DNA of 64,000 nucleotides from Dicyema japonicum (GCA_011109175.1 RDEW01000026.1:823695-887694), one strand, 5' to 3'; counted from the stretch's first letter, positions 1 through 64,000 are shown. Numbers and translations: made by a program. Notes: generated from the letters alone by a model not told the origin.

Positions 1-800
1 TTCAAACCCTCACTGACATCTGAATGTATGATACAGATAATCGTTGTGTTCTCTTTGGTCTTATTGAGGATAAAGAAGGCCCATCCATATTCCTGAGAGG
101 TATGTGGCTTATATTGGCGTAATATTTCATGAACTTGTTAAGACTGTGCTGATCCGTCTGTTGTCTTTTAAAATTTCCTTTTGGGCCAAATTGTTAAATT
201 TCTCTCCATAACCACTGAGCAGATTTCTGAAATGGAAGGGAAGATACTATAGTTTGTCCCATTTGTTAGCTTCAGCTTTTCTAATCCTTTTAGATATTTC
301 GTCTGGGTAAGGAAGGTACGTGTCTTTTCAGGCGATTCCTTTAATTAATGATTTGGTGTTCTGATCGAGGTTTTCATTGTAGAATTTAAATGATCCGGAC
401 CATGAGAATAGTTTTGTTAAAAAATCAGTAGCTTCATCAATTGCGGAGAATATCATGTAAAAGTTTATTAGTGCTTGATCGATGTATTTTGAATAATCAT
501 TCCAGTTTGCTTTTTTATAGTTGAAAAATGAAACAGTCTCTTTTCTGTGATAAAGAACTTTTTGATTCGAATAATGATTGGATTGTGTCGGAAGATAATC
601 CATAATGCACCGTCCGGTACAAGGTTTGGGGAACAGAAGGTAAAGTCTGAGTACGTTGATGCTTCGTTTTCCTTGTAAGGAGTCCTAGTGTGCTTCCTGG
701 GGGTGTTGAGGATAGTCAGAGAGGTGAGTTTAATAAGGATAATCCTCTTGAGTCTGCTGGATGTGATTTTAACCAGGATGTTTAGCATTAAATTGTTCCG
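1..800 (-). mobile_element. Degenerate Jockey/I-like LINE ORF2 (endonuclease-RT linker), running off the left edge
   Basis: Minus-strand fragments include FFNYKKANWNDYSKYIDQAL, typical of the post-endonuclease linker, and RT-like residues toward base 1; many stops and frameshifts. Confidence 0.55.
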
Positions 801-3188
801 TAGTTCATTTTAATAGATTACCTACAAACATCTTTGATTAAAATTCCATTTTCATCAAAATTATAGTTATTTTTAATTCAATAAAAATTTACAACTGTGT
901 TTAACAAATTCAAGACAGCTCACCATTCTGACCAGAATTATTTTGGGTAGATAGCCATAAATTTTCTACATTTTGCATAGGAAGTAAAACGATATCCAAT
1001 ATTCTCAAACAAACATTAGTTAGTAAGTTAAAAGCTCCTTCGCGTAGCCCTAAATGGGTTTCGCTTGAGTCACGCTTTACAGCCATCCTCCTCGCCCACG
1101 CCATCTTGTTTCTGAGCTTCAGAAAGATTCTTCCATTATTCTTTTACACGGCGTAGTCGGGTCCAGTCTAAGAATATGTCCAAATAGTTGACATCTAGAT
1201 AGAATAACGTCATGATAACTTGGTTTAAATTTACATAGAGAACATATAGTTTCTCGTTTGAGATTTTTCTGCCAGAAGATTCTAGTCAGTATGCGCAGTT
1301 GGCTTCTGTGGAAAGTGTCAAGCCTCTCTAAATCGTTTTTCGAGGTTCCCCATGTTCCTGAATTGTATATCAGTATTGGATTAATAAACGTGTCGTATAA
1401 TCTGACACGAAATTTTAGTGAAACACCTTTTTTATAATCCAGATGATGTACATTTTTTGAAGTATATGGTGCCAGCATTTTCCTTCGACAAATATCCTCG
1501 GCGTCACCTAGTAGTGAGCCGAGTTTTTTTGCATGCCTCCAGAGTTCGTCATTTTTTGACTTGGCTAGTTCGATTCCTGTGTAGTCCGTTTTTGTAATAT
1601 TTATGTGCAGATCCCATTTATTTAAAATAATTTCGACTTGACTAAAAATTGGTCAAATGGACTTTTCTGGTCACACAAAAAGTCTACATCATCCGAGTAT
1701 AACAATTCAATTATATCTTTGTATTTAGAACCCTTCTCAGCTCCTGAGGGTAGCTTCGAAGGTATATGATGAATAGAATTGGGGATAAGGAAGTACCTTG
1801 TGTTCCCATGTTGGTGCTGAAATCTGAATGCTTAGTTCCTATTCTACGGATAGATCAATTTCAGAAAGTAATATACTTATTAGTCTCAGGCAGTTTTCGT
1901 CAGGCAGTTCCTGTAGAATACCCATGAGTTTTTCTCTGTTGAAGTCTTCGTTAGATCAATTCCTTGGATGTAAATGACTTCCTGTAGTTTTGACATTTGA
2001 TGTAAGCTATCGATGACACACGATATCTGAGGTAGACCTTCCACTTCTAAACCCACTTTGACTTTAGGAAAGGTATTTTTCCACTGGCTCTCGTATACGG
2101 TTAAACACTATGATCGATAATGTCTTCCTGATAGTACAAGAATAATAGGCCTTAATCCATCCAATGATTTCTCTTTCCCCAGGTTTGTGTATTGGAATTA
2201 ATACTCCATGTCCTAATGGAAGTGAACAGTAAGTTCCATCGACTCGTTTAATATATCGTGATTAATTCCGATTAATAACCGGAGCATGTTTTAGTAACTC
2301 GCCCGGGATGCCATCATAGGCACCTGAAGATGTATGAATGCATTTGTTACTTCCTTGTAGTTTGTTTGGAATTCCAATAAATTTAGGTATATTCACCCCA
2401 ACTGAATTAAACTGTGCCTCGAAGTGTTTGACAATATGGTTTGCTTTATCCTCTGGGTTTTGTAAATAATGACCGCGTTGTCGCAGATTTTCAGCGGCTT
2501 TTTCGCAGTTCCTCGTGTAAATATTTTCCCTGGTATCCAACAGTCTCAATCGCCGATAGTTTTAAAATATCAAGATATTCCCAAGGTCAATCGAGGGGGC
2601 GCCAGTGGTTTCAACATCCCACAATCGTTTAGAGATATTTTGTTGGTATCTCTTTTGCCAAGTGTCAAAGTTCAACATTTCCACGGCCAAACGTCCATTT
2701 AGAGACGTACTTTTTCTTTTTACTGCCTCGATTCCGAAGTATCGTTTAAGTTTTAACCTGGCAACTGTCAGTTTGTAGTCACTGTCAGTTATCGTTCCTC
2801 CATAACTCCTAGAGTCTGACAGTCTCTTTAAAGAGATTGGGCAGATAGTGTAATCTATTTGGTCATATGTACACGTATAGTCGCCGTCTTTGGACCTTCT
2901 TGTGCCAACCCAAGTGGTTTTGTGCTTTGCAGGGTGTTCAAACGTGATATTGCATAGATACAAATTTGATGAACTACAAAAATAGTGTCCAGAGAGATTT
3001 CGATATCTTCGGGGATGTTTTCCCCGACAGACTTCATTATCCCTTCTCATGTCAGCTTTGGCATTCCAATCACCACATATGAACGTTAGTGTAGATTTAT
3101 GAACTTGCATATGTGTTTTCAACAGGATTTGTAAAATTCGTCCATATTTTTTTGAAACTCTGCTCATATTTTTTTGAGCATTTTTTTT

Positions 3189-3500
3189 AAAGCCTTTTCA
3201 CGAGAGCCATAGTATTTATAGCTCCGCATAGGCAGGACACACATTTTATTTAAGTAAAGAACAGTTAATTTTAACTAATCTTAGAACCAAGGAATCATCT
3301 TCACTTTTTTTCTTTTTCTTGTGTGAGTGTCCTTTCTAGACAATCCAGTTCCGCAGTGAGTATCCACTGATGACGGCGTCACTCGTCAAACCCTTTCTGC
3401 ATCGTAGATGCCTGGAACCTTCCACCAGGTGAACAGCAGCGAAATTCGAACCCGTAGTCTAAGCCACTTAAGCCCGACACCTAACCACTATGCCACCCGG
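3189..3500 (-). mobile_element. tRNA-derived SINE, copy 1
   Basis: Near-identical to 44814-45132; A-box TGGCATAGTGG and B-box GGTTCGAAT on the minus strand. Confidence 0.85.
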
Positions 3501-3509
3501 CTTGCGGAG

Positions 3510-3765
3510 CATATACGTTGACAACTTACAGAGTAACGGAGCATTGGATTTGTGAAGATCACCGAACCGGACCTACGCCTCTTGGGGCCCTTATGAGGCT
3601 AGACTCCAGATCACGGGAAGGTGGCCCTGAAAATTCGTTTATGCGCGGGCGCGAAGGAAGAACACCGGGCAAAGATGAGGTCTCTGTTAGAATGCATGGG
3701 GGATCAAGTGATAATTAGTTTAGTTTTACCGTGGTCTTGGGTTAAATAAAAAAATAAAAAATAAC
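3510..3765 (+). mobile_element. 3' terminal fragment of a Jockey-like LINE
   Basis: Shares CCGRGCAAAGATGAG and the GGGATCA...GTGGTCTTGG + A-rich tail with the LINE end at 9260-9350. Confidence 0.55.
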
Positions 3766-4721
3766 AGTCATCATAGTATTGTTCGTGGGCGATAAACGGA
3801 ATTGCATAACAGCCATACGATCATTGGCTGTCCATACTTTATGTTCAAGTTGATCGCAAAACCAAAACCGTAGTGACGATTATCTGATGGGAGTAGGATA
3901 ATCCGGTAGTTTTCAAAAGTTCTTTCGTATCCAAGCACATTCTTTATCTCTTGTCAGCAACAGGTATCAATTTTGTAACGTGACATATCTTCAGATAGTT
4001 GTTCCCTCTTGATTAGAGATGAGAGGCTTCGATGGTGAACAAAGAGTTTGAATTTAAGCATGATAAAGACATTATTTTTTCCAAGGAAAACAGAAGCACG
4101 TCACCACTTCAACCAACGTAAAGTTTTGTAAATTATAAGTTTCCTCAGCTTTTGTACAACCTACTTACCATTGGCGGATTAAGAATACATTTTTGTTGCT
4201 TGGAAATCTATTTTGACAAGATACTAGCTGAACCTACAGCTCATTGACTCAGGACAAAGTCCATTGAGTTGGAAACCTCAGAAATAAATAAACATAATTG
4301 ATTATAGATTGAACTAGCGGTGATCTATTGTGGAGAGAGTTACAGAAGGGTTGGATGGAGATGCTTGAAAATACTAAGGTCTATTAAGATATTCTTGAAG
4401 AACCGCAAGAGCTCAAATAAAGATAGTGTAAAGCAATTGAAATATAATCAACATAAAAGTCAATAAACATTAGAACGGTAACTCTGAGGCAGTCTCGTTG
4501 CCGTTACAAGCAAACTTTTAAGTGATTTACTGGAAATGAGGGGAGGGGATTATAATTGGATTCCACAATCGTAGAAATTTTTTATCCAAGAACAGGTAAT
4601 TCGAATAAAACCTATAGATCATTAATTTAGTGCATTCTGACATAATTATTTGACCTATTGTTAATAAAATAAAACTTAACAGGAAATCGAGAATTATTTA
4701 GTGATTATCGAGAAATTATAA

Positions 4722-6453
4722 TTATTTGTTAGTAGGGAAAACTAGGTTTAATTTGTCATTTTTAAAATTTTTATTAACTAAGTAAAACACCGACGACAGA
4801 AAGACAAAACTGGAGAAAAAAATTACACAGAAAATTTTGAGCAACTAAATATTAATATTAAAAACCTTGTTTAAATTATTTTTGCTTCTGTTGAACTCAG
4901 TTGCAGATGTAGTTTTTGATATATTTATAAAATTCAAATTTTCTTCAATTTTATTAAACTCAGTTGTAGAGGTAGTTTTTGATATGTTTATAAAATTCAA
5001 ATTTTCTTCAATTTTATTAAACTCATTTGTAGAGGTAGTTTTTAATAATAATAATAAGAGGTAGTTTTTGATATGTTTATAAAATTCAAATTTTCTTCAA
5101 TTTTATTAAACTCAGTTGTAGAGGTAGTTTTTGATATGTTTATAAAATTCAAATTTTCTTCAATTTTATCTAACTCAGTTGCAGATGTAGTCTTTGATAT
5201 GTTTATAAAATTCAAATTTTCTTCAATTTTATTAAACTCAGTTGCAGATGTAGTCTTTGATATGTTTATAAAATTCAAATTTTCTTCAATTTTATTAAAC
5301 TCAGTTGTAGAGGTAGTCTTTGATATGTTTATAAATTCAAATTTTCTTCACTTTTATCTAACTCAGTTGCAGATGTAGTCTTTGATATGTTAAAAATATC
5401 TAATTGAAAATCGAAACCGCGTTCCAGACGCTTTAATGTTTCCGGGTGATCTTTAATAAATGACAAAGAACCAAACTTGACTCACATAATCCGAAATGAC
5501 CTTTACTGGAAACATCTCTCCATTGACCGGTACAAAGGTCCATAACTGCTGCATAAGGAGTTCCAGAGTTCAGCACCCTTTGTTTAACATCATCAGATTC
5601 CCAATTATGATAACCCCCTCCAACGGAGGCATTAATAAATACGCGTTCGGATATAATTCCTGAGTTTATATTTATATAAAATACCACGAACAAAATCATT
5701 CTCTAATTGACTTTCAATCAAGAAAAGGGAAGCATAGTTTCTTTTGCATTCATTGATAATTTCGTGAATATTCTTGTATTGCATTAATATCATATAGATG
5801 CGGCCATGGTAGTAAAAATATTGTACATATTTTCTCGTACCAATATATCCTGTTTCAATGTATTGATGTAACCCTTCATTCTGGGTTGTGTGGCCAAAAT
5901 TATCCACATTGAAAGTCTTGGCTCCAGGAATAATGGTATCTGCAACTAAAAAATATATCAAACTCTTTTCGCACGCAACAAACATCTCCATAAGGTAATC
6001 TCGAACTCGCATTTCTCTAGAACAGGGATCTACAAAAATTCCGTATGTTTTATCGGGATTATATCCGGTTGCACGTCTATAATAAGGCTTGATGATAATT
6101 AAAACTCCTAACCATAGAATATCCATTAAATAAAACATATTTTCCATTCATTATTCGTCCGTCTATCCAGAAACATTTGTTTAGTAGAGCTATTTTAATA
6201 ATTCTAAAACCATACAAGATAAAAACTCAAGTTCAGCTTGGTTATTAATGATCGCCATATAATAGTCATCATCACATGAAAGCCTTATTCGTCCTTGATC
6301 AGATGCAACGTCAGGAATTAAATAGCCATGACCCTCAAAGTTCGCCATTATTTTATTTATTTCTATTAAAAGTATCAAAATTGATTTACCATAATAATAC
6401 CAGTCATTACCAGAACAGTCAAAAAAGAGAATATAAAAGTATAACATTCTCAT
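4722..6453 (-). pseudogene. Double C-type-lectin-like domain type-I membrane protein gene, copy A (stalk disrupted as assembled)
   Basis: Removing GT-AG introns of 27, 26, 25, 18, 25 and 26 nt gives an open frame: signal-like MRMLYFYILFFDCSG; CTLD1 (C..AIINNQAELEFL..FWIDG..VACEK); CTLD2 (CKRNYASLFLIESQLENDFV..YHNWES..GQWRDV..GLCES); a 21-aa repeat stalk; then, after a 21-nt intron, TM LLKIFCVIFFSSFVFLSSVFYLV and a basic tail. Lesions: 1-nt deletion near 5333 and 26-nt insertion at 5044-5069. Confidence 0.65.
4894..5391. repeat. 63-bp tandem repeat, about 7.5 units, encoding INISKTTS(A/T)TE(F/L)(N/D)KIEENLNF on the minus strand
   Basis: AACTCA(G/T)TTG recurs at 4894, 4957, 5020, 5109, 5172, 5235, 5298 and 5360: spacing 63, except +26 (insertion) and -1 (deletion). 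Confidence 0.95.
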
Positions 6454-7139
6454 TGTGAAGCGAAATCTGATTTATAAATGAAATCTATTTTCAGGAATTT
6501 AAAAAATGTGTTCATGAATTCACTTGTTTGTTAACATAATTAGATTGACTGGTCTTTTGATTGACAGGACGGGTCTCTTGATTATTAAAATTATTCTGAG
6601 ACGATTGGGAAGTGAACCAGTTAAGCATCAGTTAAATAAGCGATGATCAATGAATGATCTAAATTTTACTAAGATAGCTAATGTTGTGATCGGTTTCGCC
6701 AAAAGAATCAAATCTCATAAGAATTCTTTCAGAAATTAAAGTGCGATCAGCAATAAATGTGCAAATCCTTCAGAAATAAGTGTGCGATTTTTGCGTTGCT
6801 GCAAATCTAGGTTTCTGAGCACATCTCAGAAGGAGCGAAGTGGAGAAGGTGGAGATTTATGCTGTCCAACAATTTTCCTTGGTTTTAGTGGCCTTTTTCT
6901 CGACTTTTTATGAGACTAAATGACGTGAGACTTTTATACAATGTCCAATGGTTAATAAGAATCCCAAAATTTGAATTTGATAATTATAAATTTAATAATC
7001 AATTTTGTTCTACTTTTTTCAAAAAACATACTGTATTTTTTGCTTTTTTGTAAAAATTTCGCCATTTTCCGGTCGCCATTTTTAATAAAGGTGATCATTG
7101 ATTAAGCAAAATATATCATTCATAAAATTTATTCAAGGA

Positions 7140-7720
7140 CTATGGTTCTCCCTCTTAACTTCAATGTCATGGAGTTCTTGTAGTCAAGATGGAGGCTATT
7201 TGGATATATATTTTTTGTGGACCTAAAGATTTCCCGCAAACGTGGTGATTCCTTAATTAGTCAATTTTTTCGTTAATTGAGCCTCTCATTAGAACTCTTA
7301 CTTGTGTTTATCTCACAAGGAGTCATAATTACATAGAGAAGCATGTATTGAGGTCGAAATATCGATGAGACAGTCTACTCTGCCAGTATATTTTTACTCG
7401 TTCAAGAATCTTATGGTTCACATAATTATGAGGAATCCTCCAAGTTGGGGACACTCTGGTCATGAGGCATCTCACTATTGCCTTATTTTGGAAAAAAGAT
7501 TGTACCAGTCGGGGGAAGAAATTTATTTTATATACTCGCATGCTTTTACCAAAAAGCAGCAAATCTTCAGTTCAGCGGGAGACTTTCCGAATGTGCAAGT
7601 AAAGGAAGTAGCCTGAATTAGTCAAGTGCCTCTTGGAGGTTTTTTTGAAGGTCCATGATAGACTACAAAACCGACGAAACCCATGAACTCTATTTTAGTG
7701 AATGCATACGTGTCAGTTTT
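7140..7720. repeat. Diverged dispersed repeat, paired with about 30520-30860
   Basis: Shared collinear blocks CCCGCAAACGTGG, CAAGTTGGGGACACTCTGGTC / CTAGTTGGGGGACTCTGGTC, CCAGTCGGGG and AGTTCAGCG..GACTTTCCGA. Confidence 0.7.
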
Positions 7721-8039
7721 GTGTCAAAACTAACACTCTAAAGTTTTAGTTTATGACAAAAATCAAGTGGCAAAGCATTTGACCATCTGGGATCGGAAAT
7801 CAAGCTGTATACGAGAAGAATCCTTCCCCCTTATGGAAATTAATCCCTGATATGTACACTGGGATCACTTGTTCCCTTTCTTGTGATTCCAGAGTTAACA
7901 AAATTAAATTGAAAAATCAATGACGAAGGCAATTAGAAGAAGGAAACTAGAATTAACTAATATTTGACATTTTTTATAAAAACCGAAACATTACACTGTG
8001 CCGGACTTATCAGCACTGGAAGTTTGAAACGAAGTTGTG

Positions 8040-9360
8040 ATATGAGGCGATTTGAATGCCAAACACCCTCTCTGGATGCCAAACAAAAGTAACACAATCT
8101 TATGGTCCAGACGGAATTCCCAAGATCCTAATCCTGCTGAAAAACCTAGGCAATGAGGGAATCGGTACCCTGACCAAAATCTACAACTGGTCGATTAATT
8201 ATAACTCAATCCCAAGGATATGGAAACTTGCAAACATTCGCCCAGAATTGAAGCCAGGAAAACCGAAAGAAGACCCAGCTTCCTTCAGGCCTATTTCTCT
8301 CTTGCTCCAAAAATTATGGAAAAGCTCACCCTCGCAAAGAACTCCCGATAAACCGTTCCAGCATGGCTTCATGAAGGATCGGTCCACAACTAGTTTCCTC
8401 ACATCCTTGATTAACTTTATTCGCTTCGGATTTGTGTGCAAGCCAAGACACCAGAAAACTGTGTTATGCTCACTAGATGTCTACAAAGCTTTCGACTCTG
8501 TGCCGAGGAAAAACATAACATGGAAAATCTACCAATCAGATATCCCTGAAAACCTCAAACACTGGCTGAAACTTCCTTAGCGGACGGAGAGGTAGAGTGT
8601 GCATTGGAAACATTCATTCTGTCTCTTGTTTATTCCCAAATGGAGTACCCCAGGGTTCGCCGCTATCACCATTCCTATTCAACCTATTTATGGCTGACAT
8701 TCCGAAAAAATACACATATGGATCGACTACTCGAGTGGTTTAGTGAAAATCGGATGTCAATCAATACCGAAAAATCTGCTACAACTCTCTCAGACAAAAG
8801 ATTGTCGAACAGGACAATAGAAGTTACTGTAGAGGAAGAGCATTGCTGTTCAGGAAATGGCAAAAAATATTGGGTCTAACTTTCGATACGCACATGAACT
8901 TTTCGAGACATGTCACCAACGTGCTGAACAAATGTGAAAAGAAAATCAACCTTCTGAAATGCCTAACAGGTCTATGGAAAATTAGACATCACCCTATACT
9001 TAAAACGCTCTACTCACAGTACATCGAACCATGCACTACATATGCGTGTACATCATGGGAACCACCGACCTCTTATACGAACACTCAGAAATCTCCGCAA
9101 CCCAGAAAAGGGTTTTCAAGCTAACGGAGAGATGGTACACAGGAGAAAACATTAAATCACCGACGCCCATTGAGAAACTAATCGAAAAAAACAAAAATGG
9201 AAATAAGTGTCAAAAAGAAATGCTCGCCCAGAACGAACTTGTGTAGGCTCAAGGAATCAAAACCGAGCAAAGATGAGAGCCTTGATCCAATTCGTCGGGA
9301 TCACTTAGTTTTTTCGGTTTAACAGTGGTCTTGGAATTAATTTTTATTAAAAAAAATTAA
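8040..9360 (+). mobile_element. 5'-truncated, degenerate Jockey/I-like LINE RT with 3' tail
   Basis: RT motifs RPISLL, QHGFMKDRSTTS, LDVYKAFDSV and GVPQGSPLSPFLFNLFMADIP; internal deletions and frameshifts; stem-loop and AT-rich tail at 9296-9360. Confidence 0.85.
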
Positions 9361-9454
9361 TTTAATTTATAACCAACGTTGGTAGACAAAGAGGGCAAAT
9401 AAGACAACCACGTGGTTATTTTACATAAAATCAGAGAAAGAATAATAAAGAGAA

Positions 9455-9763
9455 TTAATCCATATAGACAATGCTGATGGTGTCTCCCTTGAGAAGAACT
9501 CTGCCCAAAGACTTTCTGGATGATGTTTTTGTGTTGAGTTCGAAGGCATCAACCAACACAATGTTCATAAACTCATCAAATCCAACAATATAGCCTTCAA
9601 TACGATGATAAATACTATCTGTTAGGATTACCACTGTCTTGGCTCTCTAATAATATTAACACGTGGGTTACAGTCTGTAGACATTTGAAGAGTTGATTCT
9701 AAATTATTAATAATATAGTACAACCACTGGCTGAATTGATATTTTTTGTACTTTGGTATTCAT
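9455..9763 (-). CDS. SNRPE: Small nuclear ribonucleoprotein E (SmE), 3 exons
   Basis: Spliced MNTKVQKISIQPV|NQLFKCLQT|RAKTVVILTDSIYHRIEGYIVGFDEFMNIVLVDAFELNTKTSSRKSLGRVLLKGDTISIVYMD*; introns 9699-9724 (26 nt) and 9647-9671 (25 nt); matches SmE IEG.I.GFDE.MN.VL and GR..LKGD motifs. Confidence 0.93.
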
Positions 9764-10759
9764 CAAAACAACACGAGAACAGTTATTTTCAAAATTGTAT
9801 CTTTTTTAAATTAATTAAATTTAATTAAAAAAATACTAAAAACAAATTCACTCTTTAATGGACATTCTGGTAAACATGGCTCTTCTACGGTGTGAACATT
9901 ACTTCTCTCTACCTACATATGTACTTAAACTGGATGAAGCGGGAAGATGTCCTCTGTTTCTTTTGACTTCCCTGAGTTGACAGGAAATCACTTATTAAAA
10001 GTCCTGAATTTCTACGATGTCCGTCTCCTACTCCAAAGTTGACCGATCTATGGGCTGCGTCCTACTTAATAGCCGCTAGTCTCCTATAGGTTAGTAAGGC
10101 CAGGGTTATTAACTAACTAGAAACTTGTAGTGCTTACTTAACTAGTATGGGAACCTTAGAAGCAAAAAATTCGTCCCACTAGATTAAATCCTCTTTCAGG
10201 TTATTAAATTGTTCCAAAGACCAAGAGTAAAATCAAACTAACTAATCCCGTGACCTTGACGCGTTCCAGTAGAACCCTCATGCACAGTGATCCTCAGGAC
10301 ATTGTCGGGGAAGCTGTGGTCGATGCTAGAACTCCTCGTCAGGAGTCGAAAGTCTGCCGTTGGGATGAATAGATGGATCCTTTGTCGGCCAAACATTGAA
10401 CTTCTCATGAGTAAGATGGATTAGATGACGTTACTAGGGGAAGGATGAGAAATTCTCAATCAAGTAACCACATACAACGCGGCTTATTGGTGATATGAAG
10501 TAAATAAGGAAGCCCAATTCTTTAAATTATTCACGTTTGATTGTACAATTTTTATTTTCATATAACAAACTGAATGTTGTCAAATTTTTAAATTTATTAA
10601 AATAAATGAAATCACAAATTAAAACGAACCACAACACAAAAAATGATAAACAACTGAGAGAGAACTATAATTTCCCAGTTGTTGGGAGACGGTCCCTATC
10701 TTAGAAGATCCCTAGGATTCAACATATTAAAATTGTAAAAAGACAGTGAAATACAAATA

Positions 10760-12468
10760 CTAGTATCCATATTTATCATTAAGTGGATTATGTCCATCCC
10801 CGATTCATCTACAATAACCACAAGACATACTAGAAGGGGGAACCCACATTGCATAGTCAACATCCTTTGAATACGTGGGATATTCCTCAACAAACATTGA
10901 ATCACACAAACGAGGTTTCTTTCTTTTACAAATATTCTCATCATGTCCTTTATTAGGCACAGTATCCTCGGCAATAGAACTGATCACATTCCTCAAGGTT
11001 TTATCCAATTCTCCCTCTTTATTCTCACTTTCATCAGTCTTGGGCACATTAGTATCCAACACACCATTAGTAGTCTTAATATGGGAAAGTCTGTCAGTCT
11101 GAGTGATTGGTGGGGTACCAACAGGTCGTGCAATGTTGGCTAGTGATATAATACGTCTATGTTGGGCACGTAGATTAATCATATCAGCCTTGAACTTTAC
11201 TCTCATCCTCTTGTCGATTCCCCCCGCCTTGATCATGCTCATATAACCATCCAAGTCATCCCAACCAACAGATTCAGCATTTTCTACATATTATTAACTC
11301 CAAACCAGCTCTCTCCAACTCCCACTGTCTCTTTTCAATCTGTCCCTCAATCTCACCCAGTTGTCTCACCTACAATAACACTAACCACTACCAGACTCTC
11401 ATAGTTTTCACTCACCACAGGTTCCTTCCCTACTCTGTGCATTCTCTGAAGTCTCTTTCTCTCTATAGTCCCCGTTCTGTCATAAAATGTGTCATCATCA
11501 CTCTCATAGTAGTCATTGGCTGCCCAATCACGCTTTACTGACACGGATTCTACCATTAATAACCCAATTACTATGCTCTCCCAACAACCCACGTGCGTTG
11601 AGTAGTCTACAAGCCTCAATTGCACATTTAGTTATAGCTTCCTTCCGTTTTTCCTCATCCACCACCTCTGCTGTGACTGTTTGGTCATCCAACATCATTC
11701 TTGGATTTAAATAACCGCTCACTTTAGTTGACACGTGTACAGACCATATCCGTTGTCAGTTACCTTAAAATTGGGCATTTCCTCCCCAATTCTATCAAAG
11801 TACACCCTCAATGTCTTCCTCGGGTCTGACAAGAACACAGACTCATCCACAGCATCGTCATCCTCTGCTGCGTCCTCTCCTAACAGTTAACTCCACTAAT
11901 AACCAAATCCCCACGAACATGAAGTAGGATTATTAACTGACTCTTCCTTAGGAGACGCTTGCTTCTCCATTTCTGCTCTTCTATTATGAACAGCCCTCAT
12001 GTGCTTTATTTCGGTTATTGAGTGCATGTCCTCAGCCTCTTCAACAGGTCCCTGTAATATATAATGTATTTGTACTTGCAATATGAAAAGCCGTGTGCTT
12101 GTACCAAACTTTGCTAAATGCCCGACATTAAAGGGGGTATATTCTCTCACTGGGAGTCTCTCCTTGTTTATAAAGGTCCCATGAGTGCTGTCGAGGTCAT
12201 AAATGTGCCACCCAGCAGGAATCTCTGACCCGCGTGAAAATTGTAGAACGGCATGGTATCTGGATACTGAAGGGTTTTCCATTTTAACGCTACAAACGTC
12301 AGATCGACCAATTATCAGTTTGGAGATACCCTTTAGATTGACCTTCTCGACCAATGCTCCATTTCTGATGACTTCTATATAATAGTCCCGATCACAGACA
12401 CAAGTCCAATTAGGATCCTTATATACATATTTTAATTCATTGCTCCCATGTTCATTAGCAACCAACAT
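10760..12468 (-). CDS. SLC4A1AP: Kanadaptin-like FHA-domain nuclear protein, multi-exon
   Basis: FHA domain (IIGRSDVC..SVSRYHAVLQF..YDLDSTHGTFINK), YESDDDTFYDRTG motif, and C-terminal DYAMWVPPSNESGDGHNPLNDKYGY* after removing a 22-nt intron. Confidence 0.88.
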
Positions 12469-13259
12469 GGATTAATTTTAAATATATATTTTATATATTT
12501 ATTATTTGATCTTTAATTTTAAATTTAAACTTTTCTGGTCCTTTTATGCAGGCGAATCTGAGATGTCTGTTAAAGTGACTATTAAAGATTATTTTATACA
12601 TTAAGGAAAAGGAAGGCTGAAGTGGTGACTTATTTATATTGCGAGAAATGTCTGTGTGTTTGATGATGGATGAAAGCCCTTGTCTTCCTTTTCATGATCA
12701 TATACGAGGTGACTACTCCTGGAGTTTAAACAACGAGGCTAAAAATTCTCTCTCCATCACACCGTTTGTAACCAAATAACAGCTCATGTGTGATATACCG
12801 GGGGATAAGAAGCATCCGTGTCAGTATCTTAAACATGAGAGAATTATTTCTTTCGAGAATTGGGAATTTGGAAACTGCTCCTAAGAGCTTAAATTTTCCT
12901 GAAAAAAAACCTAAGCATAGACGGAATACAAGTATCCTGTTGGATTTCCCCCGTATTCAAAACATTGGAGAATTAGTAACAAGTCCTTTGTTCCTCTTCC
13001 AAGCAAGCGGCTCCTTTAAGTTCCCACTTTGAGGAGATAAAGACTTTAGGGGACAGCTAATCCAACCTATAAAGTTTATGTTGTTAAGTTATAATCACTT
13101 TTTACCTCGATGGTTTTCATCATAGATCTGATCGACTGCTAGAGATCACCTTGTTCTATTGACAGCGCTGAAGACCTCGAGAGTAATGGTTTTAATCGAA
13201 GACAGATTCCCTTATCGCTATTCGTGATGAAGCGTGGTCAATGACTCCTTGTTATGAAG

Positions 13260-13640
13260 ATGATGTCACGTTTGTGCAGTGGCTGTTTTTCATTGCTACA
13301 ACCTTCTGTTTTGATTTATGCGTATTATGAACATGAAAGAAGTCCTGATGCAATGCGTGAATATTTGGATTTCTCAGCAAGACTTGAAAAACCTTGCACG
13401 ATTAATTACAAACTCAAGAGCATATTTTGAGGAGAAAAATGAAATGGCGACTATTGTCGAACGAATTGTCGATGTTGTTCTCCTTGCAAGACAGAATATC
13501 GCGTTTCAAAGTTATAGAGACGAAGGAATTTAAAGTTGGAGAACAATAATTTATGAAACCAATTCTGGAAACTTTGGAGATTCCACTCCAGATGTATCAA
13601 TGAAAATCAAATTGCGCAGATATGTCCACATCAGCTGACT
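13260..13640 (+). mobile_element. hAT (ZMYM1/DUF4371-like) transposase remnant
   Basis: IVERIVDVVLLARQNIAF followed by NSGNF resembles the RQ.LA.RG...N.GNF motif; stops present. Confidence 0.5.
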
Positions 13641-14559
13641 AAATTTCTACTTCAAGTAAATAAGTTGAATCTGTTCGCTACAAATATGTGCAGTTTCTCC
13701 ACGAGCAGGTGACTTACTGGAAAACATTTATGTCCCGGTCCGCCTCCGAGTTCTACACAGCACCAAATACACCTGAATGATTTCTGGTAGCGTCCGCTCT
13801 TATCTATGACGTTCTTGCTAGCCACACGTTCTCTTCACTCAAAGGGACCGGAGGTGAATAAATTTTTAAGGTAAGTGAGGTACATATGATCCATAATTTT
13901 ATTATTCTTTCTATTACCCTAAAAAAAGAGGACTATTGAAGGGAAAGAGTATAATTGAAGAATGTTTAGGATAACAAGAGGATATAGTGACTAATCAATT
14001 AGTGAGTCCATATCGGAGTCACCGACACTGCCACGTTGATTCACGCGATCAAGATGTGATACGTGCAACAAAGAAAACCCAAGAACTCTTTGAAGAAATG
14101 CAAAACTGGCTAAAACACCACGTGCTGAATAAATTCTAAATTGTATTGAGAAATGACGAGTATGGGTAATGAAATATGGAGATTGTCTGTAAAATGATGA
14201 ATACAGGCATTATCAAAAATGTCGGGTCTTCAATTTTCTCTTCATAACAAAGATTTTTTAAGGATTCCAGAAAAAATAGTCATTGATGCAAATTCTGGTT
14301 CTGATGGCCCGTACAGGAATCTAGGTAGAGGATCCTGAAATAATTCTTCTTCATATTTGTCTTTAGGATATTGAAGATCCGACCTCATTATACTTTTAAG
14401 ATGTTCTTATCCCAATGTTAATGATTAGTGACACTAATGGTGGAGAAAGTGATGCTATTGGTCTGGAAACCTATTTTATTAATCAAATCCTTACTGGATA
14501 GGACCACCAACGATTCCTAGAGACTTGTGGGAGCCCTTAACACTCTCAGGTGAACGTTT

Positions 14560-15240
14560 GATGGCAACCAGCACCTAAATGTTAGTAAATCGGGATACAA
14601 ACTAATACTCTCTAAACATGATATCACCACCCCGAATTCTTTGAGATGTCAAATCATGTGAAAGAATGCATTTCTAAATTTTAGGCAGAATAAACTCTTT
14701 CTATAACGGAAAACGCTCTTTTTTGGGTTGCCGCAATTCTCTGGGCATTCGTCCAAGAAATTGAGGGGGCCCATGATGCACATGCAAATGATATGCATGG
14801 CTCGACGTACTGGCTGTATAGTGATTTCAGAACGGGATGACTTCCGATCTTCCATAAACCAGAGATCCCCTCAAGAACATAATGATGATGTTTCTTTATA
14901 TTTTCGTAAGACCATGCACATTGAATAACACTACAGGCTTCCGCTTCAAAAAAATGGCAAGTAGGTCCGTCCTCTTTCATTTTCGTTGCATGTCCTACCT
15001 TTTCGGAAAATCACTTCATTCTTTAGCAGATGAGTTTCATAATGTAATCTTCAATAGTGGATTTGGTAAGGGAGAAGGTAGGAAGATCCCTTTCAACAAC
15101 TGTGTCGTTCCTAAAGGACTCATCACCTTACGGGTGGGATCTGTTTGACGATAATTGACCATCGCCGAAAACACAATCTTGCTGATTCGAAACCCAAGAC
15201 TTTCAGATTCAATGTCATCAGGCGTCACGTTGAGCTAAAA
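14560..15240 (-). mobile_element. Degenerate Jockey-like RT 3' fragment, related to 8040-9360
   Basis: KSLYSQYVEPCISFACASW parallels KTLYSQYIEPCTTYACTSW in the 8.8-9.1 kb copy. Confidence 0.75.
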
Positions 15241-15779
15241 GGCCGAGAGCATGTTTTAGTGTACAACTAATAAGTATACCGTAGGATTTACTACACTAGT
15301 CCGCCTGGAGGTGTTTCGAATGGGGGTTGCATGGCTACTCAGCATCATGAGTTCTCTAGCTGCTCTTGGTACATGCAGATTGATAAATCAAAAAGAATCC
15401 TAATTTTTGTTGGAGTTCAAGTGGGAGAATACCTTAACCCATGAAGTTAGGTGAACGATAATGTTCCACTTACCCATAGGACCCCTTAAAATCAATTTTA
15501 TAAGATTTAAAAAAGATGACTTTTTTACATAAAGATGTCGTTTCGCTAAAATCTCGTGATGTTTATCGATGAACTTATCCAAAACCTGAAAAAATTAATG
15601 GAGGCCATTTTGAATGGACAAGCAATTCAGAAGCACCTCTCGAATCCCCAATATTAGGACTTTTTAAAAGTGATGGAATTGAACCCTTCCAAACGCAAAA
15701 TAGAGAACCACTTGTCGTTGTTTACAAACAATATGCGCACAACACTCAATCATGCCTCTCATTCTTGAGAATTTATAAC

Positions 15780-16745
15780 CAGGATCAGGTGATCCGTATG
15801 AAACCTATAGATCAATAATTTAGTGTGTTCTGACATAATTTTTTTGTGCTATTTATTGTCAATAAAATAAAAATTAAGATGTTATCAAGGATTTATTAGT
15901 TAATTACCCATAAATTATAATTATTGATTAGTAGGGGGAACTAAGTTTAATATCCCTCATACATTATGTCAATCTTAAATTTTTATAAACTGAGTAAAAT
16001 ACCAACGACAGAACGACTAAACTGGAAAAAAAATTCCACAAAAATTTTGACCACCTAAATATTAATATTAAAAACCTTTTTAAATTATTTTTACTTCTGC
16101 TGAGCTCAGTAACAGATGTAGACTTTGATATATTTAAAATATCTGATTTAAAATAAAGAATGTCTTCCAGCATCCTGACTACTATCTCCTGATCTTTAAT
16201 AATTGACAAAGAAACTAGACTCACATAATCCGAAATGAACGGCATGTGAAATGGAAAATATCTCCCCATAGACCGCTACAAAGGTCAATGACTGCTACAT
16301 AAGGGGTTTCAGAGTTTAGCACCTTACTTCTATTCTCGTTAGATTCCCAATTATGATATTCCATTCAAACGGGAACTTTAATAAATCCGTTTTCGGATAT
16401 AATTCCTGAGTTTTATATTTATAGAAATTACAGGAATAATGGTATCTGCAACTAAAAAATATATCAAATTCTTTTCGCACGCAACAAACATCTCCATATG
16501 GTAATCTCGAACTCGCATTTCTCTAGAACAGGGATCTACAAAATTCCGTATGTTTTATCGGGATTATATCGGTTGCACGTCTATAATAAGGCTTAATGAT
16601 AATTAAAACTCCTAACCATAGCAGATCCATTAAATAAAACATATTCACCATTTAATATTCGTCCGTCTATCCAGAAACATTTGTTTAGTAGAGCTATTTT
16701 AATAATTCTAAAACCACACAAGATAAAAAACTCTATAATATATTT
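15780..16745 (-). pseudogene. C-type-lectin-like gene, copy B (5'-truncated, internal deletion, single stalk unit)
   Basis: High nucleotide similarity to 4590-6230 including the 3' flank; most of exon 5 (about 5660-5930 of copy A) is missing; a single NISKSTSVTELSRSKNNL unit precedes the TM exon; 1-nt frameshifts. Confidence 0.75.
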
Positions 16746-16769
16746 ACTAGTGACTCAGAACATCTTTTT

Positions 16770-17030
16770 TTGGCCGGAAATCAGTTTATTTTGAGGAGCC
16801 TACGTTAGACACGAGAAGAAACCAACCCTTTTCTTGGGATTAAACTATGATTCCTTTAGGCGTACGTAACGGATGCGAAGCGCAAAGAACCAAAATAATC
16901 CGTGTTGGGATTAAAGCTGGACATCACTGATGCCTTCAATTTGTTATAAAGAGATCGTATCATTGATGTGTGCAGAAAGCGATCACCTGAGCTCATTCCC
17001 ATTGTCAATCTTTAATACGGATCAAATTCC
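16770..17030 (+). mobile_element. Inverted RT fragment of a CRE-like element
   Basis: GVRNGCEA and GIKLDITDAFNLL*RDRIIDVCRKRSPELIPIVNL parallel GVSIQNGCEA and GIKLDITNAFNSLRRDKIMKTCWKRAPKLFPLVNL of the minus-strand element. Confidence 0.65.
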
Positions 17031-17032
17031 TT

Positions 17033-19560
17033 TCAGGACAACGAGGGCAATCCCTTCGCATCGACTGTTTTCCCGCATCGGCATCGGTGCTCCTTGCAAA
17101 CGTCTAGTCCCAGCCTTTGTCCGATTCCAATTCTCAAAGAATCGTCGTCCAAAAAGGTCCCGATGTTTGGGCAAGGTATTGCACCAAGCCATGCTCCACT
17201 CCCTCTACTTGAAGCTGACACCAAACAAGCCAGACGATGTTGATTTGCTTCTTTTTTAAGGTCTTCCAAAATTTTGGAGCAGACAATGTTATCCCAATTA
17301 CTTTGCTTTGTTGTGTCTTCGGGGATTTTGAGTCCGGACCCGTTCCATTTCTGACAAGCTTCGTCAAATGACTCATTCCAGCGAAGTCCAATAGTGTTAT
17401 GAAGGACTTGCCGTGTCAAATGGCTGCAGCTTGAGAGAGACGATAGGTATGCCGGGTACGCAACCTCCAGCGCCGATCTCATTCCGACACCCCCAAATCC
17501 AGAGGGAAGCTTACATTGTTTCCAACCAAGTTCGTCGAAGCGGACGTTAATTATTGACTCGACTGTTTGCTTGAGAGATTTGTCTATCGAAAGTAGACTG
17601 TCGTATTGTTCGTAGCAGGGTGAACATTGGAGTAGTTATAAAAGCTTGGGTAGTCCGATGTTGTTTCTCATCAGGAAGAAGGATGTGAGAGAGTCGAGAC
17701 ATGACAATCTTTTAGCAAGGCGTGATAGTTCTTTATTTTTGGAAAGTAGATCTTGAGTTCTTTTCGCTGAGTGGACATCCGAGGAAATATAATTTATCAA
17801 CTGGCACAGTCGGGATCCCAGGAAGCAGTTCGTTAAAAGACTCCTTGATAGAGAGAAAGTCGGTGTTTGGGTATGAGACATTAATTAGCTCTGATTTGTT
17901 AATATTGATGTCCAATTCCAAGTGTTTTAAAACGGGTAACGCTTGAAGTAATGAATTGTATGTTTCTTTGAATGATCCTCTAATTGTCGCATCGTCGAAG
18001 TACCAGAGATTTAGCTGTGCATCAATTGACTCACAACACCATCAATTGTCAGGGCAAATAAGAGAGGTCCGAGCGGATCTCCTTGTTGGACACCCATTTT
18101 TGATTTAATAATTTCACTTTCAAAAACCAGAGACGTATCTTCCCCATAGGATAAATTGACAAGAGGGAAAAGCTTTGGAGCCCTCTTCCAACACGTTTTC
18201 ATAATTTTATCTCTTCTGAGAGAATTGAAGGCATTCGTTATGTCCAACTTGATTCCAATGCATTCATTTGTAATATTTTTCTGTGTGAAGAAACGCCTTG
18301 CTGCATGAACCGCAGCCTCACATCCGTTCTGGATACTAACACCCATTTGTTTAGGAAAGAACTCCTCTCCAAGTTGTCGGCTCACCAGGGTCGATGCTAC
18401 TTTTGCTGCAAGTCTTCTAAAATAGTTCCCGACCGCAATGGGGCGGATTCCTCCGTTGGGTTTTTTGAAAGCAAGTAGCCTTGCGGAGAAGAGCAATTCT
18501 CTGGCATATTTTGGGATGTCGCCATTAACCATTTTTCTGATTAGGTCCGTAATTGATTTGACAAGACAGCGTCCAGCTTCCGAGGTGTAAGTGGACGTAA
18601 GGTCCTTAATATGGCCAGGACGTAACCCTTCCAAGCCTCTACCGCTGCTAGCGGCGAAGGAAGTTATTCCGCGGCGCACTTCGGATTCTGTAATGATGAT
18701 CTCTGAATTCCTTCAGGATTCAAAAACTTTTCATAGTCAGTCGGTGCATCTGGTGCTTTAGTATTAAGGTATTTAGGACCTCTGGGGTACAAGACAATAC
18801 TGTGTCATCGGACGTGATAACCCGTAAGGCTGCCCGCACGTCGCCCTCCAGAAGTTTCCGGTTTACTCTCTCCTTTAGTTTGTTGGAAGCATCTTTGATG
18901 AATGCTCCTCTGGTTTCTACCTCATTGACATTAAGTGGATGTTCAAGTATTGCGTGTATGACAGCTAAAATTCATTATGTTTCAGTTTCCCGGATAAGTT
19001 GAGTCGGGAGTTTGTTTCTTTATTATTGTCCTCAGATTCCTTTGTAGGTATTCCGAGTGCGACAGGTGCAAAGCATATAAGTTTTAGCCAGGATTCCCAA
19101 CTGTCAGAGGATAGTGCGTGATCAATGGCATCTGAAAGACACGTTGCTGCGGCAATTCGTACTCCTTTAGGGATTTTTACTGGGATCTTCATGGCTTTCC
19201 TGAGGTTCGAGATCTTCAAGAGAGTATGGTCTGTATGTGGCAGTGTAAAGTTTGGCTGAGTTATTTTTTCCCGCCTGTGGGCCTCCATTCAAATACAAGA
19301 GGGGCACAGCCAACTCGACAGCGTCTCGGCGCAAGCTTTACTATTTTTATGCAGCTCAGATGGACGAATGATTCACATTGCGTGCATTTAATCCCATATT
19401 TCCTGATATTCGATTGTCCACATAAAAAACATACCTGATTTGTCCGTACTGGCTTTATTCCTCGTACTTTGTCTTCTTTTCGTTCTTTATTTTCCATGAG
19501 ATTTTTGTTGATCACACCACTTAATAAACGTGAACTTTCGAATTTTTTCTTTCCTATTTA
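17033..19560 (-). mobile_element. CRE-clade (restriction-like endonuclease) non-LTR retrotransposon, frameshifted and 3'-truncated
   Basis: N-terminal PHD-like finger (CFLC..CTQCESFVHLSC); RT motifs RPIAVGNYFRRLAAK, KLDITNAFN, GVQQGDPLGPLLF, WYFDD; C-terminal CRCGK zinc knuckle. Confidence 0.85.
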
Positions 19561-20037
19561 AAGTAGTCTCAATCCGTTGATTAATCCATGATGAGTGGGA
19601 CGTTTAGCGTTGCAGCAATGTAAGCGTAGTTGAAATTACAAATGAATTTAAGATGATGAATTGGTTATTCAGGTTCGACAACATACAGGAACTCTTCATA
19701 TTTTTTTTACATTTCTCCACCGTTTTTTGCGACGAATAATGTATTCACAGCACTCCCGATGATATTTGTAGAAGGAATAGAGTCAATACACATCGGTCCT
19801 ACACCATTGGCTTTTTTTAGCATAATTCCGTTGCTTTCAGTTTTTCTGACCAGGCCGACGGCCATCATGGATGGGTATTTAGCATACTTTTTACGACATC
19901 ATTCAGTGAATCACCCAGCGCTTCTAAGGTAGGAAAGAGTGTGGTATCCACAGAGCATTTATTAATTCCACTATCCACCATGTCATTTCCGTATAAATTA
20001 CTCTCCCTTTTGGAAATTATTCAAAGACAATTGATTA

Positions 20038-20807
20038 CCGTATATGCCGGTGTATAAGTCGACTCCCTACTATTTACTTAGCAACCCTGTGATATTACGC
20101 GCCGAGAGAGACAAACAACAATGAACATTCTTAGAAAGTGATTTATTTTTAGTTAAGAAACAATAAATTAGAATAATAAGTGCTTACATAGAGTTCAAAA
20201 TCCGTCTTAATCGTCACTATTTCCAAAAAGATCGTTCCATTGAGAGTTATCTTTACCTCTTTAGTTCAGCAAGTTTAGTTCATTGTCGTAGCACAAGGTC
20301 ATTTCTCTTTAAAAATCGTGAACACCAACTTATAGTTCCTTTGAAATCGATAATCTTGCTTTGTTTGGCACAACCCAAAGCCCGCAGACGAATCATATTT
20401 CTTGTGACGACAAACCCACACTTTCGTTGCTCCTCGACCCAGCATACAAGTTCTCGTTCAAGTGCTGGCCACTGGCAGCTTTTCCCTCTATTAGCACATT
20501 TGTTTCTTGGCATCACTGCTAGCTTTGTTGCATTGCGTTTCCAATCTCTGACTAGTTTCTCATTTACGCCAAACTTTCTAGAGGCAAAGTTGACAACTTG
20601 CAGTTTGAACTTGGCAGAGAATTTAATTCGTTTAGACATGGTAATGATTGAATGTTTACGTAGTTATCATTTTATACCATTCACTTCTAAAATTAGATTG
20701 ATCTTTGCAAGAATTTTTTGTAAAGAGTGTAGTAATCACATTTGAAGCGATGAATACAAAGTTGAATTTCATTACTCCTCGGTTGACTTATACAATGGCA
20801 AAAACGG
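20038..20807 (-). mobile_element. pogo/Tigger-family deletion derivative with both TIRs
   Basis: Imperfect 26-bp TIRs CCGTATATGCCGGTGTATAAGTCGAC / CCGTTTTTGCCATTGTATAAGTCAAC, flanked by TA on both sides; ORF 20280-20639 has Brinker-like and CENP-B HTH domains and no DDE. Confidence 0.85.
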
Positions 20808-20819
20808 TAGTACTAAAAT

Positions 20820-21900
20820 CCATACACTCAATCCCATAAATGTTTACCCAATTCCCATAAATGATGTCCAAGTTATATATATTATACTAATAAATAATTT
20901 AGGAAAAAAGTATTTTATTCAATTAATCTGTTATTAATTCCATTTACCCTTTCCCAAAAACTGTTGTAATATGAGGACAAATTCTCGGTTTCGAGACCAC
21001 TCATAACAAATCCGATATTTGTCAGCAATTCTCCTCTTACAGTTGCTCTTGGTCTAATTACATTTAGGCAAGATTTAACACAAGAAAAAAAGTTTTCAAT
21101 TGAGTTCAGGTCAGGTGAATAAGGGGGTAAATAAACATTTGTAACACTTTTCCAATAAAGAAATCTTTAATTTCATCACATTGATGAAATCTAACATTAT
21201 CCATCACACAAAACGAGAATTTGTAAATATCCCTTTTCATCACATGATTTAGAAAAGTTAAAATGATTCCCGATTAAAAAGACCCCTCGAATATCATATT
21301 ATGCTCATTTCCATTTATGGAAATAACCGAACACATTGAGATGTTTCTCCCTTTGGACTTAGGCTGGTATAAAACTGCTTCAGTATTAATTGGAGAATAC
21401 CCATAATTAATTGATGATGCAAATTAAACCCGGTTTCATCCAAAAATAATAACGGTCGATTTCTAAACCCTAACATTCTTGATGAAAATACTCCCTTTTC
21501 TGCCAAATTTTCTGTACTCAATCTAACTTCGGACCTTTTCTTGAGTCTTTTTCTTGTGATGCAGGCCTCCTTTAAATCTCTTAAAATTTGAGACTTAGAA
21601 AGATTCACTAAAGTTTTTCTTGAAGACCAACTTGTGTCAGCGAGTTGTCATTTCCAAAAATAGATCTCATTTCGACATTCAACATTTCTTTATCTTTCTT
21701 TTTTCGGCCTACTGTCTTGTAAAGATCACCGAAAGTAGGATCCTCGAGTTCACAGCTTTCGATCTTTTGTATACACCTGTTCAAACTCTTTTTACTGATC
21801 GAGGTGATCTCAATCAACTCTTCTTTTGTTTTAACTTTGTAAAGTCTTTTAATTTGATTAAATAGACTTTCGTTCATAAAAACCTTGCGACTTGTCATAT
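20820..21900 (-). mobile_element. Tc1/IS630-family transposase remnant
   Basis: HTH-like N-terminus, TRKRLK, LFLDETGFNLH and MDNVRFH DDE_3 motifs, with frameshifts. Confidence 0.75.
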
Positions 21901-21968
21901 CTGTATTAGTGTAAGAAATTTTAATTATTAAATAAAAATCCACTATAAAGATAAATAAAATATAAAAA

Positions 21969-24900
21969 TCAATTCAGGAAGGCAAATAAATTAGCCATTC
22001 TAATAACATTCTGAAAATGAAGAGGGAGTCCAGACCTTCTCTCATTAGCAGTCAGGTCCATATTAAGCCACGAAAGCGCATTAAACTGTTCCAGCACGTG
22101 TCTCAACGTCTCAGTCGTCACTGTAGAGTCCAGTGGGTGCTTCCACTGACTCTTCGCCACAATCAGATCACTCTCACTCTGGTAAATCTGCGGGTACGTA
22201 TAGTGTAATCCCGCCCTCAAGACACGTGCACTGCCCTCAGCCAAATTTCCCCCATCAAAAAATCCCGGGTAACTCTCCACATGAGCTGTCGTCACAAAGT
22301 ACCCCACAGCCAACGGCTGCTGTTCAATCACAAACAGTTGTTCCATGCAGTTTTCCGTTTTCCGCGAACAAACCTCTCCCAAAATGTCCTCACCGATCTC
22401 AAGGAAGTCGTACATCGTCGCCTGTTCCCCCAGAGTTGTCGGCTAAAGTATTATCCCCCCTTACGATAGCATCCGCAGTCATCGGCAACACAGCGACGTG
22501 CGTCACACTACTGTCCCTCGGAGTCTGTAGCAAGTGGGACCCAAACATCGACTCTTCACGACTAGAGACATCCCAGAAGACCCTCAAACAGTCGTGTTGG
22601 TGCATCGAAATAAGACACACACTCAATAGCGAAGGTAGATCATCTACCGGGAGACAACTGCATAGTTTACAGCTGGACCTGAAGGCCTGTCCAAGTTTCC
22701 TCACACTCGACCGATTTACTAAACGTGCCCATGCTTACGTCAGCAATAATACAACCAGTCAATTCCTCATGGCCAGTCTCCCCATTTTAGCAATCACAAG
22801 ACGCCAGGGATGAGCACTTTTAAAGATGGCAGTCTGAATGAACGTCCACATCTTCGACAAAGCCGCCTCTATAAGCCCCACTCGGGTTCTAACATAAAAC
22901 CAACTAAATTACACGTCAGCAGCAGCTATGTTTATTATGGTGGACTCCTGCAGCTCCCCCGTTTCATCAGATATCGATACGAAGATTCCAGTAAAATTAG
23001 GGGATAGGGTGTAGCACAATGGAGGGTAAAGTCACACGTCTCCACTGACCGGTCGATCAGAGAGGAAATCATAGATTTTTTGGTCATAGTTGGCGCTAAA
23101 ATGAAGGGGATACTTTCATAGAATTTTCTGGAATGTTCTAAAAGGTTTATGTTGCATTACTTTCTTCAGGATGTTCAGTTCTTCTTTGGAAGATCCAATA
23201 TAGGTGAGGTGGTCTCGAAGATCATCTTGATTTGTGAGTATATAGAACAAGCAATGTTCATCATTTTTGTTCGACGTGAGAGATTGACCTCTTCTGAAAA
23301 TCCCAAAACTTGTTGTTTCTCAATAAACTGAATTAGGCACACTAGCTTACCTGTAGATTAACTTTATCCTTTAAATTAGGTGCCAAATTTCTGTTGATTT
23401 CAGTGAGAATAGTATTTGCAATACAAGTCTGATCAAAGTCATCAACAAAATAGATAAGAATGTAAGTAACGGCCTATAATATAACTACAACCAAACCTTT
23501 ATCAGTCACATTCTTAAACATTCGTTGGACAAAGGGGATAATATACAAATTGATTATCTTCACATAGGATATACACCGCCAATCCAATTTTTCAACTAAT
23601 AGTATAAAATAATAATAAAATTTAGTGTTAAAACTAAATTTAAGAACTAACCAAAATAAGCCGACAAATTAACTGAATAATCACCCAAATCAGTGTTCTC
23701 ATCAAATGCAATGATTTCATTAATTAATTCACTTTTAACAGGCTCACAAACTCCAAGATTTAGTCTCAAATACGTATTGGCCACCATTTTAAAGTACTCG
23801 CTGCACTTAGCTCTGCTCTCCCCTCCCCTCAACACCACAAAGTAATTCACTGTTGGTCGCCATTTTGTCGATAAATACGGTCCCAGCTGCATTCTGTCCC
23901 ATCCAACCATCGAATACGGACTAAACGCCACGTGCTTCTGCTCTACAGAGTATCCCAGTAAGTACGGGATTGGCAGAGGATGACATAGATCCTTCGAAGT
24001 CTTTATCAATGGTTTACACAAGGCTGTCCAATTCAACCTACGAACGTGCTTCCCAGAATGATAAGCCAAATTCTCATCGAAAAGTCCCTCCAGTCGTCTC
24101 ATTACCCCCATAGTGGTTACGGAATCCAATTCCGGCCCATTCGTGAAGTCAAACAATTCCAGACTCCGCAAAAGCTCTTCCATCCAAAACTGATCCACAT
24201 TTCCCGTCAAATATAGACGGATGGAACTGCTCACTGACTGCAAATACTCGCATTCCATACAAGTCCGTTCAATAGAGGTAGACTGGACATACTTTTGCGG
24301 AAATACAGTGCCCTTGATGCAATGTTCGGCAACAATCCTTGTCTTCTCAGTCCACAGTGTACAGTTTGGAGTCAAATTCCTAAAATTAATGAACCCTCAC
24401 TGTCTAAGACCAGCTTCGTCGGTGAAGAACATAGTGGATATTCGAGTATTGATTCTGTTTGCTGCCGCTGAGTAACCACACGTGCAGTTTTCTAGTCGGT
24501 TTGAGTGCCAACTTGAATATGACAGGTACCAAGGGGACTTTGTTGTCATATTACAAACACAAAGAGTGCTCAGATCAAAGTTGACGTCGGTAAAGAGGTT
24601 AAAGAGAGAGTCCTGGAGACCCACAAACACGGAAAATAGCGCATTTCCCATAATCAAATTCTGAGGTCACAACTAAACCAACCTGAACGGAGTCCTCTGT
24701 GGGGTGAACGATCTTGGGTTGAGGTTGTCGAGGAGTTTTGTTAAGCATATAAAAGTTAGCACAATCACGATGAATTTGCATCTTTATTGGGGCTAAAATC
24801 ACAAAACTTAGTACTCATCAACGGAGGGTTAACTCTGTAATGGGTGGACGACAGAGTTTGGCGATAAACTGGCAGGTTAACCATATTGGGCCTCCTCTCC

Positions 24901-26267
24901 TTGAGAGAGTAAGCCTCAGGACAGATTGTGAACTTCTTGGGGACTTTTAAAATCGTCTAACTAATGTTAGTATTATACATTTGATTTTATGCTTTTTTTA
25001 GTTTCTTCAGATTGTTTGAATTTAGTGTCATTATTATTTAATTGGCGATCAACCTGTTTTACATTAAATTTGGCGGATTCTTTCGTTTCATTAAGTATGC
25101 TTTTAATGTATTTCAGTCGACTCGACCTAATGGACACAAACTTTCCCCTCCTAACAGAATATGGAACTGACGAGGCTTTTGTAACTCGTTTTTCTGCTTT
25201 CCGACTAATCTTGAGTCTTTTAGTAGGAGACTTCGAGGGGGTAGTGGACTTTGAAACTGGTTTTACTACGCTTCTTTTCAGGTGACAGTCTACTTCGCAG
25301 CTGGAATTATTCTAAGAGACAACTTGCCACAACCACATTGGGAAGAATAGGGCTTTAGATTAGGAAGGGTTGGATCCTCTGATTTTTCTTCTTCCTTAGA
25401 CTTGAAATCCCCCATAATCAGAACCAAGGCTGCTGGGTGGATAATCTTTATGTTCTTGCCTATAATAAGCAATACAGGGACCGATTTTAATGTCCAGTAT
25501 AAGAGGGTTACTCTTAAAGTAGTTAGGCGGCAAATTAAAATGATTTGTCCAGTCTGCGTGCAGTGAAGCCACGTAATCTGGAGATAAGTTAGTCGCTGGT
25601 CCTATGCACGTAGCCACTACCCCCCAAGGAGCCAAAATTGCTTATGATTAATTTAGTGCACAACCTCTCTTTCCCTTTAAGCTCTGTTCTGACAGGTCGG
25701 TTGGGCTGATAGTTTTGTCCCGCCAAAAGTCATTAGAACAGCACAAACAGTCGTTTCGTGTAGAAAAAACCGAAATGAAAAGTTGACCTCTGACTTTTTG
25801 TCCACAAATCGGTGACCCATGCGTAGAAAGTCTAGTCCAAGAGCTCTAAGTATGAAAAAGTTAACAACTTTTCAATGGAGTTATGAATCGATCTAAACAG
25901 CATAATTCTGACCTCATATGGCATTCCCTCCTCCCAGCTGCCCTTATTGACCACTTCCTAAAGGTGACTGGGTACCTTGCAAATCTTTAGCCAACTGAAT
26001 TATTTTAGGGGGCATTTCTTGCCCCTGACAGAAGACCCACAGCTCGTAGTGGCCTTGTGCAAGCCTCCATGCAGCGAGGACGTTTTCACGGCGATATTCG
26101 TTGTATATTCGAATGACGGCGTCCCCAAGATGTTTGATTTGTTCGGATTGGTGTAGCGAAACCATTTGAGGTTGGGGAGTTCCATCTGAGTGAGAATATA
26201 AGGGCACCAGACTGAAGATGTTGGTCTGACAATGTTCTAGTGTGTTGTAGTTGTGAGATTTGTGCAT
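21969..26267 (-). CDS. MED13: Mediator subunit 13, compact and multi-exon
   Basis: N-terminus TLEHCQTNIFSL..VLAAWR..ELWVF; NLFTDVNFD..CVCNM..CTCGYSA; PLPIPYLLGY; C-terminus HPLDS..LRHVLEQFNALSWL..RRSGLP.H. Example intron 24380-24400 (21 nt). One ambiguous junction near 22420. Confidence 0.9.
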
Positions 26268-26384
26268 CACAGAGATATTACTAAAATAAATATTGACTAT
26301 TCAAATTTAAATCAAATTTAAATGTTTATTACAATCCCTTTAAATTTTAAATTATTAATAAGTTTATTTAAATAATCAGAACAT

Positions 26385-26860
26385 ACAGTTTAACCTCTAA
26401 TTTGGCAACTTAATGCCCCAAAATTTTTATTTGAGGTGGTGATGATGCCTCTATTGCACTATGTCTTATTCGTATTCTTTACCAACTTCTCCGTTCAGTC
26501 TGGGATCTTTTAATTGCAGAAAACTTAAACAGCCTTACAAGACACACCAACCATCTAACAAAATATGACATCTCTGTCTGCTGTCTACAAGAGACAAAAA
26601 CGACCGTACAATGTACAGAACTGTTTGCAGATTCCACCTTTTTACCTTCCCATCGGTCTGGCGACATTATGGTTTCGGATTTTCAGTCAACAGGATCTGA
26701 TTCACTGTGCTACAATAGTATGGCCAGCATCTGACATTATAATGGAAATGGTGGACACCTGGAGAACCAGCGCGCAACAGAAGATCATGGTCGGAGCTGA
26801 CGGAAAGGATGATTCGAAATACGGCACAAGAGAAACCTAACTAATTTTATGTTTTCTCGG
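26385..26860. mobile_element. Possible Tigger-like transposon end
   Basis: TA-CAGTTTAACCTCTAATTTGGCAAC at about 26385 resembles a Tigger TIR; no clear ORF. Confidence 0.3.
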
Positions 26861-27074
26861 GAGTGCTTTTTAATAGTAATAATAATTCCCTAAAATCAGA
26901 GGTATCCTCAAAACAGAGGTTTTTACCTCGATAATTAAGCAAAATGAACATTATTTTTAAGTCAACCAGAAAATTGCAATTTTCATTTTAAAAATTTCAA
27001 AAAAAAGTAATTGCAAAAAATTGCATTATAGAAAAATAAACAAAATTATTTTTTGTAATACAACACGTTGCTGG

Positions 27075-27808
27075 CTGACGAATGAAAGAAAATACCATGA
27101 ACAAAATTATTCTCTGCTTCACTTTCAATCAATAAAAGGGAAGCAGAGTTTTCTATGCATTCTTGGATAATTTTAGAGATATCCTTATATTCCATTATCT
27201 GTATATAGATGAAGCCATTGTAGTAATAATATTGTTTAAATCTTATTATACCTACAGAACATGTGCCATCTTCTGGAAGTAATTTTTTCTTAGGGGTTAT
27301 ATGATTAAAATTATTTCTAAGTTCAGAAAAAATGCTATCTGAAACTAAAATATATATCTAACCTCTTTCGCAAACACCTAACATATACACATCGGGATGT
27401 TGAACTCTTATTTCTTCATAACAGGGATCTACATAGTAATTGTATTTATTATAACGATCATTTGTAATTCCGGAATAAGGCTTGATGATGATAAAAAATC
27501 CTAACCATAGAAAATCCATTAAATAAAATATATTTACCATTTGATATTTTTCCGTCTATCCAAAAATTTATTATTATTATAGCTACTTAATAACCATACA
27601 AGATAAAAACTCAAGTTCAGAACGGCTATTAATGATCACCAGAGAGAGTTCAATAATGCGGATAGTATTGTTGATCAAATTCAAAGTCAGTGATGAAATA
27701 GCCATGACCTTCAAAGTTCGCCTTTATTTCACCTCGTACTATAAAAGTGTCAGCATCTATTTATATTTACCAGAAGAGTCAAAAAAAAATATAGAATAAC
27801 ATTGTCAT
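27075..27808 (-). pseudogene. C-type-lectin-like gene, copy C (more diverged 5' half, 3'-truncated)
   Basis: Same exon-intron pattern as copy A (FWIDG; VDPC..GVCER; YYYNGFIY..QECIENSASLLLIESEAENNFVH); frameshifts in the first exons; upstream 27810-28760 is homologous to 6460-6970. Confidence 0.75.
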
Positions 27809-27942
27809 CGTGAAGCGAAATCTGATTTATAAATGAAATCTATTTTTTCCTGGAATTTAAAAAATGAGTTCATGAATTCACTTAGTTTGTTAACATAAAA
27901 AGATTGACAGGTCTTAGATTGACAGGACAGGTATCTTGACTT

Positions 27943-28248
27943 AATAATAATAACAGCCTTTTCACGAGAGCCATAATATAGCTCCGCATAGGCAGGACAC
28001 ACACTTTATTTAAGTAAAGAACAGTTAACTAATCGTAGAACCAAGGAATGATCTTCACTTCTTTTTTTCTTTTTCTTGTGTGTGGGTCCTTTCTAGACAA
28101 TCCAGTTCCTCAGTGAGTATCCACTGATGACGGCGTCACTCGTAAACCCTTTTAGCATCGTAGATGCGTGGAACCTTCCACAAGGTGAACAGCAGCGAGA
28201 ATCGAACCCATAACCTAAGTCACTTTAGCCCGACACCTAACCACTATC
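27943..28248 (-). mobile_element. tRNA-derived SINE, copy 2, inserted upstream of lectin copy C
   Basis: TSD TCTTGACTT at 27934-27942 and 28249-28257; the homologous site of copy A (about 6575) is empty. Confidence 0.9.
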
Positions 28249-29417
28249 TCTTGACTTGTATCATTAAAATTATTCTGAGAAGATTATGAGTCCACCAGTT
28301 AAATAAGCGATGATCGACGAGTGACCTATATTTTACTAAATATGATTTATCTAAGATGGCTAATGTTGTGGATCAGTTTCGCCCGAAGAATCTAATCCCA
28401 TGAGAATTCCTTCAGAAATAAGTTTATTAAAACAGTAAAGTCGTTTATGGTGGAAAGATTACGTAAAAGGATTACCGGATCTTTTCGATAAGTTATTTAT
28501 TTTAAACTAAATGGGTGTCTTGACTGGTTTTCGTCATAAAACAATAATTCATAGAAGTGAATGTAACCTTATTCTTGGAAAATCCAAGAGCTGCCACAAC
28601 CTAGTTATTGATCAAGAAAATGTCAGAGGTGATGATGTGACTTTTATAAGAAATGTGTAATGCTTTATACGATCCGTTCAATTTTCCTGGTTTTAGTGCC
28701 CTTCTCCCGACTTTTTTATGGAAACTAATTTGTTTGAGACTCAGTTGTAGCATCCAATGTTTTAACTTTAGAGGAATGGGGAAATATATGAGTTTTGAAG
28801 CTTATTGAATAAGAATGACCTATTTAAACGAAAATCTACTTATTTCCTGTGAAATTCAAGGAAATTCGAAATCTTTAATATTTCGTTTAGTAGCTTAGTA
28901 ATACGTTTTTCGTTCTAAGGTTTTATTTTAGCTTCAAATTCAGCTTCACTATATTTGGAAGCTCAAAATATTATAAAGATAATATTCAACTAAATATCTT
29001 AAAGCTTTGATGCATTGATTGCACAGTTTTTGAAGAAAGGAGATAAATTTAAGCAAAGGTAATTGATCCTCGACTATGAGAAAAATCAGGAATCATTTGG
29101 TAGTCCAACCAGAGTGGTGGTTAATTGAACTCTAATTCTATTGATATAGCTTCTGCTCAAAATTCCGCATAGTTTTATGATGGATCGTAGTGGATGCATT
29201 TATTTAGATAAAATAATTCATGATGGGAGTAAAAATCTATCAAAATTAGTTTTCTGTGAATGGACGCGACCTATAAATCATGTATGTTGTTTCCATTAAT
29301 GGAGATATTTTTGGGATGAGATGATAGGCTACAAGAATTATTGGGGAACAGTCGTTACTTTATAAAAAATAAAAAAGGTAGGATATAAGGGAAACCAAAT
29401 GGTATTAACCGCTTTGC

Positions 29418-29585
29418 TTGACGAGTGAAGGCGTCATCAGTGAACATGATATGCGGAACCGGATGTTCTAAGAAAAGACCCACCCCAACAAAAAGAAAAA
29501 CGAATTGAAATGCATTCCTTGGTTTACTTTTATCGATTAGTTATGATAAATGTTCTTTGCTTTAAACAAAGTGTGTGTCCTGCCT
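29418..29585 (+). mobile_element. Diverged SINE-core relative
   Basis: TTGACGAGTGA.GGCGTCATCAGTG...TTCCTTGGTT...AAAGTGTGTGTCCTGCCT is collinear with the SINE body at 44924-45090. Confidence 0.7.
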
Positions 29586-29597
29586 GGAGGAGCGATA

Positions 29598-30300
29598 GCA
29601 AATCAACATCGTCTGGCTTGTTTGGTGTCAGCTTCAAGTGGAGGGAGTGGAGCATGGCTTGGTGCAATACTTTGCCCAAACCTCGGGACCTTTTTGGACG
29701 ACGATTCTTTGAGGATTGGAATCGGACAAAGGCTGGGACTAAACGTTTGCCAGGAGCACCGATGCCGATGCGGGAAAACAGTTGATGCGAAGGGACTGCA
29801 CCCGCTATCCTGCAGAAGAAGCGCCGGAAGAGGACCACGTCATGCTGCTCTGAACGATGTGATCGTCAGAGCTCTGAAGGCTACAGGCTTCCCAGCACAG
29901 CTTGAACCAGTGGGTCTTGATCGAGGATTTGGAAAGAGACCTGACGGGATGACCCGGGACGCAACTTGTGTAGACACGTTCTCAAGCACGAATATTTTCA
30001 AATCGGTTCAGACACCTGGAGCAGCTGCTTCGACTGCGGAGAACCTAAAAATCAAGAAATATTCTTGCCTCGGGGATCACTACCGATTTACTCCTGTTGC
30101 GACCGAATCATCGGGATCCGTTGGTCCAATGACAGCTGAGTTCTTGCGAGAACTCAAAGGATTGTTGCCAGAAAGAAAAGGGATCAACGAGAAGGGTTAG
30201 GGCTAAGACAAAAGATTTGAATGGCCACACTCCGAGGGAACTCGATCGCAATCCACGCAGCAGGCTTCCTCAACTGACATTTGTTTAATTGTTAAAAAAT
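29598..30300 (+). mobile_element. CRE-like element 3' fragment (RLE domain and tail)
   Basis: CRCGKTVDAKGLHPLSC..RHAALNDVI..KRPDG..DATCVDT; near-identical to 17033-17240 (inverted) and 52262-52690. Confidence 0.85.
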
Positions 30301-31444
30301 TATTTTATTTAAAAAAAATTTAATTGTATTTTAAAAAATAAACTGGTGTTTTGTGCTATTTTTTAAATTTTTTTTTTCGTTATTTTTTTAAACTTTGTTA
30401 TTTCTGGTTGCCATAATTATTAATCTAATAAAGTTCATGGTTTAAGCCAAATTTTGTAATTTAAAAATCTGACTAGATGGAATTAAAGCACTAGGCTCCT
30501 CCGTTTTAACGTTTAAACCTACGGAACCCCGCAAACGTGGCCATTCCTTAATTCTTCCGTTGATTAGATCTCCCAATTGAACTCTTTCTTCTGTTTCCCT
30601 TACAAAAAGTCATAAAACAATGAGAAGCATATTTTGAAATTATTCAATTTGCTTGTTAATAATCTCATGATCGACATACTTATGACGAATTTTCCTAGTT
30701 GGGGGACTCTGGTCCTGAAGATCAATTTGAATCATAAGGTTCTTGCAACAAGGTATTGCACCAGTCGGGGAAAAAATTTATTTTATACTTATTGCCAAAA
30801 AACAAACAAATTTTTTAGTTCAGCGTACGACTTTCCGATTGTGAAACTAAAGAAGAAGCCATATGTTGTCTGCTGCTTTTGGAAGCCTTTTCAGACGAAC
30901 CTTGACAAAAAATCAAAACCGAAGACGCCTATTCACAGGGATTGGAGGACACCTTCATTAAAACTGGTTCAATAGTCAAACAAAACAAACCAGATCTTCC
31001 TGTTTATAAAAAAACAGTTTTATATTCCTTCTTGAAGTGGGAATAACATCGTCAGAGAATTTACATGAAAGGAAACTCAGTCTCACTCAGTGCAGTCTTC
31101 GGCAAAGGTTGTCCCGGTAGTCCTCACTTGGGATGGTCTGGTGACATCTTACATTTCGAAATATGCAGTCTCTTTGAACATAAACGAGTGGACATGTACA
31201 TTTATTAAAGAAGATTTTGGAGATTATGATTGTCACATATAGACAACGAATCAGTACAGAATTTGCCAGTCGCAAATTGATTGAAGACATTTGTAACCAC
31301 CCTGATTTTTTTAAAGACCCTTCCCGTTCCTTTTGTGCCACCCCCACCTGACAAAGACGTAGTTATGTCAAATTTGAAACAACAAGCTATCAGTACTGAT
31401 AGAATGGTGGAAGAGACTTTTGAGTTTAATGTTATGTTGTCCAA

Positions 31445-31720
31445 TTAAGTCGTGTCCGACCCTTGGAGATCTCATGAACGAGTTTCCTCCACTCTCCCCG
31501 ATCCGTTGCAATTTGGAGTAGCATTGATATAGGCATTTCCATGAGGTCTTCCATCGTGGATAGCCACCGAGTCCTCGATCGGCCAGGTCTTCTCTTCCCA
31601 ATATATTGCTCAGCATAATGGTTCTTTCCAGGGAATCAAAGCGGACAACATGCCCAAAGAACTCCAATCTGTGTTTTACAATTCTTCCTTCTAGCGAAAT
31701 GTCCGTCTCTACCCGTTTGT
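31445..31720 (-). mobile_element. RTE (BovB-like) 3' fragment
   Basis: FFGHVVR..LERTIML; in shifted frames RPRTRWLST and GEWRKLVHEISKGRTRLN. Confidence 0.65.
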
Positions 31721-31759
31721 TGAATTTAATGAGTCTTAATAAAATGAAAGAGTTAGTTT

Positions 31760-32450
31760 TCGGTTAGATAATATTTTGTACACTATTATTTTTTTCTTTA
31801 ATAAAATTTAAAAAATGTTGATGTGACCCTTGATCTAGGTGAAGGTTTACCGGATATTGGGAATTTTTTTTCAATCTGATAGGCGATGATTTGACATCAA
31901 AGACTTCAAATATGTTTGATCTGTTTAACTTTGAATAAGAACGTTCACAACTAGCCATTGGGTATCCAACTGTGAGTAATAAAAGAATGCAAAAAGTTGG
32001 AAAAACATCCCAGCCAATATCAAGTAATAAAGCAATCCTTCGTATTTTTTGGAAGTTATGTTTTCACTTTGGATCCTTCGTATTTTTGGAAGTTATGTTT
32101 CGCTCCAAAAGTTCGGCCTTCAGCCTGTTTCCTAATTCATTTATTATTTCCTCAACTTTGATAAGTCTTCGTCTTTCGCACCCTCTCCAGGCATCATTTT
32201 CTTTTCCCTGACTCTTGCCAAGTGTACATTACACTTCAACGGTATTCTGATGCCGATCTGACAGCACTTTTACTGATCTCTTTAGATTCAAGGTCAATAA
32301 TTTTAATGTCATCGCTTAATAATTTAAGAGAAATAAATGTAAATGTCTCGGAATGAGAAAAATATCACAGATCCTTCAACAATAGGTCGCCAATTCTTTT
32401 TCTAACTCAAAATATGCTCTGAGATTCAAGAGAAACAAAAATAAATCAGT
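31760..32450 (-). mobile_element. hAT transposase C-terminal (dimerisation) remnant
   Basis: ASCERSYSKL resembles the hATC ASCERSFSKL motif; degenerate. Confidence 0.5.
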
Positions 32451-32477
32451 TTATTAAGGAAAAAAGTGAGCAAATGG

Positions 32478-32760
32478 TCAAATAGCGACCACCCTGACTA
32501 CGTGACTATTCCCTCTCAGGACGGTGAGCGAGATTCGCTCAAATAACCAGCAGCGCTCACGGTGTCTCCTGATCGTGTAAAAATGCGCTGCTGTGTGGTT
32601 TGTGGTGCATGACGGTTCGCTTTGCGGAGGCGCAACTCCTGAGTAGCAGTCTTTGCAACCGGGCAACCTCCATATCACGCGAGGTGACCAAAAGGCTCTC
32701 AGTTGATGCACTTCCTATCCTATCTTCCTTTGGAGTGACAACTGCTCATTCCGTGCTCTT
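32478..32760 (-). mobile_element. 3' end of a second CRE-like subfamily
   Basis: RERCWLFERISLTVLRGNS parallels REGLWLRQK..IAILRGNS of the other CRE copies. Confidence 0.6.
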
Positions 32761-32769
32761 CCCCGAAAA

Positions 32770-33420
32770 TCAGGGATTTTTCCTTTTTAGTGCATCAAGA
32801 TGCACGTGACCAAATTTCTGGCATCTGAAGCATCTGATTGCAGAGTCTTGATACCATTCACAGCGGAATTTCTGGAAACCAACATGTAATCCATCCTCAG
32901 CTCTTGATTTGACGACCAATTTTCCAACACTAAGTTGTAGCCGTCTTTCTTGAAGCGATTGAAAGAAAATCCTGGCTGAAGAGTCTCCAACAAGAATATA
33001 CGAAGATCTCCGTCTGTAACCCATGAGGGGATCCACCTCAGAACCACTTCAGCTGTGCGTAAAATCAGTGCTGAAACTCTGCCATCCAAACCAAACGGGA
33101 AACTTTTTTCAAGCTCCGTAGTAACAGCGTCACGGTCATTAGTATTGGAGAATTCAATTGTGAAAGAGCCGATTTCCTCAGGCTAATTCGAGCTTTACGT
33201 GCAATCTCCAAATTGGCCAGTGTGTTAAAACAATGAATCCTTCCAAACACAGGATTAGTAATTTCAAGAGAGACCACTCAGTCATATCCACATGCTGGTC
33301 AGCTGCTTCTAGAGATGAATTTCCATCACTTCGCTTAGGAATAACTCAATGTTCTTTTCCAAGGACTTTTCAATACTTTGGTCAGACACGACCTTTTTCT
33401 TTACAATAATATTCTTTCTT
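32770..33420 (-). mobile_element. LINE ORF1 (gag-like, CCHC knuckle) fragment
   Basis: VVLRWIPSWV and RCFRCQKFGH resemble the ORF1 at 46529-47404. Confidence 0.55.
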
Positions 33421-34551
33421 GGTGCTTTTCTCACAACAGGCATTACCACAACAAAACCACGTTTTTTATGGAAGCAGATATACTATTTATTCCACGTGAT
33501 TTTAATCCTAAAATGTCATCCAACGCACCCTCATTAAAAAGGAGTCAGAGTAATTCTCCCACTTAGTCTGGAATTTTCGTTTTCAGAAGCATGGTGAGCC
33601 GTTACTTCTTAATTCGGGACAACCAAAGCTCGATGTGAGCCTTTTGGTCAAACGCCGCTGCCATAAACACTCGTGCGCTAGTATTTGGAGTATCTTACAT
33701 TACAAAAGGATGAAGAAGCCGTTACTTATGGTAAACTTGTAAGTAAGCTTATGATTATGGCGATTTTTGTCAATAAAGTTAAAAATTTTATTGATTTTGA
33801 TTTTTTAATTTTTAGAGTTTTTGTTATTGATTTTTTTATTTTTAGTGTTATTCCAGTTTTAATCTGTCAATAAAGTCAATTTTTTGAATTTTAAACTCAA
33901 TAAAGTCCAATTTTAGGACAAAATTTCAAATTTATAAAGTCAAAAAAATTCCCCTACTTATAGCTCTTGGAGTATCTTTCAACTCTCTAGTGATGTTTTC
34001 CATTCACGTGAAGGAAGTGTTAACCAAAGGAAATTCAAAGTGAAACGTTTTAGAACTCATTTTAAGGAAGAGCTTCCTCCCAACCTACAGCTTGTATCAG
34101 CAAGCTTTTAGAGTTATAATCCCAACAATTGCATATGCTTGTTCCACCTGGAAACTCTCTCAAGATGAAAACCATACGGCTTATGCAATCCGAGCACATC
34201 CACCGCCAGTCTCCTTCAGAAAAGGCGAGGTTGAGAGATGACCAGTATTTCCTACGTTTCTGCAAACCATTTAGAGAAAGGATGGCTCACGGAGGAAATT
34301 TCGATCGACCACATATAAGGGCACCTCGAAAGAATTCCTCTGAGAAACAACAGAAAGCACTTCCGGAAAGCAGTTGGGTAGCTATAAGACGCAGGGGTCG
34401 CCTAATTAGTCAGTTTGACCTTTCTTGATGGTCTTAAATTTCTTAAAAATTAAGAATCAAAACAAATCCAACAATCACCAAAAAAGGAAAGATAACAAAT
34501 ACTAGTAAAAAGTGGTCAAAAAATAAGAGACACACATATATTAACATAAAG

Positions 34552-37500
34552 TCACGAACAATCAGGACAACTCCAAAAATGTCCAGAATAACAGCTTCTA
34601 TGTACGACATTAATGCAAAATCTGCATCTTATGAAAGAGTTCTGATTAACAACATCCTCCCCACAATAATAACATCCTCCAATCACCACACTCGGAGGAT
34701 TATCGACGTCATTACTAAATAAACTAAATTTACTGTCTCCTTCATACGACTGATAACTACCAAACAGAGATTCCTTTTCTTTAATTGGCAGAACTCCAGA
34801 GATCACCACGTCTGATTCATTTGAACTATATGAGGTCTTTTCACGTGTAAGTGGATCACAAAATAGAGAGGTCGTCTCCAAATCATTACTATCAGGGAAG
34901 ATGGAGGATACCCGACGGGTAATCCTTCCACTTTTAGTCACAACATTCGTATAGACTAAGTCAGACGTCACCACAGGTTCACTTCTCTGGAAATTCTTTC
35001 GAGGTCTTCCCACCTTAGGTTTGGATTCTCCACCAATGGACTCCTTCACCGACGGAGACATATCAACCTTCTTCCTCTTAGTATACTTCCTTTTCCCGAC
35101 AACACACTGACTGTTAATCACGCTGCAATTAGTCAACAAATACTTTGAGGGAGAACACACAGTCTCAGATAACGGGGATTTCTCAGCAATGCCCACACAT
35201 TTGACACACTTCCATGGCACTGAGTTAGTGTGACATCTTTGGTGAACCACATTGAGGCAAGTGGTACAGGATGTAAACGGGTCATCAGACGTGCACACAC
35301 CACCACATTTATAGCAGGTTCTGTCAATTTTAACCATAACAGAAAGCTAGAATAAGCATATTCATACATTTGGGGGGTCAAATGCACTGTTGATAGTAAT
35401 TGGCCTGGTAATGCTACTTGTTCTGTTACATGTCAACTTCAAGTCCCCCAGAGATTGCAGTTTTGGAGGATTTGAAAATTTGATTTCCTCTCCGATTCTC
35501 CTGACCCCTGTTTTTAACAGCTTTCTAACAGGAGCACCCTCTTCAGTATCCATTTTATCCTCCGTGGTCTCCTTTATATGAGTTTGGTCCGTCAACAGTG
35601 GATTATTAGATGTTGTAAAGGCCGGATCAGTCAGTAACATGATGGGTATGCTATCCTCAGGGTCACTCACTAATGTGACCTCATCATTATGGCTACAAGC
35701 TACACCCTCTTTCGAGTCATCCACAAAAGGAATATCTGTTAAAGTAACCTCCCCCAGATCGCATAGTTTGATGTCCCTTCCATCGTTAACCACATCTTCC
35801 TGTGAATCATGCTGGGGAGAATCAACCGAAGTACTAGAACAGGTGTGCTGAGGGATTTGTGGCTTCAATTGATCCACAGTCGTTTTATTTGTGTTAATTT
35901 TGGTTCTTTTTGTGTACTTTCTCTTTGGTTTGGGTAAATCTGATGATTCAGTCTTCTTTACTTTCTCTTTTTTGACTTCTTCTTAGTCTTTTTTACGTAT
36001 TTTTTCTTTTGGATGTTCTCTGGGATTGTAACGTACATTTTGGCTGTTGGACGACGAACACGTGCTATTGGGGTGTCACTAGCCGCCTTTTGAATGGATT
36101 CCTTAAAATCTACTGTCACGTGGCAGGAGGAACAACGCCTAGGATAACTAATCAACTAAACCATGCATATCCCATCCCAATTTTTGGGACTGACTCCAAC
36201 GGGGGAGAAAGACAATGAATATGCTGAGACTTATCACAGGTTGCACACCTCACAAGCAAATGCTGTTGTCCTCTACTCCCACAGATAGAACACCTGCGCT
36301 CATAAATAAGTCATACAGTTCTATATTAGCCTTGCTTTGATTAGATGACTTGGCCACCTTGAATTTAGGCATTACATTTCCGCAAGATTGAACATTAGGC
36401 AAAGAATTTATGCTGTTTTGCAATTCAAATACCAAAGAATTACACAAAAACAAACCCTTCCCGTAATATCAGAAATGTGAGAGTATAACTTAATCATTTT
36501 CTCCCTAATTGAAGTCGAATCGTCAGTATTTTTCTTTGCCTGGAGTAAAGGACCTGATAAACCATTTCGAAGTTCTGAATAAGCTTAGTCTCCTTCTCTC
36601 TCAGTAATTCGTTTTCTTGTTTGAGGGTCGACAGTGTGATTCTCATGTCCCCGATCCGTTTATCACGATCTAATAGAACCAACAAATCTTACCCAAGAAG
36701 TAGTGGACATAAGCTGGAGTAAAGCCTGGAGGGATATACCACAGCTTGGAGACATCAAAGTCCTGCACATTGATGCTTGTGTTGATATTCATGATCTCAG
36801 CCTTCCGCAGTAATCGCCTCAGGGCACTTGCGGAGGTCGACAAGTCACGTGAAAAGACACCAAAGAGTCCCCTGATGTCGAATGACTTGATCATTTCTCG
36901 CTGATCCTTCTCATATTTGACCTTCATAGCAGCCAGTACCGATTTGTTATGTTTCTAAAAATATAAACGGTCCCCGACTTGGTGGTCACCAGAATAGGAC
37001 CCGATCTTCTCCATGTTGAGCTGTGCACTCAAAAGAGAGGCAGTCCATAGTCGTTTCCGCTTCAGGACCTGCTCTGGGGTACTGTGTTGGGCACACTGAG
37101 CGTAAAAGTAGGAAAACCCAGTCCCTGACGCGTTCTCCTACAGTAAAGTGACCCCATACCTCATATGAGCTGCATAGGAATCCATCCCTCAAGGCACTGA
37201 ATAGATCAAACTAAGGATACCAGGATACGTGGAAAAAGGTCTTACAAAGCCCGGAATCACATTGAATCGTCACCCCTGTGGAGGCAAACCTCCAGTCCGC
37301 ACAGATCGAACATTTCTTATGTAACCATATACTGTACCCTGGCTCCGTAGCTAGAATAAGGAATTTCCATGAGCGAAATTCCATCGAAGGAGTCGTCGGC
37401 ATCGAAGAGAACCCCAGGGACCACCATAGCACAAATCAGATGGACCCATCTTCCACACAACGTCTTCTTGAAGGCTCCTCCACTGTTGGGACAGAGGGCA

Positions 37501-37991
37501 CAGCTTGGATTCATCTCGGACTCCAAACAAGCCTTGCAGAACCATGGTTCCGTTGAAACTGTGGATTCCAAACTAATGTTGTCCCATATAGCCTCGTTAT
37601 CAGCAATTCCATAACACTCTGCAGTCACAAAAAAACGAAACCCTCATGAACGGAAACCCCACATGAATCACAGACAACGACCTCCTCCTTAGAAGAACTG
37701 AATGAGCTAGTAAAACTACTCGTTTAGGCAGATCATGCAGTGAGGCTGAGGATCTCGTCCATCAGCTTCTGGGACTTCCATTTCTTTTTCGATTTTGATC
37801 TCAGACTCGAAACTTGATTGCTCAGAACCATCGCTTTCGACAGACCCATCCATACATGTGGAGTCACTTTCATCGCTCTCATCTTTCATGATCTTGTAGA
37901 TTTCGTCCATTCTGTCGGAGGAGATGGGTTTGAGGCGACGTTTGCCAGGCGCCCGTTCTGGTGGAATAAATTGGTTAGAAAAATGTTCCAT
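34552..37991 (-). CDS. PHF14: PHF14-like multi-PHD finger protein, multi-exon
   Basis: N-terminal KRRLKP..DESDESD; PZP module (CMICL..CDSCGVSVHE.CYG..STEPWFCKAC..CALCPN.GGAFKKT..RWVHLICA..YGA..CSICADWRFASTGV..CDSGLCKTFFHVSCA); PHD3 (HIHCLSPPL..W..CSSC); two C-terminal PHD-like fingers; 21-24 nt introns. Confidence 0.85.
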
Positions 37992-38289
37992 AGTTAATTC
38001 TAAAATAATGAGAATTATTAAAAATATGTATATATTAATAACTAAATAGAATTTAATAATAAATGTCCACCAATACACACAACGAATGACTTATTTGTTA
38101 GCTTATGCTGTTTTCTTTTATTTTAAAGATTATTTTCCTAACTTTTTGATAAAAAAAAATTATAATATTTTAAATCCTCTCACATAAACAGAATATTCTC
38201 AAAAAATTAATTGTTTAAATTAATTGAAAAAATTAACTAAAAAGTCAATTCAATAGGCCACATAACTCTCATTTTATTTCTTAATAGAT

Positions 38290-39290
38290 GGTGGGTGATC
38301 CACTCAAGTGTATTGTGGTAGTCCGAGTCTGTTTATATACTAGGAATCAACTCGCCGAGTGACAATTGATGCTAACTCGCCACAATAAGACTGGCATCAC
38401 CTCGTCACAAATTAATTGATTAAAATTTATAACAATTTTAACATAATTTCAAACAATAAATGTTATCAATAGGTTTTTGTATCATTTGCAAGCATTCTTG
38501 CATCTTTTACTAATCTCAGCTTTGCTTCTTTTTGTGAACAGCATCGATTATTGGTAAATAATTGCCTTTCTTAATTTGAATAAAATCAAATCAGATTTTT
38601 ACGTACGTCTCAATAAATTGCAATATTTGGATTTGCAGTCCTAAACTGGGCATTCAGTGATCTATGCCATGCTTCAACAGCATTTGTACTTTTTGAAATA
38701 TAATTTATAACTCGATCATGACAAGACCAAAATGTTAACCAAATTAAAGGCTTTACTTTATTAAAATGAACTTTTCCAATGAATGTTCTTTGAAAATACT
38801 CAATGAAGTTTCTATTTTTTATTCATTATTTAATATTATTTTCGTTTTGTTTTCGATAAAAAAAACTTTTTAATTTTGATGGCGGTAAAAAACATAAATT
38901 TAAAAAAATTTCTTATTACACTTCTGAATTTGAGATCATTTTTATATTTTGAAGAAATTCCAAGTTCCCATTTTATCAGAGGAAGTGCTGATACTTCTTC
39001 ATTTGAGCGTTGCTTGTAGCGTCCCAGAGATCAGAAATCAAAGAAGGACAAGAGAAGAGGTCTTGTGGTAGTCCGATTCTGTTTATATACTCTCTTAAAC
39101 AAAAATAATTATCGTAGTGAAGGCGTGTCATGTAGACACTAACTTCCAGGAAAAGGGAAGATTTGTTTCTATCAATGTTGGGGAAGACGTCACGGAAACT
39201 TGTTGATACCAAGGATACAGATATTAAATATATAAAGCGGGAAAATAAATTGAATTTTATTCGAAAAATTTTATTAATAACCAAAACACC
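38290..39290 (-). mobile_element. Mutator (MULE) transposase remnant
   Basis: STNAVEAWHRSLN resembles the MULE RTNN..E.WH..LN motif; degenerate. Confidence 0.5.
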
Positions 39291-39479
39291 ATAATTTTAA
39301 GAAAATTAAAATATCATATTTTTAGTGTAAAAACTAATATTTCGATTATTTATTGTATCACTTTTTTAAAATTTTATTTTAAATTTTAATGCATCGTGGT
39401 CACGGTTTGGTTTTACCGTTGTCTTGGTGCTAAATAAATAATAACGTAGAAAATACCTTCAAAACATGGCTAATAAATT

Positions 39480-39625
39480 CAATGGGGATGGTTTGACTAG
39501 CCGCATGGTGTCAACGTTGATGTGGTGCTATGCGGCTACTTGATTGAAGAATTTAGTTTGTTTCTTCTGTTCCTCTTATCTTTAATAGATTGGTGTCATG
39601 TGGTGCACCCGCCTACTGGTGAGTT
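39480..39625 (+). mobile_element. Diverged remnant of the RTE 3'UTR
   Basis: Collinear with the reverse complement of 41590-41715 (GCCGC.TGG.G.CA, CTGTTCCTC, TAATAGA.TGG.GTCATGTG, CACC..GGTGA). Confidence 0.6.
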
Positions 39626-39699
39626 GTTAAAAATTAATTAAAAATTCTAATTAAAGAAATTAATTAAAAAATTTAATTAAAAATTAAATTGTGGGCAAT

Positions 39700-40046
39700 G
39701 TAGATTTCACGATCCTCTGCATTGAAACTATCCGTAATCAAGGAGACTGCAATAGGATTAATTGGACCACAACACAAAATCCAGCCCATTGAAAATTTCT
39801 TAATCGAACTACAACGGAAACTCTTAAAGGATGCTAGTTTACCGAGATGCCCTCTATATCATACACTATAGAAGTATCTACAATTATACAGAAATTTTGA
39901 GCCTATGCCATGTCCAATGAGAAGAGCTGTTCAGGATTCTCGACCCCTTCGGACTCGTTCCTTCCCTTGTCGGTCTGGGATCACTTAGTTGAGAACTTTT
40001 ATTTCTTCCCTTTGACCCAGTGATCCTAGGAGTAATAATAATAATT
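39700..40046 (+). mobile_element. Jockey-like LINE 3' fragment ending in (TAA)n
   Basis: CTGGGATCAC...GTGATCCTAG stem followed by TAATAATAATAAT. Confidence 0.55.
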
Positions 40047-40682
40047 GTCGTTTGTTGTCGTAATGCCGAAAAACAAAATTTTCGATTCTAAAGGAGTTTT
40101 TCCTATTTTTAATAAATATCCAAAAGAATTTTCTTTTTCATCGGACTGAAGATTGTTTTAATGGTTCATCGCAATGGTTTATCCAAACCACAGGCAAATC
40201 AACACATGTTTCAAGGATTCCAAATACGAACAATACTTTGCTAATGATTTTGCTTAAGCACTTTTAACTGGAAATATACCGCTTTATAATACAAAATCCC
40301 GCAATCGTAAACTTTTCCGACAAATATGGTACTTGTGTCCCTACGGATACCAAATGCCGTGATATTGTCAAGTTTTAAAAATTATTGAAATAATTTCAAA
40401 TGACAAAATTATTTAATGATCCACGAAACTGACGTAGGTACAGGTAAATGTGTTAATTGTCTTGTTAGAACAATAAAAAACCCTCAAAGATATAATTGGT
40501 TGTATTCCAATTGATTTATCCCCCAAATCCGCATTATGGCAAGTGATTGTTGATGCTATTAGCAACGTTAATATTGAGAGAAAAAATTTCTATGACTCAT
40601 TTCAGATATGCTCCTTATATGGTTTCAGCGGGAAAATATTGAATTATGACCAGACGTCAAATGCCATTGAAAAAATTGGTAT

Positions 40683-41014
40683 AATAACAGCCTTTTCACG
40701 AGAGCCATAATATTTAAGCTCCGCATAGGCAGAACACACACTTTATTTAAGTAAAGAACAGTTAATTTTGACTAATCGTAGAACCAAAGAATGATATTCA
40801 CTTTTTTTGCTTTTTATTGTGTGTGGGTCCTTTTTAGACTATCCAGTTCCGCAGTGAATATCCAGTGATGACGGAACCTTCCACCAGGTAACAACGGCGT
40901 CACTCGTAAGCCCTTTTTACATCGTTGATGCGTGGAACCTCCCACCAGGTGAACAGCATCGAGAATCGAACTTGTAACCTATGCCACTTTTGCCCGACAC
41001 CTAACCAATATGCC
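40683..41014 (-). mobile_element. tRNA-derived SINE, copy 3
   Basis: 13-bp TSD AAAAAATTGGTAT at 40670-40682 and 41015-41027; small internal duplication near 40875-40895. Confidence 0.9.
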
Positions 41015-41399
41015 AAAAAATTGGTATATTTAAATTAATAAAATGAAAAGTCAGGAAAATGTTATAAAAATGCGAAAAAAATAGATGGAGTTCCACGTAC
41101 AAGACGGTGACATAATTCATTAACGAATATTTTAAATAAAATTGAATTACAATTTTTTACAATATCTAAGGCATATTATTTGCTAAAGAATACTGATTTT
41201 AATATTCCTGTAATATTAAAAAAAGGACATTTCAGGAATCAACTTATGTAGTAATTTCTCCATTTGATCATTACAGTACGACCCCGGTTTGGGGCAGACC
41301 CCAGGGGTGGTCTACACTCGGTTTTTTGGGCACCCCCGCTTTTAGGGGAAGTTTTTGAAAACAGTCAATTTTCATTATATTATTTATTTTTTTATTATT

Positions 41400-44300
41400 A
41401 TTTTATTAACCCCGGATACACCGAGAAAGAAGTTAAAGTAAACAACTAATTAAGTGTATCCAGTTTCCACTTCTACAGAGTCCATCAGGAATTAGCATAA
41501 AGGGTAAGACGTCCATTACATGAAGTTGTGGAAACCCCTCCAGTGAAGTGGAAGAGCAAATGATCCTTTTTCATGCCGGCCTGGCACTGGGCGTCACCTA
41601 GACAGGTGGATCACATGACGCCACTCTATTAGAAGGAGAGAGGAGGAACAGACAAGCAAGCAGAAAAATTAAACCAATTAACCACGCAGCACCATATGGC
41701 GCCACGCGGCCTTAATCATTTATTTTTGATGACCCCGGTTTTTTTTAAGCACTCCCGGGAAATCAAAAATTAATTAGATTAATTAAGTTCCCCTTGTGCC
41801 ACGTCCAGTATCCTCCCACACATCCTCTTCCATGTTCCCCTGTTCCGGGCCATTGCTCGTAGTGAGTCAAGATCTTCACCATTTCGTAGAGTTTTGTTTA
41901 TTCGGATTAGGTCATCATTTAGTACTGAAGGCAACGTCACTCTAGGCCTGCCACGGAATGATCCCTTCAGTTGTGCGAAATAGTTCTCCATTGCAATGTT
42001 TGGTGGAGTCAACATATCCATTCGTAAGATGTGACCAAAAAGTCTCCACCTAGCCTTGAGAATCTCCTCTGATAATGGCCTTAAGCCACATCTTTTGTAC
42101 AGTTCTGAATTTGATATCTTTTTCGGGAAATGTATTCTCAAGATGTTTCTTAGTTGATTTCTATGAAATTGATCCAGATTGTCCATTTCCCGTTTCGTAA
42201 TCCCCCATGTCCCACAGTTGTATGTCAGGACTGGAACCACGAATGTTTTATACAATTTTAGCTTTGTATTGGTAGTTATGCTCTTCTTAGTACGCCAGAT
42301 AGTTAAGAATTTTTTATATGCAGCAGTGGAAAGGATTTTTCTGTGGGTCACATCTTCTGAGTCTCCAAGTAGTGAACCAACTTTTTTATGCCTTCTCCAT
42401 GATTCATCGTAAGTGCGTACAACTCGTACAAGTTTTGTATATTCAGTTTTGTCTTGGTTGACAACTAAGAACCATTTAGAAAAGGCATTTGGTAAGTTCT
42501 TGAGAACGTGATGAAGAATTTCAACATCTTCAGAAACAAAGTCAAGATCGTCTGCATATATTAACTCGGTTATTTTGTTGTTCTCAATTAAAGGCCTGAA
42601 ATCTCTCAGTGCAGTTTCCATGTAGATTATGAATAGAACTGGTGACAAAGAGTCTCCTTGCGGAATTCCACGTGAAGTATAAAAGAATTCTGAAGTAGTT
42701 TTTCCGAGTTTGGTTGCTAGTTGCGTATTCTGCAGTAGTTTTTGTATAATTTTGACATCATCCGTTGTTAGGAAGCTTGTGAGTACTTCAAGAAGTTTGC
42801 CTCTATGAACCGAGTCAAACGCTCTGGACATGTCTATTCCGAGAACATCTATGCACTTTTTATATTTTTGGCATAGAGCACTTGCCCATCTGTGTGTCCA
42901 AATGACATCGGCAGTGGATCTGCCTGACCGGAAACCACTTTGTCCTGGTGACAGAAAATACTCCACCTTGTCTTTGATTCTTTCCAATGTAATAATTGAC
43001 AAGATTTTTCGCAGCGTAGTTAGTAGGATGATTGGTCTTAGGTTGGAAAGGGGCCCTTTGGGTTTTCCAGGTTTTTGCAGTGGAATTCACCAACCCTTGC
43101 CAATGTCTAACGTAGTGTTTTCTTCAAATATTTTGTTGAGTATATTGGTAATGATTTTTACCAACTTCACTGGGGCATACTTAATATGTTCGGCTGGGAT
43201 ATTATCTGGTCCTGCCGATCTGTCATTTTTCAATTTTTTAATTGCATCCAGTGTTTCTTGTGTGTTTATTGGGATGTCCAAACCATGCTTGACTTGTGCA
43301 CCAAATTTATAGCCTATTTCGTTGTCCCAGTTGAGCATATGAAAGTAATAAGCAGATATAGTAGCTGCTTTGTCCTTTTCATCGATAATTATTCTGCCAA
43401 GGATGTCATTGATTATTATGGGGCACTCTTTTTCTTATTAATTGAATAGCTTTGAACATTTTCACTCCATCTTTATATTTTTCAATGTCTTCAATTTGTT
43501 TTTCTATTTCTTTAGCCGTTAAGGATTTCTGAGTTTGCTTGATTTTTAATAATGTTCGGTTTCGTTGTTGCCAAAGTTCCTTGGCCTTTTCTGGAGACCT
43601 TGAGTTTTCTATCTTCAATTCAAGGCTTTCTGGTTTTCTGATAGGACGCAGATATCATGATTGTAAAATTTACGGGGTTTTGTAATACTTCCCAACACAT
43701 CACATGCTGTACCTTTTATCGACTTTGTCCCAAATAATATGAACAGGTTTAGTTTCGTCGATATCATTAAGTTCAAGATTTAGTTGATACGCATATTTCT
43801 GTTGAGTTGACTTGTCATGTAATAATTGGATATCATATTGCTCCTGCTTTTTATTGGAAGGTGTTTTCATTTGGTTATGGACTTTGTATAGTCCAATGCG
43901 AGTAACCACAATTTTATGTTCACTATTTGTCTCTAATCCTCCATATGACCTGGAGTCTACGAGGAGATGTTTGTGACCTCGTCTGCATAGTCTGTAGTCA
44001 ATTTGATTATATATTTTTATGTAATTTCCTTGAAAATCCTTCCTAGTTCCAGTCCACGTCGTCTTGTGTCTCGCTGGGTGACGAAATGCCGTATTGCACA
44101 AAAACAGATCCAAGGAAGTGCAAAAGTGGATTATTGCCATTCCGGGCGTGTTTCGCCGATTTCTTCCATGAGATCCGATACAAGTTTCTCCAGATCTGGC
44201 TTTCCCTGCTTTGGCATTCCAGTCCCCGGCAATTAAGCAAAAATATGAAGAACTGAGAGTGTTGTAAACCCTTATGAGGGCGGAGTAGAATTCGTCTAGT

Positions 44301-44745
44301 TCTTCTGGATTGGCAGATGCCCTGATTCCAGTCGGGGCGTATATGTTGATGATTGTCACTGTAGAGTTTGGTTTGCTTCCCCACCGGATTTGCAGTACCG
44401 CAATCCTGTCTGTAACGACCCACATCCGAGATATACGACTATACAATGTGTGATGAATAGCAAATCCAAGTCCATAGTGACGACACGTTGTTGGAAGGGT
44501 AATCAAATGATAATTTCCCACCCGCATGCATGTGTTGTCAGTTATTTTTGTTTTCTGTAGGCAGCATACTGATACCTTATAGTGATCCAAATCACGTGAC
44601 AGCTGAAGCTTCTTGTATGTTGGATTGAGTCCTCTTACATTCAGGGTACCCACAGAAAAAGGGCAGTTAGATATTAGACGTGAGAAAGACATATGTGCTA
44701 TAGAGGGACGTCACCACCTCAACCAAAAAAACCCGGTTTGTGGCA
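41400..44745 (-). mobile_element. Near full-length RTE-clade LINE (APE-RT), a few frameshifts
   Basis: APE ORF 43700-44692 (TLNVRGL, IYAPT, GDWNAK, QIDY); RT ORF 41779-43002 (QSGFRSGRST, DMSRAFDSV, GIPQGDSLSP, YADD); about 380-bp 3'UTR and A-rich tail. Confidence 0.93.
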
Positions 44746-44813
44746 CATATTAATTTATTTAATTACAAAATGTTATTTTATTTATTAATTATTAAATAGT
44801 ACTATTATTTCAC

Positions 44814-45132
44814 CGGGTGGCGTAGTGGTTAGGTGTCGGGCTTAAGTGGCTTTGGCTACGGGTTCGAATCTCGCTGCTGTTCACCTGGTGGAAGGTTCCA
44901 CGCATCTACGATGCAGAAAGGGTTTGACGAGTGACGCCGTCATCAGTGAATACTCACTGCGGAACTGGATTTGTCTAGAAAGGACACTCACACAAGAAAA
45001 AGAAAAAAAAGTGAAGATCATTCCTTGGTTCTACGATTAGTTAAAATTAACTGTTCTTTACTTAAATAAAGTGTGTGTCCTGCCTATGCGGAGCTATAAA
45101 ATACTATGGCTCTCGTGAAAAGGCTTTATTAT
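44814..45132 (+). mobile_element. tRNA-derived SINE, copy 4 (full length)
   Basis: A-box TGGCGTAGTGG (44818), B-box GGTTCGAATC (44861), (TTA)n tail; TSD TATTATTTCAC at 44803-44813 and 45133-45143. Confidence 0.92.
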
Positions 45133-45159
45133 TATTATTTCACGTGTTTATTTTGATTC

Positions 45160-46260
45160 TTGTATGGTTCGTAAAAAGAATTCAAAGATTAATTATGAAA
45201 CAAAAATTAAAATTGCTAAAGACATAAAACATGGTTAATTTTCAGAAAGAGATCTCGCTAAAAAGTATAAAACGAGCAACGGTATCTTTTTAAATAATTA
45301 TAATTACAGGTACTTTTTCTCGCATTAAACAAAATTTGGTTTATTATTTTGACGTGAGATTAACTGAATGCGATCGAAACAAGGAATCATGCGATCCAAA
45401 TAATCAATCTTCTACACAAGATAAATCGTCTACACTAGATAGATTAGTTTTTGAAACTTTTCTACGTTTGAGAAATGAATTTCTTCCAATTTCTGGAACC
45501 ATATTAAAACTCATTGCAAAAAAAATTTCTACAAAAATAAATTATGAATCATTTAAGGCATGGATAGCCGGTTCAAGAAAAGGCACGAGTTGCTATTCAA
45601 AACTATAAGTGGAGAAAAGAATTTTTCTTTTGTATCCAATTTTTTCTCTGACAACTGTTTGGGAACTGTAGGAAGTGAAAATATTTTCAACTGTGACGAA
45701 ACAGCTTTATACATAAAGCGAACGCCGTCGAAATTTTTTTTCAATTTAATGACAAATGCAATTGAATCAAAAAGAGTAAAGTGAAGGTTTCCTTCTCCTT
45801 TGCTGTAATGCACTTGGTGATAAGCTAAAACCTCTATTAATTGGAAAATTCAAATCTCCTCGGTGTTTAAAAAATTTTAACGCCGAGGATCACGGAGTAC
45901 TATTTGCTGCCTCAAAAAATTCGTGGATGACTAGTGAGAAAATGATGCCAGAGATAACAATAATTAATTGCTAGCAGAAAATTAACGAAAACAGATCAAA
46001 AATTTTGGAAAATGTAGAGTTGGACGAAGAATTAATAATTGACGTGATAGCAGATGTTATAATAATGGATTCGACAGATTTTATTCAGGACAAAATCACT
46101 TATGATGGATATGAATCCAAAAAATCATCAATTAAAGAAATCATAAACATCATGAATTCTCTAGAAGATAATATTCTTAGTACATGTCCACAAAGTTTAA
46201 AAATTTACTACGAATTTCGAAAAAAACTATCAGGAGAACTGAAAAAACAATTCGGCGGGA
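45160..46260 (+). mobile_element. Degenerate Tigger/TIGD-like transposase
   Basis: CENP-B-type HTH pieces, IFNCDETAL, KLKPLLIGKFKSPRCLKNF and NSWMT; many lesions. Confidence 0.75.
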
Positions 46261-46269
46261 AAATTATTG

Positions 46270-47835
46270 ATTATTTTTAATAGTATATGTTGGACACACA
46301 ACCACTCTGTAAAGTCCAAACCTATAGAAGAACCAAAAATAGAAGATTCTACAGATAACAAGTCACTATTGATCACAGTTCACTGTACTATGAGTCTGAT
46401 AAAAATTGCGAATATCCTAAATTTTTACTATCAATATGGATTTTTGAGGATGAACCACAAAAGACCGGGCTCCTTCCGATTAGATTTCCGCGACAATAAC
46501 CACATGGTCGAATATATGAAGGCCATTAATGAGACCTGTCCCTTTGGACCTGACAACCACCACTTCAGAACGCTCATCAAAACCTTGTGAGATTGTTCTA
46601 AGGAACCTTCCTTTCTGGGTGAGTAAGAATGACCTCCTTGCCTACCTTCAGGAGATGGCACCCTCAACTTCGATGGTAACCCGAATGTCAAGAGGATCAC
46701 AGCCTATGGCAAAGTCCTCAGTTAGTAGTAATGCGGAGGCCACATCGTTGATACGTTGTGGATTTTACATTGGATCAAACAAGATCGAATGTGAGTGGAT
46801 GAAGAGGCCCCCTCCCATCTGCTACAACTGTGAACGCATCGGCCACATCGCGGCACAGTGTAAGGAAAAGAAGAGATGCATCAAGTGTGGAGGGGAGCAC
46901 GATCTTCTTATGTGTGAATATCCATCGAACGTGAGGACCAAGTGTATCAATTGTGAAGGAGCAGGACACAATGCCCGCCATAGAGGATGTCCGGCAATGA
47001 GAGAAGCATCGAAGAAGATAATTTCCATACAAACAGTGTCTAGAAAAGAAGGAATCAAGCCAATTCATGAAATGACGTGGACCAATACTTCACATACTCC
47101 TGATTGGCCGGTGGAGATGAGCGCTAAAAGGAAAAATTTGCAGAGAAAGTCAGAAGTTTGCGAGATGGTCAAACAGACGGAAGAGATTATGAAAACTGAT
47201 AGCTCTCACATTCGTGATGGATCGGTGGATCTGGGCGCCAAACGTAAACATGAACAGAGCAAAGCAGGAATCCCCGAGTCGGTATCTCGGGAGCTGAATG
47301 GTATTGTCTCTCGTCTGAACAATTTATGCAAAATGCTGAAAGTGGATTTTTGGAGTCTGGTGGACCTGGCTGTGGAGAGCGCAGGCCACCAACCAAACCG
47401 TTGAAAAGTAAATTGAAAGTAGTGATGGTGAATGCCCGCTCCCTGGTGAAAAGGCATGATGAACTAGCGCTACTTGTGAGGATTGCCAAGGTGGATGTCT
47501 TGGTAGTCAACGAGGAAAATCAAACAAGGAAAGAATATAGTATGGAAGGTATAACTCGGTGGGCATTCCATGGAAAGATGGAGCAGTAGCTGGAACTTCA
47601 ATCTTTTTTCGAAACGGTTTGCAAACACGGAATGATTGCAATGTAATGGCCGATGAGTCGGAATTTGTGTCCGTGGTTATTCTATGTGGAGGGAAATGGA
47701 TAAGCGTAGGAGGGCTATATTCTAAAGACTTGGCCCGATCTTCTGCGAAATTGTCCAATTTCGAAACTAACCCGATGTCGATTTCGGTAGGAGACCTCAA
47801 CGCTAAGAATACGAGCTATGGATGCTGCAAAAATA
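46270..47835 (+). mobile_element. Jockey/I/R1-like LINE 5' part: ORF1 with three CCHC knuckles and APE start
   Basis: CYNCERIGHIAAQC, CIKCGGEHDLLMC, CINCEGAGHNARHRGC; then VNARSL..VNE and GDLNAK. Confidence 0.85.
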
Positions 47836-47879
47836 ATAACAATTTACTGCAACTCAGGATAATTTTAGAAGGTTTTTTT

Positions 47880-50200
47880 ATTAACTAAAGTATCAGATCT
47901 CTGGTTATCGACATTCTCGTGTACACAACCGACGATAGTTCCCGCTCTTCTTTATGTGCTTTATCAATCAGCAATCCTCAGACCATTTCCCCTGATAACA
48001 AGTGCTTCTTCATGTTTCCTCAAAATTTTGTCAGAAAACCGACAGATATTGCCATTCAGGTCGTTCTCCTTGATATTTAGATGTTGGATGTCTCAATGGA
48101 GGATATTCAGTCGACCGTTGGGAAGAAAGTCTTTGTGAGTCCAATCATAATTATTAAACCCTCAAATGTCGTCTCCAGGAGCATTTCAAATGCCAAGTCC
48201 ACTAATTGGCTATGAGAACAAAAATAAGTTGTTTGACTTTGAGCATAACGCCCATCTGTTCACCTCATCAAGTTGTGCTTGTTATTACTTTAGGAAAATC
48301 AACCACGTGGGAGGATATGACCTATTCTACTGATATTGTGCTACAGAGAGACTTTAATATTGCCTTCACTTCATCGAGGAGTGCAAAGTATTTTTGGGGG
48401 GTAAATGGTAGATTCTGGATTATGATGTCCCCCGAAAGGGACGAGACCACGATTAGTAATAAACTGAATATTCTGTACAAGAAGACTCTGTCGGTTGATT
48501 ATATGGCCATGTTCTACGTTTTTGCTGCCCGGGTGTCTCCCACTTCCTTTCACCTCATTTGTGCTTGTGTGACTGACGCCGTCGACCAATCGTTTCTTTA
48601 CTTTGACAAGAGTGGTTATCAGCAGGTCGTTTCCACTAAACACTATAACGTACATTTTATGTTACTCTAAGATTCCTGGATATCAGCAGATATTCGTTTC
48701 GGTCTCTGGTGTTATATGATAAAACCACTGGAAGCTGCAAGATCTATTTCGACCCCTTTTTCGAAAATTTGCTGGGAGTTTACGTGGAGTTCTTTGAAAG
48801 CTCAGAAGGGACCCCCCAAATAACATTCCTTAACGAAGACAAATCCCGAATATTTACAAAGTCTTTCAATTACCCATCTGATGCACTCGTAAGACTATTT
48901 TATTATCATTTAGCCAAATACTAACAAATCTGTCCATAATTCGACTGAAGGTTGACTCTGGGGTTATTTTAGCTGATTCTCCGTTGAATGGATGCTATTC
49001 TACACGTGATGTTAAGATTATCAGTAATTCCTTGATATATTTCAGCTGAAACTATTTATGAGGAGAATCTGTCCGACGACGTTGAAGTGACTGCATTAAA
49101 TGATACGCTTGTTGACATTGCATGTGTTCAAAGTGGAGATCAAAGTAATGTCGATAATGTAAGCAGTAGGCGATTCCTTTGATCGTCCTGTTGACTTTGT
49201 AAGTTTTGATGATAAAGTTTTACCTGGTATTATGGATAACTGACGTCTAGACGATAATATTGCTGAAAGTTTGGTGGCAACTGATCCTGGATCACCAGTC
49301 GATGTAACACACACAGTAATCCACCAGGATGACATACAGGTGACTCAATCACTCTTTACTGGAGTGGAGGAATCGACTAAGGAAGGTTTGTGATATTTCA
49401 ATTGCTAGTTGAGGTTGTAATTGAGGACATGAAAGCTGAGGACCTAATTGGTGAACAGTCTGTGACTCAGGAGACTGATGAAGGTTTGATGGTAAGTGAC
49501 CTTAATAGTTGAGGTCTATATTGAAGAGTCTGTCATTCAAAGAGTGGAGGACACCAATGAGGGGGGTTTGATGATTACTAATAATAATTAGGTGAGGATG
49601 ATGACCAGTCTCCTCATAGTAATTCCATGGATGAACATTTTGTGATTGAACATTTTTCATCAAGAGAGGACGGTTTGGTCGTTTAAACAATTCCTAGTGG
49701 CTGAGACTCTCAGGGATTCAAACAGTCCAGTTGACCCAGCACGTGAGGACGACCAGCTTATAGTGTCTGGGGTGTCAATCCCACTAATCTCAACTGAAGA
49801 TAACCAGAATTCTGATCGGAATCAGCAAAATACTGCACCAATGACTCAAATGTCTGTTATTAGCGAGGGTTAGTCAATGTGAACGATTGTAGTCGAGATT
49901 ATCGTTGGTGATTCAGAAGATGGTGATAATTCTAATCAAAGTAAGTTTATCATTTTGTTATAATTATTGGCTGTTGTGAATTTTGTTGATAATTTTCAGA
50001 TGGTTTGGTAGATATTGCTGTTTATGTAAATTGCCGTATTCTGAATATATTTGGCTTACTACTCCCTGTCTTTTGCATTTTGTACGCATACTTGAGTACA
50101 CTGAATATTTTGAACCTTTCTTTGATGTTTATTACTTTGATTCATAACATTTCTTATTTTAGATTCTGCATGAATGATGTACTTAGACGTTTGGTAGTTT
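47880..50200 (+). pseudogene. Ankyrin-like ZU5-UPA fragment with acidic micro-exon tail
   Basis: Spliced FMFPQNFVRK.TDIAIQ|..KVFVSPIIIIKP, TWEDMTYST..AFTSSRSAKYFW and LYKKTLSVDYMAMFYVFA..LICACVTD match ankyrin ZU5B/UPA (FPEGAL..GLQ..FSPIVTVEP; WEDITGTT..SFTTNVSARFW; LYRELICVPYMAKFVVFA..LRCFCMTD). About three frameshifts; no ANK repeats; 21-26 nt introns retained. Confidence 0.75.
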
Positions 50201-50204
50201 GACT

Positions 50205-52250
50205 TAATGAATTTAATATTCATAGTCAGAGTACGAAGCGACACATTCTCAAAGGGGAGACTACTCCTTGCAGATTTGGCTAGCGAAGTTGGAGTTGAGG
50301 TCTTGACGTCCTAACCATTTCTCATACAACGGAGCTGACATGTTGGGATTGGCTCTAGTGTCTCCACAGCTCCTGGATTATGTGGACGGACCAGCGTTGC
50401 TTTGGGACATTGGGAGTGATCATATTCCGCAGGAAATATCTATAAACTTAGAATTAAACATTGCAGAAAATATTTTCCTATACTACGATACTTGGTCGAT
50501 AGACTGGGTACATTATCGTCATTATTTGTCTGAGACCTTACTATCGAAGACTATCTCTTGTTCTACACCTAATGAGCTGGACGTTTTCGACAGGTACTAT
50601 CCAGCACTATGCTGACGTATCTTCAATTATATGGAAGGAAGGTTTACTCGAAGAGCTTTCTGAAGAGCAAAGATTTTTGCCCACCTATAATACGGGATCT
50701 TATTCGCGAGAGGAATACTCTGAAGGCGAAGCACAGACGATGTATTGATATGTGGGACAGGAAAATCTTGAAATACAAAATTGATGTGATCCAAACAATG
50801 CTACAAGAAGCTTGGAAAGTAAACGCCGAAAATAAATTGAAGAGTGCAGAAAACCCTTGTTTCTGGAAAATGTACAGGAGGCTAACGAATGGGAGTTTAA
50901 AAGCGAAAAACATTAAGCTAGCCGATCAAAATGAAGGACAATCCCATTGGAAAAAGTTCCTTCGGTATTCCGAAATCAACTAGAGAATATACAGGGTGTT
51001 GATCCTATTAGTGTTATAAATGAAAAATTTTCAGAGGAGTTGCCTAATTTCATGGATTACTCTATGGAAGATCTGGGTAGTTTGACAGAAAAAGTCTCAA
51101 TGGCAGAAGTTAGAATAGCAATTCGTGAATACAAGAACAAGGCCCCAGGATTTGATGGCATTCCTATGATTATGTTCAAAGAAGGTTCTGATGAACTATT
51201 GTCTGTTCTACGAGAGATACATGAGTCGAGTTTCAGTGTCGGACACGTGCCTCCTTTATGGAAACGATCTATTGTTAAGATGATCCTCAAGCCAGTAAAA
51301 GCAAGGAAGGATCCCCTCAGTTATAGGCCGATAAGTCTTATATGTTCTACATCAAAGATTATGGAACGTATTGTATTTAAGAGACGGTATATAGAGGGGA
51401 GCAACTTTCTACGACCTAATCAATTTGGTTTCCGTCCGGGAAGATCATGTGGAGATTGTATCCACTCACTAAACTACGAAATTATAAATACACTGGAGAA
51501 GAAAAGCCAGTTGAGCCTTATTTGTCTCGACATATCAAAGGCATTCGACAGTGTATGGCACGAGGCGTTATTTCGTCAACTAGTTCGCTCTAAAATAACC
51601 AAAGAAATGTTCCTATGGTTGAAAGACTATCTAACCGGGAGGATATCCCACGTGGTAGTTGGTGGAAGTTATTCGGATGGAATATCATTTAAAAGAGGAG
51701 TGCCACAGGGATCTATTTTTAGCTCTTTGCTATTTAACATATTTATGGAAGATTTTCCGTCTCCGCAGAACGTCAGAACCAAACTAATGATTTACGCGGA
51801 CGACATTTTAATCCTCGACGGAAAAATCCAGTTATTTGAGGATAAGCAGGCCGGGTAGACATCAGCCCTACACTCTCTGTATACCAAGAGTTTCGTCATT
51901 GAAATATTTGGGGATTTCAGTCGATGGAAGAGGATCATACATGAAGGACATCGAAGGGCGAAGAAAAAAGGCTTTGCAGACACTGTACTGCACTAAAAGA
52001 CTGAAGCTAGACGTTGATTCCATGCTCTTCATCTTCCGGAATGTGATTCTTCCCAGACTGATCTACGGAAGCGAGGGATAGTTCTACACCCCTCGAGAGA
52101 AAGGATTCTCGTCCGACTGGAGAAAACACGGCGGGCGGCGATAAAACTAGCCCTCGTAAGAAATTACATTAAGCCTGACGGAGGAAGAGAACAAACTTGT
52201 CAGGCCGATCAAGGAGGACATCCTACCGAAATTGTAAAATATTATTTAAT
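50205..52250 (+). mobile_element. 5'-truncated Jockey/I-like LINE ORF2 (APE end and RT)
   Basis: FNIH..KGRLLL..GSDH; YRPISL, QFGFRPGRSC, LDISKAFDSVWH, GVPQGS, YADD. Confidence 0.88.
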
Positions 52251-52261
52251 TTGTGATTAAA

Positions 52262-52690
52262 GGAGATGGGAAGAGACCTGATGGATGACCCTTTTCCCCT
52301 TCACGTCTGGAAGATCTTTGGTCTGGGCCGCAACTTGCATAGACACGTTCTCAAGCACGAACATTTTTAAATCGGTTCAGACACCTGGAGCAGCTGCTTT
52401 GACTGCGGAAAACCTAAAAATCAAGAAATATTCTTGCCTCGGGGATCGCTACCGATTTACTCCTGTTGCGACCGAATCATCGGGAGCCGTTGGTCCAATG
52501 ACGGCTGAATTCTTGCAAGAACTCGGAGGATTGCTTGCCAGAAAGAAAAGGGATCAACGAGAAGGGTTATGGCTAAGACAAAAAGATTGGAATAGCCATA
52601 CTCCGAGGGAACTCGTTCGCAATCCACGCAGCAGGCTTCCTCAACTGACATTTGTTTAATTGTTAAAAAAAATTTTTTGTTTAAAAAAAA
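52262..52690 (+). mobile_element. CRE-like element 3' fragment
   Basis: RPDG..VWAATCIDTF..; near-identical to 29930-30290; A-rich tail. Confidence 0.85.
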
Positions 52691-53141
52691 AAATTTTGTG
52701 ATTTAATAAATTAACTTTCCATTTAGTACAACTTTTTATACATTTAACAAGTTAATTTTTATGGAGATTTAATTGACTTTTTTAGGTCCCTTATCATAAT
52801 TTAAAGGAAGAATTATCAAAATATGTAGAGCACTTTATAGGAGAAAGGAAGTCGACGCACACTTTCCTTAAAAGGGACGGGATGTTTATCCAAGTCTGTC
52901 TGGCTAATAAAAAGAAGGATGTCAAAAGTCGTCACAAAAACCATCAATAACGTTCGTTAAAAAATATATTGAAAACACTGGTATGGAGTCTAGAGCAGCG
53001 AGGGTTACTGTGGAGAAAAGGAAACAAAAGTCGTCACAAAAACCATCAATAAACGTTTATTACAAAAAATATATTGAAAATATTGACTACCCCCCGAATC
53101 CATTGATCTTCGTCCAAAATGGGGTATCCGGGAGACATTCG

Positions 53142-55069
53142 TTAATTCAAAAAACGTGCATCAAACGCTTCTTTGCTCATCTAAATTAACGGAACCGCCA
53201 AACCTTCCCGCTTTTCAACTTCTTCAATAAACCACAGTCCTCATCAATCTCATCCAAGTCATCCTCATTCAAAAGCATATCACTTTTGACACGTGACTTC
53301 TTCGCCTTCAACTTTTCCCTCTACAATTCAAAAAACAAAGTACTCTCTTAGCATATTTTGCATTCAGCCTCCTCTTAGCCTCTTTTTTGGCCAGATTGCC
53401 CTTAGCCATCTTCTTCCTTTCAATTTCTCGCCTCTTCTCCTTATAACAAACACTTTCCACGTCTACTGGGGACCGCGTGAACCCAGACACATCACATTTT
53501 CTTATTTCGACCATTTGTGGGATCTTCAACAGGCCGAAACAGCTGGCCAGTGATCCGACAAGCATTTCTGACACGTGACTACATCACTTACTGTTAATAT
53601 CGAACAACTGCCTTAGTGGATGCTTCAAATATGCCTTCACATAGCTCACAAAGGCCAGAACACCCTTCTCCATGAACTCCCGTTCAGTCTCCGACAGAGA
53701 TCTCAATTCTCCAGTTAACTCTGACAACCCGATGCCGTCCTCGAACTCATCCAAGTCAACCTAAAGTCACTAAAATCATCCACCTGCTGATTAATCCTCA
53801 GAAAGTTAACGTACACCTCCTCGTGGTCATTCAGTAGTATTATGGCTCGTCCCTCCTTCCCCATTCTGGCGTCCGACCACACCGATGAACAAACGAGCTG
53901 GCCACTTTAGGGGGATCGTACTGAACCACCCAATCCACGTCAGGAACATCAACACCACGTGCAACGATATCAGTGCATAGTAACACTCCACTAGGGTTAC
54001 AATAGTCACCACCTCCCAGAGGAGACAAATTGGGAGTAAATTGAGTCCCTTTTCCCGCGCTGTTTACGGTTAAGACAGAAAAAAGGAATTTCAGGTAACA
54101 GTCTGGAGAACACCCGATGAAAGTACGATGTCTCCGCGCACGTGGCATAGAATATAATAATTTTGTGTCCATTATTGCGTTTAATAAAGCCGTGAATGAA
54201 ATTGAACTTCGCCATTGGACTGAGACACTACACGTGACTGATTTACTCACTTTGTAGTAGTTGTTCAGTTTAGAAGGCGTCGAAGACGAATTGAGGGACA
54301 CAATCTTGTGGTTCCTCATCCCAAATTTCATAAGGGAGGTTATTTCGGCGTTGAGGGTGGCTGAGAAGATCCCCGTCCTCCTCTGTTTCGGAAGATAACG
54401 CAGAATAGTCTCGATGCTGTGGTTAATCGACATTTTACTTTGCTTTGTACCCGTCTGCCAGGAGTCTATCGGCCTCGTCAATGATGAGAACTTCCTGAAG
54501 TTATCAAAGCACTTACCAGTCGTTCCAGACACGAGGCAAAGTCGAAACCGCTGTGTCTCTGCCTTAGAAACGCCTCAGCTCTCCCAGGAGTGCACACAGT
54601 GACGTTGCCACTAAATTATCTACGAGGAAAACCCGTTAGTGGTGAACTCCCCTATGCAATCCTTCAGAGATTGTCCCCCAACCAACTGACAGAAAGAGAA
54701 TGGTAATGAAGTCATAAAGTGGGTAAATACGGTATAAACTTGGACGGCCAGCTCCCTGGTGGGCACGATGACGAGGGCGAATATCTGGACATAAGTAAGA
54801 AGGGTTACGTCGTATTTGTTGATCTTAGAGGGAAGTTTGAGAAGACGTTCAATTATTGGAATTACATAGGCAAGGGTCTTTCCACTTCCAGTGATTGCGT
54901 GGACAGAAACGTCGTAGTTTTGAAGGAATATAGGGATCGCCTTGAGCTAACGATTTATAGATAAATGTACCTGAACTGGTGTTAGAGAAGTAAAATTAAG
55001 CCCCTTTATGCTGTCAACTACAGTGTCATTTAGTTTTATGTTATGCTTTTGTAATTGTCCCTCCAACAT
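53142..55069 (-). CDS. DDX55: DEAD-box RNA helicase DDX55/Spb4 (one apparent frameshift)
   Basis: LTPVQ|..[48 protein letters not shown] and C-terminal [16 protein letters not shown]; 22-24 nt introns; 1-nt deletion near 53870. Confidence 0.9.
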
Positions 55070-56397
55070 AAATGTCCCACAAGGAAAGTTTTTAAAGCAC
55101 GTGACAAATTTAAAAAATATTTAATCAAAAATTAATATTCTTTCGTACTTATTATAACAATAATTATGATTTTCAGGAATAGAATTGGGCATTCCTTTCA
55201 TGGTGGACGAGAGTTCTTTAAACATTCGTTTATCTCTCCACCAGTCTTGATTCTAAACATAGTCGATGTATTATGCCACAGGGCTACGCGTTACCCGAGT
55301 AGACTTACCCCAAAGAAAGGGGTATTTCACCATCTTTTAAGCTTTTCACATATCCACTTCATTGAGCTCCCACGTGTAATCGCAGATAAGTATTCTATTG
55401 CGTCGTGTAGTTATTTGGTCCACTGATTTGAAGACAACACATACTTCTATCACCAGACACTTGAAGGATCAGCACATTTTATTTTGGAAGGGATATTTCT
55501 CTATTTATTTGGATGTTAAGGAATCCACCAGATTCAATTCTTTCGAGGGAAATGTTAGCCTTTCTTTCTATTTTCGTTTACAAATTCTTCCTTAGTTCCT
55601 ATCCAGTTGAAATACCCTGTGAGATACTGTGAAGAAGGATAGAGGTAAATAATCAAGTGATAGACAAGAGTGACACCACCAGCTCTACCATATAAGTCGT
55701 TGTTTACTGGAAATGAGGTGGACCATATAATTTACTTTTTGGGAGTTAAATTTCCTCAATTTTAGGTTACTAAACTGTTCCTTTACATGTTGAATTTGAG
55801 AATCCCATTTTTTGGGTGAGGTGGTGACGTCTCTCTATGCACCTCATGTCTTAATCCCCTTGTCAAGGATGAAAATACGGAACGGAATTAGCAGAAACTA
55901 GTATATAATTTTCTGTGAAAAAGTCACAGCGGTAGAACGTATGGAAGGTGGTCGTTAAGTGGAGAGCGAATTTGAAAGTCCCAAGTTGTTCTCCAAAATT
56001 TGTTCTTGACGAGATTCGAACCCCGAGTATAGTGTCACTTACGATTCTTTGTTCAGAAATCTCTTATATCCGAGTCCATCAGTTCGTCCATTCACATGGG
56101 AAGAATCATGAAAGACTCATAGTATTCTAAAGATTTCCTGAAAGGGAGACATGTTCGGTTCAACTACCTTCCGAGACTCAATCTACTTCATTTGTTTTCA
56201 GGGTAATCACGTTCATGTTGAAATTAGAGGAATCAATGAACTCAGACCCTAAGGCTATTTGAAAGGTCCCCCACTGTTTGACATGTTTTATGAGGATAGT
56301 TGAACGAGTCAGTCTGTTTGGGGTCACTTGGTTCCAAAATCGAGTGACCCAAGAAATAAGATACAAGTCACGTTAAGTAAAAATGTCACAACTAAGG

Positions 56398-57018
56398 TTA
56401 TGGAGTATATGAAATAGTGGCCACGTGGTCGAATGATTCCTCTCCGTCGGACACACGACACAATTTGTAAACTCCGTAAGATTCAGTCAAAATATAGAAG
56501 CCATCCCCGAAACGGCCGATCTCCTCTTCTGGGGTTCCAACGAAATATTTTAAAAATCCGTCTTCCACAGCTCGATATTTCTCCCAGTCATCGGGCCTCG
56601 GGGAATCAAATACGAGATTGTGCCTCAAACGAAACTTGGATGACATCACTTTGTATGTGGGACCTGAGTGGACCCCCTTCTTGTTATATTTTAGCAAAAA
56701 AACGGGAGTTATTGCTAACATTACCAGGACTAAACATATAAGCCTATTCGAACCCGAAAGTACAACGACCCCAAAATACTTTGATGAGACTATCTTGGAT
56801 TTCCTTATGGAATCAGTCATTCTGTACATTTGAAGTGATCTCATATCTCGGAAGTCTTCAATACTCTTAGTTGAACTGACTCTTTTAACCTCCGACATCA
56901 TCGGATTCCATTTGGTGGTGGTATTTCCATAAACAAAGTGAAAGGACCCAGAACTGATTGAATCCGACCATCTGAGGAGAGGCAACCCATCAACTAAACC
57001 CATAACTCTCCAACTCAA
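56398..57018 (-). CDS. Uncharacterised coding segment with a possible transmembrane helix
   Basis: 206-codon open frame; removing an in-frame 24-nt GT-AG segment gives YFGVVVLSVLVMLAITPVFLL-KYNKK; no family recognised, gene ends unresolved. Confidence 0.35.
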   Translation of the reverse strand: MSWRVMGLVDGLPLLRWSDSISSGSFHFVYGNTTTKWNPMMSEVKRVSSTKSIEDFRDMRSLQMYRMTDSIRKSKIVSSKYFGVVVLSGSNRLICLVLVMLAITPVFLLKYNKKGVHSGPTYKVMSSKFRLRHNLVFDSPRPDDWEKYRAVEDGFLKYFVGTPEEEIGRFGDGFYILTESYGVYKLCRVSDGEESFDHVATISYTP

Positions 57019-58499
57019 CTATTAAAGTCATCATTTTCATCGCTGTCGAAGAGTGACCTATCTGGTAACATAAACGACCTACATTTGCTGTATTATTTGT
57101 GTTAAATGCCCTAATTTTCACTTGTTGTTGTTTTTAAACATTCGCACCTTTCCATATTTGGAAATATATACATCGAGTTACAGGTGATCAAATCACCACC
57201 GGAAGTGACCATGTCTCTTGAGTTATGTGTGGTCGTTAGTGTGGTGGTTGTAAGGTGGGAAGGTAGTGACCTTTAAATGTTTACTTCGCTTCATGAGACC
57301 CATGTCTTCCTTCTTCCACGAGCATTGATGGGTTGAGGATATGAGGTTATTAACAAAGGAAGTGTTGGGTGCACGCAGAATCCTGGCTCTAATTCCTTAC
57401 AACCTCAATTGAAGGAATTTGGGGGTCGTCTGTCTGAAGGTGGTCACATAGACGATGGTTAGTATATTCTATAACTCTAGTGTTTGGAATTCTTCGAAGG
57501 ATCCTAATTTAGGGAATATTAGTTAGACGGTGTTTCTTTGGCTTAAATAATAATCTGTACTCGATTATACTGCAGGTATAAAACTCAGACTCTAAAGGTC
57601 TCCACCGGGGATCAAACAGGGAGACAAATTGGACTGTAATGAAAATCTATAGTATTTTGCATCAAGGAAACATCCAAAATCCCAATCTGCTATGAATCTA
57701 CATGATAAAGTGACACGGTCGTCTACGGTAACGGAGGACATTAACTGAAGCTTACTATCACGTATGAACTTTGCTTCAATGGTGATCGTTCGATATTCGG
57801 ATTTATTGGGGCCACCTAACTGCCTCCATTATTTGACTTGAAGTGCTGAAAATCAATGTTTTGCTTAGAAACCCTATTCTTTGTGAATTAATCAAGTTTT
57901 GGCTACCAACTATCGACAAAGCCTGGCACGCCTAGACTTCTCGTCGTAGAAAGAGTCTTCGTAAAAAACATTTCAATAAAAACAGAATGTGATCTCCATT
58001 GTTCAATTTTTTATTGTGGTTAAATAAAGTGGGTATTGTTAAATTTTTTGATTTAATATCTGGCTTATGCAGAGGGTCGGAATCGCCAGTCTCAAAGGCC
58101 TTGGATCCGTGAAGCAGCATTAAAATAGAACACTAACTCCCTTTCCTTTATAAATTAATGTTCCATTTAGTATTTTGCTCATAAGAAGCTTTAGTGTTCG
58201 GCCGGCTTACTGAAAGTAGTTATATGCCGCGGTATGTTTGATACAATTTTTTTCACAAACCAAATATTAAAAGAATTAAAATTATCATAATTTTTGACCT
58301 GTGTATGGTGTTAATTTCTTTATCATCTAGAATTGTGATCATTTCTCCTTCGGTATTCGTTACTGTATATTTTTTCGTTCAAATTTGGCCGTATGAGGGG
58401 TACTTTCTATTAGTCACGTTGCGTCCCGTCGTGGTGCATTAAAATTTCATCACCATCTTCAATTTCGTCGTATTTCCATCTATTTTTTTCTACAATTCT

Positions 58500-59000
58500 C
58501 TTGACCAACTTCTCCATGCTCCGCGGTTACAGGCAGTTATTCCGAGCGTATCCAGATCATCTCAAGTTTTCAGCTTTCGTCCTACATTGGTCAGGTCCTT
58601 GTGTAGAACCTCTGGCAAAGTTATGCGAGGTCTTCCACGGAACGAGGTATTCACTTCTGGGCAGAAATAGTTATCCATTGCTATTTTAGCAGGCGTCATC
58701 TGGCTCATTCGAAGGATGTGACCAAACAGACGCCATCTTGATTCCATGATATCCAGACTCAATGGTCTTGTATTACATACTTTGTATAGATTCTTGTTTG
58801 TAATTTTTTTCGGCCAGTTGATGCCAAGCAACAGTCGGAGTTGCCTACGATGGAAGGCATCTAGTTTGTCCATTACCGCTTCTGAGACACCCCAGGTTGC
58901 AGCGTTGTACATTAGGACCGGTTTCACGAAGGCATTGTATAGTCTTACTCGTAGTTGTGTGCTAATTTGTTTACGATGATTCCAGTTACTCCCATTTTTC
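58500..59000 (-). mobile_element. RTE-clade 3' fragment
   Basis: PVLMYNAATWG..DAFHRRQLR..RWRLFGHILR..RGRPRITLP parallels 41779-42300. Confidence 0.85.
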
Positions 59001-59059
59001 TAAAAACCGCGACGGCCCGGTTTTTGTAGTGCAATTAGTGTGTCATTACCCGGAGTGCG

Positions 59060-59450
59060 GAAAAAAAGTCAAGTCCGTAAGGGGAAAAAAAGTCAATTCG
59101 TCTTTTTTTAGTTTATATCGTATTTTTATAGCATTAATAGCATCTTTTAATTTTTAACATTTTTTTCAACACTTGACTTTTTTTCCATTTGACTTTTATC
59201 AATTATCTTAAATTTTCCCTTATAAATTTTCGAAATTTAGCGCAAAACGGAAAAAAAGTCAAGTCCGTGATCAGCGGACTTGACTTTTTTTCCGCTTTGG
59301 TACAATCGCTTTGACTAAATCAATTTAAGAATTTCAAGGTAATAATAAATTGACTTGACTTTTTTCGCTTTGGTTTAATCTTTTTGACTTAATCAATATA
59401 CGGATTTCAAGGTTGTAATCAAGCGTATTTTAAATATTATGCTTGCCGCA
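59060..59450. repeat. AAAAAAGTCAA motif cluster with a perfect 20-bp inverted repeat (probable DNA-transposon terminus)
   Basis: CGGAAAAAAAGTCAAGTCCG-TGATCAG-CGGACTTGACTTTTTTTCCG at 59248-59294, plus direct and inverted copies between 59068 and 59370. Confidence 0.75.
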
Positions 59451-59599
59451 AAAATAAGAGACAAAATGGAGATATCAACTAACAAGGAGGAAAGAAAATT
59501 TGTTTTAAGGGTTATATGTATACAAAGCACTCGGTGACCAAAAAACTATGTAGTAATTCCATAGTACACATTTTCTGTCAATAAATTTTTACCAAATGG

Positions 59600-60375
59600 G
59601 GTCGTACATGAATCCTGACTGTCACCAATTATCCTCAACCTTTTTATGAGCAATATGCCTTTCCATAGCAGCAACAACACTCTGATCCTCGCTTATGCTC
59701 ACGACATAATCTTGGCAACAAGAGACCAGTATATTCACACATCGGGTACCCGCTTACAAGATTTACTGGACAACCTGAACTGTTGGATTATGAGGAAGCT
59801 ATTAGACACAAGTCCTGAAAACTCTAACACAATGATTTTTACTTCAAACAGAAGACATTTTTACACTTAATGGAATGTCAATCCTTTCTGCTAACTCTAT
59901 CAAAATACTGGGGATCATATAAGACCTCCTTATGACTTTCAGAAAACATGCCAGCAACGTCATTTCTTTCCAACGAAAACTAAATTTTGTAAAATTACTT
60001 CTCGGATACTACAAAGGCTGTTTCTACGCAACAAGCCACCTTTATACGTTATACATTCAACCGACAATCAGCTACTGCTGTGCGGCATAGGGAACAAACC
60101 AATACGAACCTAAAGAAGATCAATGTCTTCCAAGAAACAGTCACGAGGGCCCTACAAAGGTTCTACTCATCAATAATGCCAACTCCGTTCGAGGAACTTT
60201 TGAGGAAAACGGAAGACCAATTGAAATCTCCAAAATTCCGAAAAGTGTCTCATTCATACTGGAATTGCGTAAGTTCTCGGGTGGAACACCGAGAAAGGAT
60301 GAGACGACTGCTTAAGGAGACTGAGATCACCTGACTGCCATTCCCGGTGATTCTTGGTTCTAAATAAATAAATGG
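59600..60375 (+). mobile_element. Degenerate Jockey-like RT 3' fragment with tail
   Basis: LSPIILNLFMSNMP, LAYAHDII, IKILGII; GAGATCAC...GTGATTCTTGG stem and TAAA tail. Confidence 0.7.
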
Positions 60376-61162
60376 GAGAGCCGACGCACAACTCTAAGAT
60401 CAGAAACCTTGGAGATGTTGCCAAATATTTAACTTTACATTAGTCAAGCCTTTGGGAAGTACAATTTTTTAAAACTGCAAAAATTAAATTTGAATGAGAA
60501 TTTGATGTTGCAAAATTCATTTCACTTTTTAATCCAGAAATTTCAAAACAATACGAAAAGCCCAGTAAAACAACGATCGACAATTTATAACAGAAGGATA
60601 TTCTATACGACCCCTGAGAGATTCTATAAGTCGGATGATGTCAACATCTTTGAGTTTTTATAAACCATGAAGGGGGCATTCTATGGACATTTTTAGATTG
60701 TTTGTGTTATTGCCAAGCTCTGTATTGACTGAAACAATTCTGTGACTTCTCTTCAAGAAATATTCAGGAAAATACGACCGAAAATGGAAAGCAATGAACT
60801 CCGAAAACCCTAGCGACAAACAGATCGCTGAATACTACATTTACCATTATTTCCCTAAGTCATATTACTCAAATCTTAAATTATATCAATAACCTCACTG
60901 CGGACTATACTACAGTCAGACCTCGATTCGGAGAAAACCTCACTTTGGTTTTGGAACACCCCCAGATTTTTGAACGCTTGGTAGTATTTAGTAGAAATGG
61001 AAAAGACCAAAAACGTCGACGTGGAACAAAATTAATTATAACTTATTTAATGGTTTAATTTAAAAAAATTTCACTTTGACTTGTCATTCTTAAGATGAGT
61101 CTAAAATACCAAGAAAAACTGCCAGGCCCAAAAACTGCCGCATGCCAAATAACACTCTAAAC

Positions 61163-62804
61163 CAGGGGTCTAAATCAATCCAGATCGATCGTAAGGGGGT
61201 CGAAAATGAAATATTTGGGGGTCGAAAATAAATTTAATATATTTAATCTTTTTCAATTTAAATTAAGTTAGTTTAAAGTGGAAAACCTTTGTTCTTTAAA
61301 ATTTTTAAAATTACCATGCTTGTTTTTGTTGTCGTCCTTCTACATTAAAAATTCGTCAATATAAAAATGAATATTTGGCATTTGGATTTATAAAAAATTC
61401 TTTTGATAATAGACCACATTGTTTACTGTGTAATAAGTCATTATCAAATGATGCAATGAAACCGTCCAAATTGTTGGATCATCTTAGGAGAAAACATTCG
61501 GATAAAAAAGATAAACCATTAGAGTATTTTGAAGAATTAAAGGATTCTTTTCGTAAACAAAAAACGATTGAAACTGTTTTTACAAATAGTAGTGAAAGAA
61601 ACAATAGTTGTTGTTATTTTAAATTATATTTAGAAGGACTAATTGCATCCTATAAAATTGCAATGATTATTGCAAAAAATGAGAGTTCCAATGATTCAAT
61701 TCGCCGCAGGATTGACGAAATGTCAGATAATGTTGAACATATTTTATGTGAAAGGCTTAAAAATACTATTTTTTCGCTTCAAATTGACGAAAGTCATATA
61801 TGTGATAACCAATCAATTCTAATGGGATATGTCAGGTTAATCTTATTAGAAGCTTACGATATAGATATTTTGACGATCATGCTCTTCTTACAGAAGATTT
61901 ATTATTCGTCAAATATTTGGAAACTGATACGACTGGATTTTCTATTTTTTTGTAGTTAAATTATTTTTGGATGACAAGAAGATTCCATATGAAAATTTGG
62001 TTTCTTGTGCCACAGATGGTGCAATGTCTATGGTTGGAAAATATAAAGGATTTGCGGCATATTTGAAAAAAATATGTCTAAATGTGATTCATATACATTG
62101 CGTTTTACATAGACAACATTTGGTTTCAAAAGCTCTTTCGCCAATTCTACATGAAACGTTAAATATAGTTATTAAAACCATAAACAAAATTAAAGCAAAC
62201 AGCAAGTATGACCGTCTTTTAGAAAATTTTGCTATGAGGCTAAAACAACATATGTCCGTCTTGTGCTTCACACTGAGGTTATAGTTTCCAATTTTATTTT
62301 ATAGTATCAAAGGGAAATGCATTAGAACGATTTTCAATATTGTTTGACACAATCGTAAATTTTCTTACTTCTGAGGGTGATAAAAATTTAGCAGATTTAA
62401 TTGTATCGAAAAAGAAAGAAATTGTTTATTTGACTTGGATTTTTGGAAAATTTAATAAAGTTTCATTAGAACTTCAGGGAAAGTATGTGACGCTAATAGA
62501 TTGTAAAAGAATTATTCAAATATTTATCAAAAAAATTAAGTTATATATATCAGTCACAGGGATCCCAATGCTATTTAATTCTTTTTTTAATTATAGATTT
62601 ATGCTAAGATACCAACTTAACATCGAGTATATACTTTTTTTTGTTTGATTTGATTATTAACAATGAATTTATTTTAGATAATTAACTAATTTTACTTAGA
62701 ATTGTCTGTTCTAAATAAAAAAGTTTTAAGGGGTCGATTAAATAATATGGGGGTCGAAAAAAAAGTCAAGGGGTCGACGAGCAAAAAAAGGTTGAGAACC
62801 CCTG
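61163..62804 (+). mobile_element. hAT (Buster/ZBED5-like) element, internally deleted, both ends present
   Basis: Perfect 8-bp TSD CTCTAAAC (61155-61162 and 62805-62812); CAGGGGT..ACCCCTG termini; subterminal GGGGTCGA repeats; BED finger (CLLC..KLLDHL), LQIDES, CATDGA, HCVLHRQHL. Confidence 0.92.
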
Positions 62805-62944
62805 CTCTAAACTGTCTTCTATGTAACGCATCGAGAGCCATCGATTCCACAATCGAACAGGCCCAAGTACCAGCAATATATGTTAGTATTCACAAATGCA
62901 TTAATCATGCACATCCGTAGATTATGATTTAAATAAATTATATT

Positions 62945-63169
62945 AATGCTAAGAACAGGAATGCTGTTTGTGATCTTAATGAGCAGATGCTCAAAATTCA
63001 AACCAAGAACAGCGGTTATTTCGTCGAATGGATCTCCAACAACGTCAAGACTGTCGTTTTTGATATTACCCTTCGTGGATTGATGATGTCTGCGACTTTT
63101 TTTGGAAACTCTACTGCCATCCAGAAACTTTTCAAGCGTTTATCAAAGCAATTTATTTCTATGTCCAGA
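62945..63169 (+). pseudogene. TUBB: Beta-tubulin fragment
   Basis: AKNRNAVCD, then a deletion of about 60 nt, then [51 protein letters not shown], matching the beta-tubulin C-terminal region. Confidence 0.9.
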
Positions 63170-63230
63170 TACACTAAATTAGTTGTTTACTGTTAACTTC
63201 TTTCTCGGTGTATCCGGGTTAAAAATAAAG
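63168..63230 (+). mobile_element. RTE 3' terminal tail fused to the tubulin fragment
   Basis: About 60 bp near-identical to the reverse complement of 41401-41460 (GATACACT.AATTAGTTGTTTACT..AACTTCTTTCTCGGTGTATCCGGG). Confidence 0.85.
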
Positions 63231-64000
63231 TATGTGGCTACGTCCATTATGTGAGGACGTCCATTATGTGAGGACCATTTAACTTCCTGTTTAAATTATG
63301 TTGAGCCTAATTTAAGTCAACAAATATACAACTACAATGTATTTTTGTTTTCAGCTTCCTCAATACAAAAGAGTCGCAACTCTCGACCATTTTAGTGATA
63401 TAGGCCGCGGATTCCTTGAAACTTAAAGGATATTGCTTGATGTTTGCACTTCTCTTCAGTCAATGGAATTATCGAGTTGTCCCTATTCACTGAATATCTT
63501 AATTATTTGAATTGCTTCTCGTATTAATTCCACCAGAACCATATTTTATAATTGATATTTTCAAAAAATACTATATATAAGTTTTATTTTTTTAATTAAT
63601 TTTTTACAATGAAATATTTTCTGAAAAAAATATTTTTTTCGTATTTGAGCACTGGACTGTGACATTTAATATCCACTTGATCTTGCCCAGCCCACGTGGG
63701 AGAGTAGGTTTGAGACCATTACTACAAATAGTTGATACAAGTGTTCGATATCCCCGATTTTTACTAAAAATAAAAATACACTTATCAAGATAACGGATAG
63801 TATTTTCTAATACGAACTCGTAAATTGAAGAACTCTCAACACCTCTTTCTAAGAAAACTAAAGGGGAGCTGAAAATTAACAGAGTTGCTTGATCTATTAA
63901 GGCATAGTTAATGTCATCTCTTCAAGGCCCCTATTAATGGACTTGGAAGACATAGATACGCAAATGTCTCGGTTTGTACTTGGATAAGTCTGCTTGGGAG

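Follow-up and report, generated by a model that had tools for sequence, protein, structure and literature searches.

A probable C-type-lectin-like domain, and possibly a second, in a micro-intron gene of Dicyema japonicum that most likely stems from a stalked type-I glycoprotein

Introduction

In this study, we describe a gene of eight exons, hereafter copy A, and two diverged relatives, copies B and C, in a window of 64,000 nucleotides from Dicyema japonicum (GCA_011109175.1, RDEW01000026.1:823695-887694), the window being the whole stretch of DNA analysed. Judged from its sequence, the most likely origin of copy A is a type-I glycoprotein with a stalk, in which one C-type-lectin-like domain (CTLD) is probable and a second is possible. 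The fuller reading that we prefer, and hold to be reasonably probable, is that copy A belongs to a family of animal type-I glycoproteins that is specific to its lineage, in a genome of micro-introns which is probably that of a dicyemid, that the second module of copy A is a CTLD, and that the gene as it stands is truncated or a young pseudogene. The intact form of this family would hold two domains off the parasite cell surface on a glycosylated stalk and may serve as an adhesion or recognition molecule. Copy A as assembled would yield a secreted, anchorless protein of 314 amino acids, or else represent a very young pseudogene.

Dicyemids are animals whose body has about 30 cells and whose genome has only about 5,000 genes, and they live attached to the kidney epithelium of cephalopods. 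To our knowledge, almost nothing is known about the molecules at this contact. Among animals, C-type-lectin-like receptors that do not bind sugar often belong to multigene families that are clustered, evolve fast and include numerous pseudogenes, and the CLEC proteins of nematodes often contain two CTLDs. The published genome of Dicyema japonicum is reported to have a GC content of 36.7%, to consist to 49% of repeats rich in LINE ORF2, and to have the shortest introns among the spiralians compared (PMC6736024). The window has about 37% GC, ORFs for LINE reverse transcriptase and endonuclease, and introns of 21-26 nt. The word lectin is absent from the published genome paper (PMC6736024), and in the searchable literature Dicyema and C-type lectin never occur together in one paper.

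Results

Layout of copy A

According to the first-pass annotation of the window, the ORF track breaks this gene into unrelated pieces. This was borne out, since a bacterial-style ORF list divides the minus strand of 4722-6453 into eight short pieces, which are spread over all three frames. The joined frame starts at the ATG at 6453, and taking out seven GT...AG segments leaves eight exons (4722..6453, minus strand). This model draws on the ORF pieces, the intron and exon coordinates, the joined frame and a chance control. Coordinates are those of the window throughout, and all features of the three copies lie on the minus strand.

Exon 1 (6411..6453) contains the ATG and the signal-peptide-like MRMLYFYILFFDCS, with a core of 9 aa and a mean hydropathy of 2.2. 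In the joined frame, exon 2 (6216..6362) encodes the N-terminal half of domain 1 up to LSCDDDYYMAIINNQAELEFLS, exon 3 (6113..6189) reads LLNKCFWIDGRIMNGKYVLFNGYSM and includes the WIGL-like FWIDG, and exon 4 (5964..6087) supplies the C-terminal part of domain 1, closing with VDPCSREMRVRDYLMEMFVACEK. The linker and the N-terminal half of CTLD 2, YFYYHGRIYMILMQYKNIHEIINECKRNYASLFLIESQLENDFV, are encoded by exon 5 (5685..5939; assigned by Pfam, PDB and Atlas searches), and the C-terminal half, which runs to YHNWESDDVKQRVLNSGTPYAAVMDLCTGQWRDVSSKGHFGLCES, by exon 6 (5477..5659; PDB profile and Atlas). Exon 7 (4866..5450) holds a juxta-domain segment and the stalk with its eight 63-nt units. Exon 8 (4722..4844) encodes the TM-like LLKIFCVIFFSSFVFLSSVFYLV, a hydrophobic segment of 23 aa (hydropathy 2.32 over a 19-aa window), followed by the 17-aa tail NKNFKNDKLNLVFPTNK with four lysines and by the stop codon. 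The order is accordingly a signal-peptide-like start, module 1 (exons 2-4), a linker of 45 aa, module 2 (exons 5-6) and the stalk; the two modules bear cysteines, measure about 105 aa each and are spaced by the 45 aa of the linker.

Micro-introns and the chance control

Six micro-introns had been proposed to join the pieces. That copy A is a micro-intron gene was supported; the count was not, as we find seven GT-AG introns of 21-48 nt. Intron 1 (6363..6410) has 48 nt and is in frame in copy A. Intron 2 (6190..6215; 26 nt, phase 1) and intron 3 (6088..6112; 25 nt, phase 0, with 22 of 25 nt identical in copy C) lie within module 1. Intron 4 (5940..5963; 24 nt) is again in frame in copy A, and intron 5 (5660..5684; 25 nt, phase 1) divides CTLD 2. 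Intron 6 (5451..5476) has 26 nt, and intron 7 (4845..4865), the shortest with 21 nt, contains an in-frame TAG.

With up to six GT-AG excisions of 21-48 nt, 341 codons can be reached from the ATG of copy A. A Markov-1 control of 200 simulations reached 48 codons on average and 266 at most, and in the same control the opposite strand reached at most 59. The model of copy A is thus well beyond chance, and the gene is real.

The introns are also visible by comparison. Introns 1-5 of copy A recur at the same places in copy C, five positions in common. At intron 1, the same GT and AG enclose 32 nt in copy C versus 48 nt in copy A, a difference of 16 nt and hence no multiple of three; intron 2 has shrunk to 17 nt in copy C from the 26 nt of copy A, a difference of 9 nt. 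The indels between the two copies in exons 3-5 amount to 0, 6 and 12 nt. The counterpart of intron 4 in copy C contains an in-frame TAG and must therefore be spliced there. A neighbouring gene, identified by a Pfam FHA match (E 6e-16), can be read from 12468 to about 10700 and gives 545 codons once six GT-AG introns of 22-24 nt are taken out. Taken together with the introns of copy A, this neighbour indicates that micro-introns are the rule in this genome. By these marks copy A would be a spliceosomal micro-intron gene, with GT-AG introns of roughly 20-50 nt, positions kept between paralogs, and introns of this kind general in the genome.

As another source of apparent tiny introns we considered a ciliate-type genetic code. 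It was dismissed, since GT-AG excision clears every stop in exons 1-6, and the animal-type LINE elements in the window also speak against it. With introns of 21-26 bases, a good deal of a genome of this kind escapes ordinary ORF calling.

Copies B and C are pseudogene fragments

Two further diverged copies of the gene had been placed at 15.8 and 27.1 kb. Paralogs do exist, at 16.2-16.7 and 27.1-27.8 kb, but as further genes they do not stand, being partial and broken. Copy B (15772..16729) is a pseudogene fragment that lacks exons 1-2 and retains the TM segment. A clean deletion of 240 bp has removed nearly all of its exon 5 and left intron 5 in place; exon 4 bears two deletions of 1 nt, and exon 6 a GGA-to-TGA stop as well as a further frameshift. 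Its stalk consists of a single unit, versus eight in copy A. Over a patch of 301 bp, copy B is 96% identical to positions 5925-6225 of copy A, between flanks of 75-79% identity, which suggests gene conversion.

Copy C (27071..27947) is likewise a pseudogene fragment and comprises the upstream or promoter region and exons 1-5 only, the sequence homologous to the gene ending at intron 5. Exon 1 is frameshifted at a run of nine T, and a deletion of 8 nt in exon 2 has also cost the copy its Cys1. As B and C are both pseudogene fragments, the window holds at most one working gene. We also considered that an insertion might have divided a single gene into B and C; this was rejected, as exons 3-4 and the beginning of exon 5 occur in both. 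LINE reverse-transcriptase fragments adjoin the copies and lie between them. The dead fragments B and C may go back to duplication and deletion, together with LINE-rich rearrangement and gene conversion in patches.

Conservation between copies A and C is uneven. The 86 nt before the ATG (6454..6539 in copy A) are 97% identical, and within them the 34-mer directly before the ATG is identical in both copies and occurs only these two times in the window. Introns 3 and 4 are 88% identical, and the exons 66-79%. Over exons 3-5, dN/dS between A and C is 1.13, a value to be read with copy C being a pseudogene. Exons that outpace promoter and introns would fit diversifying selection; the same pattern would fit equally well with constraint on the tiny introns and decay of the dead copy, and since one partner is a pseudogene the A-C data cannot separate selection from decay. 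The birth-and-death pattern proposed for the family in the first-pass annotation finds support in the copies, with probable gene conversion and faster divergence of the exons relative to promoter and introns.

Frame breaks in the stalk of copy A

The stalk consists of eight near-identical units of 63 nt (21 aa), NISKTTS[A/T]TEFNKIEENLNFI, each with an N-I-S sequon and a cluster of T and S; eight N-x-S/T sequons are counted over three frames. Two breaks interrupt it. Frame break 1, in unit 1 (5329..5335), has T3 in place of T4 at 5333-5335, which leaves this unit with 62 nt and a TAA at 5331-5329, the first stop of the spliced frame after 314 codons. Frame break 2, in unit 6 (5031..5056), is an insertion of 26 nt with a TAA at 5044-5042; it is made up of TAT repeats and a duplicated 13-mer and lacks GT-AG ends on the coding strand. 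The units therefore give the same amino-acid reading spread over three frames, and only units 6b-8 share a frame with the TM helix and the tail. With the spliced frame ending at 5331-5329, both breaks separate it from the TM-like exon 8. Signal peptide, ectodomain and TM helix, which in a type I membrane receptor lie in one frame, do not do so in the assembled copy A. The parts listed by the first-pass annotation (signal peptide, two lectin-like domains, repeat stalk, TM helix and basic tail) are thus present, except that the stalk is not one open frame and the TM helix not in frame. Over 1.8 kb, the reading of the FHA gene contains no frameshift that is left unexplained, from which base quality looks good and the stalk breaks are probably real; still, an assembly error is nowhere more likely than in a tandem array.

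The breaks bear on whether copy A is alive at all. The whole locus could be a graveyard in which copy A, too, is a pseudogene and its 314 open codons are recent history. Besides the two breaks, the richness of the region in LINE fragments fits this account, as does the dN/dS of about 1.1 between A and C, which agrees with neutral decay as well as with diversifying selection, and the FHA neighbour without frameshifts makes assembly errors an improbable cause of the breaks. Yet the frame of copy A stays open from exon 1 to exon 6 across six intact GT-AG introns, with every motif cysteine kept, and the contrast between 97% identity over the 86 nt upstream and 66-79% in the exons argues for promoter constraint or recent use. 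Both breaks, moreover, fall in the tandem repeat, the part most prone to assembly error, and a break in the stalk still leaves a secretable two-domain protein. We consider a wholly dead locus unlikely, if an account to be taken seriously.

Copy A might also be an intact anchored receptor, its stalk breaks being assembly errors or the trace of unusual splicing. Break 1 changes the length of a homopolymer, T3 versus T4, the stalk units each retain the same amino-acid reading when taken in their respective frames, and the exon for TM helix and tail is open. Frame-restoring GT-AG excisions do exist, but an exhaustive search returned 160 solutions from which to pick, all of which need pieces of 17 nt or of 68/80 nt. 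These rescuing excisions were rejected as ad hoc, as the 17-nt pieces lie below any intron length seen here and are present in every unit. The 26-nt insertion is neither a homopolymer error nor GT-AG on the coding strand, and the neighbouring FHA gene is without base errors over its 1.8 kb. An intact receptor is in our judgement distinctly unlikely.

Module 2 is very probably a C-type-lectin-like domain

Our preferred reading, a truncated or newly dead member of a glycoprotein family, takes module 2 to be a CTLD. Domain searches were run exon by exon, with the halves of each domain separate. Exon 5 matched Pfam Lectin_C (PF00059) over positions 3-41 with an E-value of 0.028 and 15.6 bits, below the gathering score of 22.6 bits; the exact exon 5 scored 12.9 bits. 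When the exact exons were searched singly against Pfam, exon 6 and all exons of domain 1 were without a Lectin_C match. A Pfam match to COP9_hel_rpt, as weak as that to Lectin_C, was taken as chance.

Against the PDB, the nine best matches of exon 5 were residues 11-54 of the DC-SIGN CRD (E 0.3-0.5). Exon 6 matched residues 98-138 of human mannose-binding protein (1hup) with an E-value of about 1. With a profile of the exon 6 pieces of copies A and B, six of ten matches were the CRD of rat mannose-binding protein A (MBP-A), at residues 72-112 of 115 and with E-values of 0.1-0.3, the match ending at the final Cys-Glu. Overall, the PDB E-values range from 0.08 to 1, and no single domain match is significant. 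In the Atlas, the three best named clusters were Lectin_C both for exon 5 (score 0.87-0.88) and for exon 6 (0.84-0.85), scores of 0.84-0.88 being rated by the tool as leads only.

In domain 2, Cys1 (NEC) and Cys4 (GLCES), which in this fold pair as the core disulfide between the first helix and the last strand, are present in the register given by DC-SIGN and MBP-A, and the W.D...CE end is kept. The Cys2-Cys3 disulfide of canonical long-form domains is not found in domain 2, where the alignment to MBP-A has Ser at Cys3. Many accepted CTLDs also lack the Cys2-Cys3 pair, so that its absence does not exclude a domain from the superfamily. No exon of copy A matches the PROSITE PS00615 signature as a regular expression. 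Domain 2 is very probably a CTLD in view of its sequence, since each half matches the right part of a lectin, in correct register, and three methods agree.

The absence of canonical EPN/QPD motifs, already remarked upon in the first-pass annotation, holds: aligned to MBP-A, domain 2 has DVK at EPN and WRD at WND, and does not show the combination of EPN/QPD and WND at calcium site 2 that marks a true CRD. With DVK for EPN, WRD for WND and no Cys3, classical calcium-mediated sugar binding is not expected of domain 2. By analogy with the non-lectin members of the C-type-lectin-like group, it is more likely to bind protein or another ligand.

Alternatively, the modules may have a cysteine-bearing fold of their own lineage that shows CTLD-like motifs by chance, an account that could invoke searches of Pfam and PDB without a significant match, the unmatched PROSITE signature and the missing Cys3, along with zero relatives both in a word search of 5.8 billion proteins with the 171-aa ORF of copy A, which sees proteins of 94-300 aa only, and, at E <= 0.001, in a HMMER search of 1.84 billion representatives with a profile built from exons 4-5 of A and C, but which is very improbable given that the two halves of domain 2 independently match corresponding parts of the same family in correct register and that the three methods agreeing on lectins are unrelated. 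No gene call on record corresponds exactly to the 171-aa ORF.

Module 1

The motifs of the gene had been described as following the CTLD pattern. This holds for domain 2 by the matches of both halves, and was not reproduced for domain 1 by HMM or PDB searches: PDB searches with exons 2-4, both singly and in profile form, brought up no relevant match. BLASTP found no similarity between the exons of domain 1 and those of domain 2, and Smith-Waterman alignments of collinear exon pairs of the two domains, assessed with shuffles, were marginal (p 0.09 and 0.08). In the joined frame, domain 1 is without EPN/QPD and WND. It does have both cysteines of the core-disulfide pair, Cys1 in LSC and Cys4 in VACEK, and its motifs occur in the order C...A.I.....E.EFL, FWIDG, DPC, ACE. 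Furthermore, introns 2 and 5 interrupt their respective domains at the same position and in the same phase (1), after E..F(L/V). The motif order and the intron position in common favour domain 1 as a CTLD, and the sequence weakly suggests a degenerate duplicate of domain 2.

Discussion

Copy A would be one member of the family proposed here, and the locus invites a wider, tentative suggestion. It is possible, though we would not put it higher, that dicyemids carry a large, undescribed and fast-evolving family of surface or secreted proteins with double C-type-lectin-like domains, which would form a host interface under diversifying selection. In such a family, exons would outpace promoters and micro-introns, stalks would expand and contract, patches would be swapped by gene conversion, and copies would die fast. 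The locus would then be one snapshot of this turnover, showing a gene that is young or truncated beside two wrecked copies. If true, stalked lectin-like proteins from an expanded family with quick turnover would be concrete candidates in attachment or in recognition of the host. The weight that this one locus can bear is limited, as the anchor of the best copy is out of frame and the other two copies are dead. A role in host recognition or antigenic variation, as put forward in the first-pass annotation, is pure conjecture.

Among known proteins, the two halves of domain 2 match best to the CRDs of DC-SIGN (CD209) and MBP-A, and do so in the correct register, with scores below every threshold. 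Domain 2 resembles them in having Cys1 in the first helix, E..F(L/V), NW, W.D and the final Cys-Glu. It differs from them in DVK for EPN, WRD for WND, the missing Cys3 and a Cys2 displaced by a few residues. The designs differ too: DC-SIGN and MBP-A are type II proteins or collagen-linked oligomers, whereas copy A follows the plan of a type I protein, in which two domains precede a stalk of repeats.

Also comparable are the animal receptors of the C-type-lectin-like group that do not bind sugar, and the nematode CLEC proteins. Copy A is like them in having a probable CTLD without a calcium or sugar site, a likeness that goes no further than the domain pattern. Unlike these receptors and CLEC proteins, copy A has a 21-aa NISKTTS stalk repeat and introns of 21-48 nt, both specific to its lineage.

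Sequence similarity among the lectin-like copies

Copy A, the lectin-like surface gene, and copy B, a broken paralog fragment of it, share 96% identity over a 301-bp patch (positions 5925-6225 and 16431-16729), while the flanks of this patch reach only 75-79%. The profile suggests that a near-intact gene (A) and a pseudogene (B) have recently undergone gene conversion here. A second conserved stretch links copy A to copy C, the other broken fragment. The 86 nt 5' of the start codon (6454-6539 and 27810-27895) are 97% identical, exceeding the 66-79% identity of the exons, and the 34-mer adjoining the ATG does not differ between the two copies. These 86 nt are a candidate for a promoter or 5' UTR element of the family.

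Unit 6 of the copy A stalk, a tandem array of 63-nt units, carries an intron-sized insertion of 26 nt (5031-5056), which is flanked by a duplicated 13-mer and on the opposite (+) strand reads GT...AG (GTAGTTTTTAATAATAATAATAAGAG). It may be a chance match, or it may reflect the process by which short insertions come about here.

Neighbouring genes and retroelements

Retroelement ORFs and fragments, comprising RVT_1, an endonuclease and gag-like ORFs with zinc knuckles, are found at 8056-9124 (+), 17033-18679 (-), 29530-30200, 41779-44692 (-) and 46529-51858 (+). One of them sits immediately upstream of the 5' break in copy B, for which it may be responsible. An intact FHA-domain gene at 10700-12468 (-), which from its C-terminus we take to be kanadaptin-like, encodes 545 codons via six GT-AG introns of 22-24 nt. 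Finally, a DEAD-box-type helicase exon lies at 53840-54532 (-) (Helicase_C match, E 6e-12).
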